In this document: positions 1-64,000 of the stretch, one piece after another
Position numbering within the stretch: the first letter of the stretch is position 1
Layout of the letters: every line of letters begins with the position of its first letter
Virus record (IMG/VR): IMGVR_UViG_3300045988_143165
Location: 3,410-67,409 of that record
DNA length: 64,000 bases
Source of the DNA: a virus
Reading direction: 5' to 3' (one strand)
The notes under the pieces: model-generated
The model's input: the letters and a program-made list of their open reading frames with translations, nothing else
Databases searched by the model: none
Told to the model about the DNA's origin: nothing
Made by a program: the position numbers and the translations under genes

Positions 1-218
1 ATAAAATAATCAAAGTTGCCACATATTTCGATGTGTCAGTCGATTATTTACTCGGTAGAACAGATATAAAAGGTTCTGCTTCTGAATTGCTTGGAGATGA
101 TGATATTATATCTTTTCAAAGAGCAAGACAAAAAATGTCTCAACAAGATAGAGAACGAATGATGCGAATGCTTAAAGTTGGTTTCGATTACGCCTTTGAG
201 GAGGATAATAACACTTAA
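1..218 (+). CDS. XRE-family helix-turn-helix regulator, C-terminal fragment (5' end lies outside the window)
   Basis: The frame is open from position 3 and translates as ..KIIKVATYFDVSVDYLLGRTD.., which is a typical HTH_3 C-terminus. Its stop overlaps the ATG of the ImmA gene (TAATG). Confidence 0.6.
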   Translation, partial: KIIKVATYFDVSVDYLLGRTDIKGSASELLGDDDIISFQRARQKMSQQDRERMMRMLKVGFDYAFEEDNNT

Positions 219-829
219 TGGTTAGATATATCTATATAAACAATTTGGTGTTGAAAATATATTCTATGTTGCCACAAATCACATTTCCTTTAGATATTCA
301 AGAAGTAATTAAACTCATTCCGAATTGTAGATATATGTCATATCGGAAATTCGCTAAAATAAATAATTGTTCAATAAATGATGTTATCCAAATGTGCGAA
401 AGCAAGTCCGGTTGCACTCATTATGATATTTCACAGGATAGATATTTAATTCTTTGCAATCAGTCAACACAAGGCAATAACAATGTCGGTCGGCAATTAT
501 GGACTTGTAGTCACGAAATAGGGCATATTCTTTGCAAACACCACTCTGCATCTGCTTATTCAAAATTATCGGAGAATAGTTTTATGTGCGCAGAAAATTC
601 TGAATTTGAAAATGAAGCTGATTATTTTGCCGCAACAATATTATCTCCGTTTCCTCTTTATGAATATCTAAATGTTCAATCGCCTTTAGATGTTCAAAAT
701 GTTTTCGGGTTATCAACAGAAGCCTCTCTTTATCGTTATAAAAAATACTTAAAATGGAAACAATATCATCGCAAAACTGCCTGGGAAAATGATATTGTTA
801 AACTTTATAAACAAAAAGGTAGTTATTAA
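218..829 (+). CDS. ImmA/IrrE-family zinc metallopeptidase (anti-repressor protease)
   Basis: HEXXH motif HEIGHILCKH and a downstream EADYFAATILSPFPL segment typical of DUF955/ImmA. It is translationally coupled to the preceding XRE gene. Confidence 0.7.
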   Translation: MVRYIYINNLVLKIYSMLPQITFPLDIQEVIKLIPNCRYMSYRKFAKINNCSINDVIQMCESKSGCTHYDISQDRYLILCNQSTQGNNNVGRQLWTCSHEIGHILCKHHSASAYSKLSENSFMCAENSEFENEADYFAATILSPFPLYEYLNVQSPLDVQNVFGLSTEASLYRYKKYLKWKQYHRKTAWENDIVKLYKQKGSY

Positions 830-854
830 CAATATAATATATTCGTTATATTTT

Positions 855-891
855 ACACCTCATAGGGAACAATCTCTATGAGGTGTTTTTT
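855..891 (+). terminator. Rho-independent terminator
   Basis: Perfect 11-bp inverted repeat acacctcatag/ctatgaggtgt with an 8-nt loop, followed by a T6 run. Confidence 0.5.
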
Positions 892-1326
892 ATGACAAAA
901 CAAGAATATAAACATATACGAAATTTAGCGTGGGATTTACTCATTGATGCAAATATTTCACGGTTGCCAGTTGATATAAATGCTATTGCTACTCTTTATG
1001 ATTTACAACACTTAATTGACAATTCTAAATCTTTATATGATAATACTCTTTCCGTTGCCGAATGTATCTTGAAAATCTTTGGAATGGCGAATCCTGAATT
1101 TCCAAGATACCTTGCTATTAGAATTCTTGCGCCTATGATTATTTTCAAAGAATTAGGTGTTAAATCTGCGGAAGAAATGAGTAGCCTTTCCGGGCTTCCT
1201 ATTGATTTAGCAAATCAGCGATTTAAGCGTTTTGAAATGCTCTTGTCAAGAAGAAATACTTTTCAAACTTCTCGTCTTGAAACAATCGTATTATCACAAT
1301 TCCGTGAATGGATAGATAGCCGTTAA
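892..1326 (+). CDS. hypothetical protein
   Basis: ATG directly after the terminator T-run. The ORF track begins at a GTG inside the hairpin (883). Weak ImmA-N-terminal-like segment LPVDINAIA. Confidence 0.4.
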   Translation: MTKQEYKHIRNLAWDLLIDANISRLPVDINAIATLYDLQHLIDNSKSLYDNTLSVAECILKIFGMANPEFPRYLAIRILAPMIIFKELGVKSAEEMSSLSGLPIDLANQRFKRFEMLLSRRNTFQTSRLETIVLSQFREWIDSR

Positions 1327-1961
1327 TCCTTATTCAAAAGAACCGAGATAGAAGATTCAAGATTCAAAAATGGGCGCACACCGCAGGCACAGTCACAGCC
1401 ATTCTGGTCAAGAATGCCGCTGGAACCGACATAGCAAACGCGACGAGCGTAGTTATTACTCGGAGTGGATGCGGGAGTAATAAGCCACCACCAATCAGGA
1501 TAGATGGATTTCAAACCAAGAATCTTATGATACTTTGCATATTCCATAGCGGTTAAAAGACTTACCTTATCGGTGCAAGTTCCGTAATCATCCAAACCAT
1601 CGAGAGAAGTAAGGTCTCTATCCATAGAGATAATATTGTTTTCTCCGCCGATGATAGCTGCAATCTTCTCGAAATACTCATTATTGAGCATTCTACGAAT
1701 AGGAGATGTATTCCAATTTGAATTATCGCCGAATTTTACTTCTTTATAAGCAAACTCTTTTGAAATAACTCTTGTTCCTTTATCAGTATGTTCCATTACA
1801 ATGAATACTTCATCTCCGAGCTTAAATTCATCTCCTGGTTTTAGTGTTGATAATTCAACTTTATTAGAACAAGTTAATGCTGCAAGTTGCTCTGGATTAA
1901 GGTCAATAGTAACCTTTCCATTTTCAATTTTTATATTTGCACTATCAATGGTAATCTGCAT
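1323..1961 (-). CDS. DUF6273-like protein (paralog A)
   Basis: Carries SPIRRMLNNEYF, TDKVSLLTAMEYAKY and WWWLITPAS...GVRPFLNL motifs. RBS aagggaagaagaaaATG at Met28 of the track ORF. Paralog of 34219..34827. Confidence 0.55.
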   Translation of the reverse strand: MQITIDSANIKIENGKVTIDLNPEQLAALTCSNKVELSTLKPGDEFKLGDEVFIVMEHTDKGTRVISKEFAYKEVKFGDNSNWNTSPIRRMLNNEYFEKIAAIIGGENNIISMDRDLTSLDGLDDYGTCTDKVSLLTAMEYAKYHKILGLKSIYPDWWWLITPASTPSNNYARRVCYVGSSGILDQNGCDCACGVRPFLNLESSISVLLNKD

Positions 1962-2232
1962 TTTCTTCTTCCCTTTTATTTTTAACAATGTACTTGTCCT
2001 TAAATTCATAAATCTCATATCCTTCTTTTGCCCAAAAGTCAAGTTTTTCTTGTGTGCATTCTACTTTGTCTATTCTCTTGACTTGTGTTTCGCTTCGATA
2101 CAAATATTCTCCCATAGTATGAAAAATATCTTTAGTATTCACACCAACGATAAAAAGTTCATAATCATTGGTAATGATAGAATATTTTCTAACATAAAGA
2201 AGATGTGTATAAGGTAACTTTATTTCAGTCAT
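1945..2232 (-). CDS. hypothetical protein
   Basis: ORF with RBS aaaggataaaATG (MTEIKL..) directly after the stop of the methyltransferase. Confidence 0.35.
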   Translation of the reverse strand: MTEIKLPYTHLLYVRKYSIITNDYELFIVGVNTKDIFHTMGEYLYRSETQVKRIDKVECTQEKLDFWAKEGYEIYEFKDKYIVKNKREEENADYH

Positions 2233-2233
2233 T

Positions 2234-2959
2234 TTATCCTTTAATTCGTTCCTGTGCAATATTGTAGTATTGTTGGTCTATTTCTATACCTATGAATTGT
2301 CGGTTAAGCTCTTTACAAGCAATGCCTGTACTACCTATACCCATAAATGGGTCTAATACTATACCGTTTTGTTGAGAAGAATTGTCAATCAATATTTTCA
2401 TCAACTCAACAGGCTTTTCAGTATCGTGTAAATTCTTTCCGTCAATACTTTTTAATTTGATGTTTGGTATAGATAAAATATCGCTCGTTCCACAATGGTT
2501 AATTCTTACGCCACGACCTTTGCGGAAAAATAATATGTATTCAAACTGTGACATATAGAATTGACCCATTATTTTGTTTCCTTTATCCCATATCAAAGAC
2601 TTAATAAAATGGAAACCATAGGGCTTAACGCCATTGTCTTTTTCTTCCTCTGTCGTTAAATCAGTAAAAGTGTTCAACATATGAATAAGATTGATATGAT
2701 TAGTCATTACATAACAATGACTGCCATCTTTTAATATTCTATAAAACTCCGATGCATATTCTGAACAATCAATGTTATTATGCTTAAATACTTGACCTTG
2801 CATATTGATTTTCTTTTGTAACATACCACCTGAATTTCCGGCGTTCCCACGAGAAGTAATTTTATAAGGTGGGTCTGTTACAATTAAATCAATGCTCTCG
2901 TTTGGTATTTTACTTAATTCTGTTAAACACTCTCCACATATAAGATTTGGCAGGGGGTG
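2234..2959 (-). CDS. DNA N6/N4 methyltransferase (beta class). The N-terminal DPPY motif is only reachable through a -1 shift at a C5 tract
   Basis: Motif I DPFMGIGSTG lies near the C-terminus. The catalytic LIVTDPPY motif lies upstream of the first ATG (2824) in the same frame, bounded by a stop at 2960-2962. A TTG start with RBS aaaggaag becomes in-frame if the C5 run (plus-strand G5 at 2954-2958) were C6. Confidence 0.65.
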   Translation of the reverse strand, partial: HPLPNLICGECLTELSKIPNESIDLIVTDPPYKITSRGNAGNSGGMLQKKINMQGQVFKHNNIDCSEYASEFYRILKDGSHCYVMTNHINLIHMLNTFTDLTTEEEKDNGVKPYGFHFIKSLIWDKGNKIMGQFYMSQFEYILFFRKGRGVRINHCGTSDILSIPNIKLKSIDGKNLHDTEKPVELMKILIDNSSQQNGIVLDPFMGIGSTGIACKELNRQFIGIEIDQQYYNIAQERIKG

Positions 2960-2969
2960 TTAATTTTAA

Positions 2970-4169
2970 TCAATATATTGTACTTCCTTTGTTGGTTCTC
3001 TTTATATCTTCTGAAAATTTTGTATTAGATAAATATATATTATCGAAATGTTTTAACAAATCTTGAATTTTACAATTACCTGCAATTTCATTATCCGTAT
3101 AATTCAAATGAGTAATCATAACAGAAGTTTTTGTTCCGCTGATTTTTTCTCTTGCTCTTTGTATATCAGCTTTCACTCTATTGATAAACTCATCATAATC
3201 AAACATTCCATACCTTATTGTTTGCTGGTAATCGTTATAACAGTTTGTAAGGTCAGTTATATCTTTATTTATATCCGACTTATCACATTCTGTTGGTAAT
3301 GTTCCTGCTCCGTGTCTGGTAAAATAAGACCTTGTAATATAACAAATTTCAACATCGCAATCAAAATCATTAACTCTTTGAATGGGTGTATAAGAAGTAG
3401 TATTACTTGCTGTGATGTATGGCAATGCTTTTAGATTATTCTCATCAAGTTCAAGACCTTGCGCACCCTCAAATATAATGGTATTATACTTATTTCGGAT
3501 TCTATCGAAATCACACATAAAAGTTATATATTGCATTTCTCTTAAATCACTAACGAAATGTTCAATTAACCCTTTAGACTTTATCAGCTCTTGATATTCT
3601 TGTGGAATTTCTGTTATTCCGTATTCAAATAATTTTTTAGGTAAATAAACATTTGCTATATTATGTAGATAATCTACAACATCTTTATCGTTCATATGAG
3701 ATAGTTGGTTATAATCTAATGCAAAAACACCATCATCATACCTTTTTTGTGTTTCCCAAATACCATAACCACAAGAACCGTGTCTTTTATTCTCTCTATG
3801 TATTTCAACAATTTGATTGATAAACATATCATACATAGTGCTTACTCTACATTTAGGAGAAATCATACATATAGGTTTGATGCCATATTTTTTAAGCTCA
3901 TTATATTCTTGAATGAAGATTGCAGGATTAACCATAAAGTTTTGGTCAAAGTATGTATGAGCATTATCAAATGTGCCACTTCCAAAATGATGGAAAATAT
4001 GCCTTGTGCCATCTTTAAGTTCGACAGTATGACCTCGTTGACATCCTCCATTAAATAAAACATTTAAGCACTTATTTTTCGCGGATTGAGAGAAAAAATG
4101 TGTTGCCAATCCTTTTCCTTCATCTCCATAATTACTACCTATTACTACTTTGACCTTAACTTTACTCAT
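2970..4169 (-). CDS. adenylosuccinate synthetase family protein (PurA-like; PurZ candidate)
   Basis: P-loop GDEGKGL and GGCQRGHT, FEGAQG, TASNTTS, TRHGAG motifs align with E. coli PurA along the whole length. Confidence 0.8.
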   Translation of the reverse strand: MSKVKVKVVIGSNYGDEGKGLATHFFSQSAKNKCLNVLFNGGCQRGHTVELKDGTRHIFHHFGSGTFDNAHTYFDQNFMVNPAIFIQEYNELKKYGIKPICMISPKCRVSTMYDMFINQIVEIHRENKRHGSCGYGIWETQKRYDDGVFALDYNQLSHMNDKDVVDYLHNIANVYLPKKLFEYGITEIPQEYQELIKSKGLIEHFVSDLREMQYITFMCDFDRIRNKYNTIIFEGAQGLELDENNLKALPYITASNTTSYTPIQRVNDFDCDVEICYITRSYFTRHGAGTLPTECDKSDINKDITDLTNCYNDYQQTIRYGMFDYDEFINRVKADIQRAREKISGTKTSVMITHLNYTDNEIAGNCKIQDLLKHFDNIYLSNTKFSEDIKRTNKGSTIY

Positions 4170-4175
4170 TATTTA

Positions 4176-5033
4176 TCACCAAGAAATTTCAGTATTTGTA
4201 TTTGCAACTTCCTCATCTTTTGCATTGGTTATAATATTAACAATAGTGCTTGCAATATTATTCAATCCAACAGTAAGGAAATGTTTGTTATCAAGATACT
4301 TGCTATAAGTATTGTTAATACCATCTTTATGCCAAGAATAACTTGTAGCAGTATCATCAATAGCCAAGTGGTAAATATCAAATTTTTCACTTGCCGCCTT
4401 ATAAAGTGTTTCTGTTTCAACATCAGTCTGCAATGAATCTCCGGTTACGGCACTTAATCTATTTGCAGGAAGATAAGGATTTAATGATTCATCTCCCATT
4501 GTAATGATAATGCCTTTCTTACCACGCTTCCAGCAATCGAGGTCGGTGTGTTTTAATCCAAAATACCACGCAGCAGTATATGACTCAAATGAATTACCGC
4601 CACCACCTCTTTCAAAATAAATTTTATCAAGCTGCTCGGCAATACGAACATCTGATTCAAACTGTGAAGCCTGAATAGGTGCATTATCATAAGCCAAATC
4701 GCCAATACCCATAACAAGGAATTCCACGTCAGTTACTTCCTCATAGAGTCTTGTCATAACCTCATTGAGTTTCTTTGCGACTTCTGCGGCAGCACTACCC
4801 ATACTACCCGTAACATCAAGAGCAAGAATAACTGGGATTGTATTAGGATGTTCGTCTGAATCACAACACTGACGAACTACATTATAAGGGTCTAATTCAG
4901 GTTGAATACATCTTGACTTAAATAAATCCTGTGCAGAATAACTCTTATCTAAATTACCGTCATCAAGAACAGTTCTACCAACAGATTTTGAGTAAATTGT
5001 ATAATCACTTGTAGTCCAAATTCCGCAACCCAT
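4176..5033 (-). CDS. von Willebrand factor A domain protein
   Basis: MIDAS-like VILALDVTGSMGS segment and a beta-rich vWA-sized body. Confidence 0.55.
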   Translation of the reverse strand: MGCGIWTTSDYTIYSKSVGRTVLDDGNLDKSYSAQDLFKSRCIQPELDPYNVVRQCCDSDEHPNTIPVILALDVTGSMGSAAAEVAKKLNEVMTRLYEEVTDVEFLVMGIGDLAYDNAPIQASQFESDVRIAEQLDKIYFERGGGGNSFESYTAAWYFGLKHTDLDCWKRGKKGIIITMGDESLNPYLPANRLSAVTGDSLQTDVETETLYKAASEKFDIYHLAIDDTATSYSWHKDGINNTYSKYLDNKHFLTVGLNNIASTIVNIITNAKDEEVANTNTEISW

Positions 5034-5629
5034 TATTCTGCCTCCTTATCTTCTGTTACTTCTTCATCATTGTTATCGGAATCGAACATACCATCAAATA
5101 TATCGGTAAACCTATTTCCGCCACCAAGCAACATAAATGGAAGCATTGAAGCCATACCATTATCACCCATTGTTCCGCCATTGCTGCCCTTCATCATTTC
5201 AGACATCATCATATAGGACATCATTTTGCCCATACCTTTTTTACCCTTCATCAAGTCGTTTCCGAACATTGAAACAATCTTGCCGTAAAAATATGTATTA
5301 CCCATAAAAACGTGGCGTTCTGGAAGAATGTCCTTAACAGTTGAATCCTCATAATCAATGACCTTAATTGTATCATTATTTACTGCAATAACACACTTTG
5401 GCTTGCCTGATACAAGAATAATGTCGCCAGCTTCAACTTTATTAGTAGGAATTACAAAGAAAAATTCCTCACCAAGATTGAAAACGAAGTTATTGCAATT
5501 TGTAAGTCTATTTTTCTTGATATTATAAGTCTTATAACCATCACTTGTCTTTACGGCAACCTCACCGTTCATTGAAAGTCTGCACATTCCGTTGGCTACT
5601 TTGCCAAACATACCATTGAACATATTCAT
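5033..5629 (-). CDS. hypothetical Gly/Met-rich protein
   Basis: ORF with a Gly/Met-rich low-complexity C-terminus. Confidence 0.4.
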   Translation of the reverse strand: MNMFNGMFGKVANGMCRLSMNGEVAVKTSDGYKTYNIKKNRLTNCNNFVFNLGEEFFFVIPTNKVEAGDIILVSGKPKCVIAVNNDTIKVIDYEDSTVKDILPERHVFMGNTYFYGKIVSMFGNDLMKGKKGMGKMMSYMMMSEMMKGSNGGTMGDNGMASMLPFMLLGGGNRFTDIFDGMFDSDNNDEEVTEDKEAE

Positions 5630-5646
5630 TTCTTAATCTCCTTTAA

Positions 5647-6417
5647 TTATTTCTTTTTATCTTCAAGCCACTTATTATCAACGACATAAAAACCTACTAC
5701 CAATCCACCTATAAGTAATATCCAAAAAATCCAAAAAACTATTATCTGCCATTCGGACTCAAGGTTTTCGATTGTATCTTCAATATTCTTATCATAATAA
5801 AAGTGAACATTAGAAATTGTATTATCTTTAAGTACAGCGTATAGTGTTCCTTTACATTCGGCAGGAGCAGCATAATACACATATCTTATATCTCCTGATG
5901 AATGCCACCAATCACCATCTACATATATCGTTTTTATTTCTCTTTCACTTGGTAAATGAATTGTATCATAAGGAAACTCAACACCAATAAAATCAATCTT
6001 TGTAGAGCTTTTTGATTCTTGGCTAACATAATCCCAAGTATAATATTCTTCTGTTTCCGTATATGTTTCGGTTTTGCCTTTTGAGTTTGTTCTCGTTTTT
6101 GTTACCGTGCTTGTGTGTCTTGTATATTTCTCTTTGACTTTCTTTATATAGGAGAAGTCTCCTTCAATTTCATCATAAGAAACTGTATCAACAGCTTTAA
6201 GTTCACCATATACGAAAGCATTACCTATGTTTGTTCTCATACCGTGTTGAAATACATCTTTGTTATTATCTATCTGCAATGCCGTGTTGTATTCCTGATA
6301 ATCATTCATTAAAGAATTACTTATTCCGGATGAAATCATAAAACCAAACACAAGCATTACAGCAATAATGATAATACTAAAAAGGACTTCGCGCTTGGTT
6401 ACTAACCTCTTATCCAT
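5647..6417 (-). CDS. membrane protein (DUF2207-like partner of LemA?)
   Basis: N-terminal and C-terminal transmembrane segments, and adjacency to LemA. Confidence 0.4.
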   Translation of the reverse strand: MDKRLVTKREVLFSIIIIAVMLVFGFMISSGISNSLMNDYQEYNTALQIDNNKDVFQHGMRTNIGNAFVYGELKAVDTVSYDEIEGDFSYIKKVKEKYTRHTSTVTKTRTNSKGKTETYTETEEYYTWDYVSQESKSSTKIDFIGVEFPYDTIHLPSEREIKTIYVDGDWWHSSGDIRYVYYAAPAECKGTLYAVLKDNTISNVHFYYDKNIEDTIENLESEWQIIVFWIFWILLIGGLVVGFYVVDNKWLEDKKK

Positions 6418-6420
6418 AGG

Positions 6421-6987
6421 TTAATCTCCGAAAAGATTTGTTGGTGCATCTTCCGATACATCATAATTTAAGTATGAATATTCAATTACCTCATAGCCGA
6501 GCATATCAAGAATATTACTGTTCGGAAATTGCCTTACATACTGATTATAAGATTTAACAAACTTATTAAAATTACTTCGATAATTTGCAATCAAATTTTC
6601 TGTGGTTGTAAGTTCCGACATCAATTCTTTGTAGTTTTCATTGCTCTTTAATTCTGGATAAGCCTCTGCAACTGCGTTAATCATAGTCTGAATCTCATTC
6701 ACAGAATTATCAGACGATGTGCCTCTTGCTTCAACGACAGCCATTAGGGTTTCATATTCGTGCTTATCATACTGTTTAACACAATCAACAAGGTTAGGTA
6801 TAAGGTCTGCTCTGCGCTTTTCCTGAACCTTAATGTCAGACTGCGCCGTACTGATTTGTTCCTCATAAGAAATCGCCTTGTTTTTAACGCCATTGAAACC
6901 GAATACAAACATCATCGAAACAGCAACAATAATAGCAAGAATAATTGCTGCTAATTTCAAACTAAATTTACCTTTTTCTTTAGCCAT
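6421..6987 (-). CDS. lemA: LemA family protein
   Basis: RRADLIPNLVDCVKQY ... AVAEAYPELKSNENY ... TENLIANYRSNFN pattern of LemA. RBS GGGAGGattaaaaATG at MAKEKGK (the track starts at an upstream TTG). Confidence 0.7.
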   Translation of the reverse strand: MAKEKGKFSLKLAAIILAIIVAVSMMFVFGFNGVKNKAISYEEQISTAQSDIKVQEKRRADLIPNLVDCVKQYDKHEYETLMAVVEARGTSSDNSVNEIQTMINAVAEAYPELKSNENYKELMSELTTTENLIANYRSNFNKFVKSYNQYVRQFPNSNILDMLGYEVIEYSYLNYDVSEDAPTNLFGD

Positions 6988-7005
6988 TTTTAATCCTCCC
7001 AACGT

Positions 7006-7398
7006 TTAATCAATGTATGGCAATTCTCTATATATATCAGCAGGAATGTTATTCTGCCATATATAATCATTTTTAAGAATATAATTGTTATATGTATTTG
7101 CTGTCTTATTAGCCCTCATCTTTGCTTGTTCAGCCCAATTTTGTTTTTCTTCATCATCAGAATCTTTATATTGCTCATAAATGAGTTTATCTGAATTATA
7201 AGAAGAAATCATAGAACGACAAGTATCTTCAACCCTTTTTAATGTTTCATAGTTGGTATCATCATCTGCTTTTTGAACTGTACCAAACCAATTATTCCAA
7301 GCTGAAACACCACTTGGAGTTGCAGTAAAATATATAGGCAATCCGATAATAAGAATACAAACCAAAACTATCAATGCTGCAATTACCGATTTACGCAT
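7006..7398 (-). CDS. membrane protein, hypothetical
   Basis: N-terminal TM helix. Directly follows LemA. Confidence 0.4.
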   Translation of the reverse strand: MRKSVIAALIVLVCILIIGLPIYFTATPSGVSAWNNWFGTVQKADDDTNYETLKRVEDTCRSMISSYNSDKLIYEQYKDSDDEEKQNWAEQAKMRANKTANTYNNYILKNDYIWQNNIPADIYRELPYID

Positions 7399-7985
7399 TA
7401 TTTACTTCCTCCATCAATAGATAAAACAGGGTCATCAACTTCAAATGGAATGTCACTAAATAAGAAATCTCCAGTCCATTCAATATATTTTCCATCGGTA
7501 GTAAAGAAGAATATTCCCGGCACATTTTCGCCATAACATCCATCAATACCTGCGATTTCAACCAAGTCATAATAACATTTTCCATTTCCATCTTCATTAT
7601 GGATATGCTGTGGATATTCGGCAGGGAATAGGTAACTGTTCAAACTTGATACTTTACCATCAACAACAAATCTTCCAACAACAGAGCCATTTTCAGAGAA
7701 CAAAACAATATAGCCAAGAGGTTTTTCAACTTCACAGGGTAAAGACATTGCTTTTTCTCTTTGACCATTTACCCAATAGGCTCTTTTAATGACATTATAT
7801 CTTTCGAGAGAATAAGATAAATCTATTGGAGCAGGTTGATTATCAACAATTTCTCCAGAACTTTTCATAGCTGTTTTAGTATTTTCTGATTCACTTGTGT
7901 TATCTACACATCCAGTAAATAAACAGCAAACAGAAAACATAACAAGAACAACCATTAAGATTGAAACAATTCTTTTCTTTTTCAT
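7398..7985 (-). CDS. lipoprotein, hypothetical
   Basis: Signal peptide with lipobox LFTGC. Confidence 0.45.
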   Translation of the reverse strand: MKKKRIVSILMVVLVMFSVCCLFTGCVDNTSESENTKTAMKSSGEIVDNQPAPIDLSYSLERYNVIKRAYWVNGQREKAMSLPCEVEKPLGYIVLFSENGSVVGRFVVDGKVSSLNSYLFPAEYPQHIHNEDGNGKCYYDLVEIAGIDGCYGENVPGIFFFTTDGKYIEWTGDFLFSDIPFEVDDPVLSIDGGSK

Positions 7986-8001
7986 AATAATTTCCTTTCA
8001 T

Positions 8002-8418
8002 TTATACAAATTGTAAGTATATTGGTTTTGGATTGAGCATTGCATTTCCATCTCCGAGAACATATTGGTCGATTTTCGGCTTAATAACTTCTTGAATATA
8101 TGTTTCTCTTATTCGAGAATCCATAAAAATAACTTGTGAACAAATTTCAGAAATCATATTCTCTTTGGTTATTAGATTGATAATGCTACCATTGAAAAAC
8201 TCAATCTTAATTTGCTCACCTTCAGCAATAGATTTTATCTCACAGTCATAAGTCACCTTCTTATAGTATTCAATGATTTCGTCAAGCATTGTTTTAGCAG
8301 AAACCATATCCTCAATATAAAAAGTAATTATGTAGTTCGATAAGGTAATGCACCTATCGAGGAATTTATAACCTCGAATTTTCGATTGTTCAAATATTGA
8401 CATTATCTTGACTCCCAC
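8002..8418 (-). CDS. hypothetical protein
   Basis: ORF in the operon. No motif recognised. Confidence 0.35.
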   Translation of the reverse strand: MGVKIMSIFEQSKIRGYKFLDRCITLSNYIITFYIEDMVSAKTMLDEIIEYYKKVTYDCEIKSIAEGEQIKIEFFNGSIINLITKENMISEICSQVIFMDSRIRETYIQEVIKPKIDQYVLGDGNAMLNPKPIYLQFV

Positions 8419-9440
8419 GGAAATTCAGAATGACCAAAGTGACCAAACTTTGCAGTATCATTAAACTTAAATGTTCCATCTATCAAATGCAAATCTTCGA
8501 TAATCCTTTTTGGTGTGCATTCATCATAGAAACAGTCCGGTATATCAATTACTTCCTTGTTTGTCTTTGCATAAATTCCAAGAGGCTTATCCATACCTAT
8601 TGCATAAGAAATCTGAATTTCGCACCAGTTGACATCGGGTAATGTATCAAGACATTCGATTGCAAGCTGTCTTGCCTTATACGCTGCCGAACGGTCAACT
8701 TTTGTTGGGTCTTTACCAGAGAATGCACCACCTCCGACATTTGCAAAAGATTGATAATTGTCAACTACAATTTTTCTGCCGGTTAGACCTGCATCTCCAT
8801 CAAAACCACCGATTAAGAATTTACCCGTCGGATTGATGTGAAACTCTCTGATTGCAATTCCATAATTTGAACAAAGTGTCTCACAGTAGTCAGTAAGAAT
8901 TTTATCTGTCTCTGCTCGATTTGTTTCTTTGTTCTGATATGAGATAATAAAATCCTTTATATACTCCAATTTGTTATTTTCATCATAGAACCCTGTTATC
9001 TGTGCCTTGCCATCAGGAAGAAATCTGTCATCAATTTTGACAAGTCTATCATAGAATGCCGATAAATCTTGAAGGATAGCCATTGCCGTAGGAATGTAAT
9101 CCACTGTATCTCTGCACGCATACCCGAACATCATTCCTTGGTCTCCAGCACCTCCAGCATCAACGCCCTGCGCAATATCAGGTGACTGTTTACCGATGTT
9201 ATCAATAACTTCATATTTATTTGGGTCATATCCAACATCACGAAGAGCTTCTTTAACAATGTTTGTTACATTGACTAATGCTCTTGAAGTTACTTCACCT
9301 GTTACGAATATTTTTCCTTTGCCGCCGACAGTTTCAATGCCGCATCTGCTATGTTTATCCTGCTTCAAAAAAGCATCAAGAAGTGCATCACTTATTTGGT
9401 CGCAAACTTTGTCAGGGATGTCCTCTAAAAACAATTTCAT
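8403..9440 (-). CDS. metK: S-adenosylmethionine synthetase
   Basis: GAGDQGMMFGYA and GGGAFSGKDPTKVDRSAAY signatures. The N-terminus MKLFLEDIPDKVCDQISD aligns to the E. coli MetK start, so ATG at 9440 is preferred over the track's TTG at 9467. Confidence 0.85.
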   Translation of the reverse strand: MKLFLEDIPDKVCDQISDALLDAFLKQDKHSRCGIETVGGKGKIFVTGEVTSRALVNVTNIVKEALRDVGYDPNKYEVIDNIGKQSPDIAQGVDAGGAGDQGMMFGYACRDTVDYIPTAMAILQDLSAFYDRLVKIDDRFLPDGKAQITGFYDENNKLEYIKDFIISYQNKETNRAETDKILTDYCETLCSNYGIAIREFHINPTGKFLIGGFDGDAGLTGRKIVVDNYQSFANVGGGAFSGKDPTKVDRSAAYKARQLAIECLDTLPDVNWCEIQISYAIGMDKPLGIYAKTNKEVIDIPDCFYDECTPKRIIEDLHLIDGTFKFNDTAKFGHFGHSEFPWESR

Positions 9441-9615
9441 TGCTGTAATAGAAAGACATATAATCAACTCCTTTCATTTTCAACGAAGCGCCAAGTATAT
9501 CCACCTGCGCTTTACGCTCATATTTATTATTACAAACATCGCTTATTCGTTTATAATTTGTTCCTGTTATTAGTTAAACACCTAACAGATTTTCTTCGAT
9601 AAGTTGATTATTCAT

Positions 9616-10551
9616 TTATGTATCTCCTTGTTTGACATACTTTTTATAATTACAACATACATTTTCAAAAAATCTTTCCCAATCACCATTGCTCAAATCG
9701 TATTGTGATATTGAGTGTTTAATACAAAAATCACTATTTGAAAATGCTTTAATCATATTTTGAATTGGTGGTTGTCTATCTCGGCGTATTACCTGACCTA
9801 AATTTCGGAATACAATCCACGCTTCATTTCGTAATATGATTTCGCCCCAACAATCTGAATAACAAAACTTTTCTTTGTTACTTAAATCAATGCCAAAATA
9901 CTTTTTGGCACGATATACCAAGGGTGTTCCATTGTCACTTGGGTCAGATGGTCTATGTAAGGGTGAAAAGAAATCCCTGTGTTTAATCCAAAGGTCATCA
10001 CCTTTTACAACACATTGACACTTGCACTTGTTTAGAATCCAATCCGCTGAAAAACTTTGCTTTACTCCTTTTAATTCTGCTGGTTTTGATAATTTTGGCT
10101 GACCGTAAAATCTATATGAAACCACTTCGCAAAAAAGCGGTGCTGTAAAAAATAATTCGTAAACTTCGGCAGGATTAGAATAAGTAAATGTTATAGGATA
10201 AACTAAACTATCGTTTGACATAAACTGATATTCAACAATGTCATAATACAAATCATCAGCATTGTCTTTATATAGCCTAAATCGTAACATACCATCTTGT
10301 AATTGATACTTATACCATTCTCTTGTTCTATTTTGAGGAATTTTGTGTATTACTAAAAGTTCAGATTTGCTTTTTAACTCTTGAATAGTATCAAGATAGG
10401 ACATATCTGTATATGGTTGAATATCTGTAACATTTTCAGAGCTAAAAACCTGTCTTGCTTTTTCAGCAGTTTCAGCATAAATTAAAGGTTTTGCATTAAA
10501 TTCCTCTATTGTTAAAATCCAGCGTTTCATAGTTTGTAATAATGACTCCAT
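9616..10551 (-). CDS. hypothetical protein
   Basis: 311-aa ORF. No motif recognised. Confidence 0.4.
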   Translation of the reverse strand: MESLLQTMKRWILTIEEFNAKPLIYAETAEKARQVFSSENVTDIQPYTDMSYLDTIQELKSKSELLVIHKIPQNRTREWYKYQLQDGMLRFRLYKDNADDLYYDIVEYQFMSNDSLVYPITFTYSNPAEVYELFFTAPLFCEVVSYRFYGQPKLSKPAELKGVKQSFSADWILNKCKCQCVVKGDDLWIKHRDFFSPLHRPSDPSDNGTPLVYRAKKYFGIDLSNKEKFCYSDCWGEIILRNEAWIVFRNLGQVIRRDRQPPIQNMIKAFSNSDFCIKHSISQYDLSNGDWERFFENVCCNYKKYVKQGDT

Positions 10552-10626
10552 TTATGTAATCATTAGACAACCAATTTTGTGAATGGTCGTTAATGTCATC
10601 ATCTGATATTTCATTTCAAAAACCTC

Positions 10627-10962
10627 TTACTGAAATAATTTTCTGCAATATCCCATTTGAGCTAAATATCTTTTGAAATAAATATTTATACCATTGTGTG
10701 ATTTCTCTTTGAATGTAATAATTTTATACGGGAATCTATCAAGTGATACTACTAAATACTCAAAACCATTTATTGCAATATTCACACTACCATCTGTATT
10801 AAAATAAGCCAAAATAGGATGTTTAATTGAATGTTTTATATTTAGGTTGGGGCATCTTTTGTCAATCATTTCTTTTGCGTGTTTTGTTAATATGTAATTA
10901 TTCGCAATCTCGTTAAGCTCATTATGTTTTAATAATTGTCCTCTATGTCGAATCTGAATCAT
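10627..10962 (-). CDS. hypothetical protein (start uncertain)
   Basis: ORF overlapping the 3' end of the Dam-like methyltransferase in another frame. An internal Met was chosen as start. Confidence 0.3.
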   Translation of the reverse strand: MIQIRHRGQLLKHNELNEIANNYILTKHAKEMIDKRCPNLNIKHSIKHPILAYFNTDGSVNIAINGFEYLVVSLDRFPYKIITFKEKSHNGINIYFKRYLAQMGYCRKLFQ

Positions 10963-11478
10963 ATGTAACCTTCTTTTCAACAGTACATAATGTGTCATTC
11001 TTGCTGCCGCCGTGGGCAACAACAAGAATTTCAATTATTTCAAATCCTCTTTTCTTGCCAACACCATTTGTATTCCAACCAAAAGAAAGACAAACTCCAT
11101 TCGGTTTAAGAATACGAGCAATCTCATCAAGATGTTTTGCTCTCCAAGATGCTTTTGTATGTTCTGCGGTTACTTTGATACCAACACCCTCATAGCATTC
11201 TTTTACTTGACGAAGCGAATATGGTGGGTCATATAAAACCACATCAGCAGATTCACTTTCTATCAACTTCAAAAAGTCTAAAGCATCTAAATGATATGTA
11301 GTATCAAATTTTGGATTTAAGTCATTAGTAATCGTTCCTATATGACAACCATTTGCAAATGGGTCAACAATTACTTTGTTTTTATCCCCCTGGCGGTGTA
11401 TCTCACCACAAGTTCTTTTATTGGAGGAATACTAAATGTTTTGCAGTTAGGCATAGCCCATACTCTGTTTACAATCAT
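10943..11478 (-). CDS. phage Dam-like N6-adenine DNA methyltransferase. Needs a -1 shift at a G5 tract to join the N-terminal ATG to the DPPY frame
   Basis: The frame carrying VIVDPFANG...VVLYDPPYS...ILKPNGVCLSFGW has no Met anywhere (163 codons from stop to stop). The upstream frame has RBS gagggtataaaATG with MIVNRVWAMPNC.. (W-x-x-P like the family N-terminus). The two frames fuse if the G5 at 11387-11391 (minus sense) were G6. Confidence 0.55.
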
Positions 11479-11490
11479 TTTATACCCTCA

Positions 11491-11676
11491 TCACAAGCCA
11501 AACTTCGTTTTGAGCTTTTCCCACAATGTCGGCTGGTGTTTATTACAATGGCAGGGATAATGACGGATTGAACCGTCACGTCCACACTTGATATATTTCT
11601 CACCAAGATTTGCTTTTTGTTCATATTTACATTTCATTTTCATTATCCTTCCTTTGGAAAAGAATATGGTTTGCAA
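11491..11676 (-). CDS. small Cys-rich protein
   Basis: KCKYEQ...KCGRDG...CHC zinc-ribbon-like pattern. Confidence 0.3.
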   Translation of the reverse strand: MQTIFFSKGRIMKMKCKYEQKANLGEKYIKCGRDGSIRHYPCHCNKHQPTLWEKLKTKFGL

Positions 11677-11960
11677 ATTATATAATTACTCATTGCCAAT
11701 AAATCCATAAGTTCTCCTTTTATGTATTTCTCAATATTATTTCTTAATAATAAAAAATTATTGCATTTCTATCAATTTATATGAATTCCTTAAAGCACTA
11801 TGACCTATCGTTGAAGTTATTGTTCCAATCGTTGTTTGGTCTGCTCTAATATTACAATTATAGTTATCATAAAAAATAGCAATATAGGGAGTTTAAGGTA
11901 CATTATGAGTAATAAAAATGATATTTTATGTATTTGCTTTTGTGTTGCTCAATAATGTTT

Positions 11961-12251
11961 TTAAGTAACAACAAATTCGCTAATTGCCGAATAAATATCC
12001 TTTTCGCAAACACACCATATTGTATTCCAATCTACTTCGTGAGCAGTATGCTCTCTTTCAGACTGTTCTCTCTGTGCCATAATCAAAGAACAAAGTAATG
12101 ACTTCGCGGATATATCCCAATCATTTCCATTTTCATCTTTGCCTATGAGTCGCACATCACAATCAATTGTGCTTACTATATTGGTAAACTTTTTAACAGC
12201 AGTAATATTTGATAGCTCAATTTTTGCTTTCATATTTCCACCTCTTTTCAA
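11961..12251 (-). CDS. hypothetical protein
   Basis: ORF with RBS. No motif recognised. Confidence 0.4.
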   Translation of the reverse strand: MKRGGNMKAKIELSNITAVKKFTNIVSTIDCDVRLIGKDENGNDWDISAKSLLCSLIMAQREQSEREHTAHEVDWNTIWCVCEKDIYSAISEFVVT

Positions 12252-12319
12252 CTTTATCTAAAGTATATCATAGGATTTAATGTATGTCAATCGTTTTTCT
12301 CAAAATTATTTCTTATTTT

Positions 12320-14269
12320 TTAGAAATTTCCCATTATATATTCAAGTTCAGAAATAATCTTTGTTCCATACTTCTCAGCAGCTTTATTTTTAGAGCTGCC
12401 AGAAGTCTTATCATTTGTAATTAAATATTGTGTTTTAGAAGTCACGGAAGAAACTACCGTTCCACCTTTTGCTTCAATATCATACACAAGAGCATTACGG
12501 TTGTCAAATTCAACTAATTTTCCTGTAATACAAAATGTTTTGTCTTTGTATCTTTGGCTTAAATCGGATTTTTGTGGTTTTTTAATGTGAAGAATATTAA
12601 CAAGAGGTTGAATATCTTCATAATTATCTACAACATATGAATTGATATTATCACTTGTTGCCTGTCCGATTTCCTGCAATACGCTCCAATCAAATCCTGA
12701 CATTGCAAAATTGATAAACTCTTGAAATGTATTTTCTACTCCTGTTTCTTCACAATATTCAGCTATCGTTCTTGCTGCTGATTTACCAATTCCCGGAATA
12801 CCAATAGCAATAATAATATTGATTAACTGACATTTTTTACTAACTTCAATAGCATTGATAATCTTATCAATGCTTGATTCACCAAAACCTTTTGCTTTTG
12901 CAATTTCATTACGATAATCTTTAAGGTGATAAAGGCTCTCAAAACTTGTAATATAACCCATATCCATAAGGGAGCGTAACCTTTCTTCTGATATGCCTAC
13001 AATATTCATTGCTTCCCTTGTAGCAAAGTTTGAAATTTTATCGTGAAGAATTGCTTTACAATGTCTGTTTGTGCAGTAAAGCATTTCTCTACCGTTATCA
13101 TTCTTTATCGTCACAGGATTTCCACAAGACGGGCATACTGAAGGTATTTGGTATGTATTACTTCTTGTAAGATTTTGTGTGATTTTCGGGATAATCTGAT
13201 TTGCTTTAACAACGGTTACAATGTCACCAATACCAAGTTCAAGCTCTTTGATAATACTTACATTGTTAAGAGTAGCACGAGATACAGTAGTTCCATCAAT
13301 CTCGACAGGCTCAAAAATTGCAACAGGATTTACAAGACCAGTTCTGCTCGTTGACCACTCAATGTTAAGCAAAACCGTTTCGTTTTCCTCTTGATAGAAT
13401 TTATATGCAAGAGAATGTCTTGGGTGATGTCCTGTTCTACCAAGAGAATTTCCATACTCAATATCATCAAACATTCCTACTATTCCATCAATCGGAATCT
13501 GTTTGGTTTCGCATTCATCTTTAATCCATTCAATAGTATTAAAACTATTGGTATAATAAGGTACTACATCAAAACCAAGATTTGATAGAAAATCAAAACC
13601 TTCAGAATGATACTGAATACCAACATTTTCTGCTTCGTGAAGCCTCCAAGCTATAAACTTGATATTCCGTTTTGCAGCAATTTCACTATTCAACTGACGT
13701 ACTGAACCACTTACAAGATTTCGTGGATTTTTATATTTTGTATTTTCTCTTGCTTTAATACGTTCAAATTCATCATAAGTAATAATACACTCGCCATCAA
13801 TTTCGAGTTTACCCTTAAACGGAATTTCTGTTGGAAGATTAGAAAATACTTTTGCATTGTGGGTAATATCTTCTCCGGTTTCACCGTCACCACGACTTTC
13901 GGCTCTTATGAGTTTGCCATTGTCATATGTCAAGGAGCAAGTAAGCCCATCAAGTTTTGCCATAATAAGAAAATCTTTGTTACCGAAATACTTAATAAAC
14001 TCATCAATATCCGTTGTCTTACCAAGAGATAATAAAGGATGGCTATGTTTGACTTTCTGTAACTGACTCAAGCTCATATAACCAACAGATTGTGTCGGTG
14101 AATTTGAGAATATACATCCTGTCTCTCGTTCTAAAACAATTAGTTTATCAAAGAGTTCATCATACTCTCTGTCAGAAATGATACTATTATTATTGTTATA
14201 GTATTCATCTCTGTACTTATTTAACTTTTTGACGAGGGATTTAACTTCCTCTACTCTATTTTCATTCAT
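12320..14269 (-). CDS. ligA: NAD+-dependent DNA ligase
   Basis: Adenylation motif KLDG, an OB/zinc/HhH architecture and a C-terminal BRCT-like segment. 649 aa, typical LigA length. Confidence 0.9.
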   Translation of the reverse strand: MNENRVEEVKSLVKKLNKYRDEYYNNNNSIISDREYDELFDKLIVLERETGCIFSNSPTQSVGYMSLSQLQKVKHSHPLLSLGKTTDIDEFIKYFGNKDFLIMAKLDGLTCSLTYDNGKLIRAESRGDGETGEDITHNAKVFSNLPTEIPFKGKLEIDGECIITYDEFERIKARENTKYKNPRNLVSGSVRQLNSEIAAKRNIKFIAWRLHEAENVGIQYHSEGFDFLSNLGFDVVPYYTNSFNTIEWIKDECETKQIPIDGIVGMFDDIEYGNSLGRTGHHPRHSLAYKFYQEENETVLLNIEWSTSRTGLVNPVAIFEPVEIDGTTVSRATLNNVSIIKELELGIGDIVTVVKANQIIPKITQNLTRSNTYQIPSVCPSCGNPVTIKNDNGREMLYCTNRHCKAILHDKISNFATREAMNIVGISEERLRSLMDMGYITSFESLYHLKDYRNEIAKAKGFGESSIDKIINAIEVSKKCQLINIIIAIGIPGIGKSAARTIAEYCEETGVENTFQEFINFAMSGFDWSVLQEIGQATSDNINSYVVDNYEDIQPLVNILHIKKPQKSDLSQRYKDKTFCITGKLVEFDNRNALVYDIEAKGGTVVSSVTSKTQYLITNDKTSGSSKNKAAEKYGTKIISELEYIMGNF

Positions 14270-14293
14270 TATTATATCCTCAAATATTCAGTG

Positions 14294-14578
14294 TTAATTG
14301 TTCCCATTGCTCACTACTATCGGTTCCCCCGAATATAAGTCATCTTTTACCTTAATAACTTCCTCAACCTCAACAGCTTGGTATTCATTGCCTATTTTAC
14401 GATGCCAACTTCTTTCAAAACCAGCAATAGCCTTTTTCTCGCTTGAATAAGTCTTAATCTGTGTATCACCTATATCATCAATAGGCTTGAAATAATATTG
14501 CCTCGCAAGTCCACACATTATATGTGTACCATTACGGACGATTATGTATCTTTTTCTGGTAATAACTTTACTCATCAT
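14294..14578 (-). CDS. hypothetical protein
   Basis: ORF. No motif recognised. Confidence 0.35.
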   Translation of the reverse strand: MMSKVITRKRYIIVRNGTHIMCGLARQYYFKPIDDIGDTQIKTYSSEKKAIAGFERSWHRKIGNEYQAVEVEEVIKVKDDLYSGEPIVVSNGNN

Positions 14579-15306
14579 AATCCTCCCACGGAATCCTTAC
14601 CTTATATTTACCCTCAAAATATGTTGTACCTACACCGCATTCTTTGCACCATTCATTAAGGTAATCCTGTAATTCAATGATTTTTTTGCTTGGAATATCA
14701 TAGAATGCATCCTCATACAAATCCTCTGTTGCATTTTCAACTATTCCTTGTGCATCAATGTTAATTTTAACAGGCTCGGTTGACCATACAAATTCAGGTC
14801 TTATATCTGAAGGTTCGTGTTCTTCTGCCCAATACTCAAAGAAATCATCCCAATCCATAAAGAAACCGTCATTTCTTCCATACTCGTCAGAAAAGAAATA
14901 TTCCATATTTTTAATCATTTCGGATGGTGCAAGTTCTGCATCATTTAATTCTTTGGCTCTCCGTTGATAAAATTGCTTTCTGTCTAACTCCCTTTGTTGT
15001 TCACAATTATGTTTTGTATATCCACGCTCAATGATACCACCGCAAAGATTACAACGGTGGATAATACCATTAAAACAATGTGGGCAAAAAAGTCAAAATC
15101 TGATGAGAGTAAGGAAACATTCTGCTTTTGTCAGGGTCATCACTTAATCCATAAGGATTTTCACGAATGACAAGTCCTGTGCCGTGACAAACTTGGCAAA
15201 TTTCCTCATCTCCGTGTAAATCCTTTTTCAAATGAACATTAACAAGTTTCTCAACATAATTCTTGTCTGCAACATATTCTGTTTTAGGTTTTACAAATTC
15301 ACTCAT
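14568..15306 (-). CDS. zinc-finger protein with four CxxCxG motifs (DnaJ-type Zn-finger-like), apparently requiring a -1 frameshift at U_UUU_UUG
   Basis: The upstream frame (MSEFVKPK...CQVCHGTG...) stops at 15070. The downstream frame is open from 15092 with 58 start-less codons containing CPHCFNG and CNLCGG, then CKECGVG. The slippery heptamer T TTT TTG (plus-strand A6 at 15086-15091) links the two frames. Confidence 0.5.
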
Positions 15307-15319
15307 TGTTTTGTTCCCT

Positions 15320-15928
15320 TCAAATCTGAAAAAATTTTTTGAAAATATTATTGACTTCTTCTTGTCTTTCCTTAACAAAATCTCTGTCTTTTGGTCTCTT
15401 GCCATAGAACATCTCTTTGAAATCATTTTCAAATTGATTTATTACATTTTTGTCAGCGAGGCTAATTCTGCCCCTTATTACACAAAATTTCTCTGTTTCA
15501 AGATTGAAACAATAGTTTGCTGAACGCTTACCTATTGTCCTCATATATACTTTGTTCAACCTGCGAGATGTAATAATCAAATTCCATCGTGACTTTGGAA
15601 GCCATTCTTTGAATTTTGCATATTTACCATCCAAGTGAGCGTATTTCTTTCTGGTTGCTGCGGCTCGTTTGGCTTTCATACTTCTCTCATATTTTCTTTG
15701 ACGTTCTTCCGATTCTTCCCAATCAATACGCTGACTTTCAAGCATACCATCCCAAATCTCGTCATCGTCATTCCAAGAAGTGCAAGGTGGTTCTATGGGA
15801 TTGCCAGAACCATCGGAAGTCCATCCACCCGGACATTCACTCTCATACAAAGGACACTTTGAGCAATCGTCAATATCTTTGGCGAGAACTACACTATCCT
15901 CATTTTCCATATTATCCATATCTTTCAT
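15320..15928 (-). CDS. hypothetical protein
   Basis: 202-aa ORF, acidic at the N-terminus and basic at the C-terminus. Confidence 0.4.
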   Translation of the reverse strand: MKDMDNMENEDSVVLAKDIDDCSKCPLYESECPGGWTSDGSGNPIEPPCTSWNDDDEIWDGMLESQRIDWEESEERQRKYERSMKAKRAAATRKKYAHLDGKYAKFKEWLPKSRWNLIITSRRLNKVYMRTIGKRSANYCFNLETEKFCVIRGRISLADKNVINQFENDFKEMFYGKRPKDRDFVKERQEEVNNIFKKFFQI

Positions 15929-16130
15929 TTCATCTTTCTGCTACTTCTTTTTATTGTGCAATATCACACTGACTCTGCTTGATTATGTTTTTTAATTCAT
16001 CTGGCGTATAACCCAAATCTTCATACTTTCCGAGGGCGTTTCTCAATGCACATCTTTCCGAATATTCATCTTCAAATGCTTTTGCAGAACCATAATCTCC
16101 CATAAGTGATTTATAAGTTAATCTATCCAT

Positions 16131-16718
16131 TTACATCACCTCTTTTATAGACTCAATGTATTCTTCCGAAGCGTAAAATGGAACACTCATTAACTCTCTC
16201 CGAATTTCGTCATACATCTTGTGTAATTTTGGATTAACCCATTTTTGCCATTCTCTGCGATTATCGGCAACCATTAAGGCTCTTACTTGTGTAGCCGAAA
16301 TAGGTATTTTTCCACGGCTTACAATAATTTCTGTAACATCCTTAATATCATCTGGGTCAAACCATCGAGACCGGCTTTCATCATTACCGTATATCATAAG
16401 TTCAGGCGTCTTATAAATATAACGGTCAATATTATCAAGTAAGTATCGACCCCATTCAGGTCTAATATCATTTTCATTCGTTAAATCAGAAATACCCTTA
16501 ATAATAATTGAGCCATCATCACCGTAAATAGCTCTCAACATTCTTATTCTTGTGTCAATGTTTAGTGGATTTCTTTCTGTTCCACATTCCTGCGAAGAAC
16601 CGACCAAAATTAACACCCTATCACACAGTTTTAACGCCGTATCAACAAGTGATTCGTGACCGATATGAAAAGTTTGAAATCTGCCACAAATAACACCTAC
16701 ATCATATGGTTTGCTCAT
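16131..16718 (-). CDS. nadM: nicotinamide-nucleotide adenylyltransferase (NadM/NadR-type NMNAT)
   Basis: ICGRFQTFHIGH, the (H/T)xGH motif, and a C-terminal ISATQVR (ISSTxxR) motif. Confidence 0.75.
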   Translation of the reverse strand: MSKPYDVGVICGRFQTFHIGHESLVDTALKLCDRVLILVGSSQECGTERNPLNIDTRIRMLRAIYGDDGSIIIKGISDLTNENDIRPEWGRYLLDNIDRYIYKTPELMIYGNDESRSRWFDPDDIKDVTEIIVSRGKIPISATQVRALMVADNRREWQKWVNPKLHKMYDEIRRELMSVPFYASEEYIESIKEVM

Positions 16719-16732
16719 ATTTTATCTCCTTA

Positions 16733-17023
16733 TCAGAAAAAGTTGAATAATAAACTACCCTCAGAAGTTCTTATATCAACGATAGCATTTTCAATTTTAG
16801 TTGTTTCTTTTGTCTCTTTAACCTTTTGGTTGGAGCAAGCGGCAAATGTAAAACACATTATAATACCCATAAAGAAAGCAATAATCTTTCTCCATAAAGG
16901 CATTTTCTTTATTTTAATAGTTTGCTCTTTAGCCTTTGCCTCACAACTCGGACAAACCATTCTGCCTTCGGGAACATAAGCTCCACAACTCACACATCTA
17001 TCATACATTTTCTTTATCCTCAC
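16733..17023 (-). CDS. zinc-ribbon membrane protein
   Basis: CVSCG...CPSCE followed by a TM helix. Confidence 0.4.
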   Translation of the reverse strand: MRIKKMYDRCVSCGAYVPEGRMVCPSCEAKAKEQTIKIKKMPLWRKIIAFFMGIIMCFTFAACSNQKVKETKETTKIENAIVDIRTSEGSLLFNFF

Positions 17024-17579
17024 TATGAATTATTTCTTCAAATGTTCTCGGCGTATAATTCATATAAGGAATCATACAACCAACATTAAACATATTGCAG
17101 GGCTTGTCGTAGAGAGCAACCATTTCATATTTAACTCTCTGCATCATATTCCACTCAAATGAATTATGAACGTGTCCGTAAAAATGGTAAGCACCATAAT
17201 AGTGTCGGTTAAAACAAGGTATAGGGTAGTGGGATAAAATAATGTCATTGCCGTTAATTTTGATTTCTTTGTAATCAACGATTTCAATGAACAAGTCTCT
17301 GATATTCTTGCTTTTAAGTAGTTTTCTATCGTGGTTTCCTATGCAAAGATGTTTGTTTCCATTTAATTGACTGAATACCTCAATAGTCTTTGTTGTGTTA
17401 CCCCAACAAATATCTCCGAGAATCCATACATCATCGTCAAATCCGACAGTTCCATTCCATCGTCTTATAAGTTCGGTATCGTGTTCTTCAATCGTCTTAA
17501 ATGGTCTATTGTCAAATGAGAGACAATTTTCGTGGCTGAAATGCTAATGCAAGTCAGCTATAAAATACATCTGACTCAT
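17001..17579 (-). CDS. calcineurin-like metallophosphoesterase interrupted by an in-frame TAG (pseudogene or readthrough)
   Basis: RBS GGAGGT plus ATG gives MSQMYFIADLH, then TAG (17544-17546), then HFSHEN..GDICWG..GNHD..GHVHN in the same frame with no internal start. Deleting the 6 nt tagcat restores the family motif DLHFSHEN. Confidence 0.55.
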
Positions 17580-17749
17580 ACACTCAACACCTCCAATCTA
17601 TTCCATTTTCTTTTCGTTAGAAATATATTTAAGATTACGAAACCAATCAGCTATGCACATAATTCCAAGTATTGCTCCAATCATTACACCTATTCCAAAT
17701 CCTACCCAAAACATTTAACCGACCTCCTATTATGTCATCATTCTTTATT

Positions 17750-18379
17750 TTACCAGCTTACATAAATATCTATGGTATCACTTGCACAACCGGTATCATA
17801 TACTTTACCACTCTTACCAAATGGCGTGGCTATCACTGTACCTTTGCTTAAAGACGAAGAAGATAAACAAATATAATCATTCCCATCGCAAATGTAACCA
17901 CTTGAATCTGCGTGTCTGCCTGGAATATTCAAACCACTGCCAGGGAGAACTCTTTCGCTATACCAAGTCCATCTCCATCCATTCCAATAAATGACGCCCA
18001 TATTCATAAATTTTGAAGCTGAATATAAAGCCTCACTTGTTTCTGATTTTTCTATTTGTGCTTCTGTTTCTTTTGGTTTCGTAGTTTCCACAGGTTTTAT
18101 TGTCGGCTTAACTGTTGTAGTAGGTTTAACCGTTGTAACTTCTGTCGGTTTTTCTGTTACCTGCTCCGTTGTTACTTCTGTTATTTCTTCTGTGGTTTCC
18201 TCGACCTTTTTAGTAGTTGTAACTTCTGTTGTTAATTGAGTAGTTACAATTACTGTACTTTCTTTGGATTGGTTTTCGCTTTGTTCAATCTCTGAATCTG
18301 TTGCTATAATTACTATTGTGCTGATAACAGCCAGCACAGCAACTAAACAAATCAATCCTTTGATTTTCGCTACTCTCAA
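17750..18379 (-). CDS. membrane-anchored Thr-rich protein with a C-terminal 3D domain (cell-wall hydrolase-like)
   Basis: N-terminal TM, a TTEVTT repeat linker, and a C-terminal GWRW...ICDGNDYICLSS...YDTGCASDTIDIY 3D-domain pattern. Confidence 0.5.
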   Translation of the reverse strand: MRVAKIKGLICLVAVLAVISTIVIIATDSEIEQSENQSKESTVIVTTQLTTEVTTTKKVEETTEEITEVTTEQVTEKPTEVTTVKPTTTVKPTIKPVETTKPKETEAQIEKSETSEALYSASKFMNMGVIYWNGWRWTWYSERVLPGSGLNIPGRHADSSGYICDGNDYICLSSSSLSKGTVIATPFGKSGKVYDTGCASDTIDIYVSW

Positions 18380-18399
18380 ACCTACCTCCTTTGTAAAAT

Positions 18400-18792
18400 T
18401 TACTGGAGTTTTCTACCACAAGTCGGGCAAAAATAAGCAATCTTTTCTTTGCCTGACTTTGTATATAAGACATATTCTCTATAGCCCGAACAATCAATAC
18501 ATCCTTCTTCTTGTGGTACAAACGCCATTTGACTGCCTGATAGATTAGGCAGTGAGTTTTCTTTAATTCTGTAACCATTTTTATTGCAGTAAATATTTAC
18601 CGCTTTAAGTGCAAAATCTGCACTTTCAGCATCAATATTTAATCCGCAGGTTACTTCTACTTCTAAATTGCTGTTAGCCATTTTACACCTTTTCAACAAT
18701 CTGAATACATTGGTTTTCAAACTTTTTGTAGGCATCAAAATATATTTCATTTTTGTCGCCGTTATATGTAAGCTCGTAATACATTCCATCAA
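18400..18792 (-). CDS. hypothetical zinc-ribbon protein
   Basis: CIDCSG...CPTCGRK motif. Confidence 0.35.
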   Translation of the reverse strand: MMECITSLHITATKMKYILMPTKSLKTNVFRLLKRCKMANSNLEVEVTCGLNIDAESADFALKAVNIYCNKNGYRIKENSLPNLSGSQMAFVPQEEGCIDCSGYREYVLYTKSGKEKIAYFCPTCGRKLQ

Positions 18793-18958
18793 GGAGTGTA
18801 GTGCTTAATAGGGCTTTGTTATTTTGCAGAGTCTTACAAGACCATACAACATAAACATCATTTTCTGTAATTTCAGCATTATCACTCTTGTCTAAATGCT
18901 TATTTGCGTAATCCATTACGATTTGCTTACAAAGAACTTCAAACTTTGCCAAATCCAT
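18683..18958 (-). CDS. hypothetical protein
   Basis: ORF. No motif recognised. Confidence 0.3.
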   Translation of the reverse strand: MDLAKFEVLCKQIVMDYANKHLDKSDNAEITENDVYVVWSCKTLQNNKALLSTTLLDGMYYELTYNGDKNEIYFDAYKKFENQCIQIVEKV

Positions 18959-18971
18959 AGGTAATCCTCCT

Positions 18972-19853
18972 TTACAATTTTCTTAACACAAAGTCAGGGC
19001 TACTAAATCCTGCTGCACCCTTATGACCGCCACCACCATATTTCATAGCAAGCACTGCACAGTCAACCTTTGTGGAACGCAATGAATAATTCCAATTATC
19101 TCCATCATATGAGAATCCAATTAGAATATCGTAATCGTTTATATTATCAATGACAAAATCATCACTGCTAACCATAGCCATATTGATAGCAAAACATTTG
19201 TAATCTTCAAGAATTGCTTCAAATCCCTTATTTTCACAATACTCTGCCATCATACATTTTCTATATTCAATAATTATCTTCCCTGCTTCTATAATCTGAT
19301 TCATTTCATCTGATTCACAGAATATATTGCTCCATAAATTATCCCAGATTTTATCCTCTGGTTCGTGTGGATATAATTCAAAGCCTTTTTGAAATCTTCT
19401 TGTCTTATCTCCAAACTCAAAAGTCCAAACATCATAATCCGCAATTAACTTCGTAAACATCGGAGCTGACACAACCATTTCAGGTGTAAATCCTTTAGTT
19501 CCATCAGTAAGAAATGAAAGATAACAATAAGTAAGCATACAACCAGCAATACCGTCATACCTTAACCCTTTAACTTCTTTATCATAATTCTTATATTTTT
19601 CAATTGCTGATTTATGATGGTCAATCCAAATGACATTACTCGTAATTTCAAGTAACTTATCCATTTCTTCCGGAGAAATAGAATAATCTACAATATATAC
19701 AATTTCATTCTTTCCAATAGAGTCAAATGGGAATTCTATCCCATAATTTATTTTGATATATTCATCGGTAAAGTTGTCAGTTAATTTATTTAAGGTTTTT
19801 ACCCAATAACCCGCACATTTACCATCATTGTCTGAATGATAAAATACTTTCAT
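18972..19853 (-). CDS. DHH-family phosphoesterase (NrnA-like nanoRNase / pAp phosphatase)
   Basis: YHSDNDGKCAGY, WIDHHKSA (DHH) and a C-terminal GGGGHKGAAG (GGGH) motif. Confidence 0.6.
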   Translation of the reverse strand: MKVFYHSDNDGKCAGYWVKTLNKLTDNFTDEYIKINYGIEFPFDSIGKNEIVYIVDYSISPEEMDKLLEITSNVIWIDHHKSAIEKYKNYDKEVKGLRYDGIAGCMLTYCYLSFLTDGTKGFTPEMVVSAPMFTKLIADYDVWTFEFGDKTRRFQKGFELYPHEPEDKIWDNLWSNIFCESDEMNQIIEAGKIIIEYRKCMMAEYCENKGFEAILEDYKCFAINMAMVSSDDFVIDNINDYDILIGFSYDGDNWNYSLRSTKVDCAVLAMKYGGGGHKGAAGFSSPDFVLRKL

Positions 19854-19862
19854 AAAACACTC

Positions 19863-20153
19863 CTAACTATAATCAAATTGACCGTTTTTCCAAAAATCTT
19901 CGGAAAACAATTCATTATGTAATTCTTTAGTTTGTCCTGATTCAAAAGCAATTTTAGCCGCTTCTGTTCTATTAACAAAATGAATTGGTCTTTCATTGGT
20001 TATGAAACCCATTTCATAATTTGTTCTATCATATATAATTCCATCATTTTTCATATTTTGAAAAATTTCTGCGTGATTCCAACCAAAATAAATTCTTTCT
20101 TTATTCGGGTTATCTAATTCAAAAAACTTAATAGCTGCCCTTGCAATTTTCAT
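19863..20153 (-). CDS. hypothetical protein
   Basis: ORF. No motif recognised. Confidence 0.35.
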   Translation of the reverse strand: MKIARAAIKFFELDNPNKERIYFGWNHAEIFQNMKNDGIIYDRTNYEMGFITNERPIHFVNRTEAAKIAFESGQTKELHNELFSEDFWKNGQFDYS

Positions 20154-20158
20154 ATTAG

Positions 20159-20509
20159 TTACTCCAACGCAGTAACCGAATATTTAACTGTTCCATCATC
20201 ATAACTATTCTTTTCAATAGTAGCATTTACAGTTTCACCTACTCGGTCTTTGTATTTATCATAGGTTTCTTTTCCATCAACTCTATATTCAACATCATTG
20301 TAAGAAACTATTACTTGATAAACTGCCGGATGATGTATAAATGTATGTACTTTGCCAGAAACAAGTGGCTGAATCCAAGCACTTCTGTGGTAAGTATCAA
20401 TAACTTCAACTTGTTCTACATTTGTTTCAGTTCCAATACATTTAGCACAACCAACAAAACATAGACCAATCATTATAATAACTAAACCCATTGACATAAT
20501 CTTTTTCAT
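20159..20509 (-). CDS. lipoprotein, hypothetical
   Basis: RBS gagagga plus ATG at MKKIM with lipobox FVGC. The start lies 2 nt after the stop of the preceding gene. Confidence 0.45.
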   Translation of the reverse strand: MKKIMSMGLVIIMIGLCFVGCAKCIGTETNVEQVEVIDTYHRSAWIQPLVSGKVHTFIHHPAVYQVIVSYNDVEYRVDGKETYDKYKDRVGETVNATIEKNSYDDGTVKYSVTALE

Positions 20510-20510
20510 A

Positions 20511-21281
20511 TTAAATAATCCTCTCAATCTTATCATAGTGAAGAATAAATTTATCCATAATGGCTTGTTCATTATGATAATGACCAAAATACCACTTGGT
20601 AAATTTAAGTTCACGAGCTATTTCACCAAGATACATTGTTAAAATATCAGGTTTGTAATATCCGTGAGAAATATATGAAACAATATCTTGAGGCGCACAA
20701 TGAGTAATTACATAATCGACTTCATAATTTACCTTTTCTAATTCCCGTCTGCCTCTCTGCATTTCATAGTACGATGGAAGTTCTTTTTCCCACCAAGATA
20801 TGTGGTCAATTCTCAACATTTGCCCTGCTCTGGTTCTTGTATTATAATCCTTAACCAAATCACTCAATGTTGAATAATCTTCAATTTTTAATATACCGTC
20901 TTGAATATCGTGACTACTTGCTCCGCCAAAAGTAAAGAACTTCTTGCCTTCAAATTCAAATACATAACCTCTCATAAGATGATAGATATTGCTACGTATT
21001 CTATGAGCTTTACCGCCGTGATAATTAACAACCTTAAATTCTTTACTCAATCTATCAAAATTCTCGTGATTTCCATCAACAAATAATATCGTAAATGGTT
21101 TATCTTCAAGCCATTTTAACCAATATGTTTCTGTTTTGTCGGAATAAAGATAATTCCAAATTCCACCAAAATCACCACAAATTATCACAGAATCATCTTT
21201 AGTCATTTCCTTTTGTTCAGGAAAATTCTTTGTAGAAAATCTATTGAAATTTGCGTGAGTATCGCCTGTTATATAAATCAT
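20511..21281 (-). CDS. metallophosphoesterase (calcineurin-like)
   Basis: GDTH, GDFGG and DGNHEN motifs. Confidence 0.7.
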   Translation of the reverse strand: MIYITGDTHANFNRFSTKNFPEQKEMTKDDSVIICGDFGGIWNYLYSDKTETYWLKWLEDKPFTILFVDGNHENFDRLSKEFKVVNYHGGKAHRIRSNIYHLMRGYVFEFEGKKFFTFGGASSHDIQDGILKIEDYSTLSDLVKDYNTRTRAGQMLRIDHISWWEKELPSYYEMQRGRRELEKVNYEVDYVITHCAPQDIVSYISHGYYKPDILTMYLGEIARELKFTKWYFGHYHNEQAIMDKFILHYDKIERII

Positions 21282-21338
21282 TCCTTGCTATTACCTCATA
21301 AATTAAAGGGAGTGATATTTCACACTCCCTATGCTTAA

Positions 21339-21989
21339 TTATTCATTAACAGCAGAATTGCCGCCGAATTCTCTCATTGCACGGAGATATGCTTCTTTTT
21401 GAATTTCAATCTCTCTTTCACGATTCTTGTTGGCTTTCTTAATTCTCTTTGCTCTTGCCTTATCTGCTGCTTTCTTTTCCTTTTCTTTTACAGCCTGTTC
21501 TTCTGCTTTTGCTTTTTCTTCTGCTTTTCGGCTGTTCTCATACACTTTCAAGCAATGGTTAATAAGTTTGTTATATGCCGAACTTCCGTTTCCGTTTGTC
21601 CCCATTGAAAGCATTTTCTTTGTAATGCAAATCGAAATGCCCTGCTCCAAAGAGAAAGTATCGGCACTATCAAGCACAGCTTTTTCTTGCGAGTCATCAG
21701 CAAAACTTACAATGACAACTCTATCTTTGATAACCTGAACATCTTTGATGTGAGGAATAATTACACCAGTTGCAGTACCCGTTCCCCACATACCGTTATA
21801 AATAATACGAATGCCTTTGCTGTAATTCTTATCAATATAAGTCTTTGCGCCATCTTGAACTTTACTAAAGATAAAAATTGGATTATTGACATTTTCTGCT
21901 GATGCAATATTACATTCAATTTCACATTCAATTTCTGCAAATTTCTCATTTGAAACATTGCCTTCTGTTCTCTTTTTATATGCTGCCAT
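21339..21989 (-). CDS. hypothetical protein with a Lys/Glu-rich C-terminus
   Basis: ORF with a charged coiled-coil-like tail. Confidence 0.4.
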   Translation of the reverse strand: MAAYKKRTEGNVSNEKFAEIECEIECNIASAENVNNPIFIFSKVQDGAKTYIDKNYSKGIRIIYNGMWGTGTATGVIIPHIKDVQVIKDRVVIVSFADDSQEKAVLDSADTFSLEQGISICITKKMLSMGTNGNGSSAYNKLINHCLKVYENSRKAEEKAKAEEQAVKEKEKKAADKARAKRIKKANKNREREIEIQKEAYLRAMREFGGNSAVNE

Positions 21990-22035
21990 AATTTAATCTC
22001 CTTTTTAATAATAAAACTGTCATTTTAATAATGAT

Positions 22036-22875
22036 TTATAAGTAATCTCTCATTTTAGTAATTCCGTCTATTAACCATTGATATTTACTTGTAACATCAA
22101 CAACCTTTCCACCATAACAATAATAATGAACTATTGGTAATCTCCGATATTCAGGTGTTAATAGATTTGCATTTCTTCTTAATTTATACCAAATAGCTTT
22201 TAGAATCTTATTTTCAAAGTCAGGCTCAAATCTACTACTTTTACCATCATTTGTTTCTTTTAAGATTTCTTTACCTCTGCTTTTAGCATTAAATCCATAT
22301 AAATAACGTAATTCTTCTCTTTCTCTCACCGAATCATCAATAGATAACCAATACCAATATCCCTCAACTGATAGAAAATCACCGTCATCTGTATGTATAG
22401 GAAACTTATAAAAGTTACTTAACATTTTTCCTAAATCAGTTTTGCCTTTACTATAAATATTGATATGTGTAATTCCGTCATCTGTATCTTTTATAGAATT
22501 CATATCAATATATTCTTTTACACAATATCCATTACGATTTAACCAACCGGAAACAATATGTCTGTGGCAAAAATCTCTTGGAATTTCGTAACACACAAGG
22601 GCAATATCTTTGTTATCATTATTAGAACTAATTTTATTTAGTTCATCAATTACATTTTGTGGAGTAAGACTACTTAATACTTCATCATAAAAATGTTCAA
22701 TATAATAATCGTTATTTTTAGTTTTTTTCCACTCGGAAAAGAAACTCCATTTAGGTGCTAATTTCTTATACTCAATTCCATCCCATTTTTCGGGCGGTTT
22801 TCCAGCTATTGAAACTGGTATAATACTTTCTGGCAAATGGCGAATATTTGCAAAATATGTAGTATAAATATTCAT
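22036..22875 (-). CDS. DUF488-domain protein
   Basis: YTTYFANI...LVCYE...FCHRHIV pattern of DUF488. Confidence 0.4.
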   Translation of the reverse strand: MNIYTTYFANIRHLPESIIPVSIAGKPPEKWDGIEYKKLAPKWSFFSEWKKTKNNDYYIEHFYDEVLSSLTPQNVIDELNKISSNNDNKDIALVCYEIPRDFCHRHIVSGWLNRNGYCVKEYIDMNSIKDTDDGITHINIYSKGKTDLGKMLSNFYKFPIHTDDGDFLSVEGYWYWLSIDDSVREREELRYLYGFNAKSRGKEILKETNDGKSSRFEPDFENKILKAIWYKLRRNANLLTPEYRRLPIVHYYCYGGKVVDVTSKYQWLIDGITKMRDYL

Positions 22876-22909
22876 TGATAAATCTCCAATTATCATTTAC
22901 AATATATTA

Positions 22910-23353
22910 TCAATGATATAATTGATATTTTTTACTTATGTAATGAGCCATATCATCTTTAAGAGGACAAAACCAAATTCCAGTTAGTGTTGTTCCGTTT
23001 TCTTCTGGTGTAAGCTCGGTAAGACAAGCATCATAAATTAAACCATAATGAACATTCTCTATCAGCCCAAGTTCTTGTGCAATCTTGACCGCTTTAAGTA
23101 AATGATTTTTATTCCTTGCTTCACAAATGGTTTTTGTAAATGAACCATTTAGATATTGTTCAAATATTTCTTTATCGATTATTCCTTTAATTTCATATCC
23201 GGCATAATCATCCAAAGGTTTCGCATAATTCCTTAATCCACGAGTCCAATATGCTTCGGCACAATGAGATACTTGGGCTGCAAGTTTGCCGGGAGACATA
23301 TTCAAATCTTTTCGCATTATGAATAATCTTCTCATTAAAATAGCTCCCACCAA
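22910..23353 (-). CDS. PTH2-family peptidyl-tRNA hydrolase-like protein
   Basis: RKDLNMSPGKLAAQVSHCA matches the PTH2 signature (DLxMxxGKxxAQxxHA). Confidence 0.5.
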   Translation of the reverse strand: MVGAILMRRLFIMRKDLNMSPGKLAAQVSHCAEAYWTRGLRNYAKPLDDYAGYEIKGIIDKEIFEQYLNGSFTKTICEARNKNHLLKAVKIAQELGLIENVHYGLIYDACLTELTPEENGTTLTGIWFCPLKDDMAHYISKKYQLYH

Positions 23354-23583
23354 TAATCAAAAATTCTCTTATAATCACAATGTCTCATATCGCCTTTATA
23401 TTTGCGTGCTTTCTTGCTTGATATTTTTTTAAGATACTTTTTATATTTCCTGCCACCACAAGAATATTTTATATATCTTCTTTTTTTCTCGTCATACCAA
23501 GCACCAGCACCATATGAATTCTTGGTTTCATTATAAAGTTTTTTAAGTCTGTGATTTCTTTCCTGACTTCTGCGATAACTCAT
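23335..23583 (-). CDS. small basic protein
   Basis: ORF rich in K/R/Y. Confidence 0.3.
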   Translation of the reverse strand: MSYRRSQERNHRLKKLYNETKNSYGAGAWYDEKKRRYIKYSCGGRKYKKYLKKISSKKARKYKGDMRHCDYKRIFDYWWELF

Positions 23584-24394
23584 ATTGCCCTCCCAAGTAT
23601 ATTAAATCATTGACATACTTTCGACCATCTTCCTTAAAAATAGGAGTTTCATTATCAATAATCCATTTACTTCTCCCTGTTGTTTCATCAATCTTACGAA
23701 TACAACAACTACCTCTCTTGTATTTCGTAGGACAATTATTCCAGTTGACACCTTTTTCGAGCATAAGCATATCCTGAATATCGCTTATAGATTTTTTATC
23801 TAACTGCTTATGAGAAAAATATGCTCTACCAACCATCTGAATAGAATTTCTGGTTGCATCATTCTGTCTCCAAAGCAAATTATTGCAAACCTCATCTTTT
23901 GGAATATTAAATACACGGGCATCAAACATTGCCCCTTTATCTATTGCTCTATTAAGTACCTCAATATATTCTGATTCGGGTGGAATATCTATATCTTGAA
24001 GTTCTAAAACCGAATTTATATAATCATTGGCTCTTTTATTGAAAAATTTATTAAAAGCCATTGTTGCCATACTGGCTGCAACGCTCGCACATTTTTGGAT
24101 ATTATAATCAAACCAAGCAGAAGTATCTATATTTCTGTAATCAACAAGAACAAGAGTAATCTCATCGGATTGTGTATATCCAAGAACGCAACCCTGAATA
24201 TTCTCACAAAGATACTTCATTGTCTCCTGCATAGTTTTAGAAAGCACATCATCAAAAGGTTTTTGAAAACCTCTTGTGAATGTATGAAATGCTTTACCGT
24301 CAATTCGTATAATAACTGGGGTTCGAGTTGTCAAATAGTGTCTCGACACAAATTCATACTTTTTCATTCTTTTATCAAATGCACTGTATTTCAT
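23543..24394 (-). CDS. Thg1-like protein (tRNA-His guanylyltransferase family, 3'-5' nucleotidyltransferase)
   Basis: N-terminal KYEFVSRHYL...VIIRIDGKAFHTFT matches the Thg1 family (FEYVR...RLDGRNFH). Confidence 0.65.
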   Translation of the reverse strand: MKYSAFDKRMKKYEFVSRHYLTTRTPVIIRIDGKAFHTFTRGFQKPFDDVLSKTMQETMKYLCENIQGCVLGYTQSDEITLVLVDYRNIDTSAWFDYNIQKCASVAASMATMAFNKFFNKRANDYINSVLELQDIDIPPESEYIEVLNRAIDKGAMFDARVFNIPKDEVCNNLLWRQNDATRNSIQMVGRAYFSHKQLDKKSISDIQDMLMLEKGVNWNNCPTKYKRGSCCIRKIDETTGRSKWIIDNETPIFKEDGRKYVNDLIYLGGQYELSQKSGKKSQT

Positions 24395-24420
24395 ACTCTC
24401 ATCCTCTTTTTTGAATTATA

Positions 24421-24807
24421 TTATGCCATAGCTGATTGCTCTTTCCATTCTTCTTTTACTTGAACATAAGCATCTACTTGATTTGCATAAACCATATTGG
24501 AAGTTCCTATTAGCTGCCCGTGCTTTGTATAAACCTCGGCAGGAACTTTTGCCTTATTTTCAAGAAACTTTCTACCAAGTTCATTAAGGATATAAACACA
24601 ACCCTCTTTATCAACCAAGCCAAAATAGCGAAGTTTCTGCATATTTGCAAATTCACTATGAGTAAGACCAAGATTATCAATCTTACCTTTTCCGCCGTGG
24701 TCTCTTAATTTGAACAAAGCAGAAATAAGAACCTTATTTAGTTTGTGTTTGTATGTAGCAATTCTCTGTCCGCACATAGGACAAGTTTTTACATTAGCCA
24801 TAATCAT
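24421..24807 (-). CDS. hypothetical zinc-finger protein
   Basis: CPMCGQ motif. Confidence 0.35.
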   Translation of the reverse strand: MIMANVKTCPMCGQRIATYKHKLNKVLISALFKLRDHGGKGKIDNLGLTHSEFANMQKLRYFGLVDKEGCVYILNELGRKFLENKAKVPAEVYTKHGQLIGTSNMVYANQVDAYVQVKEEWKEQSAMA

Positions 24808-24828
24808 AACTTCTTATTATTTTTTTTG

Positions 24829-24904
24829 TGGTTGCAGGAGTGGGATTTGAACCCACGATTTTCAGCTTATGAGGCTGACGAGATAACCACTTCTCTATCC
24901 TGCA
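24829..24904 (-). tRNA. tRNA-Met (anticodon CAT)
   Basis: Full cloverleaf. Anticodon loop CTCATAA, T-loop TTCAAAT, CCA encoded. Confidence 0.8.
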
Positions 24905-24960
24905 ATATTGGCTGTTTTTGAAAGTGTCAGCCACACTTAACAACGAAATAGGATTATCTA

Positions 24961-25054
24961 TGGCTCATATAGGATTTGAACCTATGTCTCCGGCAGTGTG
25001 CCTGATTTACACTACATACCTCCGCCAGTGTCTTAACCACTTGACCAATGAACC
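24961..25054 (-). tRNA. atypical 94-nt tRNA-like gene (anticodon arm irregular or with an insertion)
   Basis: Good acceptor (GGTTCAT/ATGAGCC), D-arm (GTC-AAGTGGTTAA-GAC) and T-arm (ATAGG-TTCAAAT-CCTAT). Between D-arm and T-arm there are 39 nt with a 5-bp stem (CTGGC/GCCGG) enclosing 29 nt that include a 6-bp hairpin with a 9-nt loop. Confidence 0.4.
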
Positions 25055-25056
25055 TT

Positions 25057-25139
25057 TGGTGCTGGTGGCGAGATTTGAACTCGCACGCTTATAGCAACAG
25101 ATTTTGAGTCTGCCGTGTCTGCCATTCCACCACACCAGC
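25057..25139 (-). tRNA. tRNA-Leu (anticodon CAA), type II
   Basis: Anticodon loop CTCAAAA, long variable arm, T-arm GCGAG-TTCAAAT-CTCGC, CCA encoded. Confidence 0.75.
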
Positions 25140-25367
25140 AATTCATTTTTTTCAAAGCAGATGGAATAATCGCACTTGGATAAAAAGAAATAGCCAAATC
25201 ATTAACTAAAAATCACTAAATAAAATTTTATCTGTTTTTTTTCATCAATAATATGATATTTCTCTGCATCGCTTTTTGTTTAATAAGCCATACCATAAGC
25301 AACACCGCTTATAAATATTTCATTTATCAATTCCGCAAATTTATCTTTATTCATAATAGATTTCCAA

Positions 25368-25637
25368 TCAATTACCGACTACAATATAAAGAAACTTCTT
25401 GCCCCATTTAATCCATAAACAATCAAGTTCATTAAGAGTAAAAACAAGTTCGGGCTTATTCTTTCTAACTTCTCCGATTGATTTCACTATTCCGGCTTCT
25501 TTCATAATTGCTGGAAGAAATCTTGTATCGGTAAATAATGTCTTTTCTTTTTCATTGGTTTCCCAATCTATATCATCAAGAGCAATCAATGTTTTAGGTT
25601 CTACAATCGGACTTCCGATTATTACATTATGAAACAT
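25368..25637 (-). CDS. hypothetical protein
   Basis: ORF with RBS aaaggagagaacaaaATG. Confidence 0.35.
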   Translation of the reverse strand: MFHNVIIGSPIVEPKTLIALDDIDWETNEKEKTLFTDTRFLPAIMKEAGIVKSIGEVRKNKPELVFTLNELDCLWIKWGKKFLYIVVGN

Positions 25638-26211
25638 TTTGTTCTCTCCTTTCTAAAGTGATTTCAATACCAGTTAGCAACAGTTCAACTACTCTATGCC
25701 GAAACACTGTGAGTTGGTTTGCATAGCCACACCACATCCTCGCCTCATATTACCATTACTAACTGATATTTAGTCACCGTCATTCATTGTTCATACATTC
25801 ACTCTTGCAGTTCGTTATAAATGCACAATCATTTACTGTAATTCCTTTGAATGACTACTCATTATTCCTGCACTCTCGTATTTATAATTCCCTCACTATT
25901 GTGTTACCCCGAGTTATCGTATCGGTAGAGGGCGTAACGCCATATAAATGTCTAACAGAGAGTTTCTTTCTTCTCATTTATATAGTTGCTGTCAGAAACC
26001 ATCAGCCATAGGAGCAGTTTCCACGGAGTTCGCTAATGAGGATTTTGCGATTTGCATATGAAAGTATATTTACCCCACCTATATTCGCAGCGACAGCAAT
26101 ATTTTAATAACCAACTTTTTCATAATAGTGAGCATTGTTAAGAGGCTTTTATGCTTTTGGTATTGGTCGTGAGAGTCGGTTCTCAACCAACCTGTTGCGC
26201 CAACAGGATGT

Positions 26212-26304
26212 TGGCGGCGAGTGTAGGATTTGAACCCACGGGCGGCTCATCACCGCCGCCTGTTTTCAAGACAGGTGCAATAAGCCGGACTCTGCCAACT
26301 CGCC
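26212..26304 (-). tRNA. tRNA-Ser (anticodon TGA), type II
   Basis: Anticodon stem CCTGT/ACAGG, loop CTTGAAA, long variable arm, CCA encoded. Confidence 0.75.
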
Positions 26305-26353
26305 ATATTGCCGGTCTTTCCCGGCTGTCAATAGAGGTGAAACTTAATGAAAA

Positions 26354-26440
26354 GTGGTACTGGTAGTCGGACTCGAACCGACACGGCTTGCAGCCAACGG
26401 ATTTTAAGTCCGCTATGTCTGCCAATTCCATCATACCAGC
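26354..26440 (-). tRNA. tRNA-Leu (anticodon TAA), type II
   Basis: Anticodon loop CTTAAAA, long variable arm, T-arm GTCGG-TTCGAGT-CCGAC, CCA encoded. Confidence 0.75.
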
Positions 26441-26458
26441 ATATTAAATTTTCACTCT

Positions 26459-26536
26459 TGGCACGCCGAGCAGGACTCGAACCTGCGACCTCTTGATTCG
26501 TAGTCAAGCATTCTGTTCCAACTGAACTATCGGCGC
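26459..26536 (-). tRNA. tRNA-Arg (anticodon ACG)
   Basis: Anticodon stem CTTGA/TCAAG, loop CTACGAA, CCA encoded. Confidence 0.8.
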
Positions 26537-26774
26537 ATATGTATATGGCAAAGACCTTTATCTATCTAACTTTGCCCCTGTTAAACAGGTTTTAATCAGA
26601 CAAAAAAATACTCTTAATTTATCTTATGAAATACACAAAAACATAGAAAGGAAAGAGAGAGGTGAAAAATTCTGATTAGGTTTTGTAGTTATCGTATTTT
26701 GTTTTGCTCAATAATGTTTCTTAATGCTGGAAATTTCGGTCTCTTTGATTTTAGGGCTGCTGCCTTACCTCTTG

Positions 26775-26830
26775 GCGACTACCAACAATGTAGATAGGTG
26801 GGAATCGAACCCACGATTAGCAGCTTGATA
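26775..26830 (-). ncRNA. tRNA 3'-half-like cargo (T-arm plus 3' acceptor-like strand) inside structured-RNA unit (a)
   Basis: GTGGG-TTCGATT-CCCAC T-arm followed by CTATCTA. No matching 5' half was found downstream. Confidence 0.35.
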
Positions 26831-26969
26831 TTATGTATTTGAAGAAGGATGAAACCTTTCAGCCAGCTTATATTCAGAAATTTGAGGTTCTTATAATATA
26901 TAGATTAAAAGTCTATTCCTAATAGGTAGAAGGATGAATCTCAACAGCCGAATATTTATTTAACTTACA

Positions 26970-27035
26970 TTAGATATTATAGCACACATTTTACTATTTG
27001 TCAAGTGTTTTTCTCAATATTATTTCTAATTATTT
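26970..27035 (-). promoter_or_regulatory. consensus sigma-A-type promoter with conserved upstream element (P1)
   Basis: Minus sense: TTAGAAATAATATTGAGAAAAACAC, TTGACA, 17 nt, TATAAT. Confidence 0.55.
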
Positions 27036-27200
27036 GAAATTTATTCGATGCGGTAATTTTAACATCTAATAATACTATTGCACTACCAACTGTGCTACAT
27101 CCCATCTTCGATGGAATGGTGGGAGTCGAACCCACGACACATAGTTCCTTGATATATAGAAGGATGATGTTGGTCAGCCGCATATTTTGTATTGTGGAAA
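27030..27200 (-). ncRNA. Y-RNA-like structured RNA carrying a permuted tRNA-like module (unit c)
   Basis: Order on the minus strand: helix 1, internal loop, helix 2, AUCCUUCUA loop, ACTAT, variable GTGTC, T-arm GTGGG-TTCGACT-CCCAC, CATTCCA, loop TCGAAGA, TGGGATG, TA, D-arm GCAC-AGTTGGTA-GTGC, A, ATAGT, 7 nt, helix 2', loop, helix 1'. Acceptor-like strands pair 7/7 (one G-U) and anticodon-like strands 5/5, but the acceptor is capped by a loop. Confidence 0.55.
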
Positions 27201-27476
27201 TTTGTTTCTCTAAAATCTTAATCCCAAATCAAGTGCCTATTGGCGTAGAAGGATGAAAAACAATAGCCACATAATATTTAGAAAGAAGTGTGGGAATTTA
27301 ATGCTCTTTTTAGAAGAATTTGCAGTTCTTGATATTATGTAGAAGGATGAGCATTACAGCCACAAATTATGAATAGTGGAAATCGAACTTTCTATCTTAT
27401 CATCATTATGTAGGTGGCTTAACCACCGAAATTATTTTCTTGTAGAAGGAAGAAAGCCCATAGCCACAAAATACTT

Positions 27477-29726
27477 TTATAATAACTGACCCATAAAGTA
27501 ATCAGTATCGAAAGCCGTGATAATCGGAACTTCCGGCTTTTCCTTTACAACAGGTTTTGTAGTACCCGTAACCTCGTCAAGCTCATTTACAATTTCATAA
27601 GGTACTGTTGTATCATTGCTGAAAATGATGTCTGCTTCATTTCTATCTGTGACAATACTACCTCTTGCAATAGCATTCATCATTATGAGGTCATAAATAT
27701 TTGCCTTATTAAGATGTGTTAAGCCATAGCAAGTTGCGGTTACACCGTGTAAATTACTTTCAAGATTATTTCCATAAAACCTCGAACTTGCATTCTGAAG
27801 GTTCATATCACACCAAATGAATTTACGCTCAACGCAATCGAATATAACGGGTATAGCAACAGTGCTGTCAGCAGTTAAGTCAATCTTCATTTCAACTGTT
27901 TGCGGCTCGAATATCTCGCCGCTATTTATATCTTCTCTTTCCATCCATCCAAAACGGCAATTAGGAAGCGTAGAAAAATGCTGTCCTGTAAAACTATAAA
28001 CCTGAAATGCAATGTATCTACCAGTGTTTTTAGCAACTGCATCAATCTCTACATCAATAAACTCTGCTACACCATCACCATTAACATTTCCGCCATTGGT
28101 AATATCACCCGAATGATATGCTCTGTACTTTGCAGAGCGAAGTTGTGTGTATGATACACGGTCAACATACTGCCAATTTTCATCATAGATGGTTGCAGAA
28201 AGGTCAATATCAACCCTGCTTTCATCCCAGCTATTTCTCGTCTTATCGGTATTAGTCCACCAAATAAAACCACGAACAGCCGTAGCATCTTCCTTAATGG
28301 GCAATTTACTACCACGAACAATGGTCTTAACAGCCTTACTTGCACTTCTCTGACTAAACGGAACAAGGTAGTTTTTGAAATCCTCATCAATATAAACCTT
28401 TCCGAGAAAATCTTTTTCCTTGTACTGTTCAATTAAAGCCTCACGGCAAATCCTTGCAACATTTTTACATACATTGCTATTGATTTTAGGAAGTTCATTT
28501 CTGATAACCATAGCTTTTGCAAGGTTTCCTTTAGGAAAGAATACTCTTACAGGCTGATTATCATTCTCCATTCTTCCTATGAAATGCTGTCTTACCTGAA
28601 GGAGTACAGGAGTTGAGATTTCTGTTGCAACTTCCTTAAAACAGTTGACAATATAATTCGGATTATCTGCATCACGAACAAGTTTGTCAAGTTGCCTTGC
28701 GAACTCTCCGGGTCTTACTTTTAACAAGGTGGCAGCTTCACGCATATCTTTTGCGGTAATTGCTGCCTGAACCTTTCCTGCAAACATAAGAGGCTTTTTC
28801 TCGTTTCTTAAAGTATTGAATGCAGCGTTGACATTGCTATACTTTGCTTTTTTATATTCAAACGGATGAAGAATTTCTGCAACTCTAATCCATTCATACT
28901 GATAACGGAATAAATCCTCTGTTATGTTACCACAACCAGTAAGCAAGTCCATAATCATACGGCGTTCAACCCTACGAAGATTTCTGTACTTGGTTTTTGA
29001 AGCAAGGCTAATGTCGCCATCGGAAAGTGCTGTTACAAGTCGTAAAACATCCGTTGCGGTCTTGAAGTATTTGCCTATTGAATCGGCGCTTTTGATTGGC
29101 GCTTTTTCAATAATGAGTTTTCCAACGAATGCAACATTCTCTTTAAGAGGGATTGTATCAGGAAGATATGTAGTATAATCAGGACAAGCAAGAATGATAG
29201 TTTCAATGTCCTCTTTGTCCTGCTCCGAGATTGATGTCTTGCTCTCAACAAGATTTGTGAAAATAGTCATCAAATCATCGTGACTTCCTACTGATAAAAC
29301 AGCCATTTTATTGTCATCAATAAGCGGTAAACGCTCATTTTTTTCGTATTCGGGAATCAATGTGCCAAATGACCAGTAATGAACGATTGCATTGATAAAT
29401 AACTCAATGTCACTTGCTTCTGCAACCTGCTGTGGGAAGTTCGGGTACATTGGATTATATGTAACATCCGCACCAACAAGTTCTTTAAGTGCAGGAATAA
29501 GGAAACCATAGAAAGCAGTAAACTCATCTCTTGTAAAATGAAATGCTTTTTCAATAAGTTCCTTTGAAAATGTAAATCCAAGAGCCTGAACATTTTTCAA
29601 GCCGGAAACAACGAGTGCTTTTTCTGTCTTGCTCTGCTCATAAGTCATATTAGCAGGTTCAAACATCACTGAATGCTTACGGCGTAACAAAATCTTATCA
29701 AGTTCTGTTAATTTGAAATTCTTCAT
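27477..29726 (-). CDS. large hypothetical protein (749 aa). Alpha-helical N-terminal ~480 aa plus a C-terminal beta-rich region with a possible vWA-like DxSxT segment. Candidate RNA-binding partner of the flanking structured RNAs
   Basis: Long intact ORF with RBS aaaggagattattacaATG, flanked on both sides by the structured-RNA units. No secure motif recognised. A Ro60/TROVE-like assignment is only a hypothesis. Confidence 0.45.
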   Translation of the reverse strand: MKNFKLTELDKILLRRKHSVMFEPANMTYEQSKTEKALVVSGLKNVQALGFTFSKELIEKAFHFTRDEFTAFYGFLIPALKELVGADVTYNPMYPNFPQQVAEASDIELFINAIVHYWSFGTLIPEYEKNERLPLIDDNKMAVLSVGSHDDLMTIFTNLVESKTSISEQDKEDIETIILACPDYTTYLPDTIPLKENVAFVGKLIIEKAPIKSADSIGKYFKTATDVLRLVTALSDGDISLASKTKYRNLRRVERRMIMDLLTGCGNITEDLFRYQYEWIRVAEILHPFEYKKAKYSNVNAAFNTLRNEKKPLMFAGKVQAAITAKDMREAATLLKVRPGEFARQLDKLVRDADNPNYIVNCFKEVATEISTPVLLQVRQHFIGRMENDNQPVRVFFPKGNLAKAMVIRNELPKINSNVCKNVARICREALIEQYKEKDFLGKVYIDEDFKNYLVPFSQRSASKAVKTIVRGSKLPIKEDATAVRGFIWWTNTDKTRNSWDESRVDIDLSATIYDENWQYVDRVSYTQLRSAKYRAYHSGDITNGGNVNGDGVAEFIDVEIDAVAKNTGRYIAFQVYSFTGQHFSTLPNCRFGWMEREDINSGEIFEPQTVEMKIDLTADSTVAIPVIFDCVERKFIWCDMNLQNASSRFYGNNLESNLHGVTATCYGLTHLNKANIYDLIMMNAIARGSIVTDRNEADIIFSNDTTVPYEIVNELDEVTGTTKPVVKEKPEVPIITAFDTDYFMGQLL

Positions 29727-29821
29727 TGTAATAATCTCCTTTGTTTTAATTTGTCGGTAATCATTGAAACTATTTAGAACCCAATTTCTTTAATAGAAGG
29801 AAGTTTCAATATAGCCGTTAA

Positions 29822-29966
29822 GGGAAATTTGATGGAAATTTTATACTCTATTCTTGTAGGCGCTCTATCCGATTGAGCTAACTACCCACGGGGTAGTGCC
29901 GGGCTTGAACCGACAACCTCCTGCTTAACAGGCAAAAGATTTAGAAGGATGAGTATTTTCAGCCAT
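29822..29966 (-). ncRNA. Y-RNA-like structured RNA carrying a permuted tRNA-like module (unit g), immediately 3' of tRNA-Lys
   Basis: Same architecture as unit c. T-arm GTCGG-TTCAAGC-CCGGC, ACTACCC, loop CGT, GGGTAGT (7/7 complementary), TA, D-arm GCTC-AATCGGATA-GAGC, anticodon-like stem CCTAC/GCAGG (4/5). Clamp helices ttgatgg/ccatcaa and atactc/gagtat covary with unit c. The D-arm and variable region resemble the adjacent tRNA-Lys. Confidence 0.55.
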
Positions 29967-29968
29967 CA

Positions 29969-30044
29969 ATGGTGTGCCAGAGAGGAATCGAACCTCCGAC
30001 CTACCGATTAAAAGTCGATTGCTCTACCGATTGAGCTACTGGCA
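29969..30044 (-). tRNA. tRNA-Lys (anticodon TTT)
   Basis: Anticodon stem ATCGA/TCGGT, loop CTTTTAA, T-arm GGAGG-TTCGATT-CCTCT, CCA encoded. Confidence 0.8.
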
Positions 30045-30052
30045 CATATATA

Positions 30053-30128
30053 TTGGGTGGAAGTAAAGGAATTGAACCTTTTCTTGCAGTGTCACAAACT
30101 GCCGTGCTTACCGTTACACTAACAACCA
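30053..30128 (-). tRNA. tRNA-His (anticodon GTG) with encoded G-1
   Basis: Anticodon stem GCAGT/ACTGC, loop TTGTGAC, extra 5' G opposite discriminator C, two U-U pairs in the acceptor stem, CCA encoded. Confidence 0.7.
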
Positions 30129-30134
30129 CATATA

Positions 30135-30210
30135 TTGGAGCATATGGCTGGAATTGAACCAGCAATGACGGAGTTGCAGTCCGCTGCCTTAACCATTTGG
30201 CTACATATGC
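30135..30210 (-). tRNA. tRNA-Cys (anticodon GCA)
   Basis: Acceptor GCATATG/CATATGC, anticodon loop CTGCAAC, CCA encoded. Confidence 0.8.
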
Positions 30211-30597
30211 GTGTTTTGGCGGCTCTACGTCTTTCGTGTTGCAACACTTAAATTCTACCGCTAATTAGTGTCCTTTAGATAATCGTCATTATCGCACCCA
30301 CTAATAAAGGCTATTCCTTTCTTCATAGACTTACGAGAATTAGGTTTTTCAGACTTCTGGCAATTTCCATCTCTGGTTATTATACGAACACCTTTAACCC
30401 TTTGCCTCTATGCCGATTGTGTACTGAACATCGGGAAACATTTTGGAGATTTTATTTTGAGTCGTTGCTCCAACCCTCGACTTGCGAGTATATGCACCTT
30501 GTACTTCGGCATTGAGACTCGTAACTATGAATAAGAAAACCTTTCTCGTCCAATACAAAGGCTGTACCTTTTAATCGCATATTTATCTCTCACTTAC
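30211..30597 (-). other. 387-nt non-coding spacer between tRNA-Cys and tRNA-Trp (possible structured RNA)
   Basis: No ORF of 60 aa or more on either strand. It sits inside a co-oriented tRNA operon. No tRNA, RNase P RNA or tmRNA signature was recognised. Confidence 0.3.
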
Positions 30598-30673
30598 CTG
30601 GCAGGAGAGGAAGGATTTGAACCCTCATCTACATCGGTTTTGGAAACCGGAGTTCTCCATTAAACTACCCACC
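30598..30673 (-). tRNA. tRNA-Trp (anticodon CCA)
   Basis: Anticodon stem CCGGT/ACCGG, loop TTCCAAA, T-arm GAGGG-TTCAAAT-CCTTC, CCA encoded, one U-U pair in the acceptor. Confidence 0.75.
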
Positions 30674-30787
30674 TATATATTACCTTGCTTGTGGTATAAA
30701 CTCTGCAAGGCATAGAGTTTGTATCGTACCACTCAACCCCTTATTTATTCGCTTTATTTTAGGTATCTAATAATTGCGATTAGATTA

Positions 30788-30878
30788 CTGGCGGCGAGGG
30801 TGAGACTCGAACTCACACACCGTTTTCCGGCTACTAACAGTTTAGCAAACTGCTTCCTTACCATTAGGATTACCTCGC
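30788..30878 (-). tRNA. tRNA-Ser (anticodon GCT), type II
   Basis: Acceptor GGCGAGG/CCTCGCC, anticodon loop TTGCTAA, long variable arm, CCA encoded. Confidence 0.75.
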
Positions 30879-30881
30879 CAT

Positions 30882-30957
30882 ATGGCTGGGGTGGTTGGAC
30901 TCGAACCAACGAAATGCAGGAGTCAAAGTCCTGTGCCTTACCGCTTGGCGACACCCC
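30882..30957 (-). tRNA. tRNA-Gln (anticodon TTG)
   Basis: Acceptor TGGGGTG/CACCCCA, anticodon stem CAGGA/TCCTG, loop CTTTGAC, CCA encoded. Confidence 0.8.
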
Positions 30958-30962
30958 AATAT

Positions 30963-31037
30963 ATGGAGCGAATAGAGAGAATTGAACTCTCACTTCAAGT
31001 TTGGAAAACTTGCGTGCTAACCTTTACACTATATTCG
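30963..31037 (-). tRNA. tRNA-Gly (anticodon TCC)
   Basis: Acceptor GCGAATA/TATTCGC, anticodon stem CAAGT/ACTTG, loop TTTCCAA, CCA encoded. Confidence 0.8.
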
Positions 31038-31186
31038 CAAGTGGTTATTTATAAGGCTGTTTATCAAATTCCATTTACTACTGCTTCTGCCTTATATACG
31101 ATACCCGAAACGAACCCCAACATCAAATTGGGCTTATATATATCGCACATACTTCGTAGCACCTTAATAACCGATGAAATTATGTA

Positions 31187-32791
31187 TTACTCTGTTCCAG
31201 CTTCAACAGATGTTTCGGGTAAAACCTTTACGCCGTCAGAATTTACATTTTCATCTTTAACACCATTAACAGTTGTGTTAGTGGTTGTTGCAAGTAAACC
31301 CTTTACGGGTTCGGAAATGCTTGAAACCAAGCCACGAATTTCATCATTAAATGACTGTCCGTTGAGTGCCTGATTCTCTGTATTCAACTTCTTCATAAGG
31401 GCAGGAACACTTGCCAGAGTGTCGATAAGAACATTTCCTGTTCCGCTGGAAGTATTGCCACCACCGATATTTACGAACTCTGCGTTCTGACCGATGTTAG
31501 CCATAATCTCGGCTGTCTTTGTAGCAATAGTAATCTTTGCTTCGTTCTCAATCTTCAACTTCTCAATCTCAAAGTTGACCTTTTCATTGGATGCACGGGC
31601 TTCTGCTAATGCTCTTTCGCCTTCTGCCTGTGCCATTAACTTCTGTTTCTCAACTTCCGCCTCGGCAAGACCTCTCTGGCGAATAACCTCTGCTTCTGCA
31701 ATACCTTTCTGTTTAGTAACATCTGCAACAGCAGTACCCTCTTTACGAGTTTTCTCTGCGGTAGCTTCTGCTGTAATCTTGGTAGCACTTGCTTCTTTCT
31801 CTGCAACCTCAACGGTAGCATCTGCACTTACCTTACGGACATTTGCATCGGCTTCGGCTTCAATTTGTCTCTTTTGCTTTTCAGCCTCGGCTCTTGTAGC
31901 AATTACTTCTTTTTCCTTCATTGCCGCAAGATTAGCCTGTTCTTGCTCAACAACCTTGATACAACCTTGCTGTTGAGCAATTTCCTGCTGCCTAATCGTT
32001 CTCTGCAATTCACCTGCGATTGCGGCATCGGCATCTGCCTTATCTGTTTCTGCTTTAAATTCTGCAATCTTCAAGTTGTTATCTCTTTGTTTAGCAGCAA
32101 CAGCAAGTTTGGAGTCAAGTTCATTCTGGGAAGCAACCTTTTCGGATTCTGCTTTTTGTGTACGAACTGCCTGGTCAACTACCGCCTTTTTGTTCTCTGC
32201 TTCACGGCGCTTATCTTCCATATCAAGAGCAGCAATATTGTCATAGTAGCCGTTATTGTCTGTAATGTCCTGAATGTTGAGTGATACAAGTTCCATACCC
32301 ATATTTACCATTTCATCAGAAACAATTTTTTTAACATTATCGGCAAAAGCAACTTTGTCACGAAGAACTTCTTCCGGTGTCATTGATGCCACAATATCAC
32401 GAACCGCACCTGTTAATGTCAATTTTACATCGTTTATAATTCCGTCTTGACCTCGTTCTTTGAATGAGATAATTGCTTTCTTCAAATTATCCATATTATC
32501 GGTGTCAGGTCTAATCTGTGCAGTCCAATCAATTACAATAGGCACAGATGTTTTGGTCTTTACTTCGTCTCTGTCTGCTGTAACAGTCAACATACAAAGG
32601 TCAAAATATTGAGCCTTTCGGAAAATCGGGATTACAAAAGAACCACCAGATACCTTAATTTTAGGTTCTTTGCCACCTGTTACGATGAGTGCTTTGTCAA
32701 TACCTGCAACTTTATAAATTAAGCAACAGAATATGACAACTACAATAATTGCTGAGATTGCAATTCCGACAGGAATGAGAAATGATGTCAT
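31187..32791 (-). CDS. flotillin-like SPFH/Band-7 domain protein
   Basis: N-terminal TM, then an SPFH core (GGSFVIPIFRKAQYFDL...), a long Ala/Glu/Lys-rich coiled coil and a C-terminal tail, typical of YqiK/FloA-type flotillins. Confidence 0.7.
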   Translation of the reverse strand: MTSFLIPVGIAISAIIVVVIFCCLIYKVAGIDKALIVTGGKEPKIKVSGGSFVIPIFRKAQYFDLCMLTVTADRDEVKTKTSVPIVIDWTAQIRPDTDNMDNLKKAIISFKERGQDGIINDVKLTLTGAVRDIVASMTPEEVLRDKVAFADNVKKIVSDEMVNMGMELVSLNIQDITDNNGYYDNIAALDMEDKRREAENKKAVVDQAVRTQKAESEKVASQNELDSKLAVAAKQRDNNLKIAEFKAETDKADADAAIAGELQRTIRQQEIAQQQGCIKVVEQEQANLAAMKEKEVIATRAEAEKQKRQIEAEADANVRKVSADATVEVAEKEASATKITAEATAEKTRKEGTAVADVTKQKGIAEAEVIRQRGLAEAEVEKQKLMAQAEGERALAEARASNEKVNFEIEKLKIENEAKITIATKTAEIMANIGQNAEFVNIGGGNTSSGTGNVLIDTLASVPALMKKLNTENQALNGQSFNDEIRGLVSSISEPVKGLLATTTNTTVNGVKDENVNSDGVKVLPETSVEAGTE

Positions 32792-32992
32792 ATTTAACTC
32801 CCTCTTATTTCTTTATATTTCTCTTTATATCTAAAAATCGAGCCATAGGTCTCGCACCTATGGGAGCAATGGCTGGATTAGTCTGCGCACAACGTACCAA
32901 CAATTATCTCTCTTAATTACTTTCTATTTTTACATTGCTTTTTCAAACGCCGATACTTTTAAGGAACTTTCTTTTTGGTCGAACATTCTGGA

Positions 32993-33070
32993 GTCGAACC
33001 AGAGCCGCGACTTCACCGCCGCTATGCTACCGTTACACCATTAGTTCTAATTCCTGCCACCCATTCAGTG
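32993..33070 (-). other. tRNA-like fragment ending in CCA (possible attP core or pseudo-tRNA)
   Basis: T-arm TCTGG-TTCGACT-CCAGA, then ATGTTCG-A-CCA. The upstream part has a GAA-containing hairpin but no canonical 5' acceptor or D-arm. A promoter lies upstream and the flotillin gene follows. Confidence 0.3.
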
Positions 33071-33234
33071 ATTGTACGGTCTTTCTGAATGGTTCGTACA
33101 TTGTGGCATATCCTCGTAAGGCTTTGCTGTTCACTACTCGATTGTTATTTATTTAATTTTGCGTTGCTCAATATTATTTCTTAATGCATTTAGAATTGCC
33201 GACCTTTTAGGTCAGCACTCTTGATTACTTCTAT

Positions 33235-33290
33235 ACTATATCATATATTTAGGTGTTTGTCAAGAGGTTTTGCAAAATTATTTTTTTAAG
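33235..33290 (-). promoter_or_regulatory. consensus promoter with conserved upstream element (P9)
   Basis: Minus sense: TTGACA, 17 nt, TATAGT, preceded by TAAAAAAATAATTTTGCAAAACC. A downstream hairpin GCTGACC/GGTCGGC lies at 33199-33217. Confidence 0.5.
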
Positions 33291-34030
33291 ATTGAAATGC
33301 TACAATTTGATACGGTATATTTCGTTTTTTAGCACTATCAATCATTTGTTTTGTTCCTTTACTCTTTCCATTCCAAAATGCAAACACATATGAATCGCAA
33401 GTAGATACATCTATATAGTCGAGCATTTGAATGTTTCTAATATAACCTGCCCTTTTACCGAATTGTTCCCAATTTGCCGGAAACCTCTTTAATAATATGC
33501 ACTTTTCTCTGGCATATCTTTCTCCGAGTTGGTCTGTACCACGAGCAGCACCGCTTATAATAGTTATCTTATTATTAGGGTGTTCTTTGACAAATTTATT
33601 AAGGTACTTTTCCAATAGTTCGTAGTTATTAAAGTCTCTACTACCAGCAATAATAACCCTTATTTCAGGTCTTTCTTCATTAAATAATTTTTCCACAAAT
33701 AAATCCATTTCATAAATCAACTTGAAACAGTTACCGTGAGATGCGTGATTCTGCCAAGAACAGTAAATCTCATTGAACTTTTCTCGCTTCATTCTTCCTT
33801 GTGCTACTAACTTTGCGTACTTTCTTAAACGCTTTTTAACTTGCCTTTTGTTATCTCCATTAGGAACAATTTCAGTCTTGTTATTAAGCGTTAATTTTAA
33901 GTTAGCTAAATACTCTTTGGTTTTAATAAGACATTCTTTTAGATACTCTTTATCATTAGATAGTAAATAAAAGTCATCCATATATCTACCATAATATTTG
34001 CATCCAAGCTCATCGACAATATAATGGTCA
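33286..34030 (-). pseudogene. reverse-transcriptase remnant (motif C YMDD plus thumb) fused to a SLOG/DUF2493-like domain. N-terminal RT motifs are missing
   Basis: The frame is open from the stop at about 34031: VFVLIFLNGLDHYIVDELGCKYYGRYMDDFYLL..KLTLNNKTEIVP (retron/Abi-type RT motifs B', C and thumb), then RVIIAGSRDF...ISGAARGTD...NWEQFGKRAGYIRN...GKSKGTKQ (SLOG-like). Only about 190 nt separate it from the upstream DUF6273 gene, too short for RT motifs 1-A-B. Confidence 0.5.
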
Positions 34031-34218
34031 AGTCCGTTGAGGAATATCAGGACAAATACTTACGTGTATCAAGTGCATATTCTTGTAATTTGTCGGCAAG
34101 TCTGCGAAACTTAACAGGATAATGTTGTCTATTTGTTGTCAAGTCAAAAACCTCTGTATATAGTATTTCCGCTTTTCGCCTATTAGAAATTTAGTTTCTT
34201 CACTCATTTGAAATCATT

Positions 34219-34827
34219 TCAAGATACTAAGATAGAAGAATTCAAGATACAAAACGGGCGAACACCATGGCAACAGCCACAGCCGCACCAACCGAGAATG
34301 CGGCTGGAATTGACACAGCAAACGCCAAGAGCATAGTAATTATTAAGTGTCGTTACACCTGTTGCAGTCCAGAACCACTTATCAACAGCAGGAAGAAATT
34401 CACGATAACGGCGATAGTTCTCCGTAGTAATGATTGAAACATTGTCTTTGCAACTTGCGCCCTTGTTAGAACCATCATCGCACACGAGTTTTACCCTATG
34501 AGAAATGATGTTATCTTTACCTACAACCCTTGCAAGTTCCTTATAAAATTCTCCATTGCAGAATTCACGAACATAACTCTTTGCATAATCACCGGTTTCG
34601 CCAAAGTCCATTTCCTTAACAATGCTTTTTGTGATTACTGCCGTAGTTTCTTCTGCGTGACCAAGAACAATGTATTCACGGTTGCCGAGTTTTACAGTCT
34701 CTCCGGGTTTAACATCACCGAGCTTTTTGCCTGTCTTTTCAAAAAGAAGAATAGCAAGTGAGCCATCATCATTCTGATTGACTGTAACATTTACATTGGG
34801 AATGTTGTTTGTAATATTAACTTTCAT
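34219..34827 (-). CDS. DUF6273-like protein (paralog B)
   Basis: KPGETVKLGNREYIVLGH, FCNGEFYKELA, KWFWTATG...GCGCCHGVRPFCILNSSI motifs. Its 3' end shares nucleotide identity with paralog A. Confidence 0.55.
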   Translation of the reverse strand: MKVNITNNIPNVNVTVNQNDDGSLAILLFEKTGKKLGDVKPGETVKLGNREYIVLGHAEETTAVITKSIVKEMDFGETGDYAKSYVREFCNGEFYKELARVVGKDNIISHRVKLVCDDGSNKGASCKDNVSIITTENYRRYREFLPAVDKWFWTATGVTTLNNYYALGVCCVNSSRILGWCGCGCCHGVRPFCILNSSILVS

Positions 34828-34992
34828 TTTATCAACCTCTTTTTTGCGTATTTCTCAATACGATTTTTAATGTACTCATATAATAGCATACATATCTCCA
34901 TTTGTCAATAACATTTTTGAAAAAAATCAAAATTATTTCTAATTTTCGTGAAAATTAAGATATGTTTTGAAATTATCATATATTCCAAATTT

Positions 34993-35760
34993 CTAATTTG
35001 AATGATATTCAAAGCACGGCATTAACTGTAACTTGAACATATTTTTTTCGTGCATTTCGTTAATTTTTGCCTTTACTTTTTCGTCATCACATATTCCAGT
35101 TCTTATATACTTATCAAGAACTGCATAGGTGAAGCCAAAACTATCTTCATCTGTCTTTCCACAAAGTCCATCTGTCGGAGTTTTGTGTGCAAGCTCATTA
35201 GGTAAGCCACAATCCTCTGCTATGGCAATTACTTCTGTTTTTGTAAGCATTGCAAGAGGACTAAAATCTCCTGCTGCATCACCGTATCGTGTAGAATAAC
35301 CGATATAATCTTCCGAAAGATTGCAGGTATTCATTACTCTGCCATTCATTGATTGAGATACAGCATATAATGTAGCCATTCTCAAACGAGCAGGAAGATT
35401 GATTTTAGTCTGTTCTGAAATATCAATAGGATAATAACCGTCAAAATTTGGGTCATAGTAATCATCAATATTACAGATTATTCCATTGTATGCTTGTTCA
35501 ATATTAACCTCTGTATATTTGATACCAAGATGTGAAACCAACTTAATAGCAGAATCAATATCTTTCTGCACGCCATTTGGCATAAGCACACCAAATACCC
35601 TGTCTTTCCCAAGTGCTTCAACGCACAAAGCAGCAACCGTGCTTGAGTCTATGCCACCTGAAATTCCGATAATAGCATTACAGTCTTTTCCATTTTTTTT
35701 AAATATATCTCTTATCCATTCAACAACATCATTTTTGACTTTTATTACATCAAATGTCAT
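34993..35760 (-). CDS. nadE: NH3-dependent NAD+ synthetase
   Basis: PP-loop GISGGIDSS. About 255 aa, typical NadE size. Distal part of the NAD+ salvage gene set. Confidence 0.8.
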   Translation of the reverse strand: MTFDVIKVKNDVVEWIRDIFKKNGKDCNAIIGISGGIDSSTVAALCVEALGKDRVFGVLMPNGVQKDIDSAIKLVSHLGIKYTEVNIEQAYNGIICNIDDYYDPNFDGYYPIDISEQTKINLPARLRMATLYAVSQSMNGRVMNTCNLSEDYIGYSTRYGDAAGDFSPLAMLTKTEVIAIAEDCGLPNELAHKTPTDGLCGKTDEDSFGFTYAVLDKYIRTGICDDEKVKAKINEMHEKNMFKLQLMPCFEYHSN

Positions 35761-37220
35761 TAGAACTTACCTCCGTGCAATGTATTTCTTACTTCCGAAA
35801 GAGAGTATTCTTTTATCATCTTACCATCACTGAATATAGGCTGGAGCATATTATTCTCGTTATACGCCTCTGCCCAGGTATGACCATCTGTAAATGTGAG
35901 GTCTGAATTTACAATACAACAACCTTTTTGTGATTTCTTAAATCCACCGTCTTTTGGATTCTTAAAAATCGGCACAGATTTTCCGTTAATCTCACAATAT
36001 GTTGCTTTAATGCAAGAACTAAAGGTATCACGGGTAAAAGGCTTTAGAATACCATCTTCCTCAATGCACTGGAATGAGAAAGAACCAACTCCAAGCGCAA
36101 CGTTTGAGCAAGCAAAACCATTCTGCATAAGGATTTCATAGATTTGCTCACATCTCTGTACCGTAATACTATCACCATAAATAGCCTTAACGTGTGGGTC
36201 AAGTACTTTATATCCCTTGCTGTTTACTGTTCCGCCAAAAATATCCCACAGTTTGAATACTGTCCTTGTAACAACCTCAACACAATCACCGGAATCTCCA
36301 CGCATAAGCATACAACCATTGTGTGACATAATTTCAGGTTTTAATTCAGGAAGAACATTATCAATTATGTTCCAGTAATCATATGAATCAAGCACAGCGG
36401 AAAACGAATTATTGGGATAAATTTCCGCTAAAAGTCTGCGAAGAAGCGTAATTTCATCACCATCGACTGCATAATTACTACACATAACTGAATGCTCTGT
36501 GCTGGGTGAACCAAATGCCACAGGTTCTTTTGTGCAATCGCAATTATACATTGCCTCAAGATAGGGAACTGTCGGAACGGTTGCAGTATTCAAAAATGAC
36601 ATACACCAACCTGCACCAGCTTTAATTGCTGATTCTGTGCATTCCTCGCCTCTGAAATCAAATGCTCCGAGTGCTTTTGACTTTGGAACATCATCATCAC
36701 AAGTCAGGTCGTAATATTTATTTACAATCTGACGATATGTATATCCGACTGTTGCAGCCAACATAGGATGCCAGCTTTCAGCAGAAATAAGGCTTTCAAG
36801 AGCTTGTGGAAGCCAAGCGAAATCAGAATGTGTATTTGTAATTCCAAACATCGGAACGTGCATCGGTACAAGTGTTCCTTCAGGAAGTGCCACAATCTTA
36901 ATCGGAAGATAGCCGAGTTTGTGAAGTTCTTCAATCTTCTTAATACCGTAAACATTCTCTCCAAGAGAAGCATCCATAATTCTCTTATAATTTGCGATAA
37001 CCTCGTCAAAAGGTTTATTGAAAAATTCTTCGTTGAAATAATCAATAAGGTATGTTTTTATAAAACCCTGCAACCCAAACATAACAACCTTATCCCATCT
37101 CTTAACTCTCGTCATTCTCGGAGTAAAATAAGATACTGATTTTGTGATTCCTTTGGGCAACATTTCTGCGTGTACTGCCTTATAAAAATCAATAAGCAAC
37201 ATAGGATTTATCTTTCTCAT
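35760..37220 (-). CDS. nadV: nicotinamide phosphoribosyltransferase (NAMPT/NadV family)
   Basis: Aligns with human NAMPT along its length (IDFYKAVH/TDSYKVTH, LPIKIVALPEG, VLDSYDYWN/VSDSYDIYN, LMRGDSGD/IIRPDSGN, NSKGYKVL). RBS taaGGAGaattgaaATG at MRKINP. Confidence 0.85.
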   Translation of the reverse strand: MRKINPMLLIDFYKAVHAEMLPKGITKSVSYFTPRMTRVKRWDKVVMFGLQGFIKTYLIDYFNEEFFNKPFDEVIANYKRIMDASLGENVYGIKKIEELHKLGYLPIKIVALPEGTLVPMHVPMFGITNTHSDFAWLPQALESLISAESWHPMLAATVGYTYRQIVNKYYDLTCDDDVPKSKALGAFDFRGEECTESAIKAGAGWCMSFLNTATVPTVPYLEAMYNCDCTKEPVAFGSPSTEHSVMCSNYAVDGDEITLLRRLLAEIYPNNSFSAVLDSYDYWNIIDNVLPELKPEIMSHNGCMLMRGDSGDCVEVVTRTVFKLWDIFGGTVNSKGYKVLDPHVKAIYGDSITVQRCEQIYEILMQNGFACSNVALGVGSFSFQCIEEDGILKPFTRDTFSSCIKATYCEINGKSVPIFKNPKDGGFKKSQKGCCIVNSDLTFTDGHTWAEAYNENNMLQPIFSDGKMIKEYSLSEVRNTLHGGKF

Positions 37221-37231
37221 TTCAATTCTCC

Positions 37232-38368
37232 TTATACTGCATAATGAATGTTCTTGGTAGGACATCTTGAAAAACTCAAATATTCAACCTCTGTTGACCT
37301 TGCACAATCAACAACCTCTTTACAATCATCATCCTGTGAATATTTGATTTGAATATTTTCAGGACTAATACAATAGAGAAGTTTTTCAACATTATATTCT
37401 GCATCCGATACATTGAAATCAACTCTTACAAAATCATTACCTTTCTTATCTTCAAGCCATAAATAATCTTCATAATCTCCGAACATATCCAAACCGTAGT
37501 TTTTGTGCTGTGCTGTGAGTCCATTCTTATAATGAAGAACAATATTATATCTTAAATAATTATTAAGATTTACAATGTTCAAATCTTTAATAGCTTCCTT
37601 AAATGAAATTCCTGTGTTAATTTCAAATGCGATAGCTCTTAAACAGTCATAATTCAAATTTACTTTTCTTGAAAAAGCGATAATAGAATCAATCTCACCG
37701 TAATACTGTTCATCAAGTTTATCAATAAGATATTCCCGAACTTCCGTTGGTGTCGGATAATCAAATCTGAAATGATAATGAAATCTTCCCGGTCTGTTTA
37801 TTAGATAATTGTTTAACTTACCGAGGTCATTACAAGTAATAACAAACAATTTTTTGCCACCAGAAACACCATCAAATAAGCTCAAAAGATTTGCCTGTGG
37901 AGAAGCCTCTCCATCTCCTGCCTTTACTTCTCCAAATGTCTTATCGAACTCATCAAACAAAACCATAACCTCTTGGTCAATGCTTTCAATATATGATGCA
38001 ATGCCAGGAATATACCTATCTACAACAATAAGTGGAATATCTTTCTTCTGTGCTTCAATAGATAATAGCCTTGCAAATAAAGATTTGCCAATACCCTTAT
38101 CTCCACTTAAAATAACGCCAAGATTTCTGTTAAATTTGTCAAATGAGTTCAAAACCTTATTTACTTTTTCGATATGTACTCCGTAAACTTTATCTTCTTT
38201 TACTTCAATATCGACATACTTTTCAAGATAAAATCCCTTAAATTGACTAAATCTCACAACATAACTTTGTGTTGGAAATTTTTCATATGTTTTTAATGTA
38301 TCATCAAAAACCTCATATGAATTTCCAGAACTAATAACCTTCACTTTATTTTTCCCCCTAATCAACAT
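37232..38368 (-). CDS. AAA+ ATPase
   Basis: Walker A GDKGIGKS, Walker B VLFDEFD, sensor ITCN, RPGRF arginine-finger region. Embedded between nadV and prs. Confidence 0.6.
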   Translation of the reverse strand: MLIRGKNKVKVISSGNSYEVFDDTLKTYEKFPTQSYVVRFSQFKGFYLEKYVDIEVKEDKVYGVHIEKVNKVLNSFDKFNRNLGVILSGDKGIGKSLFARLLSIEAQKKDIPLIVVDRYIPGIASYIESIDQEVMVLFDEFDKTFGEVKAGDGEASPQANLLSLFDGVSGGKKLFVITCNDLGKLNNYLINRPGRFHYHFRFDYPTPTEVREYLIDKLDEQYYGEIDSIIAFSRKVNLNYDCLRAIAFEINTGISFKEAIKDLNIVNLNNYLRYNIVLHYKNGLTAQHKNYGLDMFGDYEDYLWLEDKKGNDFVRVDFNVSDAEYNVEKLLYCISPENIQIKYSQDDDCKEVVDCARSTEVEYLSFSRCPTKNIHYAV

Positions 38369-39261
38369 AAAATTAACTGGTCAATGCCCGAAAGCAATTC
38401 GGACAATTCTCTTGCAATTTCTGCTTGATATTCAAATACCTGTATCTTATCTGATAAGCCAAGAGAATTTGCATACTCTTTAACTTTATCAGTAAAAATA
38501 CTATTAGTAGTAAATACCTTTTTAATCAAACCACTTTTGAAAATTTCTCCATCAAAGATAGTTTTCTCGCAATGTGATATGTAAAGATATACATTCTTTG
38601 CACCGAGTTCTTTTAATTTCTTTGCTGAAAAATAGAATGTACCACCTCGGCTACTGATGTCATCAACAATGATAATATTGCTGTCATTGATTAAATCTTT
38701 TGCACCTGAAACATCAAGTCCTTCGATTTTTCCTGTTTCCCAATTACGCTTTTTAATTCCAAAAGCATAAGGCATATCGAGCATACCGGAATATCTTTTC
38801 ATTGCTCCTTCGTCTGGATAAAAAGCAATAAGAGGTTCATCATTGATTTCGTTTTTAATTTCCTTTATTACCTTTTCGATATAAGGTTTAGGGCTTTCAA
38901 CTTCGATATTGTTAATTAGAGCCTCACTGACAGATGAATGTGGGTCAAGAACAACAACCTTATCAAAATTAAGATTATTGATAAACTCTGCAAAATACTT
39001 TAATGTAAATACATCATTTTCGCTCTTTACCCTATCCTGTCTGGCATTTGGAATGTAAGGCATAACAAGATTTACTTTGTTAGCTCCAATTCTCCTTACG
39101 TGATTTGCAAGGAACATTATGGCAATCATTTCCTCATTGCTTTCAAAATGCCAACAAATAGTAACTGTATGATTGAAAATAAATTCAACATTAGGATTGA
39201 GTCTTAATGTTTCATCGGGAAACTTATTTATTGTTATTTTTTTTCCGTTAATTAAAATCAT
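38362..39261 (-). CDS. prs: ribose-phosphate pyrophosphokinase family (PRPP synthetase, or an ADP-ribose pyrophosphokinase Adps-like enzyme)
   Basis: MPYIPNARQDR (compare PYFGYARQDR) and IIVDDISSRGGT (PRPP-binding loop). Confidence 0.75.
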   Translation of the reverse strand: MILINGKKITINKFPDETLRLNPNVEFIFNHTVTICWHFESNEEMIAIMFLANHVRRIGANKVNLVMPYIPNARQDRVKSENDVFTLKYFAEFINNLNFDKVVVLDPHSSVSEALINNIEVESPKPYIEKVIKEIKNEINDEPLIAFYPDEGAMKRYSGMLDMPYAFGIKKRNWETGKIEGLDVSGAKDLINDSNIIIVDDISSRGGTFYFSAKKLKELGAKNVYLYISHCEKTIFDGEIFKSGLIKKVFTTNSIFTDKVKEYANSLGLSDKIQVFEYQAEIARELSELLSGIDQLILC

Positions 39262-39263
39262 AA

Positions 39264-39791
39264 TTATTCTCCTATAATATCAATCTGACACATCTTCATA
39301 GTAAGAAGTGCTGCCTTATGGCTTTCAGGTGTAACACCGGCACAGCAAGATACATCAACTGCAATGTGAATTTCTGGATAATTCGCTTTCAATAAAAGCG
39401 CATTGGAAACCACACATATATCTGTGCAAAGTCCGACCAATTCGATATATTCAATATTTTCTCCACAAATAAGTTCGGGAAGTGCCGTACTTCCAAATGT
39501 TCTTTTCTGCACATACAATATACTATCTTTACTTTCAAATAGAGCTTTTTGAACCCTCGTATTGATTCTATGACCATAGGTATTTTTAATACAATGCTCT
39601 ACCGGTAAACACTTACCTTCATTCGTATTCAAATAATCATCGCTGTGGGTATCAAGTGTAGCGATAATATCACCATCCCAATTATTGATTTTTTCAATGA
39701 CATTAGGAATAATTGCGACAGCTTCCGGAGTTCCAAGAGAGCCGTCAACAAAATCATTCTGCATATCGACTACAATCAAAAGTTTTTTCAT
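39264..39791 (-). CDS. pncA: nicotinamidase / isochorismatase-family hydrolase
   Basis: VVDMQNDF N-terminus, metal-site LDTHSDDY..PVEHCIKNTYGH and catalytic Cys in LVGLCTDICV, matching the PncA signature. Confidence 0.7.
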   Translation of the reverse strand: MKKLLIVVDMQNDFVDGSLGTPEAVAIIPNVIEKINNWDGDIIATLDTHSDDYLNTNEGKCLPVEHCIKNTYGHRINTRVQKALFESKDSILYVQKRTFGSTALPELICGENIEYIELVGLCTDICVVSNALLLKANYPEIHIAVDVSCCAGVTPESHKAALLTMKMCQIDIIGE

Positions 39792-39855
39792 ATAAATTCT
39801 CCTTTCGCGTACTATATATTGTATTTACAATTTCATTTCACCTAACTCTTGTGTA

Positions 39856-40059
39856 TCAGGGTCTCCTGCTCCGCCCAAAGCATACTTCCTCTAAACTCAT
39901 AAGAAAAAGTTCGTGTTCCACTGCTGAATCAATATCAGAATGATTCCAAAGATTTCCGTCACTGGTTTGCCAAGTAGCTTCAATCAATTTCATTCTATCT
40001 TTCGCTTTGTTCTTCTTTGTTTTAGAAATATAATCTTTATTGTTAATAGGAAAATCCAT
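39856..40059 (-). CDS. hypothetical protein
   Basis: Small ORF. Confidence 0.3.
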   Translation of the reverse strand: MDFPINNKDYISKTKKNKAKDRMKLIEATWQTSDGNLWNHSDIDSAVEHELFLMSLEEVCFGRSRRP

Positions 40060-40300
40060 CGGAACTAACTGGGATAGCTTAATTTTCTACCATCCATTAT
40101 TTGTTTTAGTATATTGAGAAGTAGAGAATATAGTTGCTATATTTTCCGAAGGGTCAATAGCATATACTCTTACAGTTTCGCCAGTCTTTCGCAATCGCAT
40201 TTCTTCATATAACATTTTATCGTTCTCTTTCTATATATAGTGTTTAACTTTTTACATAATTACTATATATTGTAGTAATTATGGCAATAAAAGACGGGTT

Positions 40301-40954
40301 TTATTCACATTCTTCCGAAGTAAGAGCTTCATATTCGGCAAGAAGTGCTGCAACATCAGGAATATTCTGTGCGATAGTCTTATAAAGAATTAAATCCTGA
40401 TTTTCCTTTACGGCTTTATCAAGTTTCTTCTTAATTTCCACTTTTTGCTTCCTGATTGCCTTTCTCTTTTCAAAAGGTGCAAAATCACATTTGCAAACAA
40501 TTTCTTTTGTTACTGATTTGCCATATTCTTCCTGTGTCATAATTCCGACAACCTTTGCTATATTATAACTATTGTCAAAATCACACAGAACAATGTCACC
40601 TTCCTTGATTTCATCATCAAATAATGCAAAGCCATATTTCCTATTTGTGTTATAACCCTGAATAAAATTAACTGTTGCAATTTTGAAATTTCCTGTGAGT
40701 GCCATAATCTGTTCTCCTTTATATTTTTCTATTAACGTTAATGAAAGTTCATTATAATTTCTCGAATATCCACAGTCGAGATGGACTACTACCACATTGT
40801 TATAACAGTTACAATAACCAGTTACAGTTCCAATTTTGCCAGAAGTTAAACAGCCACTTGTTACTTTAACCCTATCTCCTGTTGAGTATTTTCTTTCTGT
40901 TGTCATATTTATACTCCAATTAAAACCTAAATCGGTTTGTATTATATTTTTCAA
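40301..40954 (-). CDS. hypothetical protein
   Basis: 217-aa ORF. Confidence 0.4.
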   Translation of the reverse strand: MKNIIQTDLGFNWSINMTTERKYSTGDRVKVTSGCLTSGKIGTVTGYCNCYNNVVVVHLDCGYSRNYNELSLTLIEKYKGEQIMALTGNFKIATVNFIQGYNTNRKYGFALFDDEIKEGDIVLCDFDNSYNIAKVVGIMTQEEYGKSVTKEIVCKCDFAPFEKRKAIRKQKVEIKKKLDKAVKENQDLILYKTIAQNIPDVAALLAEYEALTSEECE

Positions 40955-41026
40955 TTATGTATTCTTTATTTCTCCACACCCTGCGGAAGATTATAAATTC
41001 TCGGCTTATTATAGTAAAGCCATAAC

Positions 41027-41671
41027 TTAATTTTCTTTTTCATTCTGATTTCTTTCGTTCCCTCTGAACAATTCCGGGAATGCTCTTGGTCTATAACATT
41101 TATTTTGAATATCTGCTATTGTAGTTGACAGAGCCTCGAGAGACGATTTATCAAATTTACATTGCTTTATCAAATTTAATACTGCAATTTCATTTTTATA
41201 TTTTCTTCTCTGCTGCAAAGTATTTTGCAACATTTTGAAACACATCCACCCTTGATAGCAGTTGAATTTTCCAAATTCTATGTAATGTTGAATATCAACA
41301 ATTTCTTTGTCGATTTCACTTAACTTGGCTACGAGTTCATCTTTCCTTGTATCAGAACCAGATAATACATTCATAATTGTATTAACTTTTTCACGCCAAT
41401 CATCAATATTGCCATCATCAATGGCACGAAAACAAAGTTCCTTTTGTTTACTCATATCGTCTTTCTCGATAATGTTTTCTGTGTCAATAAGTTGCACGGC
41501 ATAATTATTTCTAATTGACTTTGCTAATGAGTTATTCAAAACAGAATGAGCTTTTACTTGGCTATCCCATTGTTGTGCCTGTTTAAAACTTCGGACAGGT
41601 ACATATCTTCCTGTTAAATTGTCTTTTCGGATATAGTTTCCTTGCCCATCTGTTAAGACATAAACACCCAT
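41027..41671 (-). CDS. hypothetical protein
   Basis: ORF with RBS aggag upstream. A promoter-like element lies upstream. Confidence 0.4.
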   Translation of the reverse strand: MGVYVLTDGQGNYIRKDNLTGRYVPVRSFKQAQQWDSQVKAHSVLNNSLAKSIRNNYAVQLIDTENIIEKDDMSKQKELCFRAIDDGNIDDWREKVNTIMNVLSGSDTRKDELVAKLSEIDKEIVDIQHYIEFGKFNCYQGWMCFKMLQNTLQQRRKYKNEIAVLNLIKQCKFDKSSLEALSTTIADIQNKCYRPRAFPELFRGNERNQNEKEN

Positions 41672-41768
41672 TTTAATCTCCTGCTTTCTTGATATTGTAT
41701 TTAGTGTTTCTCAATATTATTTCTAAAAGGATTTTTATATAGGCTGCCGAAACAGCCTATATTTCCTG

Positions 41769-42758
41769 TTAATCAACTTTTACAAAAGGTCTTAAAAATC
41801 TTTTAAGGTGTGAAATATTATCAACCTTTACTCCATAATCTCTGGCGCAATTCATCAATTTTGTTACATCATCTGAATTACGGAATGAAAGCAACATTCT
41901 ATTAGTTTCTTCTTCGCCGTACTTTTTAACGATTGAATCATAAAAACCGAGCCAATAGAGAATGCTAAAGTTAATTTTGGTATTATATGGCTGATTAACA
42001 TATACAGAAATCTGTCTGTTAATCATATTACATATAGACCTTATATCTCTATCGTCAAATTCGGCAAGTTGTTTTTCTTGAACAATAAACTTAAAATATC
42101 CGCCTCTATATGTTGTTAAGTAGTATGTTCTCCATTCGACTAATTCATCAATGCCTTCAAATTTTTGTAATAATTCATAGCATCTATCTGTAAGCTGAAC
42201 TGTTCTGCCTGTCATTGCAACAGTCCTGTTTCTATGATTGATTGCACTACCTTTGAATGTAGCAATTTCTTCGGCATTTTCAAATCCTGAATAATACAGC
42301 AACATTATAAGTTCAACATAGTCCGCTCTATCTTCGGTTGTATCATTATGAACTTTATTTATAATACTTTGAACATAATCAAAACGAAGAGTTTCTTTGC
42401 CTTGTGCCAATCTTTTAGTTGCTTCTTTGCCTTTCATTCTTTTATCATATAAAGGATTCTTGATAGGCTCAACCGTATCAATGTAGAAGTTGAAGATTGC
42501 TCGCAATAATACGGTTAAATGGTCGAATGAATAATGAGCCGTCATAAAAGGTATATCCTTACCATTTTTCTTATTGTTAAGCTCGTTAATCAATCCAAAC
42601 AAATCATCAACATCCATATCAATAAGTTCTTTGCCGATTTTTTCCTCATAATCATATAATTCAGTCTTATCAATAATTGCTCTTTGCTTTTCTGCCGGAG
42701 TTCCTTCAATGCTTTTGAAGTATCTGCTTATTAACTGTTTAGTAGAAATTTTGCCCAT
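41769..42758 (-). CDS. hypothetical protein
   Basis: 329-aa ORF. Confidence 0.4.
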   Translation of the reverse strand: MGKISTKQLISRYFKSIEGTPAEKQRAIIDKTELYDYEEKIGKELIDMDVDDLFGLINELNNKKNGKDIPFMTAHYSFDHLTVLLRAIFNFYIDTVEPIKNPLYDKRMKGKEATKRLAQGKETLRFDYVQSIINKVHNDTTEDRADYVELIMLLYYSGFENAEEIATFKGSAINHRNRTVAMTGRTVQLTDRCYELLQKFEGIDELVEWRTYYLTTYRGGYFKFIVQEKQLAEFDDRDIRSICNMINRQISVYVNQPYNTKINFSILYWLGFYDSIVKKYGEEETNRMLLSFRNSDDVTKLMNCARDYGVKVDNISHLKRFLRPFVKVD

Positions 42759-42837
42759 AATTACACACCTCTTAATATTATGACAATTTAATTATAGCAA
42801 GTTAAGAGTTATCTGTCAAGACTTTTCAATAGTGTTT

Positions 42838-43233
42838 TTAAACTGTTACCAGCACAGGAAATTGAATAGCGATAGCATTACTAATATTACATAATGTTTC
42901 TTTATCGCTTACTTTTCCAATACATTTATCAAGACATTCAATAGTAATTGTTGTAATCTGTTCTACAAGCAATGTACTCGGTGTCTTGAGTCCATACTTT
43001 TGATAACTCCACAACTCAACGTGTACCGGCAACTTTCTTTTATTCATTTTAGAAGTCAACGGAATTATGTTAAGTGTAGTGCTATATGTATTGTTTTTGT
43101 CATTAGAGAGAATAAAAACAGGTCTATATCCACTCTGAATACTACCATCTTTAGAAGTCAGATAGCACATCCAAATTTCGCCGCAGCGTGGGTATTCATT
43201 TAAGTTAGTCTTATTAAGCATAATCCATACCAC
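42838..43233 (-). CDS. MazF/PemK-like toxin endoribonuclease (solitary)
   Basis: YPRCGEIWMCYL...GYRPVFILSN...LNIIPLTSK matches the PemK/MazF fold signature. No antitoxin ORF of 60 aa or more lies adjacent. Confidence 0.5.
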   Translation of the reverse strand: MVWIMLNKTNLNEYPRCGEIWMCYLTSKDGSIQSGYRPVFILSNDKNNTYSTTLNIIPLTSKMNKRKLPVHVELWSYQKYGLKTPSTLLVEQITTITIECLDKCIGKVSDKETLCNISNAIAIQFPVLVTV

Positions 43234-43344
43234 CTTATGGCTTTAATATGTAACTTCATAGGCTGGATTAACTTTATTATAATATGTGTGTAATTATGTG
43301 TGGACTTATAATTCCTATCTTTTAATGCTCCTTCCAGCCCATAA

Positions 43345-43430
43345 ATTATAGTAAATCTGTTACTATAATGATTGTAACATAAGGTGTGTTGTTTGTCAAT
43401 AGTTTTCTCAATATTATTTCTAAAATTAAG
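43345..43430 (-). promoter_or_regulatory. consensus promoter plus palindromic operator (P3)
   Basis: Minus sense: TTAGAAATAATATTGAGAAAACTA, TTGACA, 17 nt, TACAAT, then TAGTAACAGATTTACTA downstream. Confidence 0.5.
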
Positions 43431-43830
43431 AAATATTTTTTATATACTTCTGCTCCAGTAAAATGGGATTATTACTTTTACCAAGTTTAATTGTTTCACT
43501 TTTGTTTATATCATATTGATATATGAAGAAATTATCAACGGTAAGTTCTTTTTTAGTGATGAAATATACAATGTCTGTTCTTGTCTTATAAGTTACACAG
43601 ATTTCCTCTGTCTTTGGAATGTCAACAGGGTATATGCTCCAAGTTTCCTTTGACTTATCGGAATATATAATCTCACACCAATCACCACCACGATTGCCAG
43701 ATACCTTATCAATAGAATTTTTACGAACTTCATCGTATTCATTCCACATAAGGTTTTGAGCTTCTTTATTAACTGCGAAATGTCTTGATATTTCATTATT
43801 CACAGTCTTATGAATAAGAATATAAATCAT
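43426..43830 (-). CDS. hypothetical protein
   Basis: ORF. Confidence 0.35.
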   Translation of the reverse strand: MIYILIHKTVNNEISRHFAVNKEAQNLMWNEYDEVRKNSIDKVSGNRGGDWCEIIYSDKSKETWSIYPVDIPKTEEICVTYKTRTDIVYFITKKELTVDNFFIYQYDINKSETIKLGKSNNPILLEQKYIKNIS

Positions 43831-43832
43831 AT

Positions 43833-44039
43833 TTACACCTCATCCCATAAAATTTCCAAACCCTTTAATAGAATTTCATCAGAACAATAGAATATATCTC
43901 CTTGAGTCCATCCACCCTTTGCTGCTGCATTAACCATTATTTGCCCTATGCGGAGTTCCGGGCAAGCATTACATATACATCCGAGATATTCTCTAATTTG
44001 GGCTTTAACTTCGTGATTTTCATAATCATTTTTATCCAT
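43833..44039 (-). CDS. hypothetical protein
   Basis: Small ORF. Confidence 0.3.
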   Translation of the reverse strand: MDKNDYENHEVKAQIREYLGCICNACPELRIGQIMVNAAAKGGWTQGDIFYCSDEILLKGLEILWDEV

Positions 44040-44992
44040 TACTTTGCCACTCCTTCAATCATACCGATAATTTTGTTGATTGCATCAATGTGAATAACAG
44101 GGTCGGTGTTATCTGCATTTTCTGCTCCGGCTTTATATGCCTCTTTGATAATATCTCTCAAAGAATTAGTATCAATACTTACTACGGGCTGCTCTGCAAC
44201 TTCCATATATGTTTTATCACCTGTGACATAATCATCAAAAAATGAACCCATATCATCATAGTAGGTGTCAATCTTCTTCTTTGTTAATCCGATATAGTGG
44301 TTTGTTGTTTTGGTATCGCTATGATTATAGATAGTCTGAAGGAGTTCCATACTATCATAATCATTTGGATGCAACATCCTACTAATCATACCAAAAGTTT
44401 TACGAGGACTATGAGTTCCAATGTTATACTCAATACCAACTTGAACAGCAGCCTTTTTCAAGCCTTTACGGTAGCCATCATCAGTAATAACTCTACCTTT
44501 ATAGTTTCCGCTGGTCTGCACAAAAACATAATTCTTATAATTGTTTTCGGCAGGATTGATACCTGTTTTTTCAATATAAAGCAGAATTGCTTTTTTACAA
44601 GCTGAATTGATATGAGGATTTGCGAGCTTGTCGGTCTTGTCCTCTACGATTTCAAGCAAGTCATTTCTCATCGCACCAGTTGTCGGATTAAAGAAATGCT
44701 CCCAAGTCAAAGTAAGTGTATCACCAATACGGCGAGCCATATTACAGGACAAAACGAAAATTAAATAATGTTGCCACATTTCATTTTGATAAAAGAAATC
44801 TATTAACTTCTTAATATCAGGAATTTCAATAGCATAAACTTCTGATTTCTTGCCTTTCTTTTTGTTGCACACAATATTTTTTGGTGTTCCATCTTTCTTT
44901 AATTTCGTTGCTTTATCCTGTTGAGGAAATTCAATAATATCAATTCCGACTTCCTGGAATAATGGTGTGATTTTTACTGTGTTTGTATTCAT
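44039..44992 (-). CDS. int: tyrosine-type site-specific recombinase (phage integrase)
   Basis: RIGDTLTLTWEHF (box I Arg), GTHSPRKTFG (H-x-x-R) and LLQTIYNHSDTKTTNHYI (catalytic Tyr region). RBS caGGAGGtagtgaaataATG. Confidence 0.7.
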   Translation of the reverse strand: MNTNTVKITPLFQEVGIDIIEFPQQDKATKLKKDGTPKNIVCNKKKGKKSEVYAIEIPDIKKLIDFFYQNEMWQHYLIFVLSCNMARRIGDTLTLTWEHFFNPTTGAMRNDLLEIVEDKTDKLANPHINSACKKAILLYIEKTGINPAENNYKNYVFVQTSGNYKGRVITDDGYRKGLKKAAVQVGIEYNIGTHSPRKTFGMISRMLHPNDYDSMELLQTIYNHSDTKTTNHYIGLTKKKIDTYYDDMGSFFDDYVTGDKTYMEVAEQPVVSIDTNSLRDIIKEAYKAGAENADNTDPVIHIDAINKIIGMIEGVAK

Positions 44993-45009
44993 TATTTCAC
45001 TACCTCCTG

Positions 45010-45100
45010 TGTAGTAAATCATTTACTATGGATAGTATATCATATGTATGCCAGAATGTCAATAATATTTTTGAATTTTCTCAATATTATTTTTAATCCC
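45010..45100 (-). promoter_or_regulatory. consensus promoter plus palindromic operator (P4)
   Basis: Minus sense: AAAAATAATATTGAGAAAATTC.., TTGACA, 17 nt, TATACT, then TAGTAAATGATTTACTA. Confidence 0.55.
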
Positions 45101-45130
45101 AAAATAACGGATTTGTTTTCATCTGTCCTC

Positions 45131-45499
45131 TCATTTCTTGTGGCTTACCCAGGGTAAATCTTCTTTTGCCCAATCCTTTTTAGCGTAATGTGCCATACAC
45201 TTCTTACACAATCCATAAGTTCTATCCCACGGAATTGTTTTAAGATAAGAACCACAGCAATCACAATAATCTCCGGTGCTTTCTCTTTCGCACAATTCTT
45301 TTAGTTCTCTACATCTTTTATCTCCTGTTCTGATACCCTCGAATTTCGGAATTAAATCACTGTCGTTTTTGGTAATAGCCACTTTTGACATATCCCACGG
45401 TAAACCATATATATGTTTTATTATAAAGTTAAATTGAAGTGACACAGATTCCCGACTAAACATCTCATTTGATGTTAAGTCTATATTTGATTTCATCAT
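45131..45499 (-). CDS. Cys-rich hypothetical protein
   Basis: CDCCGS...CKKCM motifs. Confidence 0.35.
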   Translation of the reverse strand: MMKSNIDLTSNEMFSRESVSLQFNFIIKHIYGLPWDMSKVAITKNDSDLIPKFEGIRTGDKRCRELKELCERESTGDYCDCCGSYLKTIPWDRTYGLCKKCMAHYAKKDWAKEDLPWVSHKK

Positions 45500-46248
45500 T
45501 TCTTTTTCCTATCAAGAAAGTTCTTAATGCTTGCAAAGAAACTTTTCTTTTTCTGTTCCTCAACAACAAATCTTGAATTGACTTTTTTAATGCTGTTCAA
45601 CTGTGCTTTTAATTCTTCAATATCTGTTGGTGTTTTAATAGTATGAACAATGTTTCTCTTACCTACTCGTTCAGTCTCATTGACCATCTTATCAAGTGTA
45701 AGGTCGCAATATTCATCAACCCAATCACCAAGATAATAAAAACGGTCAATAACACTTCTCGTTTCGGCATTCTGAAATGTTCCAAATAAAATAGGGTCTT
45801 TTCTTCTACGTTCTTCTGTTACCTTTCGTTCAATCCTGCCAGTATAATCAGTAAACACTATATAAAGCTGGTCGAATTTATCTTTCACCTGCGAAATAAT
45901 TTCAACAATCTCATCAGGAATTTCTCTCTCATAACTTTGAATATCAATAATTTTGACAACATCAGAGGCAACTTCATTGATATAGAACTCAATATCATCA
46001 CGATATACAAATGTATCAATACCCATTGAAACAATCTCTCTTTCTTTCTCAATGCAATTAAGATGAAATAAGAGTTTTTCCATACCTCTCTGCTGACCTG
46101 TTATATTATATTTATTAAGAAGTTCAAGACAATTATCATATACCGATTTTAATTGTTTATCGGTAATTTTCCTTTTCCTCTCTTTTACAATATCAAAATA
46201 CTCCTGCGGAGACATTTTGTTTTCTTCAACCGTTATATTTTCAGTCAT
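45496..46248 (-). CDS. hypothetical protein
   Basis: 250-aa ORF. Confidence 0.4.
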   Translation of the reverse strand: MTENITVEENKMSPQEYFDIVKERKRKITDKQLKSVYDNCLELLNKYNITGQQRGMEKLLFHLNCIEKEREIVSMGIDTFVYRDDIEFYINEVASDVVKIIDIQSYEREIPDEIVEIISQVKDKFDQLYIVFTDYTGRIERKVTEERRRKDPILFGTFQNAETRSVIDRFYYLGDWVDEYCDLTLDKMVNETERVGKRNIVHTIKTPTDIEELKAQLNSIKKVNSRFVVEEQKKKSFFASIKNFLDRKKK

Positions 46249-46262
46249 TATGATTACCTCTT

Positions 46263-46643
46263 TTATCCTATAGTGAGAATAGCTGGATTGACTACCCCAT
46301 CGCCTTCATAGTTATATTCTTTGTTGTGCCATTTCCTTAATTCCTCTCCGTATTCCCAAAGTTGAGACAAGGCATTAACAGCACAACCATACATAAAACC
46401 AGTAATACCCTCTGTATCTGCTTCACGAGATGTACTATCTGCTATATCGACAATTTTATCCCCCGAAGCAATTCTGGATTCCATAAGATTTGCCCATCTT
46501 TCTGCATACCGCACAACTGCATTTGAATAAGGGTCTTTACTGTTTACTGTAACAAACTGATTATAATTTTCCTCTTGACCTGCTTTAATTTTCATTTGAT
46601 TTTCCTCCAATAATTTTAATCCGAGTAAAGTATTTAGTATCAA
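46263..46643 (-). CDS. hypothetical protein
   Basis: ORF. Confidence 0.35.
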   Translation of the reverse strand: MILNTLLGLKLLEENQMKIKAGQEENYNQFVTVNSKDPYSNAVVRYAERWANLMESRIASGDKIVDIADSTSREADTEGITGFMYGCAVNALSQLWEYGEELRKWHNKEYNYEGDGVVNPAILTIG

Positions 46644-46779
46644 TCCCTACATATTATCCATTTTTGCTCCACAATCAGGACATTCATTAGGTATTATCAA
46701 ATGTGGCAATAATTCATATGGTTCTAAATAATATCCACATTCAGAGCAATAATAATCTTCTTCATAATCTTTTATCCAT

Positions 46780-47142
46780 TCAGCCATTACCATTACCGCA
46801 CTTTCTCTCACCATAACTACAGAAATCGTCTGGGTTCATACAGAAGTGGTTGAATAACCTTGTACAAACCGACTGCCCAAATGTATCTTTTGAGAAGTAT
46901 ATACAGTCCTTACATCTTACAACTTTTTGCGCATCGGTGGCAGGGACTTTTTCAATCACATCAAGAATATCGTTGTTATAGCAGGATATACAATCTTCCC
47001 ACTCACCATAATATTCACAATCATCCATAGCGTTTTCTACAGCATTGAGTAATGCTTCACGCTCTATGTATTCTTTTTCAGCCATTATTTTCACGCTCCT
47101 TTCTTTCAGCAATAAGATGTAAGCCTTTGTAACAATCATCAC
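46780..47142 (-). CDS. Cys-rich hypothetical protein
   Basis: ORF. Confidence 0.3.
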   Translation of the reverse strand: MMIVTKAYILLLKERSVKIMAEKEYIEREALLNAVENAMDDCEYYGEWEDCISCYNNDILDVIEKVPATDAQKVVRCKDCIYFSKDTFGQSVCTRLFNHFCMNPDDFCSYGERKCGNGNG

Positions 47143-47293
47143 ATATCTGGATTTTAATTTTTCTCTTTTTTTCGATAGGAATTACAATCTCGCTAAGGCA
47201 ATCAATATCAACTCCTAAATAGAATTCCTTCATTTTAACTGTGTGCGGATTTGAAATAACTTTGTTACAACAATCGCACTGATAGACTCTCAT
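47078..47293 (-). CDS. zinc-ribbon protein
   Basis: CDCCNK...CDDCYKG. Confidence 0.3.
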   Translation of the reverse strand: MRVYQCDCCNKVISNPHTVKMKEFYLGVDIDCLSEIVIPIEKKRKIKIQICDDCYKGLHLIAERKERENNG

Positions 47294-48122
47294 TTAAACT
47301 CTCATTTCCTTTCCTTTAAAACTTTTAATAACTCCCGCACTTCTTTGTACAGGAACGGCAACAAAACTCCATTCGTAAGCGTCACAAATACCGCAAAGCT
47401 CGCCGTAACACTTTCTGCCGCCGTAGGTTTCGCCTTTTATGTGCGAGCAATGATTAAGGCTTTCGCCGCAAACACTACATTTTACTTCATCTGCGGCACA
47501 GCCTATGCCTACTTCCTTTAAAATACCGCTGTCAATCGCCTGAATAATCTCATCGTTACCCTTGGCTTTCGGAATATATGCCCTTGCGGTAAGTCTGAAA
47601 TAATCATCGCCCGTTGCCGTTTTTTTTGCCGTCAACGCTTTCAACCGAACAGGCAAAAATTCTTGCCGTCTGGTTTTTGGCTGTCGGCGAGTGGTCAAAA
47701 ATACCCGTCTTGCCTACAAAAAGTTTTTCAAGTTCAAAAAGCGACTCCACGGTAAAACGCTCGTTGTCACGGTCAATATCGTTGTCGCACAAAACCACAC
47801 TGAAAACATATACCTCGTCCTTTGTCAGCTTTCTGCGTGAATACGCATTGATAAGCTCCAATTCCTTATCGGTAACCTCGGCGGCTTCGGGTGTTCCATC
47901 ATCACTAAGCAAAGTGTGATGTTCGTCACTCCATTTCTGAATAGCTTCGACTGCTTTTTTAGGATAAATCGTTTCAAAGTCTGAACACAGAACATCTATG
48001 CCATTATTCATACTACCTAAAGGGCAGTCCTCACATTTAATGCGACATACCCCATCTCTTGTTCTTTTCGTCATCCTTAACTTTTCGTTGAAGTAGTTTG
48101 TAGTTTTCGTACAATCAATCAT
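47294..48122 (-). CDS. Cys-rich protein with an N-terminal CxxxCxxC motif (possible Fe-S / radical-SAM-like). Two overlapping ORFs joined by a 1-nt shift at an A8 tract
   Basis: ORF 47604..48122 carries GVCRIKCEDCPL. ORF 47294..47698 overlaps it by 95 nt with no RBS, and the two frames meet at minus-sense GGCAAAAAAAACGG (plus-strand T8 at 47631-47638). Confidence 0.35.
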
Positions 48123-48320
48123 TATTAACCTTCCTTTAAATTATGTATTTATTATTTCTAATGTGTATTGTAATTTGGGTCATCACTTTTAAACTTATCA
48201 ATGTATTTATGCTGCATTATAGTTCCATAAATCCAAATAACTATAAAACAAATACTAAATAAGGCAACAATGATTAAAATTACTAATAGTATAATTTGCC
48301 ACCAAGTCATAATTCCTCCA

Positions 48321-48575
48321 TTATACTTGCATACCTTCCGGATATTTCGTTGTCAAAGGTCTGTAATTTTCACCTGCAACCTTGCCGCATTTAGAACATT
48401 TCATTGTAGGTATAACATTCTGATGATAGTTTGCATCATCATATCCGCTTTTTGTTTCGGTATGTCCGCAGTGTTCACACTCAAATATAGCCTTAAAATC
48501 CCTGCGATGCTGTGAAATAATTTCTTTAATTCTCATCTTTCGTCTCCTCTGCAATTTCTTCTTTAACAAGTCCAA
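48321..48575 (-). CDS. zinc-ribbon protein
   Basis: CEHCGH...CSKCGK. Confidence 0.3.
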   Translation of the reverse strand: MDLLKKKLQRRRKMRIKEIISQHRRDFKAIFECEHCGHTETKSGYDDANYHQNVIPTMKCSKCGKVAGENYRPLTTKYPEGMQV

Positions 48576-48807
48576 TGAACTGTGACATAAAATTAGGATT
48601 TTCCTTCAGTATTTCGTGAAATATTGAAACCATAAACTGCTTTTTGATTTCGCTCCATTCTTCCGCTGTAATATCAGGATTCTGTGTTTTTGCTTCATCA
48701 TAGAGTTTCTGTAAAAATTTCTGACCTTTCTCACTATTAAGTGCAGAAGTTTCAGCTGTAATAACTTTCTGAATGAAATCCTCGTAATTATTGTTAAACT
48801 GTGCCAT
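48526..48807 (-). CDS. hypothetical protein
   Basis: ORF. Confidence 0.3.
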   Translation of the reverse strand: MAQFNNNYEDFIQKVITAETSALNSEKGQKFLQKLYDEAKTQNPDITAEEWSEIKKQFMVSIFHEILKENPNFMSQFIGLVKEEIAEETKDEN

Positions 48808-49312
48808 CTGATTTGCTCTCCTGTTCTTTTAATGATTTTATAAATTCTCTATTAGCTGAACGAAACATCATCAATAATGTTTCAGTCAATGGATATTTCC
48901 TATTTGTTCTTTTGGCTTTCTTGATAATCGTTAGCATTCCACTATCATCAAGAACATACACACCTACATAAGCATTGTATTTGATTTCATCTTTTATTTT
49001 GTCGTATGTATCTGATGTCATAACATAATAATTAAAATCGCCAATGAAATTATGACCGTTCTTTGAACGAAAATCATCTACACACGATTTTATTTCATAA
49101 CAATAAAAATCTCCTTTTTCAATGCCTGAAATAGTGTTATTTAACGGTTTAAAAAGCATATAATCAACTCTTATTGGATGCAAACTTCCATAATCAAAAG
49201 TAACCTCTTTTGACATATATATTCTTGTATCATATCTTGGATTTATATGCTTTTCAAGTGCCTTTGATATTTTTATTGTTGTAGCTTTTCTATCCATAGT
49301 CTTAATACTCAA
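48794..49312 (-). CDS. hypothetical protein
   Basis: ORF. Confidence 0.35.
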   Translation of the reverse strand: MSIKTMDRKATTIKISKALEKHINPRYDTRIYMSKEVTFDYGSLHPIRVDYMLFKPLNNTISGIEKGDFYCYEIKSCVDDFRSKNGHNFIGDFNYYVMTSDTYDKIKDEIKYNAYVGVYVLDDSGMLTIIKKAKRTNRKYPLTETLLMMFRSANREFIKSLKEQESKSDGTV

Positions 49313-50132
49313 CCGTCATCCATCGTTTCTTATCCTCATATTTCCACTGAACCATTCCACCGGACACCCTTGTTTCAACATTTTCAAGTTTATCAATGCA
49401 CATTATTCGTTCTCTGCATTTTGCCTTTTCCTCTGTTGAAATATCATATGTTATAGCCCAACGGTCTATAACTTTATCAATCTGTTCAATAGACCATTCA
49501 AGGTCTGACAAATTTGCCTGTCTTTTAAGTTCAGTTTGATGAATGTCAATCATTTTCTGTGCTTCCTCATAAGTCCTGAAAAGCTCACAAGGTATAAAAC
49601 TCTTGTACTCTGGATGATGTTCCGTCATAGGATATTGACGAATGATTCTCCATCCCTTTTTAGAATCTATCTCTGTACAAAAATGGCAATAATCAATATT
49701 CTGAACCTTTACTAATATTCCTTCTTTGATTGCCGTTAAAATATCATCTGTTTTGGATAGACTTAGAGTTTTAGCAATCGCAGGTAATTCTATATCGCTG
49801 CATTCAAAGAGTTTTGTATTATAACTCCATCCTTTTGGTAACTTCTTCCATTTCGTTGGTGTTACAAATTCATTAGATGGCACACCATTGATAAGCCTTG
49901 TATCTGCAAAATCATAAAGTTGAATACAAATCTCGCTTGTATAATGTTCTTCTACTGTTCCAAAATCAACTCTCCATTCGTGACCGTGTTTTTTAATATA
50001 GTAAACAACTGTACCAATAGGAATTTCCTGTCTATTGATGTTTAACTCGGAATTTCGGGTATAGATTTCCGCTTCCTCCTGTGATACTTCACCTATATTG
50101 TTAATTCGTCTTGGTCTGCCGATTACTTCCAT
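49302..50132 (-). CDS. hypothetical protein
   Basis: 276-aa ORF. Confidence 0.4.
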   Translation of the reverse strand: MEVIGRPRRINNIGEVSQEEAEIYTRNSELNINRQEIPIGTVVYYIKKHGHEWRVDFGTVEEHYTSEICIQLYDFADTRLINGVPSNEFVTPTKWKKLPKGWSYNTKLFECSDIELPAIAKTLSLSKTDDILTAIKEGILVKVQNIDYCHFCTEIDSKKGWRIIRQYPMTEHHPEYKSFIPCELFRTYEEAQKMIDIHQTELKRQANLSDLEWSIEQIDKVIDRWAITYDISTEEKAKCRERIMCIDKLENVETRVSGGMVQWKYEDKKRWMTVEY

Positions 50133-50143
50133 TTATAATAACC

Positions 50144-51979
50144 TCACTTTCTAAATTGTGGTTTATAAGTATTGATAATCGGTTTCAATCCTTGTTCCGC
50201 AAAGTATTCAAGTATAGCATCATACTGCTTTCTATCAAATGATGCCCATTTAGATTTTTGTGTAATACAATGTTCTTTGTATGATATATCAAACAGAACT
50301 GTATCAGGAAGGTCATACCATCCGTTGTAAATGATAACATCTCCATAAAACCACTTATAATAAAGACCTTTCTTTCTATGCGGCTTGAATGTCATTTTCA
50401 CAGAATTATCATACTGTGCGTATTGCCCGATTGTGTAACTATAAAATGTTACTTTTGATACCGACATCATACCAAAGTCGCTATACTTTACGATTGTGAT
50501 TCTCTGTCCTGCCTCAAGGTTTGTATTTTTGAATTGTTCCGCTATACTGTCAACTTCTGTAAGAACCTTATACATAACCGTTTTAAGTTCGGGAATTGTA
50601 ATTGCTCTGACAATGCCGGCATTCAACTTGAATTTATTTGCATAAATCCATTCTTTCATACAAGCCTTATATAAATCAAAATCTTCATCCTGCCAGGTCT
50701 TTTTAATTTCATTTTGGCTGATAATCTCGGTGCTGACATCTTCAATAGTTTCTGCAAGTTCAATATTATGCTGATGTTCTTCTTCACTAATACCATAATC
50801 TGAATGGTAAGTGTCAACCTTTTGGCTCTGCTCATCGTAAACATATACATATCTTGCATAATTGTAACCCTGTGGGTCAACGATAAGTTTCAGCTCACCA
50901 TCACAATATATAGCAACGCAATCAATATTGTACCACTCGACAGTTTCCCTTTCTTCTTCGGTCATCATATCGTAGTCTATTGATGATTGGATTCTACGGT
51001 CATCTGTACGGCTTCCGCCCATTCCATCAAAGAATGAATAATCGCTCATCAACTGTTTTTCAAAAAGTGCATAGACCTCTGTGGTAAAATGTACTTCCCT
51101 GGAAACCTGACAAGTTTCTCTGCACTGTTTTTCGTCATAAATTTCAGTGTGGTCAAGGTTGTCATCTTTGTTAGCCTTTAGAATGGCATTCACGATAGTA
51201 TAATTAACTTTTTTAACTGTGTGGTTATCTTCGATAATCTTTTCATTTGCTTTGCGGATTTCAGCACGCTTTTTAGCTTCGGCTTCTTCGATTTCTCTCT
51301 GCTTCATCTGTTCCTCAAACTCTTTCTGCTTGCGGATTTCTTCGGCTGCTTCAAAATCTACCTTGTTCTGCTGAAACACTTTGCACATTTCTTTATCATC
51401 GTCAGTCATTTCCTTCTGCTCATAATGATGACTTAAAATGCTACTTTCATATACGCCATAGAAATTGACATCAAAGTAGTCCGTCATCGAATCACTATTG
51501 TCATAGTTATAACTCTCTGCAAACTTATAAGCATAATGTATAATGGCTTTAATTTCATCGCTTTCAGAACAAAATGGGGAAGCCAGCAGGTCAATGCAAA
51601 TGCTATTATAATCACTTGTTATTGACCATTTACACATAGGAAATCTCGCTCTTAAATTTTTTCTGATTATAGCTGCGATTTCTTTGGTGCTATAGATATG
51701 ATATTTACTGTAATTATCCTCAATTCCATCCGTTCTTGTCATTTCCCATAAGTTGTATTTTTCGTGTTGCTCAGCCTTGTTTTTAATAGGAGAAGAAAAT
51801 TCTCCGAGACTTTCAGCAAATGAAATTCTATCTGCGCTCTGCTTTGCATACCACATTTTCTGCTTTCCACTCCAACGGAAACCATTCTCTTTAAGTGCTA
51901 CAATAATTGAACTTTCAGGCTTACCGTCAAATCTGATTTCAATTCCGTTCTTTTCGTTATTCATTGTAATAGTTGCCAT
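50144..51979 (-). CDS. large hypothetical protein
   Basis: RBS agaggtatttattATG at MATITMNN. First gene after promoter P5. Confidence 0.45.
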   Translation of the reverse strand: MATITMNNEKNGIEIRFDGKPESSIIVALKENGFRWSGKQKMWYAKQSADRISFAESLGEFSSPIKNKAEQHEKYNLWEMTRTDGIEDNYSKYHIYSTKEIAAIIRKNLRARFPMCKWSITSDYNSICIDLLASPFCSESDEIKAIIHYAYKFAESYNYDNSDSMTDYFDVNFYGVYESSILSHHYEQKEMTDDDKEMCKVFQQNKVDFEAAEEIRKQKEFEEQMKQREIEEAEAKKRAEIRKANEKIIEDNHTVKKVNYTIVNAILKANKDDNLDHTEIYDEKQCRETCQVSREVHFTTEVYALFEKQLMSDYSFFDGMGGSRTDDRRIQSSIDYDMMTEEERETVEWYNIDCVAIYCDGELKLIVDPQGYNYARYVYVYDEQSQKVDTYHSDYGISEEEHQHNIELAETIEDVSTEIISQNEIKKTWQDEDFDLYKACMKEWIYANKFKLNAGIVRAITIPELKTVMYKVLTEVDSIAEQFKNTNLEAGQRITIVKYSDFGMMSVSKVTFYSYTIGQYAQYDNSVKMTFKPHRKKGLYYKWFYGDVIIYNGWYDLPDTVLFDISYKEHCITQKSKWASFDRKQYDAILEYFAEQGLKPIINTYKPQFRK

Positions 51980-52019
51980 AATAAATACCTCTTTCTGTAT
52001 GTGTTTCTTGTTTTTGTGT

Positions 52020-52105
52020 TGTAGTAATTCATTTACTATAATCATTATAGCAAACGCTTTTATATTTGTCAAGCATTTTTCTCAAAATTATTTCTAATTC
52101 TGTGA
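52020..52105 (-). promoter_or_regulatory. consensus promoter plus palindromic operator (P5)
   Basis: Minus sense: TTAGAAATAATTTTGAGAAAAATGC, TTGACA, 17 nt, TATAAT, then TAGTAAATGAATTACTA. Confidence 0.55.
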
Positions 52106-52446
52106 AAAAATCTCCGCCGATTTTGTATGCGGAATTTCCATACAGAATAATATACCTTTATGTATAGTATTACTTTTTATACTATTCATTATTCTTATAG
52201 AAATTAAGAATAGTATTGATTTACATACAATTCCTTATTTAATACGATTCTTATGTACATTATTATATTATATATAAATAAGAAATTGTATGCGATAAAC
52301 CCATTTGCTTCTCTATGGTTAATCGAATAGTAATAATAAACAAATAGGTTTATCTTTATTTGAATAATACTATTATTGAATTGATGAAATTAGGAATTGT
52401 CTTTGCTGAACCGCCGCCAGTTTATCCAACCAAATTTTAACAGAAT

Positions 52447-52968
52447 TCATATCTCTGCACTTATCTCTTTAAGCAATATTTTTACTTTGTTGATTTCTTC
52501 CTCTGAATGTGGAGTACCGCCCTCGTTCATCTCAATATACCATTTCAGAACTTCTTCTCTGGTTTGTAGTTCGTTGATATTCACAAGGACATCAATCTCC
52601 ATCGGAAGTCTATCTTCAAAATCCTTGTAGTAGCATCCGAAGGCAGGGATTTCATTGTTGATAAATCGCATAATGGCTGTGGTTCTTTGCAGACCATCGA
52701 CACACACGAACCAACCATCTCTGCCGCCGTGACTCCAAGTAGGACAGTTGAAATAGATGACTCTGCCGGACTTGCCACGGCGGAGCAGAAATTCAATATA
52801 TGCAATCTGCTGTTTCTCCGTCCAAACGTGACCTCTCTGAAAATCTGGATTGAGTTCAAGACCACATTCTTCTACATTCTCATTGACCCATTTTGCAAAG
52901 CGGTCAAGTGGCATATTTACTTGATATGAGCCAGGTCTTGTGAATCTCGGAATGTTTTTAAATTTCAT
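52447..52968 (-). CDS. DUF262 (ParB-like nuclease fold) domain protein, short standalone form
   Basis: LNPDFQRGHVW and VDGLQRTTAI (DGQQR-like) motifs. Confidence 0.55.
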   Translation of the reverse strand: MKFKNIPRFTRPGSYQVNMPLDRFAKWVNENVEECGLELNPDFQRGHVWTEKQQIAYIEFLLRRGKSGRVIYFNCPTWSHGGRDGWFVCVDGLQRTTAIMRFINNEIPAFGCYYKDFEDRLPMEIDVLVNINELQTREEVLKWYIEMNEGGTPHSEEEINKVKILLKEISAEI

Positions 52969-52980
52969 ACCTTATACTCC

Positions 52981-53259
52981 TTATTTGCCAAGAATTTGTT
53001 CAACCGTTTTATCTTCAAATTCACTCCAATTAAATTCTTCGGTTGAAAAATCCGACTCGGTTGCTTTGTCATCATCATACAAGGAGATTTCTCCCTGCTC
53101 ATACAGTGTTCTCACCGCATAACACAAATTTTCCTCATCGGAAAAAGATGGAAGATTTTCTTCATTGTTTTCCAGATATTTCTTTACCTTTTTTACATCC
53201 TCGTCAGAAAGATGTACGGTATAAGTTACTCTTGCTACAACTTCAAATTTCATTCCCAT
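52981..53259 (-). CDS. hypothetical acidic protein
   Basis: ORF. Confidence 0.35.
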   Translation of the reverse strand: MGMKFEVVARVTYTVHLSDEDVKKVKKYLENNEENLPSFSDEENLCYAVRTLYEQGEISLYDDDKATESDFSTEEFNWSEFEDKTVEQILGK

Positions 53260-53337
53260 TTTTCTATCTCCTTGTTATATTTACACAATATATTGTGGTT
53301 TAATTTTGCGGCAGACACAATATATAGTGTATAAATG

Positions 53338-53568
53338 TTAATAAAATGTCGTTTTTATTGTAGGTTTTATACTAATAATTCCGATGTTCATATTGGCATT
53401 TACTTGTTCTTCTCTTTGTATTGAATGAACCGATAATCTATCCTTGTGTTCTCTAAAAAGAATAATTGCTTTTATAATATCATCGGATATACATTCTCCA
53501 ATAAAATTATAACCGCCTACGCAAGCTATGCCATTAACCACATATCTATGTTTAGTCAAATTTAACAT
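53338..53568 (-). CDS. hypothetical protein
   Basis: ORF. Confidence 0.3.
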   Translation of the reverse strand: MLNLTKHRYVVNGIACVGGYNFIGECISDDIIKAIILFREHKDRLSVHSIQREEQVNANMNIGIISIKPTIKTTFY

Positions 53569-53834
53569 TCCTTTCTATTCTGACATACAAACACCTTATA
53601 ATCATCAATATACATTTGTCTTGCCTGGGCTTTGGTATAACCGTAGTATTGTTTTACTCCGTCTATACCATAAACCACCCACGCACCTCTGATGTTCTTT
53701 TCCATAAAGAACACAATACCACGGTTAATTGTTGCCATCGTAAATGTACTCTCTATCTCCGGTAATATATTTTTTATAATCAACTCTGATGAGTTTCTCA
53801 TTACCGACTGTCTTTGCTCCGCTGCCGAAGGCAA
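53562..53834 (-). CDS. hypothetical protein
   Basis: ORF. Confidence 0.3.
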   Translation of the reverse strand: MPSAAEQRQSVMRNSSELIIKNILPEIESTFTMATINRGIVFFMEKNIRGAWVVYGIDGVKQYYGYTKAQARQMYIDDYKVFVCQNRKEC

Positions 53835-54045
53835 TTCTTCCGTTCATTCCGACAAAGTTAATTGTAATATCACGGTTTACCGCCATAATCTCGGCATAAC
53901 ATCTTTCAGTGGGTTTTGCTCCGTCTGTAAATGTAAATCCTTCAGATTCAGCCTGTTTCATAAACTGATTCCCAGTTTCCGAATCTCCGAGATAAACATA
54001 TACTCTGCCATTCTTTTTTACAAGTTCTTTAATTGTTCTGTTCAT
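53725..54045 (-). CDS. hypothetical protein
   Basis: ORF. Confidence 0.3.
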   Translation of the reverse strand: MNRTIKELVKKNGRVYVYLGDSETGNQFMKQAESEGFTFTDGAKPTERCYAEIMAVNRDITINFVGMNGRIAFGSGAKTVGNEKLIRVDYKKYITGDREYIYDGNN

Positions 54046-54221
54046 AGTAATTTTTCCTCTCTAATTTAATTATTAGAGCGTATAAGAAAATCCCATCGTC
54101 ACCGATAGGATTTGATAATCAATTTTCCTATCGGTCAAGCATTAGCACCTTACCTGTTGGCAGGTTGCTGTGCGGTCATAGGGCTTGCTCCCTCACACAC
54201 TCTTAATAGGGTATTTTTATT

Positions 54222-54285
54222 ATATAACATAATTTTTGATTTGTCAATAACAATTTTGCAATTTCTCAAAATTATTTTTAGTCAA
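54222..54285 (-). promoter_or_regulatory. consensus promoter with conserved upstream element (P6)
   Basis: Minus sense: AAAAATAATTTTGAGAAATTGC, TTGACA, 17 nt, TATAAT. Confidence 0.5.
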
Positions 54286-54577
54286 CTTCAAGAAAATTGT
54301 TCACATTAACATCAAATGCAACAGCAAGCATACATAATTTTAGCAATGGAACTTTTACATTTTCACGGCTTCTATTAAGCCAAGAATAAATTGAATCCTT
54401 TTTGCTTTTGGTAATATCTATTAGCTTATCCATTTTTACATTATATGATTCTTTGCATTCAGGATATTTAGCATAGAGATATTTTTCTACATTATCGGCA
54501 ATAACAGATTGGTTTGTATTTTCCCATTGTGAGTTGAATTGTAAAACTTGTGCTGCAAACTGTTTGCTATATTTCAT
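54278..54577 (-). CDS. XRE-family HTH transcriptional regulator
   Basis: C-terminal HTH-like SIYSWLNRSRENVKVPLLKLCMLAVAFDV. Confidence 0.45.
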   Translation of the reverse strand: MKYSKQFAAQVLQFNSQWENTNQSVIADNVEKYLYAKYPECKESYNVKMDKLIDITKSKKDSIYSWLNRSRENVKVPLLKLCMLAVAFDVNVNNFLEVD

Positions 54578-54643
54578 TCAAACTCCTCCAACATATAATA
54601 GTATGGTAATCTATTTACTATTATACTATGTAATATTCTTTTG

Positions 54644-55258
54644 TCAATTTCTTTCTGTGAATACATTAGCATATTGCACACCAAATTTACGAGCATCTTC
54701 GTGATTATCAAAGTATATATCAATACTGTTTCCTTTAATTGCTCCACCACAATCCTGTGCCTCATATTTGTGACCGTTTATGTAAACAATAGCACCATAT
54801 GGAAGAACCGAAGGGTCTGCTGCAATAGTATAATCTGATTTTGCAATTTTTCCTGATGCAGTATATACAATTTCATTACCGTCTTTGTCTATCGGTCTGT
54901 TACTTGCATACTGTTCACAACAAACTGAACACGAGCAATACACCGCCAAACGAAATTCTCCAAGATTTATATATTCAGGCATATTGCCCTCTGTATTGCC
55001 CCGTGTTGCATTTTCAGGCTCTTTGCTTGTATTTATATTCATAAGCATAGTTTGCACCGTAGGTGTGCCTTTCTGCTCAATCAATGACACATTTATATTG
55101 TCTGGTGTCATTGCCACTACTTTTGAATGTGAACAGATAAAGAATATTCCCATAACAACGGCAAGAATTATAACAAATGTAATTGCTGCCATAGTGAAAT
55201 ATTGCCAAGTCAATTTCCCTTTGTTACTCATTCTTTTTGTAAATTTATTATCTTTCAT
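54644..55258 (-). CDS. membrane-anchored 3D-domain protein (cell-wall binding/hydrolase-like)
   Basis: N-terminal TM and a C-terminal YTASGKIA..DYTIAADPS..YEAQDCGGAIKGNSIDIYFD 3D-domain pattern. Second 3D-domain protein in the window. Confidence 0.5.
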   Translation of the reverse strand: MKDNKFTKRMSNKGKLTWQYFTMAAITFVIILAVVMGIFFICSHSKVVAMTPDNINVSLIEQKGTPTVQTMLMNINTSKEPENATRGNTEGNMPEYINLGEFRLAVYCSCSVCCEQYASNRPIDKDGNEIVYTASGKIAKSDYTIAADPSVLPYGAIVYINGHKYEAQDCGGAIKGNSIDIYFDNHEDARKFGVQYANVFTERN

Positions 55259-55286
55259 TTATTTATACCTCTCTTTTTACTTTTAG

Positions 55287-58200
55287 TTAATCGTTTGTGA
55301 TTTTTTGATGACCCCATAAGATTTTAATATTGCCTTTTTCGTCCTTTCCCTTTGTCATTAACACCTTTAGCATCATTTCGTTAATTCCAAACTTACTATA
55401 TAGGTCATCATCTTCGACTTTTTCATCTTTCATAAAAAGGTTCAATTTTTCTTTACACAGAATCATTTTTAACAGATTTCCTTCTATACTGTTTTCATAA
55501 GTTACAAAATATATTTCCTTCCATTCCGTAGAAGTGAATCTGATAAATCGAAAATAAAACTGACTCATACTTGCATTATTCCAATGCAATTCTGGAATAA
55601 TACACTTATTTACAAAGTCAATATTCATACTGCACGATAATGATTGCTGTGTGCAAATTAAAATACCATTTCTTGTTTTTTTCAGTTCATTACAAATTGA
55701 TATTCTTTTCTTTAATGTCGTGTTATTTCCAGTAATAACAAACAATGGTCTATTCGGATATAATTTCTTAATTGCTGTGGCATAAGAATAAACATTGTCA
55801 ACGTGGCGAACACCTATTACAATTCTTTCATTATTCCACTTTTCAATCATCTCAAATACTTTTTTATATTTACTCGACAATTCAGTTGAAGAATATTCTT
55901 TGAATGTGTGAGGACAAGCACATATTTTAAGCAAAAGAGTTAATTGATTTAAGATTCTCAACATAGCATCTTTTCTGCTGTTTCCTGTTGTCTTAAATAG
56001 ATATTGCATTTTATAAAATTCCTCTATTGCTATTGAATATAGTGCTTCTTCTTCCGGTGTGAATTTACAAGTGACATTTTTGATTTCGTAAATTTTCTTG
56101 CCTGTGACTTCTTCAAATTTCCTTGTGATTATCGTTTTGTCAAGCATTTTTTTTAATGCTTCTGAATTATATATATCTTGTGTCTTTTTAACAACTCCAA
56201 ATACAGTGATTTTATCTGGCAGAAAACATTTGCTGAATAATGAATATCCTTTCTTATATGCTGGGAATGGATTATTATATTGTTCATTAAAATCGGAAAT
56301 AATTTCGCCTTTGGTTTCAGAATCCTTATTTTTATCCACAACATAAACAGTTTCACATTCACACAACATATTAACGCTATTATTGTAAAGCAATTCAAGT
56401 TGAGGGTAAATTTCACAAATATTGTTTCGTGTGCTTGTTCCGGTCATACATACTTTGTATTTAATTTTTCTAAAACAACTTAATACTGCTTTTGTTCTCT
56501 TGCTATTTTGATTTGATATGCTATCACTTTCATCCATTACAAGCATAACTTTTTGAGATTGCATTTTAACAAATTTCTTAATATGTTTTTGTAAAGTATT
56601 GAGTATATCAAGAGTAATTAAAACAATTTGTCCTTTTTTAATCTTCTGAATATCCGAATAACTATTGATTCTTATATAGTCATAATGGTAAGCCTCAAGG
56701 CAATCTTGCCAGTTGTTATTTATCGCGATAGCAGTAGAGACTACAAAAGCATTTCTGATATTGTTGTGTTGGAATCTATAATCCATTTGAACTATGCCGG
56801 CAAAAGTTTTTCCGCTGCCCTGTTCCCACTGCAAGAAAACATATCTTTTCTGCAAAAGTTTATTTATATCTTCTTTTTGCTTTTCCGTCAACTTATAAGT
56901 TTCATTTTTGTTATAATCGTGGATAGAAAAATTATCAAGAAATTTCATTATATCAGAATCTTGTTCCATATCCTTAAATGATACTTCATTACTTTGAAAA
57001 TCTTTAATTTTCTTATCAATAAGTTTTTCATACTTTTTGTTTTCAAATTGATATGAACATTGACCTGAAACAATATCGTTAATAGATACAAATTTTCCAA
57101 AATCTCCATATTGTTTATTCAATAAGATTTTCATTTTACGGCTATATGGTTTTAACTTTAAGCCATAATCAGTTTTTACTAATTCAATCTTATCAATTTC
57201 AACTTTATGTTCAGATTTGATAACTTTTCTTAAATAGGCAAGTACCTTATTAGGCGTGATTTTCCTCTTTTCCCATTCTTCATACTTCATTCCTTCTGGC
57301 ATTTTCTGTGTTTGGTATTTGTAAAGATACTCGCTGCATTTTGCATATTTATCCTGTAAAGCAGGATTTCTCTTAATATCAAACATCATTTTTTTAACTT
57401 TATATTCAAATTGTTTTTGTTCTTGAGTCTTGCCATCGTGTAAATTTTCAAAAAACAACTGATTTTTCAACTTATTTCTCAAAGTGATTGCAGGCTTTAT
57501 ATAATTTTCATAAATGAAATTTGAAGATTCTATATTAAGACAATCAATTACAATGTTTTTCGTGCTAAATTTTACATCTAAAATATGTTCACTTTTCTTT
57601 TGGAAAAACATAATTTTAGTAGAAAAATTAGTAACTCCGAGATTTTTGAATGTATCTGAAGGAATGTCAAACTGACATAATAGATTCCATTCTTTTGAAA
57701 CTTCTTCTATCATTCCTCTATCGGAAAAATCATCCGCCAGAAAACTTGATGGAACTACCAGAGCCATTAAACCACCCGGTTTAATATTCTCTGATGCTTT
57801 AATTGTGTAGTATAGTTGTGAAACATAAGTCGTATCTCCAATTTGCCACTTCAAATTAAATGGCGGATTTCCGACAATAACATCTGCTCTTATTTCAGGA
57901 TTATATACTCTTATATCTGAACACCGGATATTTGCTTTTGGGTATAAATATTTTGCAACCTTATAAGATTTCATATCAATTTCACAACCAAAGAAATTAC
58001 TTTCCTGGGGAACAGAATTTGCAAAAGCTCCGTGACCACAAGTTAAATCCATAATTATATCGAATTTGTCCGGTTTCAAACATTGTATTACAAAATCGGT
58101 AATGGCATACGGTGTAAAAAACTGTCCTTGTTCAAATTCTTTTTTGGCTTCTGAATAATCATAATAATTTTCATAGTTTGAAAATTTTTCTCCACTTAAT

Positions 58201-58349
58201 CCACCGTTTCCGGTGTATGAGCTTGCTATGTCAGTTGCAGTTATTCCGTTTTCTTCCGCTATTCCGTTGTCAATCAAATAAAGAATTTTGTTGTTAATCT
58301 CTGCCCGTTTATCTTGTGGAATTATCAAATTTTCAACAATATATTTCAT
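55287..58349 (-). CDS. N6-adenine DNA methyltransferase fused to an SF2 helicase (DarB-like anti-restriction candidate)
   Basis: N-terminal GQFFTPYAI, DLTCGHGAF and VIVGNPPF (gamma-class N6-MTase). C-terminal helicase motifs WEQGSGKT (I), LVMDESDS (II) and MTGTSTRNN (III). 1020 aa. Confidence 0.75.
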   Translation of the reverse strand: MKYIVENLIIPQDKRAEINNKILYLIDNGIAEENGITATDIASSYTGNGGLSGEKFSNYENYYDYSEAKKEFEQGQFFTPYAITDFVIQCLKPDKFDIIMDLTCGHGAFANSVPQESNFFGCEIDMKSYKVAKYLYPKANIRCSDIRVYNPEIRADVIVGNPPFNLKWQIGDTTYVSQLYYTIKASENIKPGGLMALVVPSSFLADDFSDRGMIEEVSKEWNLLCQFDIPSDTFKNLGVTNFSTKIMFFQKKSEHILDVKFSTKNIVIDCLNIESSNFIYENYIKPAITLRNKLKNQLFFENLHDGKTQEQKQFEYKVKKMMFDIKRNPALQDKYAKCSEYLYKYQTQKMPEGMKYEEWEKRKITPNKVLAYLRKVIKSEHKVEIDKIELVKTDYGLKLKPYSRKMKILLNKQYGDFGKFVSINDIVSGQCSYQFENKKYEKLIDKKIKDFQSNEVSFKDMEQDSDIMKFLDNFSIHDYNKNETYKLTEKQKEDINKLLQKRYVFLQWEQGSGKTFAGIVQMDYRFQHNNIRNAFVVSTAIAINNNWQDCLEAYHYDYIRINSYSDIQKIKKGQIVLITLDILNTLQKHIKKFVKMQSQKVMLVMDESDSISNQNSKRTKAVLSCFRKIKYKVCMTGTSTRNNICEIYPQLELLYNNSVNMLCECETVYVVDKNKDSETKGEIISDFNEQYNNPFPAYKKGYSLFSKCFLPDKITVFGVVKKTQDIYNSEALKKMLDKTIITRKFEEVTGKKIYEIKNVTCKFTPEEEALYSIAIEEFYKMQYLFKTTGNSRKDAMLRILNQLTLLLKICACPHTFKEYSSTELSSKYKKVFEMIEKWNNERIVIGVRHVDNVYSYATAIKKLYPNRPLFVITGNNTTLKKRISICNELKKTRNGILICTQQSLSCSMNIDFVNKCIIPELHWNNASMSQFYFRFIRFTSTEWKEIYFVTYENSIEGNLLKMILCKEKLNLFMKDEKVEDDDLYSKFGINEMMLKVLMTKGKDEKGNIKILWGHQKITND

Positions 58350-58350
58350 T

Positions 58351-59121
58351 TTAATTTCCTGCTTTCAGTTTTTCTATTTCTTCATCGGTCATTTCAATAT
58401 ATCCAAGATATTTCTTTGCAAATTCTAATGCAAATTCAGCAGACAAAAACTTAACTGATATACTTCCATTCTTAAATTCTTGAATAGAATCTATCTTATT
58501 ATGTTTTAATGTCGAACATACTTCTGTTTCGTTGTTATCGTAGAAGTAAAGAAGCGGTTTTTGGTCTGTGATTGAGTGTTGGAATTTAATAGCTCTTCCT
58601 TTAACTGAATAATTCCATTTTTCACACCATTTATTCCATTCTTGCCGTTTGATGTCGTTCTTCTCCATAGCTTGTTTAATTGCACATTCTGTAAATGTCA
58701 ATCCTTCTAATCTTCCGAAAATATATTCATCCAAAACTTCCTCTATTGTGATAACATCTAAACTTAAATCTTTATGATATGTAGTTCCATCAAATTTGTT
58801 ATTGCAGGATAAATTCAAGTGATATTTTCGATTAAAATATCCGACAATTTTACTTATAAAGGATGACTTCAAAGATATTAGTTTATTTCTTAAATCATTT
58901 ATTCCACAATCGCAATATTCCCAGATAAAGCCGCTATATTTTCCGCCATCAAATTGATTTTGCCTATCAAAAGCATTTTTGACACTGTTATAAGCCGTTG
59001 AATATGCGTTGTACGCATTCAAAAACATTTCTTCTTCAATCTTACAATGTTCCATATCTTCCGCCGGTAATCTCTTTGAATTATCTACTTTTATATCTGT
59101 AAATTTATCTAATAAATTCAT
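58351..59121 (-). CDS. hypothetical protein (paralog of 59126..60157)
   Basis: C-terminal KNGSISVKFLSAEFALEF resembles KNGKWEVKFISEEEAQKF of the adjacent gene. Confidence 0.4.
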   Translation of the reverse strand: MNLLDKFTDIKVDNSKRLPAEDMEHCKIEEEMFLNAYNAYSTAYNSVKNAFDRQNQFDGGKYSGFIWEYCDCGINDLRNKLISLKSSFISKIVGYFNRKYHLNLSCNNKFDGTTYHKDLSLDVITIEEVLDEYIFGRLEGLTFTECAIKQAMEKNDIKRQEWNKWCEKWNYSVKGRAIKFQHSITDQKPLLYFYDNNETEVCSTLKHNKIDSIQEFKNGSISVKFLSAEFALEFAKKYLGYIEMTDEEIEKLKAGN

Positions 59122-59125
59122 ATTA

Positions 59126-60157
59126 TTAAGCCTCCAATTTGCAGTACATATCGAAGAATTTCTGTGCTTCTTCCTCTGAAATAAACTTTACTTCCCACTT
59201 TCCGTTTTTATAAAATTTGAATGATTCAACCTTATTTCCGTATGCGGAATGCAAGCCGTAAATACCATCTGTTTCTTGTTTATTGTAATAAATGAATGAG
59301 TAATACCAGCTATCATAAATGGAAATGTTATTTTCTCCGCTATCAAAGAATGATAAGGCTCTCATTATTGCCCTAAATGCTGAATTATCTGTGCTTGCTT
59401 CATATTTTTTCCATATACTGCTAAAATGACTATCAAAACCTGTTTCGATTGAAATTTTATTCTTTTTTAATTCAGCATAACCATATTTTCTATATTGATT
59501 AAAACAAGCAGACTTGCAAGAATCAATGATTTCTTTCTTAACTTTGTCAACAAAAGAATATCCGTCTAATTGGACGAAAATATCATCAATGATAGTATTA
59601 AAATCAATTTTTGCTGTAATAACTTTATCTCTGTATTTATCCAGAGATTTTTCATATTCTCTGTTTCTTTCTTTGATTTTATCAATTTCTTCATTGGTTA
59701 GGTTGCGATAGCCCCAATAATTACCATCAACTTGCTTTGGCTTTTCAATTCCGAGTATTTCATCAACAGATTTTACATTTAATTCTACGCCGTATTTTTC
59801 AATAAAATAATCAACAATAGTTGTGATAAAAATTTTGTGAACTCCAGATATTATTTCTGCAAAATCTTCTTTATTTATTGATAAAAAATGATAATCGTAT
59901 TTTTTATAAGAATATCCGTTTTTAGTAAAAGTATTTTCCATCTCAATTTTTTCAAATTGTGATTGTTCTTTTTGCAGTACCTTTAGCAAGTCACCATAAA
60001 TATTTTGATAATTTTTGAGAACTTTAAGATATAATTTTTGGTTAGATTCACAAAATGCAAGGTCATCTTTTGCAATTCTTGTATCGTTTTTAATTTCAAT
60101 ATTTTCAAATTTACTTAATGTGCATTTTTCCATTTCGTTCATCCTCTTTTTATCCAA
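59126..60157 (-). CDS. hypothetical protein (paralog of 58351..59121)
   Basis: 343-aa ORF with a C-terminus related to that of its neighbour. Confidence 0.4.
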   Translation of the reverse strand: MDKKRMNEMEKCTLSKFENIEIKNDTRIAKDDLAFCESNQKLYLKVLKNYQNIYGDLLKVLQKEQSQFEKIEMENTFTKNGYSYKKYDYHFLSINKEDFAEIISGVHKIFITTIVDYFIEKYGVELNVKSVDEILGIEKPKQVDGNYWGYRNLTNEEIDKIKERNREYEKSLDKYRDKVITAKIDFNTIIDDIFVQLDGYSFVDKVKKEIIDSCKSACFNQYRKYGYAELKKNKISIETGFDSHFSSIWKKYEASTDNSAFRAIMRALSFFDSGENNISIYDSWYYSFIYYNKQETDGIYGLHSAYGNKVESFKFYKNGKWEVKFISEEEAQKFFDMYCKLEA

Positions 60158-60175
60158 TCAATAAGATTTTCAACT

Positions 60176-60397
60176 TTACTGCTTATCATTATGACATACG
60201 ATAAACGGCTTAAATTTTCCAACATCATTTGTATCGCCACGACCTGCGGCTACCTTGTTTGCATATGCGACAGCCTGCTCTCCTTGCAATGCGGAAAAGT
60301 AACTTTCCTTGCAGATGTTCGGATTGTAATTGTATGAGCAGAACATTCCAGTGCCGCCGTGGTTATGACCCAGACCGTCAGCAACGTGCCGGTACAT
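60176..60397 (-). CDS. hypothetical protein
   Basis: ORF. An 18-codon ORF with RBS overlaps its start in another frame. Confidence 0.3.
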   Translation of the reverse strand: MYRHVADGLGHNHGGTGMFCSYNYNPNICKESYFSALQGEQAVAYANKVAAGRGDTNDVGKFKPFIVCHNDKQ

Positions 60398-60448
60398 AAC
60401 TTTCGTGCCACTTAATCCAAGTTTTAATTTTCATAGCAATTTCCTCTC

Positions 60449-60667
60449 TTACTTATCAAGTCTTTTCTTCTCTTTGAACTGTCTGCCGGTTGTGTATGAG
60501 TCATATAGTTCATCAACCACCGCAACGGTTATATGATTTCCATTTGCTTTTTCTGTTTCTCTTGCTTGTGTCACCGCTTCTTCGAGAGAACAAGCACAGC
60601 ACCATTGTATATGTGTTCCTTCAACAACTCCGTTTTCATCTTTATCTACTTGAAGTAGCATATACAT
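60449..60667 (-). CDS. hypothetical protein
   Basis: ORF. Confidence 0.3.
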   Translation of the reverse strand: MYMLLQVDKDENGVVEGTHIQWCCACSLEEAVTQARETEKANGNHITVAVVDELYDSYTTGRQFKEKKRLDK

Positions 60668-60669
60668 TG

Positions 60670-61095
60670 TTAGATACCTCTCTTAATCCAGTTGGCAAGA
60701 TTCTGAACTCTGCCCTCTATCATATAGTAGCCGTCTCTGCTTTCATCGCAGATGGAGACTTGTGTGTGGTCGTTGCCGTTGTCCTTGTAGTAGACCATCA
60801 GTGCCGTGTCGCTCTGGATTTCAACCTTGTAGTTACATAGTCTCAATACCGAAGCAGCATCTTCGATACTGCCGATAATCACGAACTTCGGACTATAAAG
60901 AGTGCCAGCATTGCGAACATAATATCTCTTGCGGTTAAAGGTGATATACTGCTTTGCTCCGTCATCCTGAATTTTGCAGGTCTTTCGGCACTCACCATCA
61001 GAGATAACCAAATCACCATAAGGTTGGATTCTTTTATTTTCATAATATGGAATGGTGTAGTTTTTTAATGCTTCAATCTTAATCATTTTATACAT
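60670..61095 (-). CDS. hypothetical protein
   Basis: ORF. Confidence 0.35.
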   Translation of the reverse strand: MYKMIKIEALKNYTIPYYENKRIQPYGDLVISDGECRKTCKIQDDGAKQYITFNRKRYYVRNAGTLYSPKFVIIGSIEDAASVLRLCNYKVEIQSDTALMVYYKDNGNDHTQVSICDESRDGYYMIEGRVQNLANWIKRGI

Positions 61096-61108
61096 CTTAT
61101 TTTACTCC

Positions 61109-61519
61109 TTACTTTATAAAAATGTAGGCACCGCCATCATAGTAATTAAAATCGAAATGGTAATTTTCCTTTAACCATTGGTGGAAACTATCATCATAAT
61201 ATGTGACTTGTTTTATAGGCTTTATGAATGTCAATAATTCAATAAAGCAACCTCTTACACCGTCAATAGTTGATTCTGAAATTACTTCTAATTTTCCCTT
61301 AAAACTGGAACATACGGCTAAAAACTGTGTCCTACAAATATTCGGATTTGTTTTGCTTTCCGTTCTCTTTACAACTACAACGGAATATTTGCCATTGCCA
61401 CCCATAAAAGCATTATAAAATTTACGTGCGTTATGTTTTCTTTCTGCTTTTGATATTCTCATATTATAAACTCCTATCAATAGTAATATCTCTTTACTTA
61501 AATAATCTTGATGAGTCAA
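61109..61519 (-). CDS. hypothetical protein
   Basis: ORF. Confidence 0.35.
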   Translation of the reverse strand: MTHQDYLSKEILLLIGVYNMRISKAERKHNARKFYNAFMGGNGKYSVVVVKRTESKTNPNICRTQFLAVCSSFKGKLEVISESTIDGVRGCFIELLTFIKPIKQVTYYDDSFHQWLKENYHFDFNYYDGGAYIFIK

Positions 61520-61763
61520 AAAGTATTAGCTTTTTACTGTTAGTTTCTCTTGCAGCTGTAAAATGAAAAGCGCTTCTTGCAATTCCTGATAAGAACTTAT
61601 CATCTCCGAGAATAACCCTTGCTTCTTTATGGCTTATTCTTTTGTTATCAAGTGTATAGTTTGTCTTTGTTACAGCCTTGTCTATTTGTATTATGTCGGA
61701 ATTACTGTAATTCAATGTTTTAAGAACTTTTATGTCTTGTTCTGATAAATTTCTGATTGCCAT
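61494..61763 (-). CDS. hypothetical protein
   Basis: ORF. Confidence 0.3.
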   Translation of the reverse strand: MAIRNLSEQDIKVLKTLNYSNSDIIQIDKAVTKTNYTLDNKRISHKEARVILGDDKFLSGIARSAFHFTAARETNSKKLILFDSSRLFK

Positions 61764-61800
61764 ATTTAGCCCTCCATATATGTGTTTCCCTTACTTGTTT

Positions 61801-62307
61801 TTAGTATTCAAGTTTTAACTTACCGTGGCAGCATCCGCAACGGTAACGGTCTGTATTAGTTATCAATTTGCTCATCTTTGTTCTTGTGTAGATGTGTCCG
61901 CAGTCAAGGCATACAACCTTATGATTGATTTCTCTTTGTTTCACGGGAGGTCTTGTTTCTTCAAGCACACCCTTGTCGGTTGCTGAATTTGTCCTTTTGA
62001 TATTATAACCATAAGCTCTATTAACTTTTTGTGCTAATCGCTTCCAGTTATTGCCGTGATTCATACAGCCTTTGCAACTATGCAGCAACTCGTGATGAAT
62101 TGTCTCCTTGAGTCCTTTTACATCGTTTCTCTCATCAAGCAATACATTACTAATGTTTATCGAATATCCGCCTGGAACAGCCTTGCATTGCCCCCATCTT
62201 TTCTTTGCTCTTGTATTTACTGTGAACTCAATAATATTTCCATACTCAATTCCGATATTATCAAGCTCTGTCATACATTCTATTGCATACGCTGTTAAAT
62301 CTCTCAT
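61801..62307 (-). CDS. SprT-like zinc metalloprotease
   Basis: HEXXH (IHHELLHSC) plus a C-terminal zinc ribbon CLDCGH...CGCCHG. Confidence 0.55.
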   Translation of the reverse strand: MRDLTAYAIECMTELDNIGIEYGNIIEFTVNTRAKKRWGQCKAVPGGYSINISNVLLDERNDVKGLKETIHHELLHSCKGCMNHGNNWKRLAQKVNRAYGYNIKRTNSATDKGVLEETRPPVKQREINHKVVCLDCGHIYTRTKMSKLITNTDRYRCGCCHGKLKLEY

Positions 62308-62312
62308 TGTGT

Positions 62313-62564
62313 TTATCTCCTTTTACCGTGTATGCTTAATTTATCAATATAATATCTATATTCTGATGATTCATAATAATATGGGCTAAACTGCTTTGGA
62401 TTGTCGCCACGACTTTCAATAAACTTCTGTGCCTTTTCAAGTTTGAAAAATGCTTCGTCTAAATTTCTTGAACCCCATTCATCTCGTGCCTGTACTCTGA
62501 CTACATAAATCTTTGTAACTTTCATTTTGTTTTTACTCCTATTCTTTGTGATGTAGTAAATCAT
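62313..62564 (-). CDS. hypothetical protein
   Basis: ORF immediately downstream of promoter P7. Confidence 0.35.
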   Translation of the reverse strand: MIYYITKNRSKNKMKVTKIYVVRVQARDEWGSRNLDEAFFKLEKAQKFIESRGDNPKQFSPYYYESSEYRYYIDKLSIHGKRR

Positions 62565-62635
62565 TTACTATACACATTGTAACATAGGTTTAACCATTTG
62601 TCAAGCGTTTTTCTCAAAATTATTTCTAACTTTTT
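62550..62635 (-). promoter_or_regulatory. consensus promoter plus palindromic operator (P7)
   Basis: Minus sense: TTAGAAATAATTTTGAGAAAAACGC, TTGACA, 17 nt, TACAAT, then TAGTAAATGATTTACTA. Confidence 0.55.
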
Positions 62636-62664
62636 AAGAAAAATCCTGTTGCCAGGAATTTTCT

Positions 62665-62895
62665 TTAATTATGTTCTTTTTGTCTTTTAATGTCTGCTCT
62701 GATTAACTCTTTAAGATAACCGGATTTATTTTTTTGACTTTCAAGCTGCTCAATAATATCCGTCTCGTGTGAGAACACTCGCAAGCCATATGTCTTGCTG
62801 GGATGTGTCTCGTGGTATCGTGCCTGATTTGCATAGCCGTTTTTTCTGTTATATTCTTTGTTATAATCAAGTTTTTTCTGACTGCTCTTTGGCAT
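62665..62895 (-). CDS. hypothetical small basic protein
   Basis: ORF. Confidence 0.3.
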   Translation of the reverse strand: MPKSSQKKLDYNKEYNRKNGYANQARYHETHPSKTYGLRVFSHETDIIEQLESQKNKSGYLKELIRADIKRQKEHN

Positions 62896-63215
62896 ATAAA
62901 GCTCCTTCTTATTTGAATTTTTTTAATTTTTTAAGATATTTTTTCCTTGCCTTTTGATTTGGTAAGCTCTGAATATATTTTAGGTGTTGTTCCATATCCT
63001 CAATAGGAGGATTAGCCGGCTGTGCTGCCTTTATAATGCTATATACAGCCCATACAAGCAATATCAATATTGTAACTAATAGATACACTGTATCACGCTC
63101 CTACCTGTAATGTCGGAGAATTTTCCGGCATTCTCTTTTTGATTTACCCATCATCTGGTCTGTCGTATGTTCCGATTGTGATTTGTTTCTCGGCATATCA
63201 TATCACCTCTTATAT

Positions 63216-63250
63216 ATTATAACATAGGTTTATACTATTGTCAATAACTT
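63216..63250 (-). promoter_or_regulatory. consensus promoter (P8)
   Basis: Minus sense: TTGACA, 17 nt, TATAAT. Confidence 0.45.
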
Positions 63251-63764
63251 AATCCTCAAATTCTCGGTCAAGACAAAAATCGTAACGCTCTATAATATCA
63301 TCCGTGTATGTTGTGTTAGGATTATAAACAAGATAGGTTAATATAATTGTTCCGTCATAGGTCTGAAAATCAATACCGTTATAACTAATATAATCGTAAC
63401 CGTTAATGGCATTTAATATTTTGCCGTCTCCCTGTCTCTCGGCATTTGTAACAATACCGATTGCACGCTCTACAATAATCCCGTTGCCCTCTATGCGGCT
63501 TGCTAACAGATTTTCCGTTATATCCCTTGTATCGTATATATCTATGTTATTATATCCTTTATCGTGCAATTCCAGGACGAAGGAATCCTCAATACCGTAA
63601 TAGTCATTGACCGTGTGATATGTTCCGTTAATCGAAAACTGATTGCCTGTGAATACTGTTGTGCTGATGGTCTCCGGCTCAACTTTCGCTGGTGCTGTAT
63701 CTGTGCAAGCCGTGATACTTAATGCAATTACAAGTGCTAAAATAAATGCGATTATCTTTTTCAT
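63249..63764 (-). CDS. lipoprotein, hypothetical
   Basis: Signal peptide with lipobox SITAC. Confidence 0.45.
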   Translation of the reverse strand: MKKIIAFILALVIALSITACTDTAPAKVEPETISTTVFTGNQFSINGTYHTVNDYYGIEDSFVLELHDKGYNNIDIYDTRDITENLLASRIEGNGIIVERAIGIVTNAERQGDGKILNAINGYDYISYNGIDFQTYDGTIILTYLVYNPNTTYTDDIIERYDFCLDREFED

Positions 63765-63781
63765 AGTTTACTCTCCTTTTG

Positions 63782-64000
63782 TTAAAAATATGCTTTGAAA
63801 TAATGAACATTTCCAAAATGGTCAATGCTTTTAAGTCTTACATAATTTTTTGTTACACGGTCAATAGAGAATTTTTCAAATAGATTTAATTTATTTAATC
63901 CGTTCATTAAATCCTCTGCTGTTTCCGAATCTTCCACAACATCACAAATAGCCATAACAGAACAGTTATTGCCATAATATAGATTGCCTAATGCACAAGG
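63782..64000 (-). CDS. hypothetical protein, 3' portion (start beyond the window edge)
   Basis: The frame is open from the window edge to TAA at 63782-63784. Confidence 0.35.
   Translation of the reverse strand, partial: PCALGNLYYGNNCSVMAICDVVEDSETAEDLMNGLNKLNLFEKFSIDRVTKNYVRLKSIDHFGNVHYFKAYF

Follow-up and report, generated by a model that had tools for sequence, protein, structure and literature searches.

Anatomy of the locus and its two reading frames

The window considered here is the whole stretch of DNA that was analysed, namely 64,000 nt of the IMG/VR record IMGVR_UViG_3300045988_143165 (record positions 3,410 to 67,409). On its minus strand it carries a DNA methyltransferase gene preceded by a gene of the purZ family. 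The features needed for the discussion are, in the coordinates of the window and in the direction of transcription:

2970..4169, minus strand: purZ-family (adenylosuccinate-synthetase-like) gene, matching PF00709 and PHROG phrog_1211 '2-aminooxy adenylosuccinate synthetase' (E = 6.9e-55)
2983..2990, minus strand: ribosome-binding site (RBS) AAAGGAAG, followed by a 9-nt spacer and the TTG start
2971..2973, minus strand: TTG start of the methyltransferase, overlapping the TGA stop (2970-2972) of the upstream purZ-like gene (TTGA)
2960..2962, minus strand: TAA closing the methyltransferase frame on its upstream side
2953..2957, minus strand: poly-C tract, C5 in the mRNA sense (G5 on the plus strand), in codons 6-8
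2234..2959, minus strand: methyltransferase reading frame past the tract, intact to the TAA stop at 2236-2234
2923..2925, minus strand: TAA closing the 16-codon TTG-frame peptide MIKINTPCQILYVESV in the C5 state
2864..2875, minus strand: catalytic motif IV (DPPY), translated solely when the tract is in frame
2822..2824, minus strand: internal ATG (Met 2824), the start chosen by gene callers for a truncated 196-aa product (P0025)
2333..2347, minus strand: AdoMet-binding motif I (FMGIG), C-terminal to DPPY

With five C in the tract, the TTG start is out of frame with the methyltransferase body (OFF state), and the frame that it opens (TTG ATT AAA ATT AAC ACC CCC TGC) ends at the TAA 2925-2923 after 16 codons; with six C, it is in frame (ON state). 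The extra C fuses the TTG frame and the methyltransferase frame into a 246-aa protein, with ...NTPLPNLICGEC... as the peptide spanning the tract. The methyltransferase frame reads HPLPNLICGECLTELSKIPNESIDLIVTDPPY just past the TAA 2962-2960 (from this upstream TAA onward it is also given as HPLPNLICGECLTELSKIPNESIDLIVTDPPYK...), and no ATG, GTG or TTG start is found in it between that TAA and Met 2824. Upstream of the internal ATG there is only a GGTGG, which is poorly spaced. The purine-rich RBS at the TTG is kept, with similar spacing to the start codon, in relatives (L013, L115, L119, L091 and L121), and the TTG itself is the start used in relatives that are in frame (L011, L114, L125 and P0001), yielding the protein N-terminus MIKINTPLPNLICGEC.... 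The overlap of this TTG with the stop codon of the purZ-like gene suggests that translation of the methyltransferase may be coupled to that of its upstream neighbour.

This layout had been recognized in the initial annotation of the DNA, which described the RBS and TTG start in a frame offset from that of DPPY, the TAA that precedes the latter with no start codon, and the joining of the two frames by a run of six C; all three points are borne out, and the observation was exact except that the plus-strand G5 had been placed at 2954-2958, one base too high.

The encoded enzyme, its neighbours and the element

The reconstructed protein matches Pfam PF01555 (N6_N4_Mtase) with a score of 119 bits, to be compared with the cut-off of 26.7 (E = 3.6e-34), and the position of DPPY, N-terminal to FMGIG (FxGxG), gives the motif order of the beta class. 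In a PDB search the closest solved structures were those of the adenine methyltransferases CcrM (2.5e-20) and DpnA. Thus, the gene at 2973..2234 (minus strand) is predicted to encode a beta-class DNA N6-adenine methyltransferase, adenine specificity being suggested by the DPPY motif and the closest structures only. The 196-aa product starting at Met 2824 is without DPPY and, judging from the enzyme class, should be catalytically dead. Gene callers returned products of 196, 216 and 239 aa for this gene, in which the catalytic motif is missing or barely kept, so that automated annotation, by splitting or truncating the methyltransferase, misreports it. Inspection of the neighbourhood revealed no apparent restriction-enzyme gene near the methyltransferase.

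When 50,697 phage records were searched at both the DNA and the protein level, the nearest one was Fusobacterium phage phiKSUM, with 60% amino acid identity; the tract region was unmatched in it, and nothing closer was present in the set. A different N-terminus was observed in one protein (P0013), the methyltransferase body of which is 94% identical to that of the window: it is tract-free (MIQLINNDCLNELSLIK...) and resembles the N-termini of L018 and L019, which indicates that the N-terminal module, with or without the tract, is apparently exchanged by recombination.

As for the upstream gene, phrog_1211 corresponds to the PurZ family of 2-aminoadenine/Z-genome phages. A PDB search with the purZ-like protein retrieved PurA entries in general and did not separate PurZ from PurA, the PurZ label deriving from the PHROG name only. 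The adjacency of methyltransferase and purZ seems specific to the lineage of the window, and the upstream genes differ in other tract-bearing loci. A general link of the methyltransferase family with purZ was considered and dropped, with no purZ annotated near the homologs of Ruegeria phage V16 and Acinetobacter phage Brutus.

Downstream of the methyltransferase, a 95-aa ORF and then a gene for a DUF6273 protein (1326-1961, minus strand) are found. The latter is hypervariable: across 11 genomes with 99.4-99.9% identity, 17 of its codons vary nonsynonymously and one synonymously. The variable codons (especially at 1361-1442) cluster in the last approximately 30 codons and are of the NNC/NNT type (e.g. 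GAC/TGC/TAC/GGC), a pattern that resembles the variable region of a diversity-generating retroelement. A 76%-identical copy forms the C-terminus of a paralogous 202-aa gene (34219-34827). This paralogous copy was all that the search for a template repeat returned, and no reverse transcriptase was found in the 10 ORFs scanned; a diversity-generating retroelement as the source of the variation was set aside.

The element also encodes a SAM synthetase, a NAD-dependent DNA ligase, a NAMPT, a PRPP-synthetase-like protein, a Thg1-like protein and an integrase, along with a 1020-aa helicase with an N-terminal methyltransferase/DarB-like region (a helicase-methyltransferase fusion); segments of the window with the metabolic and helicase genes are 8403-9467, 12320-14269, 35760-37265 and 55287-58349. 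Long ORFs lie on one strand in 57 of the 60 cases in the window. Contigs that carry the locus (L002, L004 and L005) span 390-498 kb, two of them being approximately 390 kb, and some locus-bearing contigs are in IMG/VR. The large contigs and the gene content point to either a very large phage or a prophage within a bacterial contig. Among genome-resolved sequences, the nearest relatives are almost all MAGs of gut Clostridia, Lachnospiraceae and Ruminococcus (species-representative genomes), which suggests, together with the above, a large phage-like element of gut Clostridia. Assignment of a host from these genomes was attempted and abandoned, as they gave no exact host match for the lineage of the window. 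A separate observation concerns another G/C 5-mer of the window (38354-38358, G5 in the mRNA sense), which falls approximately 10 nt into an ATPase-like ORF (37232..38368), at the junction of this ORF with its upstream gene.

Length variation of the tract among relatives

A search of 5.8 billion protein clusters revealed both states of the gene among relatives at 95-99% identity. The full-length forms (P0001-P0005) are of 246-247 aa; the first of them has exactly the N-terminus of the reconstructed protein, and the other four differ from it by a few residues around the tract. The truncated form (P0025, 196 aa) is a cluster of 149 member sequences. The DNA behind it was retrieved for 10 independent contigs of different runs and projects; 9 of them share with the window both C5 and its exact flanks, while the tenth (L001) has C7. 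By taking into account all sources, C5 with identical flanks is present in 11 assemblies besides the window (L002-L010, L012 from IMG/VR, and L118 from a metagenome pattern scan), which were drawn from different samples and studies (Logan, ENA, IMG/VR and a metagenome collection). The loci of this clade are 99.4-99.9% identical over up to 5.8 kb, with almost no other indels with respect to the window, and the C7 of L001 is the sole exception to C5. The same L001 contains a 1-nt deletion in a T-run (window-equivalent 3743) that splits the purZ-like gene, and this second homopolymer anomaly indicates that the L001 assembly may be noisy or error-prone. The C5 allele is, therefore, real and widespread in the 99.4-99.9% clade. 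Its near-invariance there suggests that switching of this allele may be slow, or that the allele is effectively locked OFF.

No site varies more in indels than the tract among 18 near-identical loci with approximately 5.8 kb in common. In these 5.8 kb just one other homopolymer varies recurrently, namely a T6 run at 886-891 (in the plus-strand segment 880-894) that separates an SD-like GAGGTG from the start codon (ATG at 892) of a 144-aa ORF; this run is found as T5, T6 or T7 among near-identical genomes (L004, L011 and L125), a variation that would alter the SD-start spacing of this ORF.

In the sister group (approx. 97-99% identity), three loci (L011, L114 and L125) have C6 and are in frame, and a fourth (L113) has the interrupted tract CCTTCCCCC (CCTTC5), also in frame. 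C5, C6, C7 and CCTTC5 thus coexist as alleles of the same lineage, and the wider clade ranges from C4 to C12. Homologs down to approximately 67% amino acid identity have poly-C at the same place, a few codons past the RBS and start, which are themselves conserved. At least seven sublineages include both states, ON and OFF, and the groups in which these can be set side by side are the following:

L013/L124 group: out of frame with TC5; in frame in L117 (TCTC7)
L119, of the gene group of L013/L124: out of frame with C10; in frame in L117 (TCTC7), and C9 would be in frame too
L016 group: out of frame in L120/L122 (C5); in frame in L016 (C6)
L014 group: out of frame in L014 (C7); in frame in L123 (C6)
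L115 group: out of frame in L116 (C6); in frame in L115 (C8)
L015 group: out of frame in L015 (C10); in frame in P0023 and P0024 (PPP and PPPP N-termini, implying C9 and C12)
L017 group: out of frame in L017 (C9); in frame in P0052 and relatives (N-terminus implying C8)

Four further loci (L051, L054, L091 and L106) are out of frame. The correction that would restore the frame is of +1 nt in some lineages (C5) and of −1 nt in others (C7, C9 and C10). On a neighbour-joining tree of the coding sequence of 33 loci (total length, 1.74 substitutions per site), Fitch parsimony requires at least 13 changes of tract length and at least seven ON/OFF changes, and no frameshift is found outside the tract in the remaining approximately 700 nt of the gene across the same 33 loci. 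Beyond these, a Lachnospiraceae MAG (L107) is in frame at the tract and has an internal deletion and a frameshift in the methyltransferase body. When only sets that were not ascertained by protein state are considered (the IMG/VR protein scan, the GTDB genomes and the metagenome DNA pattern), 6 loci are in frame, 14 are out of frame and 1, namely L107, is broken elsewhere. These figures, with approximately one third in frame as for a random frame, give no sign of selection for the ON state in the sampled populations.

The position of the tract is itself conserved, despite differing flanking codons (TPL, TPP, YPPP, VPPP, ITPW and TPPE), and tract-free homologs have ordinary ATG starts. Of the Pro codons in the window, CCC is the least used (8.7%), G/C runs of at least 5 are depleted (6 observed versus 19 +/- 4 in shuffles), and the tract is the only such run in window positions 1-5824. 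The rarity of CCC, the depletion of G/C runs and the maintenance of the run at the same position make the tract look selected, more than expected by chance.

Contingency switching, gene decay and recoding as candidate explanations

The anatomy of the locus, the length polymorphism of the tract at the DNA level, the recurrent ON/OFF transitions, the purifying selection on the part translated only in the ON state (see below) and the conservation of the tract are the observations from which an interpretation has to start. In our judgement, the poly-C tract is probably a slipped-strand contingency locus that controls an orphan adenine methyltransferase, with the window holding the C5 OFF allele. 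With this assumption, gain or loss of C during DNA replication, through slipped-strand mispairing, would bring the catalytic body in or out of frame with the RBS and the TTG. C6 (or C9, C12 and so on, depending on the lineage) would give the full 246-aa enzyme, while C5 or C7 would give a short peptide and no DPPY-containing product. As expected for a contingency locus, the repeat lies inside an ORF where the change of one unit toggles expression, as seen from the frames of C5 and C6, and its length is polymorphic among close relatives that include both ON and OFF alleles. A homopolymer threshold of at least 6 bp has been used for contingency loci (bioRxiv 10.1101/2025.10.21.683753). The 5-nt tract of the window is under the usual threshold for homopolymer hypermutability (6-7 nt), and relatives carry C6-C12; the short tract would probably make the OFF allele of the window a slow-switching one. 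We infer that switching may be fast enough to matter within populations. The stronger proposal is that of a selected and deeply conserved poly-C contingency locus, by which phase variation of the orphan methyltransferase would extend to an entire clade of large gut phage-like elements, the gene being, in the lineage of the window, translationally coupled to one of the purZ family; we regard its chances as even. Among the four alternatives listed in the initial annotation, the phase-variable switch is the one that best fits the DNA-level length polymorphism, which is repeated, occurs in both directions and pertains to a conserved gene clade; of the remaining ones, the sequencing error is refuted and the programmed frameshift is unsupported, as discussed below.

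The main competing explanation is that of a lineage-specific pseudogene, in which C5 would mark a dead gene and the poly-C would mutate passively, as a hotspot not selected for switching. It would account for the essential fixation of C5 in the clade of the window, for the short length of its tract and for an in-frame share in the unbiased samples that equals the neutral expectation, and one relative, L107, is indeed broken outside the tract. However, the ORF is complete, with 223-238 codons, in all the out-of-frame alleles, and the few variable codons of the C5 clade (two synonymous and one nonsynonymous) include no stop. Selection on the gene was evaluated from raw pN/pS values, the Jukes-Cantor-corrected dN/dS having been set aside for the saturation of synonymous sites in many pairs. 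For the 40 codons that run from the tract to the internal Met, and are translatable only in frame, pN/pS is 0.26, with synonymous sites near saturation, and the value is identical for OFF/OFF pairs and for the remaining pairs; for the rest of the gene it is 0.16. The ON-only segment is thus under purifying selection, equally so in OFF/OFF comparisons, and the methyltransferase gene, as read from its coding sequence, is not an old pseudogene. The frameshifts are also concentrated in the tract, with at least 13 events against a single one elsewhere, and the tract has been kept in place across deep divergence, against the rarity of CCC and the depletion of G/C runs. Taken together, these data make gene decay an unlikely explanation, albeit one that retains some weight.

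A second possibility is that the full-length enzyme is made from the C5 allele itself, at a low level of expression, either because tRNA-Pro slips by −1 on CCC_C in the ribosome or because RNA polymerase slips on the C run. The sequence does allow the perfect re-pairing of tRNA-Pro one base back on CCCCC, as pointed out in the initial annotation, which stressed a −1 shift; purifying selection acts on the N-terminal segment in OFF lineages too, and methyltransferases can act at low abundance. However, recoding is made unnecessary by in-frame alleles (C6, C8 and C9) of the same lineages, and no single shift would serve all the OFF alleles: C5 would need +1 nt, whereas C7, C9 and C10 would need −1 nt. 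An X XXY YYZ heptamer is absent, the zero frame being AAC ACC CCC TGC, in which only the P-site Pro codon re-pairs. In the 100 nt downstream no significant stimulatory RNA structure was found (MFE, −12.8 kcal/mol; z = −1.37; 21/200 shuffles as good). The out-of-frame arrangement is not conserved among the homologs, in which in-frame alleles are common and others call for the opposite shift. The likeness to programmed −1 frameshifting in dnaX and in the G/GT tail-assembly chaperone of phages is limited to a pair of overlapping frames and a homopolymeric run on which slipping back one base could join them; unlike those cases, no slippery heptamer, stimulatory structure or conserved out-of-frame layout is present here, and relatives of the locus are often in frame or shifted in the opposite sense. 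Transcriptional slippage typically needs a long homopolymer, of approximately nine residues or more, and a 5-nt run is far too short for efficiency, so that on the general knowledge of its dependence on run length slippage on the tract of the window is unlikely. Recoding as a whole is, in our opinion, a quite improbable source of the enzyme.

An error in homopolymer sequencing or assembly, the true sequence being C6, would not be surprising on some platforms, to which homopolymers are difficult, and the C7 of L001, with its split purZ-like gene, may be such a case, but for the C5 of the window it is refuted, with virtually no credence left, because the same allele and flanks recur in 11 other contigs assembled independently in different projects, and those contigs are almost devoid of other homopolymer indels with respect to the window.

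The reading of the tract as a slipped-strand contingency locus finds precedents in several systems. Homopolymer contingency loci have been described in phages, with A-runs in T2 agt and T4 rIIA, and the DNA-modification gene agt of T2 toggles to evade modification-dependent defence (bioRxiv 10.1101/2025.10.21.683753). The same work cites polyG tracts in receptor-binding genes of Fletchervirus, a group of Campylobacter phages (Sorensen et al. 2021, cited in 10.1101/2025.10.21.683753), and a polyG tract in the methylase gene of Bordetella phage BPP-1 (cited in 10.1101/2025.10.21.683753). As in T2 agt, T4 rIIA and Fletchervirus, the tract of the window is a homopolymer within a phage ORF, where a change of +/−1 reversibly shifts the frame of the gene, and as in T2 agt, which trades modification-dependent defence against classical restriction, the toggled gene is that of a DNA-modification enzyme. 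Unlike those loci, the tract is a poly-C, of five residues in the window and of C4-C12 in the relatives, set right after the start of an adenine methyltransferase gene; it belongs to an uncultured gut phage-like element, and its switching is deduced from the comparison between genomes alone.

Repeat-mediated phase variation of bacterial DNA methyltransferases (phasevarions) is also well established (review PMC13076061). The likeness to phasevarions based on Type III mod genes with tetranucleotide or homopolymer repeats consists of a simple repeat in a methyltransferase ORF that is switched ON and OFF by slipped-strand mispairing; however, an orphan beta-class PF01555 enzyme on a phage-like element takes here the place of a chromosomal Type III mod, and the tracts are shorter. 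Closer in context are the prophage-borne orphan m6A methyltransferase genes of the M.Btr192IV/Hia5-like type, with a CAAGx12 repeat 63 bp inside the gene (PMC4996451), and the BPP-1 methylase gene, as they share with the locus of the window a phage or prophage methyltransferase with a frame-shifting simple repeat near the 5' end. The type of repeat and the enzyme family differ, and the significance of the repeat was left open in those cases, whereas population data, with repeated ON/OFF changes and purifying selection, are available here. Thus, repeat-switched methyltransferases and phage homopolymer loci are already known, and the new aspect is the repeated toggling on a population scale with purifying selection.

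By analogy with these systems, the benefit of switching would be bet-hedging of DNA methylation, in that methylation would guard against classical restriction, at a cost or with vulnerability to methylation-dependent defences. The proposal that contingency loci are a general strategy of phages is recent and is based on laboratory coliphages and Campylobacter phages; the present locus adds evidence from natural populations, namely from many gut metagenomes in which an uncultured gut element exhibits repeated toggling along with purifying selection. If the reading as a selected locus is true, the elements would be able to choose, heritably and reversibly, whether their DNA is methylated, which would be a natural case of phage bet-hedging on DNA modification at the population scale. 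If switching were confirmed, the locus would provide a tractable system for the trade-off that phages face between protection from restriction and the costs of methylation.

Follow-up and report, generated by a model that had tools for sequence, protein, structure and literature searches.

Layout of the locus

The reading frames surrounding an interrupted gene were analyzed in the window, i.e. the whole stretch of 64,000 nucleotides of viral DNA (G+C 34%), in which the genes studied here lie on the minus strand. The upstream fragment, ORF1, runs from ATG 15306 to TAA 15072..15070 and encodes 78 aa, a sequence matched exactly by protein P0135. Its residues 1-73 are the N-terminus of a 245-aa family protein and include CQVCHGTG (residues 37-44), the first CxxCxGxG motif; its last five residues, LPTLF, are out-of-frame read-through. 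Close to its end lies a homopolymer of six T (T6, 15091..15086) followed by G at 15085, which together form the heptamer T_TTT_TTG (15091..15085), in phase with ORF1 (ACT TTT TTG) and followed by the ORF1 stop 12 nt further on. A second open stretch of 174 codons extends from 15092 to 14568. Its first 58 codons contain neither ATG, GTG nor TTG (first start at codon 58) and encode CPHCFNG and CNLCGG, after which the frame enters a called ORF at 14918..14568 (116 aa, beginning at an internal Met, protein P0121) that carries CKECGVG and corresponds approximately to the C-terminal domain of the family protein. From TGC 15086 onwards this frame reads family residues 74-245, namely the CPHC, CNLC and HNC ligands, then a linker helix, and last the alpha/beta domain at the C-terminus. 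A hairpin with a 6-bp stem (CCACCG-N12-CGGTGG, 15060..15037) is located 24 nt downstream of the heptamer. The fold of the 81-nt region has an energy of -21.9 kcal/mol, against -14.6 +/- 3.2 kcal/mol in shuffled sequences (z = -2.3). The heptamer, the start-less frame with its two motifs and the hairpin had all been described by the initial annotation, and all were found.

The direction of the shift differs from the one first proposed. The initial annotation had placed the continuation in the -1 frame; translations from 15306, 15305 and 15304 show that it is open in the +1 frame (equivalently -2) relative to ORF1. The true -1 frame reads FFAHIVLMVLSTVVIFAVVSLSVDIQNIIVNNKGS (FFAHIVLMV...NNKGS), stops after 35 codons, and has no CxxC motif and no homology. 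Upstream, the +1 frame is closed by TGA 15095..15093, so that any shift that retains CPHC must fall inside the T run. Three other ways of joining or explaining the two halves were considered and rejected: a -2 slip on the heptamer, for which either tRNA would re-pair poorly; a +1 slip at UUU_UAA (15075..15070), by which the conserved CPHC motif would be skipped; and stop-codon reassignment as the cause of the split, the problem being one of frame. General recoding of TAG, TGA or TAA is not visible in the window. Deletion of one T gives a 245-aa product, of which residue 73 is the last before the break and residue 74 the first after it. The corresponding trans-frame peptide, which is also the wild-type peptide, is SHQILTFCPHCFNGIIHR, while the termination product ends in ...ILTFLPTLF.

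The genomic context is that of a large gut phage or phage-like element, with source contigs of 130-185 kb and a dense block of auxiliary genes, all on the minus strand (2970..4169, 8403..9467, 12320..14269, 16131..16718, 23543..24394, 35760..37265 and 55287..58349). Their products are a 399-aa adenylosuccinate-synthetase-like protein (PurA/PurZ-like), a SAM synthetase, an NAD-dependent DNA ligase, an NMNAT-like cytidylyltransferase, Thg1, NAMPT and a 1020-aa fusion of an N6-methylase with an SNF2 helicase. The PurA/PurZ-like protein raises the question of a 2-aminoadenine genome.

The 245-residue protein family

The fused product of 245 aa has 141 matches (120 listed) in a collection of 5.8 billion proteins. 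The best one, P0001, is also 245 aa long and is 97% identical over 100% of the length; more than 100 further proteins, among the matches listed, are uninterrupted, have about 240-260 aa and are covered at 98-100%. Full-length homologues thus bear out the view that each ORF is one half of a single protein. In an alignment of 53 members, C37, C40, G42, C74, C77 and G80 are invariant, and C85, C88, G89 and C101 are nearly so, with H or C at position 99 preceding C101. Judging from this alignment, the family has eight putative zinc ligands within residues 37-101, the fourth conserved pair being (H/C)xC at 99-101. AlphaFold2, run on the family alignment, predicts, with a pLDDT of 90, that the N-terminal domain is rich in beta structure, that a long helix spans residues 102-122 and that the C-terminal domain is alpha/beta. 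The zinc-binding domain is predicted only in the fused product, and the frame break cuts through it.

Four CxxCxG repeats had been expected in the fusion, and four motifs are indeed there, but the last of them, CKECG in the C-terminal part, is not conserved in the family, other members having WKEKYGR or WCASTGVG. Nor are the motifs evenly spaced as had been supposed: they begin at residues 37, 74, 85 and 222 of the fused product. The proposed DnaJ-type zinc-finger topology is not confirmed either, the first motif alone fitting the pattern. Some likeness to the DnaJ cysteine-rich domain (PF00684) and to the double zinc ribbon (DZR, PF12773) exists, in that several CxxC pairs are carried at the tips of beta-hairpins and that the first motif here is an exact CxxCxGxG. 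Thirteen of the 53 members give a weak match to DZR. No member matches PF00684 at E <= 0.01, however, and the window protein scores 8.8 bits against Pfam DnaJ_CXXCXGXG, below the cut-off of 32.7. The protein further differs from DnaJ by its fourth ligand pair, (H/C)xC, and by having no J domain, and from both DnaJ and DZR by a C-terminal domain for which no significant match to a known fold was obtained.

Searches of the fused protein against Pfam and PHROGs gave nothing significant, a PDB profile search gave nothing, and GenBank phages were matched neither by blastn with the DNA nor by tblastn with the fused protein. The comparison thus defines a widespread, uncharacterised gut-phage family, in which a predicted zinc domain of eight Cys/His ligands at the N-terminus is followed by an alpha/beta domain at the C-terminus. 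Selection on the gene has historically been purifying (pS about 0.11, pN about 0.02). In one of the 53 members the C-terminal domain (residues ~130-245) weakly matches the ArdA antirestriction protein (PF07275, E = 0.0034), and an acidic, aromatic-rich stretch, FFSDEYG.NDGYF.DWDEFFEYW, is conserved in this domain. A role of the C-terminal domain in anti-restriction or as a DNA mimic is speculative.

Several disrupted forms of the 245-aa gene other than the split one are also present in public assemblies (P0114, P0136, P0137 and P0140). P0114 is a deletion chimera in which the N-terminus of a metallophosphoesterase is joined to the last 86 residues of the 245-aa protein; in P0137 (6 contigs) and P0140 a truncation or frameshift lies elsewhere in the gene. 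The gene seems to be dispensable and the region plastic.

Alleles of the T tract and origin of the frame break

Two IMG/VR contigs (L001 and L002) and two metagenome contigs (L007 and L008), 92-99% identical to the window in nucleotide sequence, carry GAC or GGA followed by T5 and G, and in all four the gene is a single ORF. In the alignments to these relatives, T6 versus T5 is the sole difference at the junction. The heptamer was therefore made by the insertion; it is not conserved, is not needed in the relatives, and does not qualify as the recoding site for which it had been taken. A longer tract, T7, occurs in L004 and L005, while a further locus (L003) shares T6 with the window. An exact scan of IMG/VR for the T6 pattern gave no match, and a gapped scan of JGI metagenome contigs returned two T5 alleles only. 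The initial annotation had named an error or variant in the length of the T tract, with T7 as the true state, as what would speak against recoding. A length variant is essentially what is seen; the intact state is T5, not T7.

We interpret the locus as a real frameshift allele of a conserved phage gene, null or hypomorphic, with a probability of about 0.7. The reading frame is lost precisely within a mononucleotide run, and close relatives differ in the length of this run, as is typical of homopolymer indels. The gain of one T (T5 to T6 at 15091..15086) would have put the last 172 codons of the 245-aa gene out of frame, and most likely arose by slipped-strand mispairing during replication of the phage DNA. 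In phage genomes, polymerase slippage makes homopolymers of at least six nucleotides hot spots of +/-1 frameshifts, with strongly elevated rates, and slipped-strand indels in homopolymers are the most common class of frameshift mutation (PMC12633550). Translation from ATG 15306 to TAA 15070 would then yield a 78-aa fragment having only the first of the four zinc-ligand pairs, in which the domain could not form; the remainder of the gene would be silent, or expressed at the low background of spontaneous slippage. The U_UUU_UUG sequence would be a by-product of the insertion and not an evolved recoding signal. The break must be recent, since the last 112 C-terminal residues of the window allele are those of an intact protein, P0126, found on 36 contigs. 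The downstream frame has no secondary lesions, a state that is also expected if it is still translated.

A second broken allele, GA-T7-GTC, is represented by proteins P0138 and P0134 at loci L004 and L005, which are 100% identical to each other over 3,993 bp and may come from one sample; the accession for the T7 allele is SAMEA14100733 / ERR11564137. Its background resembles L001 and is separated from the window by three flanking SNPs. Comparison of the two backgrounds suggests that the T7 allele is an independent hit, with probably recurrent slippage at the same tract.

We infer a null or hypomorphic allele whose extra T is a genuine part of the phage DNA. The competing view, by which the phage itself has T5 and the consensus gained its sixth T as an artefact of assembly or sequencing, is unlikely. 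A frameshift that is validated by homologues but seen in a single genome is often an error (PMC3711429, for singletons). The break here is at a homopolymer, and the downstream frame is pristine and encodes a protein sequence identical to that of an intact allele, all of which would fit an error. The window is, however, 100% identical over 20,351 bp to the ENA scaffold ZEEV15-1_SAMEA3664618_METAG-scaffold_58 (129.8 kb), and the exact split pair of 78 and 116 aa is recorded by three pipelines, in ENA, Logan and JGI/IMG, on contigs of up to 184.6 kb, although these records may stem from the same reads and would then not be independent. The same kind of lesion is present in the T7 allele on another background. 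Over about 6 kb aligned to L001 and L002, T6 is the sole indel of a length other than a multiple of three in a clearly homologous coding stretch, the remaining ones being intergenic, frame-preserving, or part of a divergent patch at 16730-16830. Homopolymer errors are therefore not rife in the assembly. The scaffold label ZEEV15-1 presumably denotes a short-read (Illumina) cohort, and a run of six T is short for a consensus error on Illumina, which counts against an artefact.

It is decidedly improbable that the allele is rescued, either by tRNA-Phe slipping +1 on UUU_U (15090..15087), with UGC as the next codon, or by loss of a U by RNA polymerase, the strain then making both the 78-aa and the 245-aa products. 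The re-pairing itself would be perfect, from UUU (15090..15088) to UUU (15089..15087), and would give the exact family sequence LTFCPHC; the lesion-free downstream frame, the double occurrence of an allele of this kind and a moderately stable structure after the site are also consistent with rescue. Against this, the site is not conserved, and the relatives have T5 and one ORF, so that nothing has evolved to use a shift. The 0-frame A-site codon, UUG, is a sense codon, neither a stop nor a known hungry codon, and no Shine-Dalgarno-like stimulator is found upstream. The hairpin is just conserved coding sequence: it sits in the codons for HRCNLCGG, a conserved motif, and the intact T5 alleles have it unchanged. 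As to slippage during transcription, programmed realignment usually uses runs of at least eight nucleotides (PMC3711429), and the long conserved run that it would call for is not seen here, the tract being T6 in the window, T7 in L004 and T5, in frame, in the relatives.

That the gene has become two genes, with ORF2 initiating at Met 14918 and expressing the C-terminal domain alone, is highly improbable. Met 14918 is near the domain boundary of the AlphaFold model, past the linker helix 102-122, and a 116-aa ORF is proposed there by gene callers. Such a start would nevertheless leave 51 codons untranslated, including the conserved CPHC, CNLC and HNC ligands, and the arrangement occurs in no diverged relative. 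Unlike the neighbouring genes, ATG 14918 has no Shine-Dalgarno-like sequence in the 20 nt upstream of it.

Programmed -1 frameshifting on U_UUU_UUG, with stimulation by the hairpin, has next to no probability as the means of fusing the two ORFs: an X_XXY_YYZ heptamer in phase with ORF1 and a hairpin downstream of it are indeed present, but the -1 frame ends after 35 codons without encoding anything homologous, the heptamer is absent in the relatives, the hairpin is 24 nt away whereas the usual spacer between heptamer and structure is 5-9 nt, and TTTTTTG is rarer than chance in the window (24 occurrences against 51 +/- 7 expected from shuffles).

A frameshift allele is therefore the most likely explanation, an assembly error is less likely, and low-level rescue by a +1 slip or in transcription is the least likely of these three. 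The appropriate annotation is a single 245-aa gene, a pseudogene or variant allele that bears a one-base frameshift; the locus should be entered neither as two small ORFs nor as a recoding site. More generally, a heptamer of textbook appearance can arise from the very insertion that breaks a gene, and the direction of the shift should be checked before -1 frameshifting is invoked.

Other homopolymer tracts and comparison with known systems

A scan of the window for long open frames without a start gave three further candidates, all on the minus strand. The first (2237..2959) is an N6_N4 methyltransferase (PF01555, Pfam E = 3e-34) which has no start in its own frame. The only start, TTG 2973 (followed by ATT AAA ATT AAC ACC CCC...), is in another frame, and the break at a C5 run (plus-strand GGGGG 2953..2957) needs a shift of -1. 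Among its relatives (L089-L168), poly-C runs of differing length are found just after the start codon. The gene is in frame with C6 in L090 and L096 and with C5 in L156; it is out of frame with C5 in the window and L089, TC5 in L091, C7 in L092 and L132, C9 in L095 and C10 in L093. From this series, the poly-C looks like a hypervariable tract of the phase-variation type.

The second candidate (11476..10943) resembles a DNA methyltransferase, with the motifs DPFAN...DPPY, and is split at C_AGG_GGG, where a -1 shift is needed; its G5 run corresponds to plus-strand CCCCC 11386..11390. Loci L009, L013/14, L016-19 and L022 were compared with L010-12 and L020. The CAGGGGG frame break is common to five diverged lineages, one of which (L009) needs +1. 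In the broken lineages an intact, conserved ORF of 144-162 codons follows the break, and the N-terminal 30 codons are conserved as well. The gene is in frame in 37 of 81 sequences (80 loci and the window), the motif test being blank in about 38 others. This break is a candidate for conserved recoding or for phase variation. The initial annotation had counted three -1 sites in the window, all needing the same direction of shift. If the breaks at ~2955 and ~11388 are the other two sites, this uniformity is lost, as they need -1 and the T tract +1.

In the third candidate, a metallophosphoesterase-like gene (17579..17001), the interruption is an in-frame TAG (17546..17544) and no frameshift is present. 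The product reads MSQMYFIADLH*HFSHENC..., where the asterisk marks the TAG, which lies inside the metal-binding DxH region; the chimeric P0114 lacks the two extra codons and has IADLHFSHENC. All six lineages that were compared retain the TAG, even though positions close to it carry substitutions. The gene has no further stops or indels, and its pN/pS is about 0.15-0.3.

Length variation is also seen in the 94-aa ORF that comes next downstream of the split gene (14294..14578, minus strand, weak WGR match). Its run at 14326..14330 (plus-strand CCCCC) is G5 in the window and G9 in L007, a gain of 4 nt which shifts the last ~10 codons, and L001, L002 and L004 have 3-nt in-frame indels beside it. 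Intergenic A/T runs vary among relatives as well. The window has six G/C runs of at least five nucleotides, and at three of them there is a frame break or length polymorphism. These data point to homopolymer-length polymorphism as a recurrent source of on/off differences in genes between strains of this phage lineage, and the polymorphisms in the methyltransferase genes are more interesting leads than the site studied here.

A broader reading would be that several hypermutable homopolymers in this gut-phage lineage reversibly switch accessory genes, with T6 and T7 as OFF states, perhaps partly rescued by a +1 slip. The tracts involved may be the T tract, the poly-C of the first methyltransferase, the G5 of the second and the G5/G9 run of the 94-aa ORF. 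We regard this as improbable. If true, it would amount to a phage contingency-locus system, in which a +1 slip of tRNA-Phe might regenerate the exact wild-type peptide.

Recoding is recognised by a frame break and a slip motif that are conserved across homologues (PMC3711429). With the known -1 sites (A_AAA_AAG of E. coli dnaX and the G/GT of phage tail-chaperone genes), the present site shares an in-phase X_XXY_YYZ heptamer and a downstream stem-loop. It differs from them by its closed -1 frame, its lack of conservation, the 24-nt spacer and the need for a +1 shift. The likeness to the +1 site of prfB (CUU_UGA_C) is that the P-site codon re-pairs perfectly one base downstream and that the product would be full-length, whereas here the A-site codon is neither a stop nor slow, an upstream SD-like stimulator is missing, the arrangement is not conserved and the homologues are in frame. 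The T6 allele is thus an ordinary frameshifted allele and not a recoding signal. Its closest counterparts are the homopolymer contingency loci of phages, such as the A-runs of T2 agt and T4 rIIA (Gomez, Barrick & Waters 2025 preprint, PMC12633550), where a change of +/-1 in a run likewise inactivates an accessory ORF. As at those loci, the tract varies in length (here T5, T6 and T7) and has probably been hit more than once, a likeness known here from comparison of sequences; the difference is that the ancestral tract, T5, is below their threshold of at least six nucleotides.

Follow-up and report, generated by a model that had tools for sequence, protein, structure and literature searches.

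The locus described here raises the question of whether a phage enzyme is still produced from a gene whose active-site motif is interrupted by a stop codon and, if so, by what route. The window (the whole stretch analyzed, 64,000 nucleotides of IMG/VR record IMGVR_UViG_3300045988_143165) contained a minus-strand ORF at 17001-17579 (192 codons plus stop) of the metallophosphoesterase family phrog_547/PF12850-PF00149, broken at codon 12: MSQMYFIADLH-TAG-HFSHEN. The Shine-Dalgarno sequence GGAGG (17590-17594, minus strand) was located 10 nt 5' of the ATG start codon (17577-17579, minus strand), and the first 11 codons formed a mini-ORF, MSQMYFIADLH (17547-17579, minus strand), encoding motif I (D-x-H). 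CAT for His11 (17547-17549), the in-frame TAG (17544-17546), a second CAT (17541-17543), and TTC (17538-17540) followed one another on the minus strand, and the frame after TAG remained open for 180 codons to the stop at 17001-17003, carrying GDICWG, GNHD, and GHVHN. The family assignment was based on PHROG phrog_547 (E=1.1e-44) and the structural database match PDB 1xm7 (E=4.5e-12), and 1908 homologs were found, with precomputed PF12850/PF00149 annotation. All of the metal-binding motifs (D-x-H, G-D, G-N-H-D/E, H, and G-H-x-H) were present; TAG CAT parted D-x-H from the others, and the motifs were contiguous in one frame only with the hexamer skipped. The sequence-only reading had reported an in-frame TAG in a phosphoesterase ORF with a strong ribosome-binding site and ATG, and had stated that removing TAGCAT restores the family motif; both statements were confirmed, the latter giving DLHFSHEN. 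Its claim that no alternative start exists for 180 codons was incorrect because a canonical in-frame TTG was found 84 codons after the stop.

Under standard decoding, the TAG is a lesion that disables the phosphoesterase. This copy also carried Ser56Cys, adjoining the GD motif, at a Ser conserved at 99%. On both strands of the window, this was the sole case of a stop between identical codons heading an open frame that runs for 100 codons or more. Gene callers reported either a 97-aa fragment without motifs I-III from the TTG start, or switched silently to a TAG-sense code; the Gln at the TAG position of protein P0001 was derived only from such a call, and the DNA reads TAG. The window also had two other phosphoesterase genes close by, one encoding a 256-aa Metallophos protein (20511-21281) and one of the DHH family (18972-19853).

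The hexamer was a derived insertion, as proposed in the sequence-only reading, and orthologs were without it. None of 119 aligned homologs had any residue between the motif His and Phe, and none had a two-residue insertion at this junction. Within the phage lineage, an identical CAT TAG CAT nonamer was present in 19 of 19 further loci (approximately 17 independent contigs); the TAG allele comprised nine haplotypes with no further stop or frameshift, and its mini-ORF had a single variable site, which was synonymous (TTG/CTG). The phosphoesterase gene was uninterrupted in near-identical genomes without an endonuclease gene (see below), and genomes with this intact sister allele were otherwise the same phage. 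The downstream part of the gene (17001-17540, minus strand) showed 98-99% DNA identity to the intact sister alleles. This homology resumed exactly after the hexamer, which therefore marked the homology breakpoint, and in the alignment the sister alleles started with ATG AAT ACA TAC TTT ATT GCT GAT TTA CAT; the mini-ORF was thus cassette-derived and not the resident N-terminus. A 48-aa call (P0126), initially regarded as further decay, had an intact frame and was a gene-caller artefact, and P0258, regarded as an interrupted copy, was intact. Among deposited phages, megablast revealed no close relatives and tblastn gave at most 42.5% identity; matches with two features in Enterococcus and Vibrio phages, considered as split genes, were tandem paralogs or a four-residue overlap with the ORF before.

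TAGCAT was shown to be the right-hand edge of a mobile cassette, consisting of a LAGLIDADG gene, a Shine-Dalgarno leader, and a replacement 11-codon N-terminus, which invaded the phage lineage and displaced the resident start of the phosphoesterase gene. A full LAGLIDADG homing-endonuclease gene was found directly upstream in two related loci, L049 (8676-9719) and L075; the L049 enzyme contained two motifs (LGLLISDGS and IGFIDGDGN), and both Pfam matches exceeded the cutoff (LAGLIDADG_3, 29.7 bits; Hom_end, 23.0 bits), together with phrog_4645 endonuclease. The presence of this gene was polymorphic among near-identical genomes, and a divergent donor tract adjoined it. At least five deletion states were observed, every one linked to the TAG allele and sparing the Shine-Dalgarno sequence, ATG, and ORF, and no intact allele had the gene. 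What was left of the endonuclease gene in the window was a remnant plus its 3' end and leader at 17595-17648 (minus strand; DWFRNLKYIS versus SWCRNLKYIS of the full enzyme). In a 38-aa fusion ORF (17598-17714, minus strand), the first 22 codons of a 50-aa membrane-protein gene were joined to endonuclease remnants; this ORF is the scar of the deletion that took out the endonuclease gene. A single-sequence query of IMG/VR with the LAGLIDADG gene found no relatives. A group I intron or an intein was rejected since the two parts lay only 6 nt apart and no resident exon 1 occurred upstream of the endonuclease gene.

The insertion was not confined to this lineage. Insertions of 4, 5, or 6 nt occurred at the same site, within the sequence encoding the invariant D-x-H|F-x-H-x-N motif, in 13 divergent lineages of the enzyme. 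Five of them, with 28-42% protein identity, had CAY-TAG-CAY, including the cultured isolate Ruminococcus sp. YE282 with its provirus on NZ_FMUV01000001.1, and the remaining eight had TAGCTT, TAGAT, TAAC, TAAT, TGAC, or TGAAT. LAGLIDADG, HNH, or NUMOD3-type endonuclease genes were often adjacent, and the Shine-Dalgarno sequence was kept in the other insert-bearing lineages as well. Phages carrying the insert had 30-55% GC and included one that is TGA-recoded; in some inserts, TAA or TGA replaced TAG. The stop directly followed the His codon in 13 of 13 lineages, a regularity partly forced by the search patterns and unforced in two finds. The triplet before TTY matched CAY at two or more of three positions in all 13 lineages and was xAY in 12 of them: the match to the codon before the stop was perfect in five, at positions 2-3 in seven, and at positions 1 and 3 in one. 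The third base of this triplet was a pyrimidine, not always the same as that of the preceding His codon. For insert positions that were unconstrained, a rough chance estimate was ~5e-4. The duplicated His codon tracked the resident codon (CAC TAG CAC where the intact sister had CAC; CAT elsewhere), and the Leu codon preceding it varied among cassettes (TTG, CTG, CTC, and TTA). L119-L121, with mutual identity of 41-49%, had TGAAT and both halves of the open frame in common. When the middle codon was left free in a search of IMG/VR, every version found had TAG and none a sense codon. Retrieval of many loci relied on exact protein identity or on patterns that required T-R-R after the His codon, which biased the sample toward intact copies and stop codons. 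Intact sister alleles of 97-99% identity existed in lineages 1 and 5. The L065 endonuclease, considered as a decaying internal clock, was rejected: its four "stops" were all TGA, two aligned with Trp, and the phage is TGA-recoded.

From this arrangement, we propose a reading to which we give even weight, that the insertion confers immunity to the endonuclease and is bypassed by ribosomes through a His-to-His "stop-hop". The insertion would split the DNA target of the endonuclease, which would sit in active-site-coding sequence unable to vary, and the split target would make carriers immune to cutting, as with the 50-nt insert of T4 gene 60 and MobA. Because the hexamer lies in the invariant motif and changes a pseudo-palindrome from GCTGA-N8-TCAGC to N14, we infer that the LAGLIDADG enzyme would cut the endonuclease-free allele and not its own. 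On the ribosome, peptidyl-tRNA-His on CAU, with slowly decoded UAG in the A site, would detach and re-pair with the CAU 6 nt downstream, and decoding would resume at UUC. Nine nucleotides would thereby specify a single His, giving the exact DLHFSHEN enzyme, probably at a lower yield, with the junction peptide MSQMYFIADLHFSHENCLSFDNR. The 4- and 5-nt variants elsewhere would be hopped over in the same way, with xAY triplets as landing sites. In the window, the putative take-off (17547-17549) and landing (17541-17543) codons are readable by the same tRNA, and landing is directly 5' of the resume codon (17538-17540). The sequence-only reading had described CAT-TAG-CAT as duplication-like; this proved to be the key clue, while its consequence, a matched pair of take-off and landing codons, had not been drawn.

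Some observations do not favor the hop: the landing triplet of one lineage was unmatched (CTT), and seven paired at only two of three positions. Inserts of varying length at a single site also resemble repair scars, and reverse-complementing TAGCAT gives the ATGCTA contained in CAT GCT AAY, which occurs just downstream in lineages 3-5, so that templated repair from this sequence could produce the His duplication without selection. A hairpin was predicted in the window (GCUGA-CU-UGC-AUUA-GCA-UU-UCAGC; 17535-17558, minus strand; z = -2.8) with the take-off codon and stop at its apex; its outer arms, GCTGA/TCAGC, were also present in the intact allele, 8 nt apart versus 14 nt with the insertion. 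No RNA structure common to the lineages was found, and neither a stimulatory structure nor a nascent-peptide signal of the gene 60 type was detected. A tunnel signal of that type is unlikely because the nascent chain has only 11 residues. The lack of such signals, which are dispensable for synthetic stop-hops, predicts low efficiency. An odd 94-nt tRNA-like gene, considered as a promoter of the hop, was rejected because its presence did not correlate with the TAG allele.

The closest known system is the bypass of T4 gene 60 with the MobA cassette (Huang et al. 1988 and Bonocora et al. 2011, as summarised in bioRxiv 10.1101/2022.08.31.505936), in which self-cleavage is prevented by the insert, which persists after the endonuclease is gone (bioRxiv 10.1101/2022.08.31.505936). 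Both loci have an insertion in conserved active-site codons of a phage enzyme linked to a free-standing homing endonuclease, divergent donor-derived sequence between the endonuclease gene and the insert, and a stop directly after the take-off codon with matching take-off and landing codons; in both, the insert persists through decay or loss of the endonuclease, and the type of endonuclease varies among genomes. On the other hand, the present insert is 4-6 nt, not 50 nt, the host gene encodes a metallophosphoesterase rather than a topoisomerase and is not split into two ORFs, and a LAGLIDADG enzyme (HNH or NUMOD3 types also occur) takes the place of MobA. Take-off at codon 11 leaves no room for an extended nascent-peptide signal, and a conserved take-off stem-loop, an internal Shine-Dalgarno sequence, and a forward-slippage barrier are all lacking; no sequence homology to the T4 cassette was found, the bypass here being putative. 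In layout, the candidate is exactly that of the synthetic E. coli "stop-hops" of Weiss, Dunn, Atkins & Gesteland (1987), in which, as described in PMC5009743, matched codons flank a stop; un-stimulated stop-hops occur at a low level (bioRxiv 10.1101/2024.12.09.627546), and a 2016 review stated that no natural stop-hop was known (PMC5009743). Nine nucleotides stand for one amino acid in both, with no other signal needed, but the synthetic cases were engineered and of low efficiency, whereas the present candidate is natural and recurs across lineages.

The release factor 2 gene prfB undergoes a programmed +1 frameshift at CUU UGA C, and the 4-nt variants (CAT TGA C, CAT TAA C, and CAT TAA T) resemble it in having an A-site stop and requiring a forward shift. 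Unlike in prfB, tRNA-His cannot re-pair at +1 (AUU), no upstream Shine-Dalgarno sequence is found at the prfB spacing, and the extra residue that a +1 shift would place inside the invariant motif would be avoided by a +4 hop. Byp elements of Magnusiomyces capitatus mitochondria, as cited in bioRxiv 10.1101/2022.08.31.505936, are similar in being short mobile inserts in essential coding sequence that are neutralised by bypass, with imperfect take-off/landing matches tolerated; as described there, they differ in being 27-55 nt, GC-cluster-like, and mitochondrial, and their slow codon is an unassigned sense codon, not a stop. Taken together, we tentatively suggest, at slightly less than even confidence, that the 13 lineages may constitute a natural family of very short programmed bypasses (+4, +5, and +6 nt stop-hops from a His codon). 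These would serve several unrelated endonuclease types (LAGLIDADG, HNH, and NUMOD3-bearing) as a portable means of breaking their own DNA target within an invariant active-site motif while sparing the host enzyme. The strategy of T4 gene 60/MobA would then have been invented a second time, independently and in a much simpler form, and stop-hops would have their first natural case.

The strongest competitor is a null allele, in which the insertion merely disrupts the target site, as an immunity mark of the cassette or a repair scar resisting the endonuclease, and the phosphoesterase is lost; this is a real possibility that we lean against. In the same way, and with the same reserve, translation may end at codon 12 and the allele persist through endonuclease drive or resistance, comparable to the function-destroying resistance alleles of gene drives, the enzyme being dispensable and the events young. 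The interrupted alleles may indeed be young, explaining intact ORFs without selection, since the intact sisters in lineages 1 and 5 are near-identical; the other phosphoesterases near the gene (20511-21281 and 18972-19853) and the Ser56Cys substitution of the window would also suit a lost enzyme. A null allele would also accord with insert lengths of 4, 5, or 6 nt at one fixed position, the resemblance of L114 to the lineage-5 nonamer less one C and of L110 to CAT mutated to CTT, and the possible templated origin of TAGCAT (L068 hairpin). A null allele leaves unexplained the rule that the stop comes first, including the two inserts found unforced (P ~0.002), the A-pyrimidine ends of inserts that do not copy the third base of the take-off codon, the absence of sense-codon versions, and the identical TGAAT in three genes of 41-49% identity; in addition, the endonuclease deletions all spare the Shine-Dalgarno sequence and ATG. 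Amino acid changes in the window lineage avoided columns conserved in the family (P=0.0015; 0.006 by distinct positions), which argues against loss of function. The N:S ratio of the unconstrained ORF part in the TAG clade (9:5), compared with 126:135 in neighboring genes and a neutral value of ~3:1, lay between the two and was distinguishable from neither, with few changes and a sample biased by exact-identity retrieval, and being indistinguishable from neutral it is compatible with a null allele. No second disabling hit was found in 13 lineages or in nine haplotypes of the window lineage, sampling being biased; approximately 1-3 were expected neutrally in the nine haplotypes, and P(0) of ~0.05-0.3 makes this weak and partly biased evidence against a null allele. 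Overall, the selection tests leaned weakly toward function. A "very recent pseudogene", one of two explanations in the sequence-only reading, was right in that the gene is disabled under standard decoding, but "very recent" fits poorly: the TAG allele occurs in ~17 more assemblies and nine haplotypes with no further damage, is tied to a homing-endonuclease cassette, and has counterparts at this codon in a further 12 divergent lineages.

The other explanation in that reading, dependence on amber suppression, was not supported: TAG ends three ordinary genes in the window, and no other gene in the 64 kb is interrupted. Readthrough at this one site, by a near-cognate (Gln, Tyr, or Lys) or suppressor tRNA giving DLH-X-H-FSHEN with two extra residues, is improbable. 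Termination at UAG followed by C is relatively leaky in E. coli contexts, and this context is present here; the 6-nt insertion keeps the frame, and one gene caller placed Gln at TAG by choosing a TAG-sense code. Nevertheless, the window contained 13 tRNAs, as had been counted from the sequence, none with a CUA anticodon, and no such tRNA was detected in the window or any locus (permissive-threshold Rfam search of the tRNA region; ARAGORN for all loci). Rescue by a suppressor is impossible for the 4- and 5-nt inserts found at this site, no homolog tolerates an insertion between His and Phe, no sense-codon insert occurs in IMG/VR although eight of nine single-base changes of TAG would make one, and readthrough leaves the duplicated His codon unexplained. 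Genome-wide recoding of TAG to Gln, with the window as a standard-code-compatible early region and a suppressor tRNA elsewhere in a genome of several hundred kb, is highly improbable. Stop-codon-recoded phages (TAG to Gln, TGA to Trp) have been described, as have recoded gut phages whose early regions keep the standard code (bioRxiv 10.1101/2021.08.26.457843), and the locus resembles them in its in-frame TAG in a gut-metagenome phage gene and its large tRNA-rich genome; TAG was the rarest terminator in the window (3 of 85 minus-strand ORFs), contigs were 264-535 kb, and the tRNA search spanned the window and ~20 kb around the relatives. It differs from them in that a single site is affected, no suppressor tRNA was found, and TAG is used as a terminator: the three genes it ends are real, including a T4_Y16D homolog, with the same ends in relatives. 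Moreover, the TAG is part of an insertion that no ortholog has and is not a substituted Gln codon, genomes with an intact allele are otherwise the same phage, and the same device occurs in the TGA-recoded phage, across 30-55% GC, and with TAA or TGA. For this window, recoding was rejected by ORF statistics under three alternative stop sets and a merged-ORF search, in which TAG as sense merged no other gene pair meaningfully. A sequencing or assembly artefact has a negligible probability, being refuted by the same nonamer in ~17 more independent assemblies (ENA, Logan, JGI, and NCBI) and the lineage-5 isolate genome.

Both the stop-hop and the null allele are directly testable, as one carrier is cultured (Ruminococcus sp. 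YE282) and the construct is tiny. Annotation is affected as well, with gene callers giving a 97-aa fragment or silently adopting a TAG-sense code. If the allele is null, it would provide a clean natural case of endonuclease drive or resistance fixing loss-of-function alleles at a conserved phage target. To our knowledge, T4 gene 60 is essentially the only case of efficient bypass in bacteria or phages. If the insert is bypassed, a 9-nt system with natural 4-, 5-, and 6-nt variants would be available for dissecting the rules of take-off and landing, minimal stop-hops would be used in nature, and the pairing of a homing endonuclease with a bypass insert would be a general evolutionary solution rather than a one-off.

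The metallophosphoesterase gene was located on the minus strand of the window (17001-17579): a Shine-Dalgarno sequence (GGAGG, 17590-17594) preceded the start ATG (17577-17579), and an in-frame TAG (17544-17546) directly followed MSQMYFIADLH, the 11-codon mini-ORF. After this TAG, 180 codons were open in the same frame, beginning with HFSHEN and carrying GDICWG, GNHD, and GHVHN. This arrangement had been described in the sequence-only reading, and was confirmed on the minus-strand sequence, as was the re-creation of the family motif (DLHFSHEN) by removal of the hexamer TAGCAT; none of 119 aligned homologs had an inserted residue in the His-Phe gap of this motif. The same reading had stated that no alternative start was present for 180 codons, which was incorrect: an in-frame TTG 84 codons past the TAG is used by gene callers, yielding a 97-aa fragment. 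On both strands of the window, 17544 was the only stop between identical codons heading a long open frame.

CAT TAG CAT was found in IMG/VR contigs (L001 and L002), Logan contigs (L045, L115, and L116), ten ENA/NCBI contigs of 17-535 kb (L046-L055), and two further metagenome records (L075 and L076). The window lineage amounted to 20 loci and 9 haplotypes (many loci being retrieved through exact protein identity, a caveat of sampling), and none contained a second stop or frameshift. The TAG is real and common to independent assemblies; a sequencing or assembly artefact is unlikely. In six of the eight carrier contigs L046-L053 (264-535 kb), the gene was ~50 kb from a contig end, the lengths differing. 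Another carrier (L054) is NCBI GCA_021634335.1, 'Ruminococcus sp.', and L055 continues into bacterial-looking genes (FUR, radical SAM, and DUF4153); the element may be read as a jumbo phage or as a large prophage of a Ruminococcus.

The reported absence of a CUA anticodon among the 13 tRNAs of the window held, and a permissive Rfam scan of its tRNA region added no such tRNA; among the other lineages, no suppressor tRNA was detected near the interrupted genes in the loci scanned. The minus strand of the window (34% GC) carried nearly all genes, which were intact when read with the standard code, and the terminators of 85 non-overlapping minus-strand ORFs were TAA (62), TGA (20), and TAG (3). 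One TAG-terminated gene, the T4_Y16D homolog (19863-20153, minus), had an unchanged length in relatives. The DHH-family phosphoesterase gene (18972-19853, minus) starts three codons after its stop and shares its frame, so that TAG readthrough would fuse both. Reading TAG as sense merged no other ORF pair meaningfully in the window. The TAG at 17544 is not a recoded sense codon, and the proposed dependence on amber suppression was not borne out, since TAG terminates genuine genes in the window without a CUA tRNA. Genome-wide recoding is unlikely, and stop-codon readthrough at this site is improbable. The Gln at the TAG position of the database protein P0001 was rejected as a sense codon: it came from a gene call under a TAG-sense code, and is only a product of that call because the DNA reads TAG.

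Very close relatives (P0123 and others; L056-L061) had an uninterrupted MNTYFIADLHFSHEN gene, the ATG of which overlapped the stop of a 50-aa membrane-protein gene. TAG and intact alleles aligned with 98-99% identity downstream of the hexamer, whereas the upstream side, comprising the leader and first 11 codons, was unrelated in sequence; the hexamer itself is, thus, the homology breakpoint. In L049 and L075, the membrane-protein gene and TAG allele were separated by a 347-aa ORF, the TGA of which overlapped the phosphoesterase ATG. This ORF contained two LAGLIDADG motifs, scored above the Pfam LAGLIDADG_3 and Hom_end cutoffs, and was annotated as an endonuclease by PHROGs. Among the other TAG-allele genomes, the endonuclease gene was found in at least five distinct deletion states, every one of which spared the Shine-Dalgarno sequence, ATG, and phosphoesterase frame; in the window, only scraps of it remained, joined to the truncated membrane-protein gene in a 38-aa fusion ORF (17598-17714, minus). 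No trace of the endonuclease gene was found in any intact-allele genome examined. These results establish that a LAGLIDADG homing-endonuclease cassette has the TAG at its edge, and that its endonuclease gene has since decayed in the window. In L049-L061, the region downstream of the NAD-dependent DNA ligase (window ~9500-12300) was also highly mosaic: DNA methylase genes in which a HypA-like segment is embedded, SAM synthetase, GroEL (Cpn60), and small ORFs were variably present between otherwise near-identical genomes, which suggests further mobile-element traffic.

Searches with DNA patterns for inserts of 4-6 nt in IMG/VR, JGI metagenomes, and GTDB genomes, together with inspection of truncated gene calls, revealed this enzyme family interrupted at the same position in 12 more lineages (pairwise protein identity mostly 28-49%). 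The inserts were CAT TAG CAT (L065/L078/L079; L068; and L084 = L102 from the cultured Ruminococcus sp. YE282, lineage 5), CAC TAG CAC (L073/L074), CAT TAG CTT (L110), CAT TAG AT (L114), CAT TAA C (L112), CAT TGA C (L117), CAT TAA T (L118), and CAY TGA AT (L119, L120, and L121). Every lineage had a Shine-Dalgarno sequence and start, followed by a brief mini-ORF with D-x-His as its last residues and, immediately after it, a stop; downstream, 170-195 codons were open in the frame required. Directly before the resuming TTY was a triplet that matched CAY at two or more positions in 13/13 lineages and xAY in 12/13; its third base was always a pyrimidine, sometimes unlike that of the take-off codon. 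At positions unconstrained by the searches (the +4 and +5 patterns imposed T-R-R after the His codon, a sampling caveat), the chance of this landing rule was roughly 5e-4; for the two discoveries made through proteins, the chance that the insert would open with a stop was ~0.002. When the middle codon was left free, the IMG/VR scan returned TAG versions only and no sense-codon version. Where an intact sister was known, the duplicated His codon was that of the resident gene (CAC for lineage 4, and CAT both for lineage 1, which is the window lineage, and for lineage 5). L119-L121 (41-49% mutual identity; source phages of 33-47% GC) shared TGAAT, though their take-off codons differed (CAC or CAT).

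Several of these genes had endonuclease neighbours. L065 encoded a LAGLIDADG homolog (4243-5145; 28% identity to the L049 endonuclease) that was intact when TGA was read as Trp: two of its four in-frame TGAs aligned with Trp, and it ended in TAA. Since TGA as sense nearly doubled the long-ORF content of this locus, the L065/L078 lineage is evidently a TGA-recoded phage; its His-TAG-His insert nonetheless uses TAG. An HNH endonuclease was present ~730 nt upstream of the interrupted gene in L120, a NUMOD3-bearing ORF directly upstream in L118, and intein-like and DUF559-like elements adjoined it in L110, where the helicase gene directly upstream (4784-6405) had an intein-like junction (...ALVHNS) and was overlapped by a DUF559/Vsr-like endonuclease ORF. 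Equivalent stop-first micro-insertions recur at the same enzyme codon in many phages, beside several endonuclease types.

This anatomy of cassette and insert matches that described for T4 gene 60/MobA (bioRxiv 10.1101/2022.08.31.505936). There, the homing endonuclease travels with a divergent donor tract and with an insertion placed where the target gene is highly conserved. This insertion prevents self-cleavage and is kept while the endonuclease is progressively lost, and ribosomes bypass it between matched codons, the take-off codon being followed at once by UAG. The minimal version, a stop-hop, has a stop between matched codons, a single amino acid being encoded by 9 nt. Stop-hops were obtained in synthetic constructs (Weiss et al. 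1987), and CAT TAG CAT has the identical form; no natural example was known to a 2016 review (PMC5009743). Without stimulators, stop-hops are reported to be low-level (2024 preprint, bioRxiv 10.1101/2024.12.09.627546).

The window also encodes a Thg1-like enzyme (tRNA-His guanylyltransferase family; 23543-24394), PTH2 peptidyl-tRNA hydrolase (22910-23353), and tRNA-His(GUG) (30054-30128); L117, from an unrelated phage in which a 4-nt insert interrupts the gene, has its own tRNA-His (8967-9042), and a phage tRNA-His might bear on take-off from His codons. A 94-nt tRNA-like gene (24961-25054, minus; 51.5 bits, Rfam tRNA model) lacked U33, and a hairpin of ~22 nt was inserted in the region of its anticodon loop; ARAGORN called it tRNA-Pro(AGG) in the window and assigned a four-base anticodon (GGTA) in L057, and its presence among relatives varied independently of the TAG allele. 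Between two tRNA clusters, six spaced copies of GGCT-N9-10-CATCCTTCTAC (26750-27480, minus) were interleaved with tRNA-like pieces; tmRNA-like T-arm fragments were present as well. Sub-threshold Rfam YrlA (Y RNA-like) matches were obtained at 27076-27143, 26758-26822, and 29833-29942, the last to the full model (34.6 bits; gathering score, 69), and the array resembles a series of permuted modules of tRNA-like or Y-RNA-like type. Genes of auxiliary metabolism or of a defence-like kind included those for NAD salvage (NAMPT, 35760-37265; NMN adenylyltransferase-like, 16131-16718), adenylosuccinate synthetase (2970-4169), an SPFH/Band 7 protein (31187-32791), and a 1020-aa N6 DNA methyltransferase fused with an SNF2 helicase (55287-58349).

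The main rival to a functional insertion is a null allele, retained by hitch-hiking or for resistance, which we regard as a serious but somewhat doubtful possibility. Insert lengths vary as in repair scars, and intact sister alleles are 97-99% identical in lineages 1 and 5, so that their interrupted alleles may be young. The N:S ratio in the unconstrained part of the ORF (9:5) fell between neighbouring genes (126:135) and neutrality, differing significantly from neither; in the window copy, a 99%-conserved Ser is replaced (Ser56Cys); and the landing codons of L110 and L114 look damaged. A gene-60-type signal would need a longer nascent peptide, and no RNA structure was common to the lineages: three of five folds were significant, all different from each other. 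In lineages 3-5, ATGCTA occurs a short way downstream and has TAGCAT as its reverse complement, suggesting a templated origin. In L068, this complementarity with downstream His-Ala-Asn codons creates a 9-bp perfect stem (CAUUAGCAU/AUGCUAAUG; 170-205; z = -4.5), the 5' arm of which holds the take-off, stop, and landing codons, and which may be a take-off stem-loop comparable to the gene 60 one or, alternatively, the footprint of a templated (snap-back) insertion.

On the other hand, inserts of all lineages obey the stop-first and xAY-last rules, IMG/VR contained no sense-codon version and the 119-homolog alignment no two-residue insertion, and TGAAT is invariant among deeply diverged genes. The mini-ORF varies synonymously (Leu TTG/CTG/CTC/TTA; Ser AGT/TCG/TCT), and 15 amino-acid variants in the window lineage avoid family-conserved columns (P=0.0015; P=0.006 when counted by distinct positions). 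A second lesion was nowhere seen, against a neutral expectation of ~1-3 for the window lineage. These observations lean toward function, and we consider the chances about even that the ribosome passes the insertion by a His-to-His hop. The insertion would shield the DNA from the endonuclease, and peptidyl-tRNA-His would hop from the first CAU to the second, yielding the canonical DLHFSHEN.

What the first reader, a model, noticed from the sequence alone, without database searches (positions are those of the whole stretch)
24961..25054. 94-nt tRNA-like gene with canonical acceptor, D- and T-arms but a 39-nt irregular anticodon region
It sits between tRNA-Met and tRNA-Leu with a 2-nt spacer and has a 7-bp acceptor stem (one G-U), D-arm and T-arm. 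The anticodon region has a 5-bp stem (CTGGC/GCCGG) enclosing 29 nt that include a 6-bp hairpin with a 9-nt loop (AAATCAGGC). It also contains near-duplicate 9-mers CTGGCGGAG / CTGCCGGAG. It could be a tRNA with a short intron-like insertion, an expanded-anticodon-loop tRNA, or another decaying duplicate like the permuted modules.
Basis: seen in the sequence. Interest (0 to 1): 0.5.

Follow-up and report, generated by a model that had tools for sequence, protein, structure and literature searches.

The report
Phage tRNA-Glu look-alike without anticodon loop

Summary
Window 24961..25054 (minus strand) is a 94-nt cloverleaf (Rfam tRNA 51.5 bits against a cut-off of 29). It has a normal acceptor stem, D-arm, 4-nt variable loop and T-arm, but 29 nt sit where the 7-nt anticodon loop should be.

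It is not a lone oddity. Pattern scans recovered 16 distinct relatives in IMG/VR phage contigs and human-gut metagenome contigs, with four unrelated acceptor stems. Covariation supports the fold: 11 pairs carry changes on both sides, and no shuffle reached this.

The body matches Firmicutes-type tRNA-Glu. Across the four types the insert is better conserved than the acceptor stem (0.65 vs 0.35 identity; 0.97 vs 0.14 between two types).

No single excision gives a loop with U33, there is no bulge-helix-bulge motif, and the insert is far too short for a group I intron. The ARAGORN call "tRNA-Pro(AGG)" is an artefact.

Best reading: a non-decoding tRNA-Glu mimic, co-transcribed and processed with its tRNA neighbours. 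Its arm is a specialised module, and a decoy or competitor role in tRNA-centred phage-host conflict is inferred only. The window copy is the most divergent member, with an apical loop 4 nt shorter. Function is untested.

The parts
24961..25054 (-). Whole tRNA-like gene X (94 nt), with no encoded CCA
   Evidence: ARAGORN. Rfam RF00005 gives 51.5 bits with a 29-nt insertion at the anticodon loop. The family model R1 gives 89.6 bits.
25048..25054 (-). Acceptor stem, 5' strand GGUUCAU (tRNA positions 1-7)
   Evidence: Pairs with 24962..24968. Six of the 7 acceptor pairs show changes on both sides across the family.
25030..25045 (-). D-arm GUCAAGUGGUUAAGAC (positions 10-25), of the tRNA-Glu type
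   Evidence: Identical or nearly so to the D-arms of Clostridium and Bacillus tRNA-Glu, phage tRNA-Glu(CUC) in L108 and phage G tRNA-other.
25022..25028 (-). Anticodon-arm outer stem, 5' strand CUGGCGG (positions 27-33): the 5 canonical pairs plus a 2-pair extension
   Evidence: Pairs with 24990..24996. Three of the 7 pairs carry compensatory changes; G33-C is invariant and 32-60 is G.U, A-U or G-C.
24995..25023 (-). The 29-nt insert (positions 32-60) that replaces the 7-nt anticodon loop
   Evidence: Rfam alignment shows '*[29]*'. It is homologous to the 34-36-nt inserts of the relatives.
25013..25021 (-). 5' bulge AGGUAUGUA (positions 34-42); A34 lies opposite A58
   Evidence: Alignment A4. 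The relatives carry A-NN-CAGAAUA or CAGUAUG here.
24998..25012 (-). Inner hairpin: GUG stem, apical loop UAAAUCAGG, CAC stem (positions 43-57)
   Evidence: The inner helix is 100% paired across the family, with one covarying pair. The loop is 9 nt here and 13 nt (UAAACAUUAAAAG or UAAGCAUGAAAAG) in the relatives.
24990..24996 (-). Anticodon-arm outer stem, 3' strand CUGCCGG (positions 59-65)
24986..24989 (-). 4-nt variable loop AGAC (position 47 absent), a tRNA-Glu hallmark
   Evidence: The same AGAC occurs in Clostridium sp. CAG:793 tRNA-Glu(UUC).
24969..24985 (-). T-arm AUAGG-UUCAAAU-CCUAU (positions 70-86)
24961..24968 (-). Acceptor stem 3' strand AUGAGCC plus discriminator A; UAG follows, so there is no CCA
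   Evidence: The neighbouring Met and Leu genes do encode CCA.

Best explanation
X is a non-decoding tRNA mimic derived from a Firmicutes-type tRNA-Glu. It belongs to a conserved family of phage tRNA-like RNAs.

Shown:
- It keeps a full cloverleaf: a 7-bp acceptor stem, a tRNA-Glu-type D-arm, a 4-nt variable loop and a T-arm with G18/G19 and TPsiC elements.
- The 7-nt anticodon loop is replaced by a structured module. The anticodon stem is lengthened to 7 bp, followed by an A.A mismatch, an 8-10-nt bulge on the 5' side, a 3-4-bp helix and a 9-13-nt apical loop.
- Among relatives the acceptor stem changes freely but stays paired. The D-arm, T-arm and insert stay similar.

Inferred:
- X is co-transcribed with tRNA-Leu and tRNA-Met.
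- RNase P and RNase Z release it like a tRNA.
- The host enzyme adds CCA.
- It accumulates as a stable L-shaped RNA of about 97 nt whose over-long arm keeps it out of ribosomal decoding.

Most speculative step: the tRNA-Glu core lets it occupy a protein that recognises tRNA-Glu by its body, for example a tRNA-targeting immune nuclease or toxin, or a tRNA-Glu-handling enzyme. The substituted arm would make it uncleavable or inert, or would supply an extra binding surface. On this reading it acts as a decoy or competitor in the tRNA-centred conflict that the neighbouring genes (PTH2, Thg1-like, DUF488, tRNA array) also serve.

The window copy is a shortened, divergent variant of the family module.
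For: Cloverleaf:
- Rfam tRNA 51.5 bits with a 29-nt insertion at the loop.

Family:
- Relatives were found by gapped-pattern and loop-motif scans in IMG/VR and in human-gut metagenome contigs. They give 16 distinct sequences and four unrelated acceptor stems: GGUUCAU, GGGAUAG, GUAUGGU and GCUGUGU.
- Rfam scores a relative in the same way, at 49 bits with a 36-nt insertion.

Covariation on the 14 sequences aligned (alignment A4):
- 98.9% of cells are paired.
- 11 pairs carry changes on both sides, which 1 of 500 shuffles reached; the other four measures were reached by 0 of 500.
- Slid controls give 31-49% pairing.
- One relative, L103, appears to have gained extra G-C pairing in the extended stem, by eye, on a partial sequence.

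Conservation:
- Mean identity among the four types is 0.35 for the acceptor, 0.92 for the D-arm, 0.88 for the T-arm and 0.65 for the insert interior.
- Types ii and iii share 0.97 of the insert but only 0.14 of the acceptor.

Body is tRNA-Glu:
- Closest normal tRNAs are phage tRNA-Glu.
- Phage tRNA-Glu(CUC) in L108 has the same first 25 nt as the L001 copy of X; the window copy differs at position 16.
- Clostridium sp. CAG:793 and Bacillus tRNA-Glu share the D-arm and A26, and the Clostridium tRNA-Glu also the AGAC variable loop.

Not decoding:
- Position 33 is G in all members, so no excision yields U33 (direct reading of alignment A4).
- No anticodon is conserved in register.
- The phages use the standard genetic code.

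Expression and context:
- X starts 2 nt after Leu-CCA, and no minus-strand terminator lies between Leu, X and Met.
- Neighbouring genes include PTH2, a Thg1-like enzyme, DUF488-N3a, a phosphoesterase and NAD-salvage enzymes.
Against: - No expression, processing, CCA-addition or binding data exist. Everything after 'it folds like this and is conserved' is inference.
- The D-arm and T-loop constancy is partly built in, because the scans required those motifs. Only the loop-motif scan was free of that constraint, and it mostly re-found the same set.
- The family rests on four independent lineages, so the number of covariation events is small.
- No protein is shared next to the gene across lineages, so no partner is indicated.
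- The window copy lacks 4 nt of the conserved apical loop, including the AAAAG stretch. It also lacks the weak bulge-loop pairing seen in the others, so it may have lost the family's function.
- Its only close relatives are nearly identical throughout the region, so selection on X itself cannot be measured.
Confidence: 0.5

Rival explanations
1. X is an intron-containing tRNA. The 29-36-nt insert would be removed by an undescribed bacterial or phage pathway, for example an endonuclease plus an RNA ligase, to give a working tRNA, perhaps the tRNA-Glu that this phage otherwise seems to lack.
For: - The insert sits exactly where tRNA introns sit.
- The window encodes tRNA-Lys and tRNA-Gln but no ordinary tRNA-Glu, whereas relatives L002, L005 and L006 have one.
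- tRNA-repair-type genes lie nearby.
- L002 carries four more tRNA-like genes with 34-63-nt inserts at the same site.
Against: - G33 is invariant, so every single-excision product lacks U33 (alignment A4).
- No UUC or CUC triplet lies in the window copy's insert, and none lies in a usable register in any member.
- There is no bulge-helix-bulge motif.
- The insert is too short for group I or II introns, and there is no Rfam intron or ribozyme hit.
- Sequence conservation of the insert (0.97 between types ii and iii) is unlike protein-spliced introns, which conserve only the splice-site structure.
- No splicing endonuclease or RNA ligase was seen among the 30 window ORFs scanned.
Confidence: 0.12
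2. The window copy is a decaying relic. The family module may be functional elsewhere, but X has lost part of it through a 4-nt loop deletion and an altered bulge, and persists only because it sits inside a tRNA operon.
For: - X is the most divergent member: insert identity to the other types is 0.50-0.57, against 0.69-0.97 among them.
- It lacks the conserved CAU-N-AAAAG loop segment and the candidate 3-bp bulge-loop pairing.
- The same window holds permuted tRNA-like fragments.
Against: - All helices remain intact in X. Its C31-G61 pair is actually better than in its nearest type (iv), which has a C.A mismatch there.
- The conserved features are kept: the G.U and G-C extension, the A.A mismatch, the GUG/CAC helix and the GUAAA loop start.
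- The same sequence, apart from one D-loop transition, recurs in at least 3 separately assembled contigs.
Confidence: 0.18
3. X is a class II tRNA-Pro(AGG), or tRNA-Thr(GGU) with a 2-nt intron, carrying a long variable arm, as ARAGORN draws it.
For: ARAGORN output.
Against: - ARAGORN's anticodon stem has only three acceptable pairs plus G.G and C.U, and its loop is GGAGGUA with G33.
- Switching the intron option changes the call to Thr(GGU).
- ARAGORN fails to call any of the relatives.
- Covariation supports the CUGGC/GCCGG stem instead.
Confidence: 0.02
4. X is an RNP scaffold of the Y-RNA kind. The tRNA-like body recruits tRNA-processing or decay enzymes, and the extended arm binds a Ro/Rsr-like or other phage protein. 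On this view X is a non-permuted counterpart of the YrlA-like modules 2 kb away.
For: - Two permuted tRNA-like cores with sub-threshold YrlA matches lie at 27076..27143 and 26758..26822.
- From established knowledge, YrlA also pairs a tRNA mimic with a helix grown from the anticodon-stem position.
Against: - Rfam YrlA does not match X at E <= 10.
- X is not permuted.
- No TROVE/Rsr-like protein was found among the ORFs scanned. The adjacent 749-aa ORF has no Pfam or PDB sequence match.
- The arm is short, with 10-11 pairs.
Confidence: 0.08

Closest known systems
Bacterial (Firmicutes) tRNA-Glu(UUC/CUC) and phage-encoded tRNA-Glu
   Same: - Same D-arm (U8 G9 GUCAAGYGGUUAAGAC) and A26.
- Same 4-nt variable loop AGAC and a similar T-arm.
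- Same discriminator A as the phage tRNA-Glu genes.
   Different: - The anticodon loop YUUUCAC is absent and replaced by 29-36 structured nucleotides.
- The acceptor stem is not conserved.
- No CCA is encoded.
Bacillus phage G 'tRNA-other (tta)' (NC_023719, 411932..412006)
   Same: - Almost the same body as X: identical 5' acceptor strand GGUUCAU, a near-identical D-arm and the same T-stem (AUAGG/CCUAU).
- No encoded CCA.
- A non-canonical anticodon loop.
- It is the best non-family hit of model R1, at 52.6 bits.
   Different: It has a normal-length arm (5 bp plus the 7-nt loop CCUUACG), so it could still decode, and it has no insert.
YrlA / bacterial Y RNA-like RNAs (Rfam RF02553)
   Same: Both are tRNA mimics in which the helix at the anticodon-stem position is extended and the anticodon loop is missing. 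Both occur in phages, and YrlA-like cores lie in the same window.
   Different: - YrlA is circularly permuted: its acceptor is closed by a loop and its ends lie at the long stem. It carries an Rsr-binding stem.
- X has normal tRNA topology and a short capped arm.
- There is no Rfam YrlA match at X.
Intron-containing tRNAs: archaeal/eukaryal bulge-helix-bulge introns and bacterial group I introns
   Same: Extra nucleotides lie in the anticodon-loop region of an otherwise normal cloverleaf.
   Different: - No bulge-helix-bulge motif.
- No valid loop results from excision.
- The insert is conserved in sequence.
- It is about ten times shorter than group I introns.
tmRNA tRNA-like domain, and the phage T4 stable RNAs (species 1 and 2) encoded in its tRNA cluster (the T4 RNAs from memory)
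   Same: These are phage or bacterial RNAs with tRNA-like ends, encoded among tRNA genes, that do not decode by an anticodon.
   Different: - tmRNA lacks a D-stem, has G3.U70 and carries an ORF.
- X has a complete cloverleaf core, no G3.U70 and no conserved ORF.
- The function of the T4 RNAs is also unknown.

Membership tests
Canonical decoding tRNA | Cloverleaf with 7-bp acceptor stem, D-arm and T-arm | tested here: met
   Rfam RF00005 51.5 bits, full-length alignment.
Canonical decoding tRNA | 5-bp anticodon stem closed by a 7-nt loop with U33 and an anticodon at positions 34-36 | tested here: not met
   There are 29 nt between the stem strands. Positions 32-33 are GG in the window copy, and G33 is invariant across the family.
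Canonical decoding tRNA | 3' CCA end and aminoacylation | not testable with these tools
   CCA is not encoded: UAG follows the discriminator A. Post-transcriptional addition is possible.
tRNA with a protein-spliced (bulge-helix-bulge) intron | Two 3-nt bulges flanking a 4-bp helix, with excision restoring a canonical loop | tested here: not met
   The bulges are 8-10 nt on the 5' side and 1 nt on the 3' side. Every single-excision product lacks U33.
tRNA with a group I intron (bacterial type) | Intron of roughly 200 nt or more with a P1-P9 core | tested here: not met
   The insert is 29 nt. There is no Intron_gpI hit even at E <= 10.
Class II tRNA (long variable arm), as in the ARAGORN call | Regular anticodon arm plus a base-paired variable arm | tested here: not met
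   ARAGORN's anticodon stem has 3 good pairs. Its call flips between Pro and Thr with the options used. Covariation supports the alternative stem.
YrlA / Y RNA-like | Permuted tRNA-like core plus an Rsr-binding stem, with an rsr gene nearby | tested here: not met
   There is no RF02553 hit at X, and X is not permuted. No TROVE domain was found in the ORFs scanned.
tmRNA | tRNA-like domain with G3.U70, no D-stem, and a tag ORF | tested here: not met
   X has U3.G70 and a complete D-arm. An AUG is not conserved in the insert. The only tmRNA-type hit is 14 bits.
Phage tRNA-Glu-like RNAs with the anticodon loop replaced (family defined here, model R1) | tRNA-Glu-type D-arm, 4-nt variable loop, no encoded CCA, and a 7-bp extended anticodon stem ending R-G-A...A-C-Y | tested here: met
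   Alignment A4. R1 scores X at 89.6 bits, though X was in the training set.
Phage tRNA-Glu-like RNAs with the anticodon loop replaced (family defined here, model R1) | Inner module: CAG-WAU-R bulge, 3-4-bp helix, and a 13-nt loop GUAARCAUKAAAAGC | tested here: inconclusive
   X keeps the helix and the GUAAA start. Its bulge is GGUAUGUA, and its loop is 9 nt and lacks CAU-K-AAAA.

The most novel reading that the evidence does not exclude
Phages of gut Firmicutes carry a dedicated 'dead' tRNA-Glu: an L-shaped mimic that keeps the tRNA-Glu core recognised by a host factor but has the cleavable or decodable anticodon loop swapped for a rigid, conserved hairpin module. It would act as an RNA inhibitor or decoy of a tRNA-targeting immune nuclease or toxin, or of a tRNA-Glu-dependent enzyme. 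That would make it an RNA-based anti-defence element hidden among ordinary tRNA genes. Together with the other insert-bearing tRNA-likes seen in related phages (L002, L068 type), it could mark a broader, unannotated class of phage 'anticodon-replaced' tRNA mimics.
Probability: 0.2. Interest if true: 0.8.

Novelty: new variant of a known kind. Interest (0 to 1): 0.55.

Why it matters
Phage tRNA genes are usually explained as codon-usage helpers or as replacements for host tRNAs destroyed by immune nucleases. This family does neither in any obvious way. It keeps the tRNA-Glu body and discards the decoding loop in a conserved manner, which points to a job done by molecular mimicry.

If that job is to block a tRNA-directed defence or enzyme, it would add an RNA class to the phage counter-defence repertoire and give a handle for finding the host factor.

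There is also a practical point. ARAGORN misses every relative, and Rfam files them silently as 'tRNA'. Such genes are therefore being either mis-annotated as odd isoacceptors (here 'tRNA-Pro AGG') or overlooked in phage genomes.

Tried and rejected
1. ARAGORN with intron options gives inconsistent Pro(AGG) and Thr(GGU) models with poor stems. Rejected.

2. Homology to the tRNA-Pro(UGG) that occupies a nearby slot in related phages L002, L003 and L006: no similarity.

3. Exact 17-mer of the insert against IMG/VR: only the same phage plus chance coding hits.

4. Measuring selection against the closest relative L001: the whole region, spacers included, is about 99% identical, so this is uninformative.

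5. Stop-codon recoding or a suppressor role: coding density is normal under the standard code in all loci.

6. A shared neighbouring protein across lineages: none was found. A DUF6275 protein is shared by the window and type ii loci only, and at different distances.

7. Apical loop as an antisense 'kiss' to a tRNA anticodon loop. The type ii loop has a 9-nt complement to tRNA-Lys(UUU), but 13 of 500 shuffles do as well. Type iv and X show nothing above shuffles. Not supported for X.

8. Bulge-loop pseudoknot: three invariant pairs plus two varying ones, resting on two lineages, and absent in X. Weak.

9. A small ORF in the insert (AUG...UAA in type ii; GGAGG-U-AUG-UAG in X): the AUG is not conserved, since type iii has AAG. 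Rejected.

10. K-turn, loop E, CsrA GGA and TGT UGU motifs, checked by eye: none is conserved across the types.

11. Rsr/Ro partner: the 749-aa ORF next to the YrlA-like modules has no Pfam or PDB sequence match.

12. Bacterial genomes: the strict family pattern gives 0 hits in 185,579 GTDB species representatives. The loose pattern returns mostly ordinary class II tRNAs or tandem tRNAs, plus one rumen contig with a different 50-nt insert.

13. Literature searches found no description of tRNA-likes with an extended anticodon arm in phages.

Full report
**1. What is at the coordinates**

On the minus strand, window 24961..25054 reads GGUUCAUUGGUCAAGUGGUUAAGACACUGGCGGAGGUAUGUAGUGUAAAUCAGGCACACUGCCGGAGACAUAGGUUCAAAUCCUAUAUGAGCCA.

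- It starts 2 nt after the encoded CCA of tRNA-Leu(CAA). It ends 56 nt before tRNA-Met(CAU).
- Rfam's tRNA model aligns end to end at 51.5 bits (threshold 29, E 3.9e-8). The acceptor stem, D-arm, anticodon stem CUGGC/GCCGG, 4-nt variable loop and T-arm are all in place, and 29 nt stand where the 7-nt loop belongs.
- No CCA is encoded, although the Met and Leu neighbours do encode it.
The exceptions are that the inner hairpin has at most 5 pairs, and that a different register is favoured by comparison with relatives (section 3).

ARAGORN labels the gene tRNA-Pro(AGG). The drawing shows why this is unreliable. It forces a 5-position 'anticodon stem' with only three acceptable pairs and a GGAGGUA loop, and it treats the rest as a variable arm. 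With the intron option it changes to Thr(GGU) with a 2-nt intron.

**2. Setting**

- The window is phage DNA. All genes lie on one strand and GC is about 34%.
- There are 13 tRNA-type genes, counting X.
- Next to the array sit a Thg1-like enzyme, PTH2, DUF488-N3a and a phosphoesterase.
- Further along lie an NAD-dependent DNA ligase and an NAD-salvage set.
- A scan of IMG/VR with the Thg1-like protein gave 56 related loci.
- Only one, L001 (91% identical Thg1), carries X. It differs by a single D-loop transition. The whole region is nearly identical there, spacers included, so it says nothing about selection.
- Relatives at about 70% identity (L002, L003, L006) have Leu(CAA), Met, Pro(UGG) and then Thg1, with no X. 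Their Pro(UGG) is unrelated to X.
- No minus-strand terminator separates Leu, X and Met. X is therefore most simply part of the tRNA transcript.

**3. A family, not a one-off**

A gapped DNA pattern (tRNA-Glu-like D-arm, 33-60 nt, T-loop) was scanned over IMG/VR, followed by a looser version, a loop-motif pattern and one metagenome scan. These recovered the same architecture in other phage contigs and in human-gut assemblies (sequences).

There are 16 distinct sequences in four lineages, defined by unrelated acceptor stems:

| Type | Acceptor 5' strand | Where |
|---|---|---|
| X type | GGUUCAU | window, L001/L057, L093, L096 |
| ii | GGGAUAG or GAGAUAG | twelve contigs |
| iii | GUAUGGU | L069 |
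| iv | GCUGUGU | L079, L094, L095 |

- GC content of the host contigs ranges from 33% to 49%.
- The window shares almost no proteins with the loci of the other types, and types iii and iv share none with any other type.
- Rfam scores a type ii member as tRNA at 49 bits with a 36-nt insertion. ARAGORN calls none of the relatives.

On the 14 sequences aligned (A4), the proposed structure is the cloverleaf, an anticodon stem extended to 7 bp, and an inner 3-4-bp helix.

- 98.9% of cells are paired.
- 11 pairs carry changes on both sides: 6 of 7 acceptor pairs, 3 anticodon-stem pairs, 1 inner-helix pair and 1 T-stem pair.
- One of 500 column shuffles reached that count. No shuffle reached any of the other four measures.
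- Slid controls drop to 31-49% pairing.
- One extra member, L103, appears to have gained extra G-C pairing in the extended stem. This is by eye, on a partial sequence.

The common arm has these parts:

- five canonical pairs;
- R32-Y and G33-C;
- A34 opposite an invariant A;
- an 8-10-nt 5' bulge (A-NN-CAGAAUA or CAGUAUG);
- a short helix;
- an apical loop G-UAARCAUKAAAAG-C.

X aligns best with type iv, sharing the 5' CUGGCGGAG and the 3' GCACACU. Its loop is 4 nt shorter (UAAAUCAGG) and its bulge differs.

**4. What the body is**

- Without the insert, X is closest to phage tRNA-Glu genes.
- A phage tRNA-Glu(CUC), L108, has the same first 25 nt as the L001 copy of X. The window copy differs at position 16.
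- Clostridium sp. CAG:793 and Bacillus tRNA-Glu(UUC) have the same D-arm and A26. The Clostridium tRNA-Glu also has the AGAC variable loop.
- Bacillus phage G's annotated 'tRNA-other (tta)' has virtually the same acceptor, D-arm and T-stem as X, but a normal-length arm.

So the family is a tRNA-Glu derivative of the Firmicutes type. This fits the low GC content and the S-box riboswitch in the window.

**5. What is conserved**

| Region | Mean identity among the four types |
|---|---|
| Acceptor | 0.35 |
| D-arm | 0.92 |
| T-arm | 0.88 |
| Extended stem | 0.71 |
| Insert interior | 0.65 |

- Types ii and iii share 0.97 of the insert interior but only 0.14 of the acceptor.
- The acceptor is free to change provided it stays paired, while the insert is held.
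- Caveat: the D-arm and T-loop were part of most search patterns, so their constancy is partly ascertainment. The variable loop, T-stem, insert and acceptor were not constrained.

**6. Can it decode or be spliced?**

- G33 is invariant, so every product of a single excision has G or C at position 33 (read directly from A4).
- No triplet stays in register as an anticodon.
- No UUC or CUC triplet lies in the window copy's insert, and none lies in a usable register in any member.
- The bulges (8-10 nt and 1 nt) are not a bulge-helix-bulge motif.
- 29-36 nt cannot be a group I intron, and Rfam finds no intron or ribozyme even at E <= 10.
- The phages use the standard code, so a hidden suppressor is not needed.
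- An arm of about 11-13 stacked pairs, instead of 5, would put the apical loop well beyond the anticodon position. This is incompatible with the fixed anticodon-to-CCA distance used by the ribosome (established tRNA geometry).

I conclude that the RNA is a tRNA mimic, not a decoder.

**7. Mechanism**

Shown: the fold, the family, the tRNA-Glu ancestry and the conservation pattern.

Inferred:

- co-transcription with Leu and Met;
- 5' cutting by RNase P and 3' cutting by RNase Z (the normal route for tRNA genes lacking CCA in Firmicutes);
- CCA addition;
- accumulation as a stable L-shaped RNA.

Speculative: because the tRNA-Glu core is retained while the acceptor identity pairs and the anticodon are discarded, the likeliest use is occupation of a factor that recognises tRNA-Glu by its body. 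The replaced loop would make the RNA inert or inhibitory. The genomic company (PTH2, Thg1-like, a tRNA array, NAD salvage) is what one expects of a counter-defence region, but no partner is indicated.

My confidence is high that X is a conserved non-decoding tRNA-Glu mimic. It is low, about 0.2-0.3, for the decoy role specifically.

**8. Rivals**

- A spliced tRNA, about 0.12. It is supported by the position of the insert, by the lack of an ordinary tRNA-Glu in the window, and by four further insert-bearing tRNA-likes in L002. Section 6 argues against it.
- X as a decaying copy of a functional family, about 0.18. X is the most divergent member and lacks the conserved loop segment. However, every helix is intact and the sequence recurs in at least three separately assembled contigs.
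- A Y-RNA-like scaffold, about 0.08. Permuted YrlA-like cores lie 2 kb away, but X itself does not match YrlA, is not permuted, and no Ro-like protein was found.
- The ARAGORN class II reading, about 0.02.

**9. Comparison with known systems and novelty**

X works most like the known tRNA mimics: YrlA, the tmRNA tRNA-like domain, and the stable RNAs of the phage T4 tRNA cluster. It fails the defining features of each (see the membership table). It also fails the defining loop of a true tRNA.

I found no Rfam family other than RF00005 that matches it, and no paper describing phage tRNA-likes with an extended anticodon arm. A review of non-canonical tRNAs states that anticodon-arm length is closely conserved (PMC7609411).

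I rate it a new variant of a known kind: a phage-encoded tRNA mimic. It is of moderate-to-good interest, and that interest is limited by the unknown function and by the window copy being an atypical member.

Noticed in passing
window 27076..27143 (-) and 26758..26822 (-): Two circularly permuted tRNA-like cores: T-arm, acceptor 3' strand, short loop, acceptor 5' strand, D-arm. Both give sub-threshold Rfam YrlA (Y RNA-like) matches of 35.9 and 21.9 bits against a threshold of 69, covering only the tRNA-like core of the model. No Ro/Rsr-like protein was identified nearby.
   Followed up: partly
window about 26860..27470 (-): Six copies of a repeated motif GGCU-N10-12-CAUCCUUCUAC (for example TGTGGCTGTAATGCTCATCCTTCTAC) are interleaved with the permuted tRNA-like modules. 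They could be a phage promoter or processing signal, or a repeat element.
   Followed up: no
window 24905..24960 (-); L002 9760..9800; L004 about 6820..6850; L006 about 9850..9890: The spacer upstream of tRNA-Met holds AAGUGU-GGCUG-ACACUU followed by CAAAAACAGCC. The GGNNG...AAAAAC-NNCC pairing is kept with different sequences in related phages, in L006 ahead of tRNA-Pro, which suggests a conserved pre-tRNA hairpin or signal.
   Followed up: partly
L002 6506..6624, 6632..6757, 6765..6866, 7056..7184: A related phage carries four consecutive tRNA-like genes with 34-63-nt (or longer) insertions at the anticodon loop (Rfam tRNA 40-51 bits; all missed by ARAGORN). A repeated RCAGCAAY... motif occurs both inside the inserts and in the spacers between them.
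   Followed up: partly
L068 4283..4382 (also L070, L074, L088); L169 (rumen contig ONIU01000296): These are further tRNA-Glu-like genes with different 36-50-nt replacements of the anticodon loop and no encoded CCA. They may belong to a wider class of anticodon-replaced tRNA mimics.
   Followed up: no
window 30054..30128 (-); the same in L001 3864..3938 and L002 4245..4318: The phage tRNA-His(GUG) genes have acceptor strands UGGUUGU/ACUUCCA, giving two adjacent U.U mismatches conserved across relatives, and discriminator C73. A Thg1-like 3'-5' nucleotidyltransferase gene lies close by (23543..24394).
   Followed up: no
L002 9700..9760; L006 9480..9540; L004 6765..6825: A conserved non-coding motif, CCGACAAAGGGC...GAGCAGAGCCUAUG...GGUGAUAACUCUAUUCC, lies in the tRNA region of related phages. 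It is absent from the window.
   Followed up: partly
L017 5137..5207; L039 3782..3852; L038 about 5130..5200: Odd 71-nt tRNA-like genes (ARAGORN 'tRNA-???', with a 2-nt anticodon). Their acceptor GGCUCAU/AUGAGCC resembles that of X, and no CCA is encoded. They occur in more distant Thg1-carrying phages.
   Followed up: no
L050 17035..17125; L051 17272..17362: A 91-nt tRNA-Cys(GCA) with a long, base-paired variable arm, which is unusual for tRNA-Cys.
   Followed up: no
window 54125..54212 (-): A SAM (S-box) riboswitch at 58.7 bits inside a phage genome. This is consistent with a Firmicutes host.
   Followed up: no
window 34993..39791 (-) and 22910..23353 (-): An NAD-salvage set (NadE, NAMPT-like, PRPP synthetase-like, isochorismatase-family (nicotinamidase-type) protein) and a PTH2 peptidyl-tRNA hydrolase. 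Together these look like a counter-defence island around the tRNA array.
   Followed up: partly
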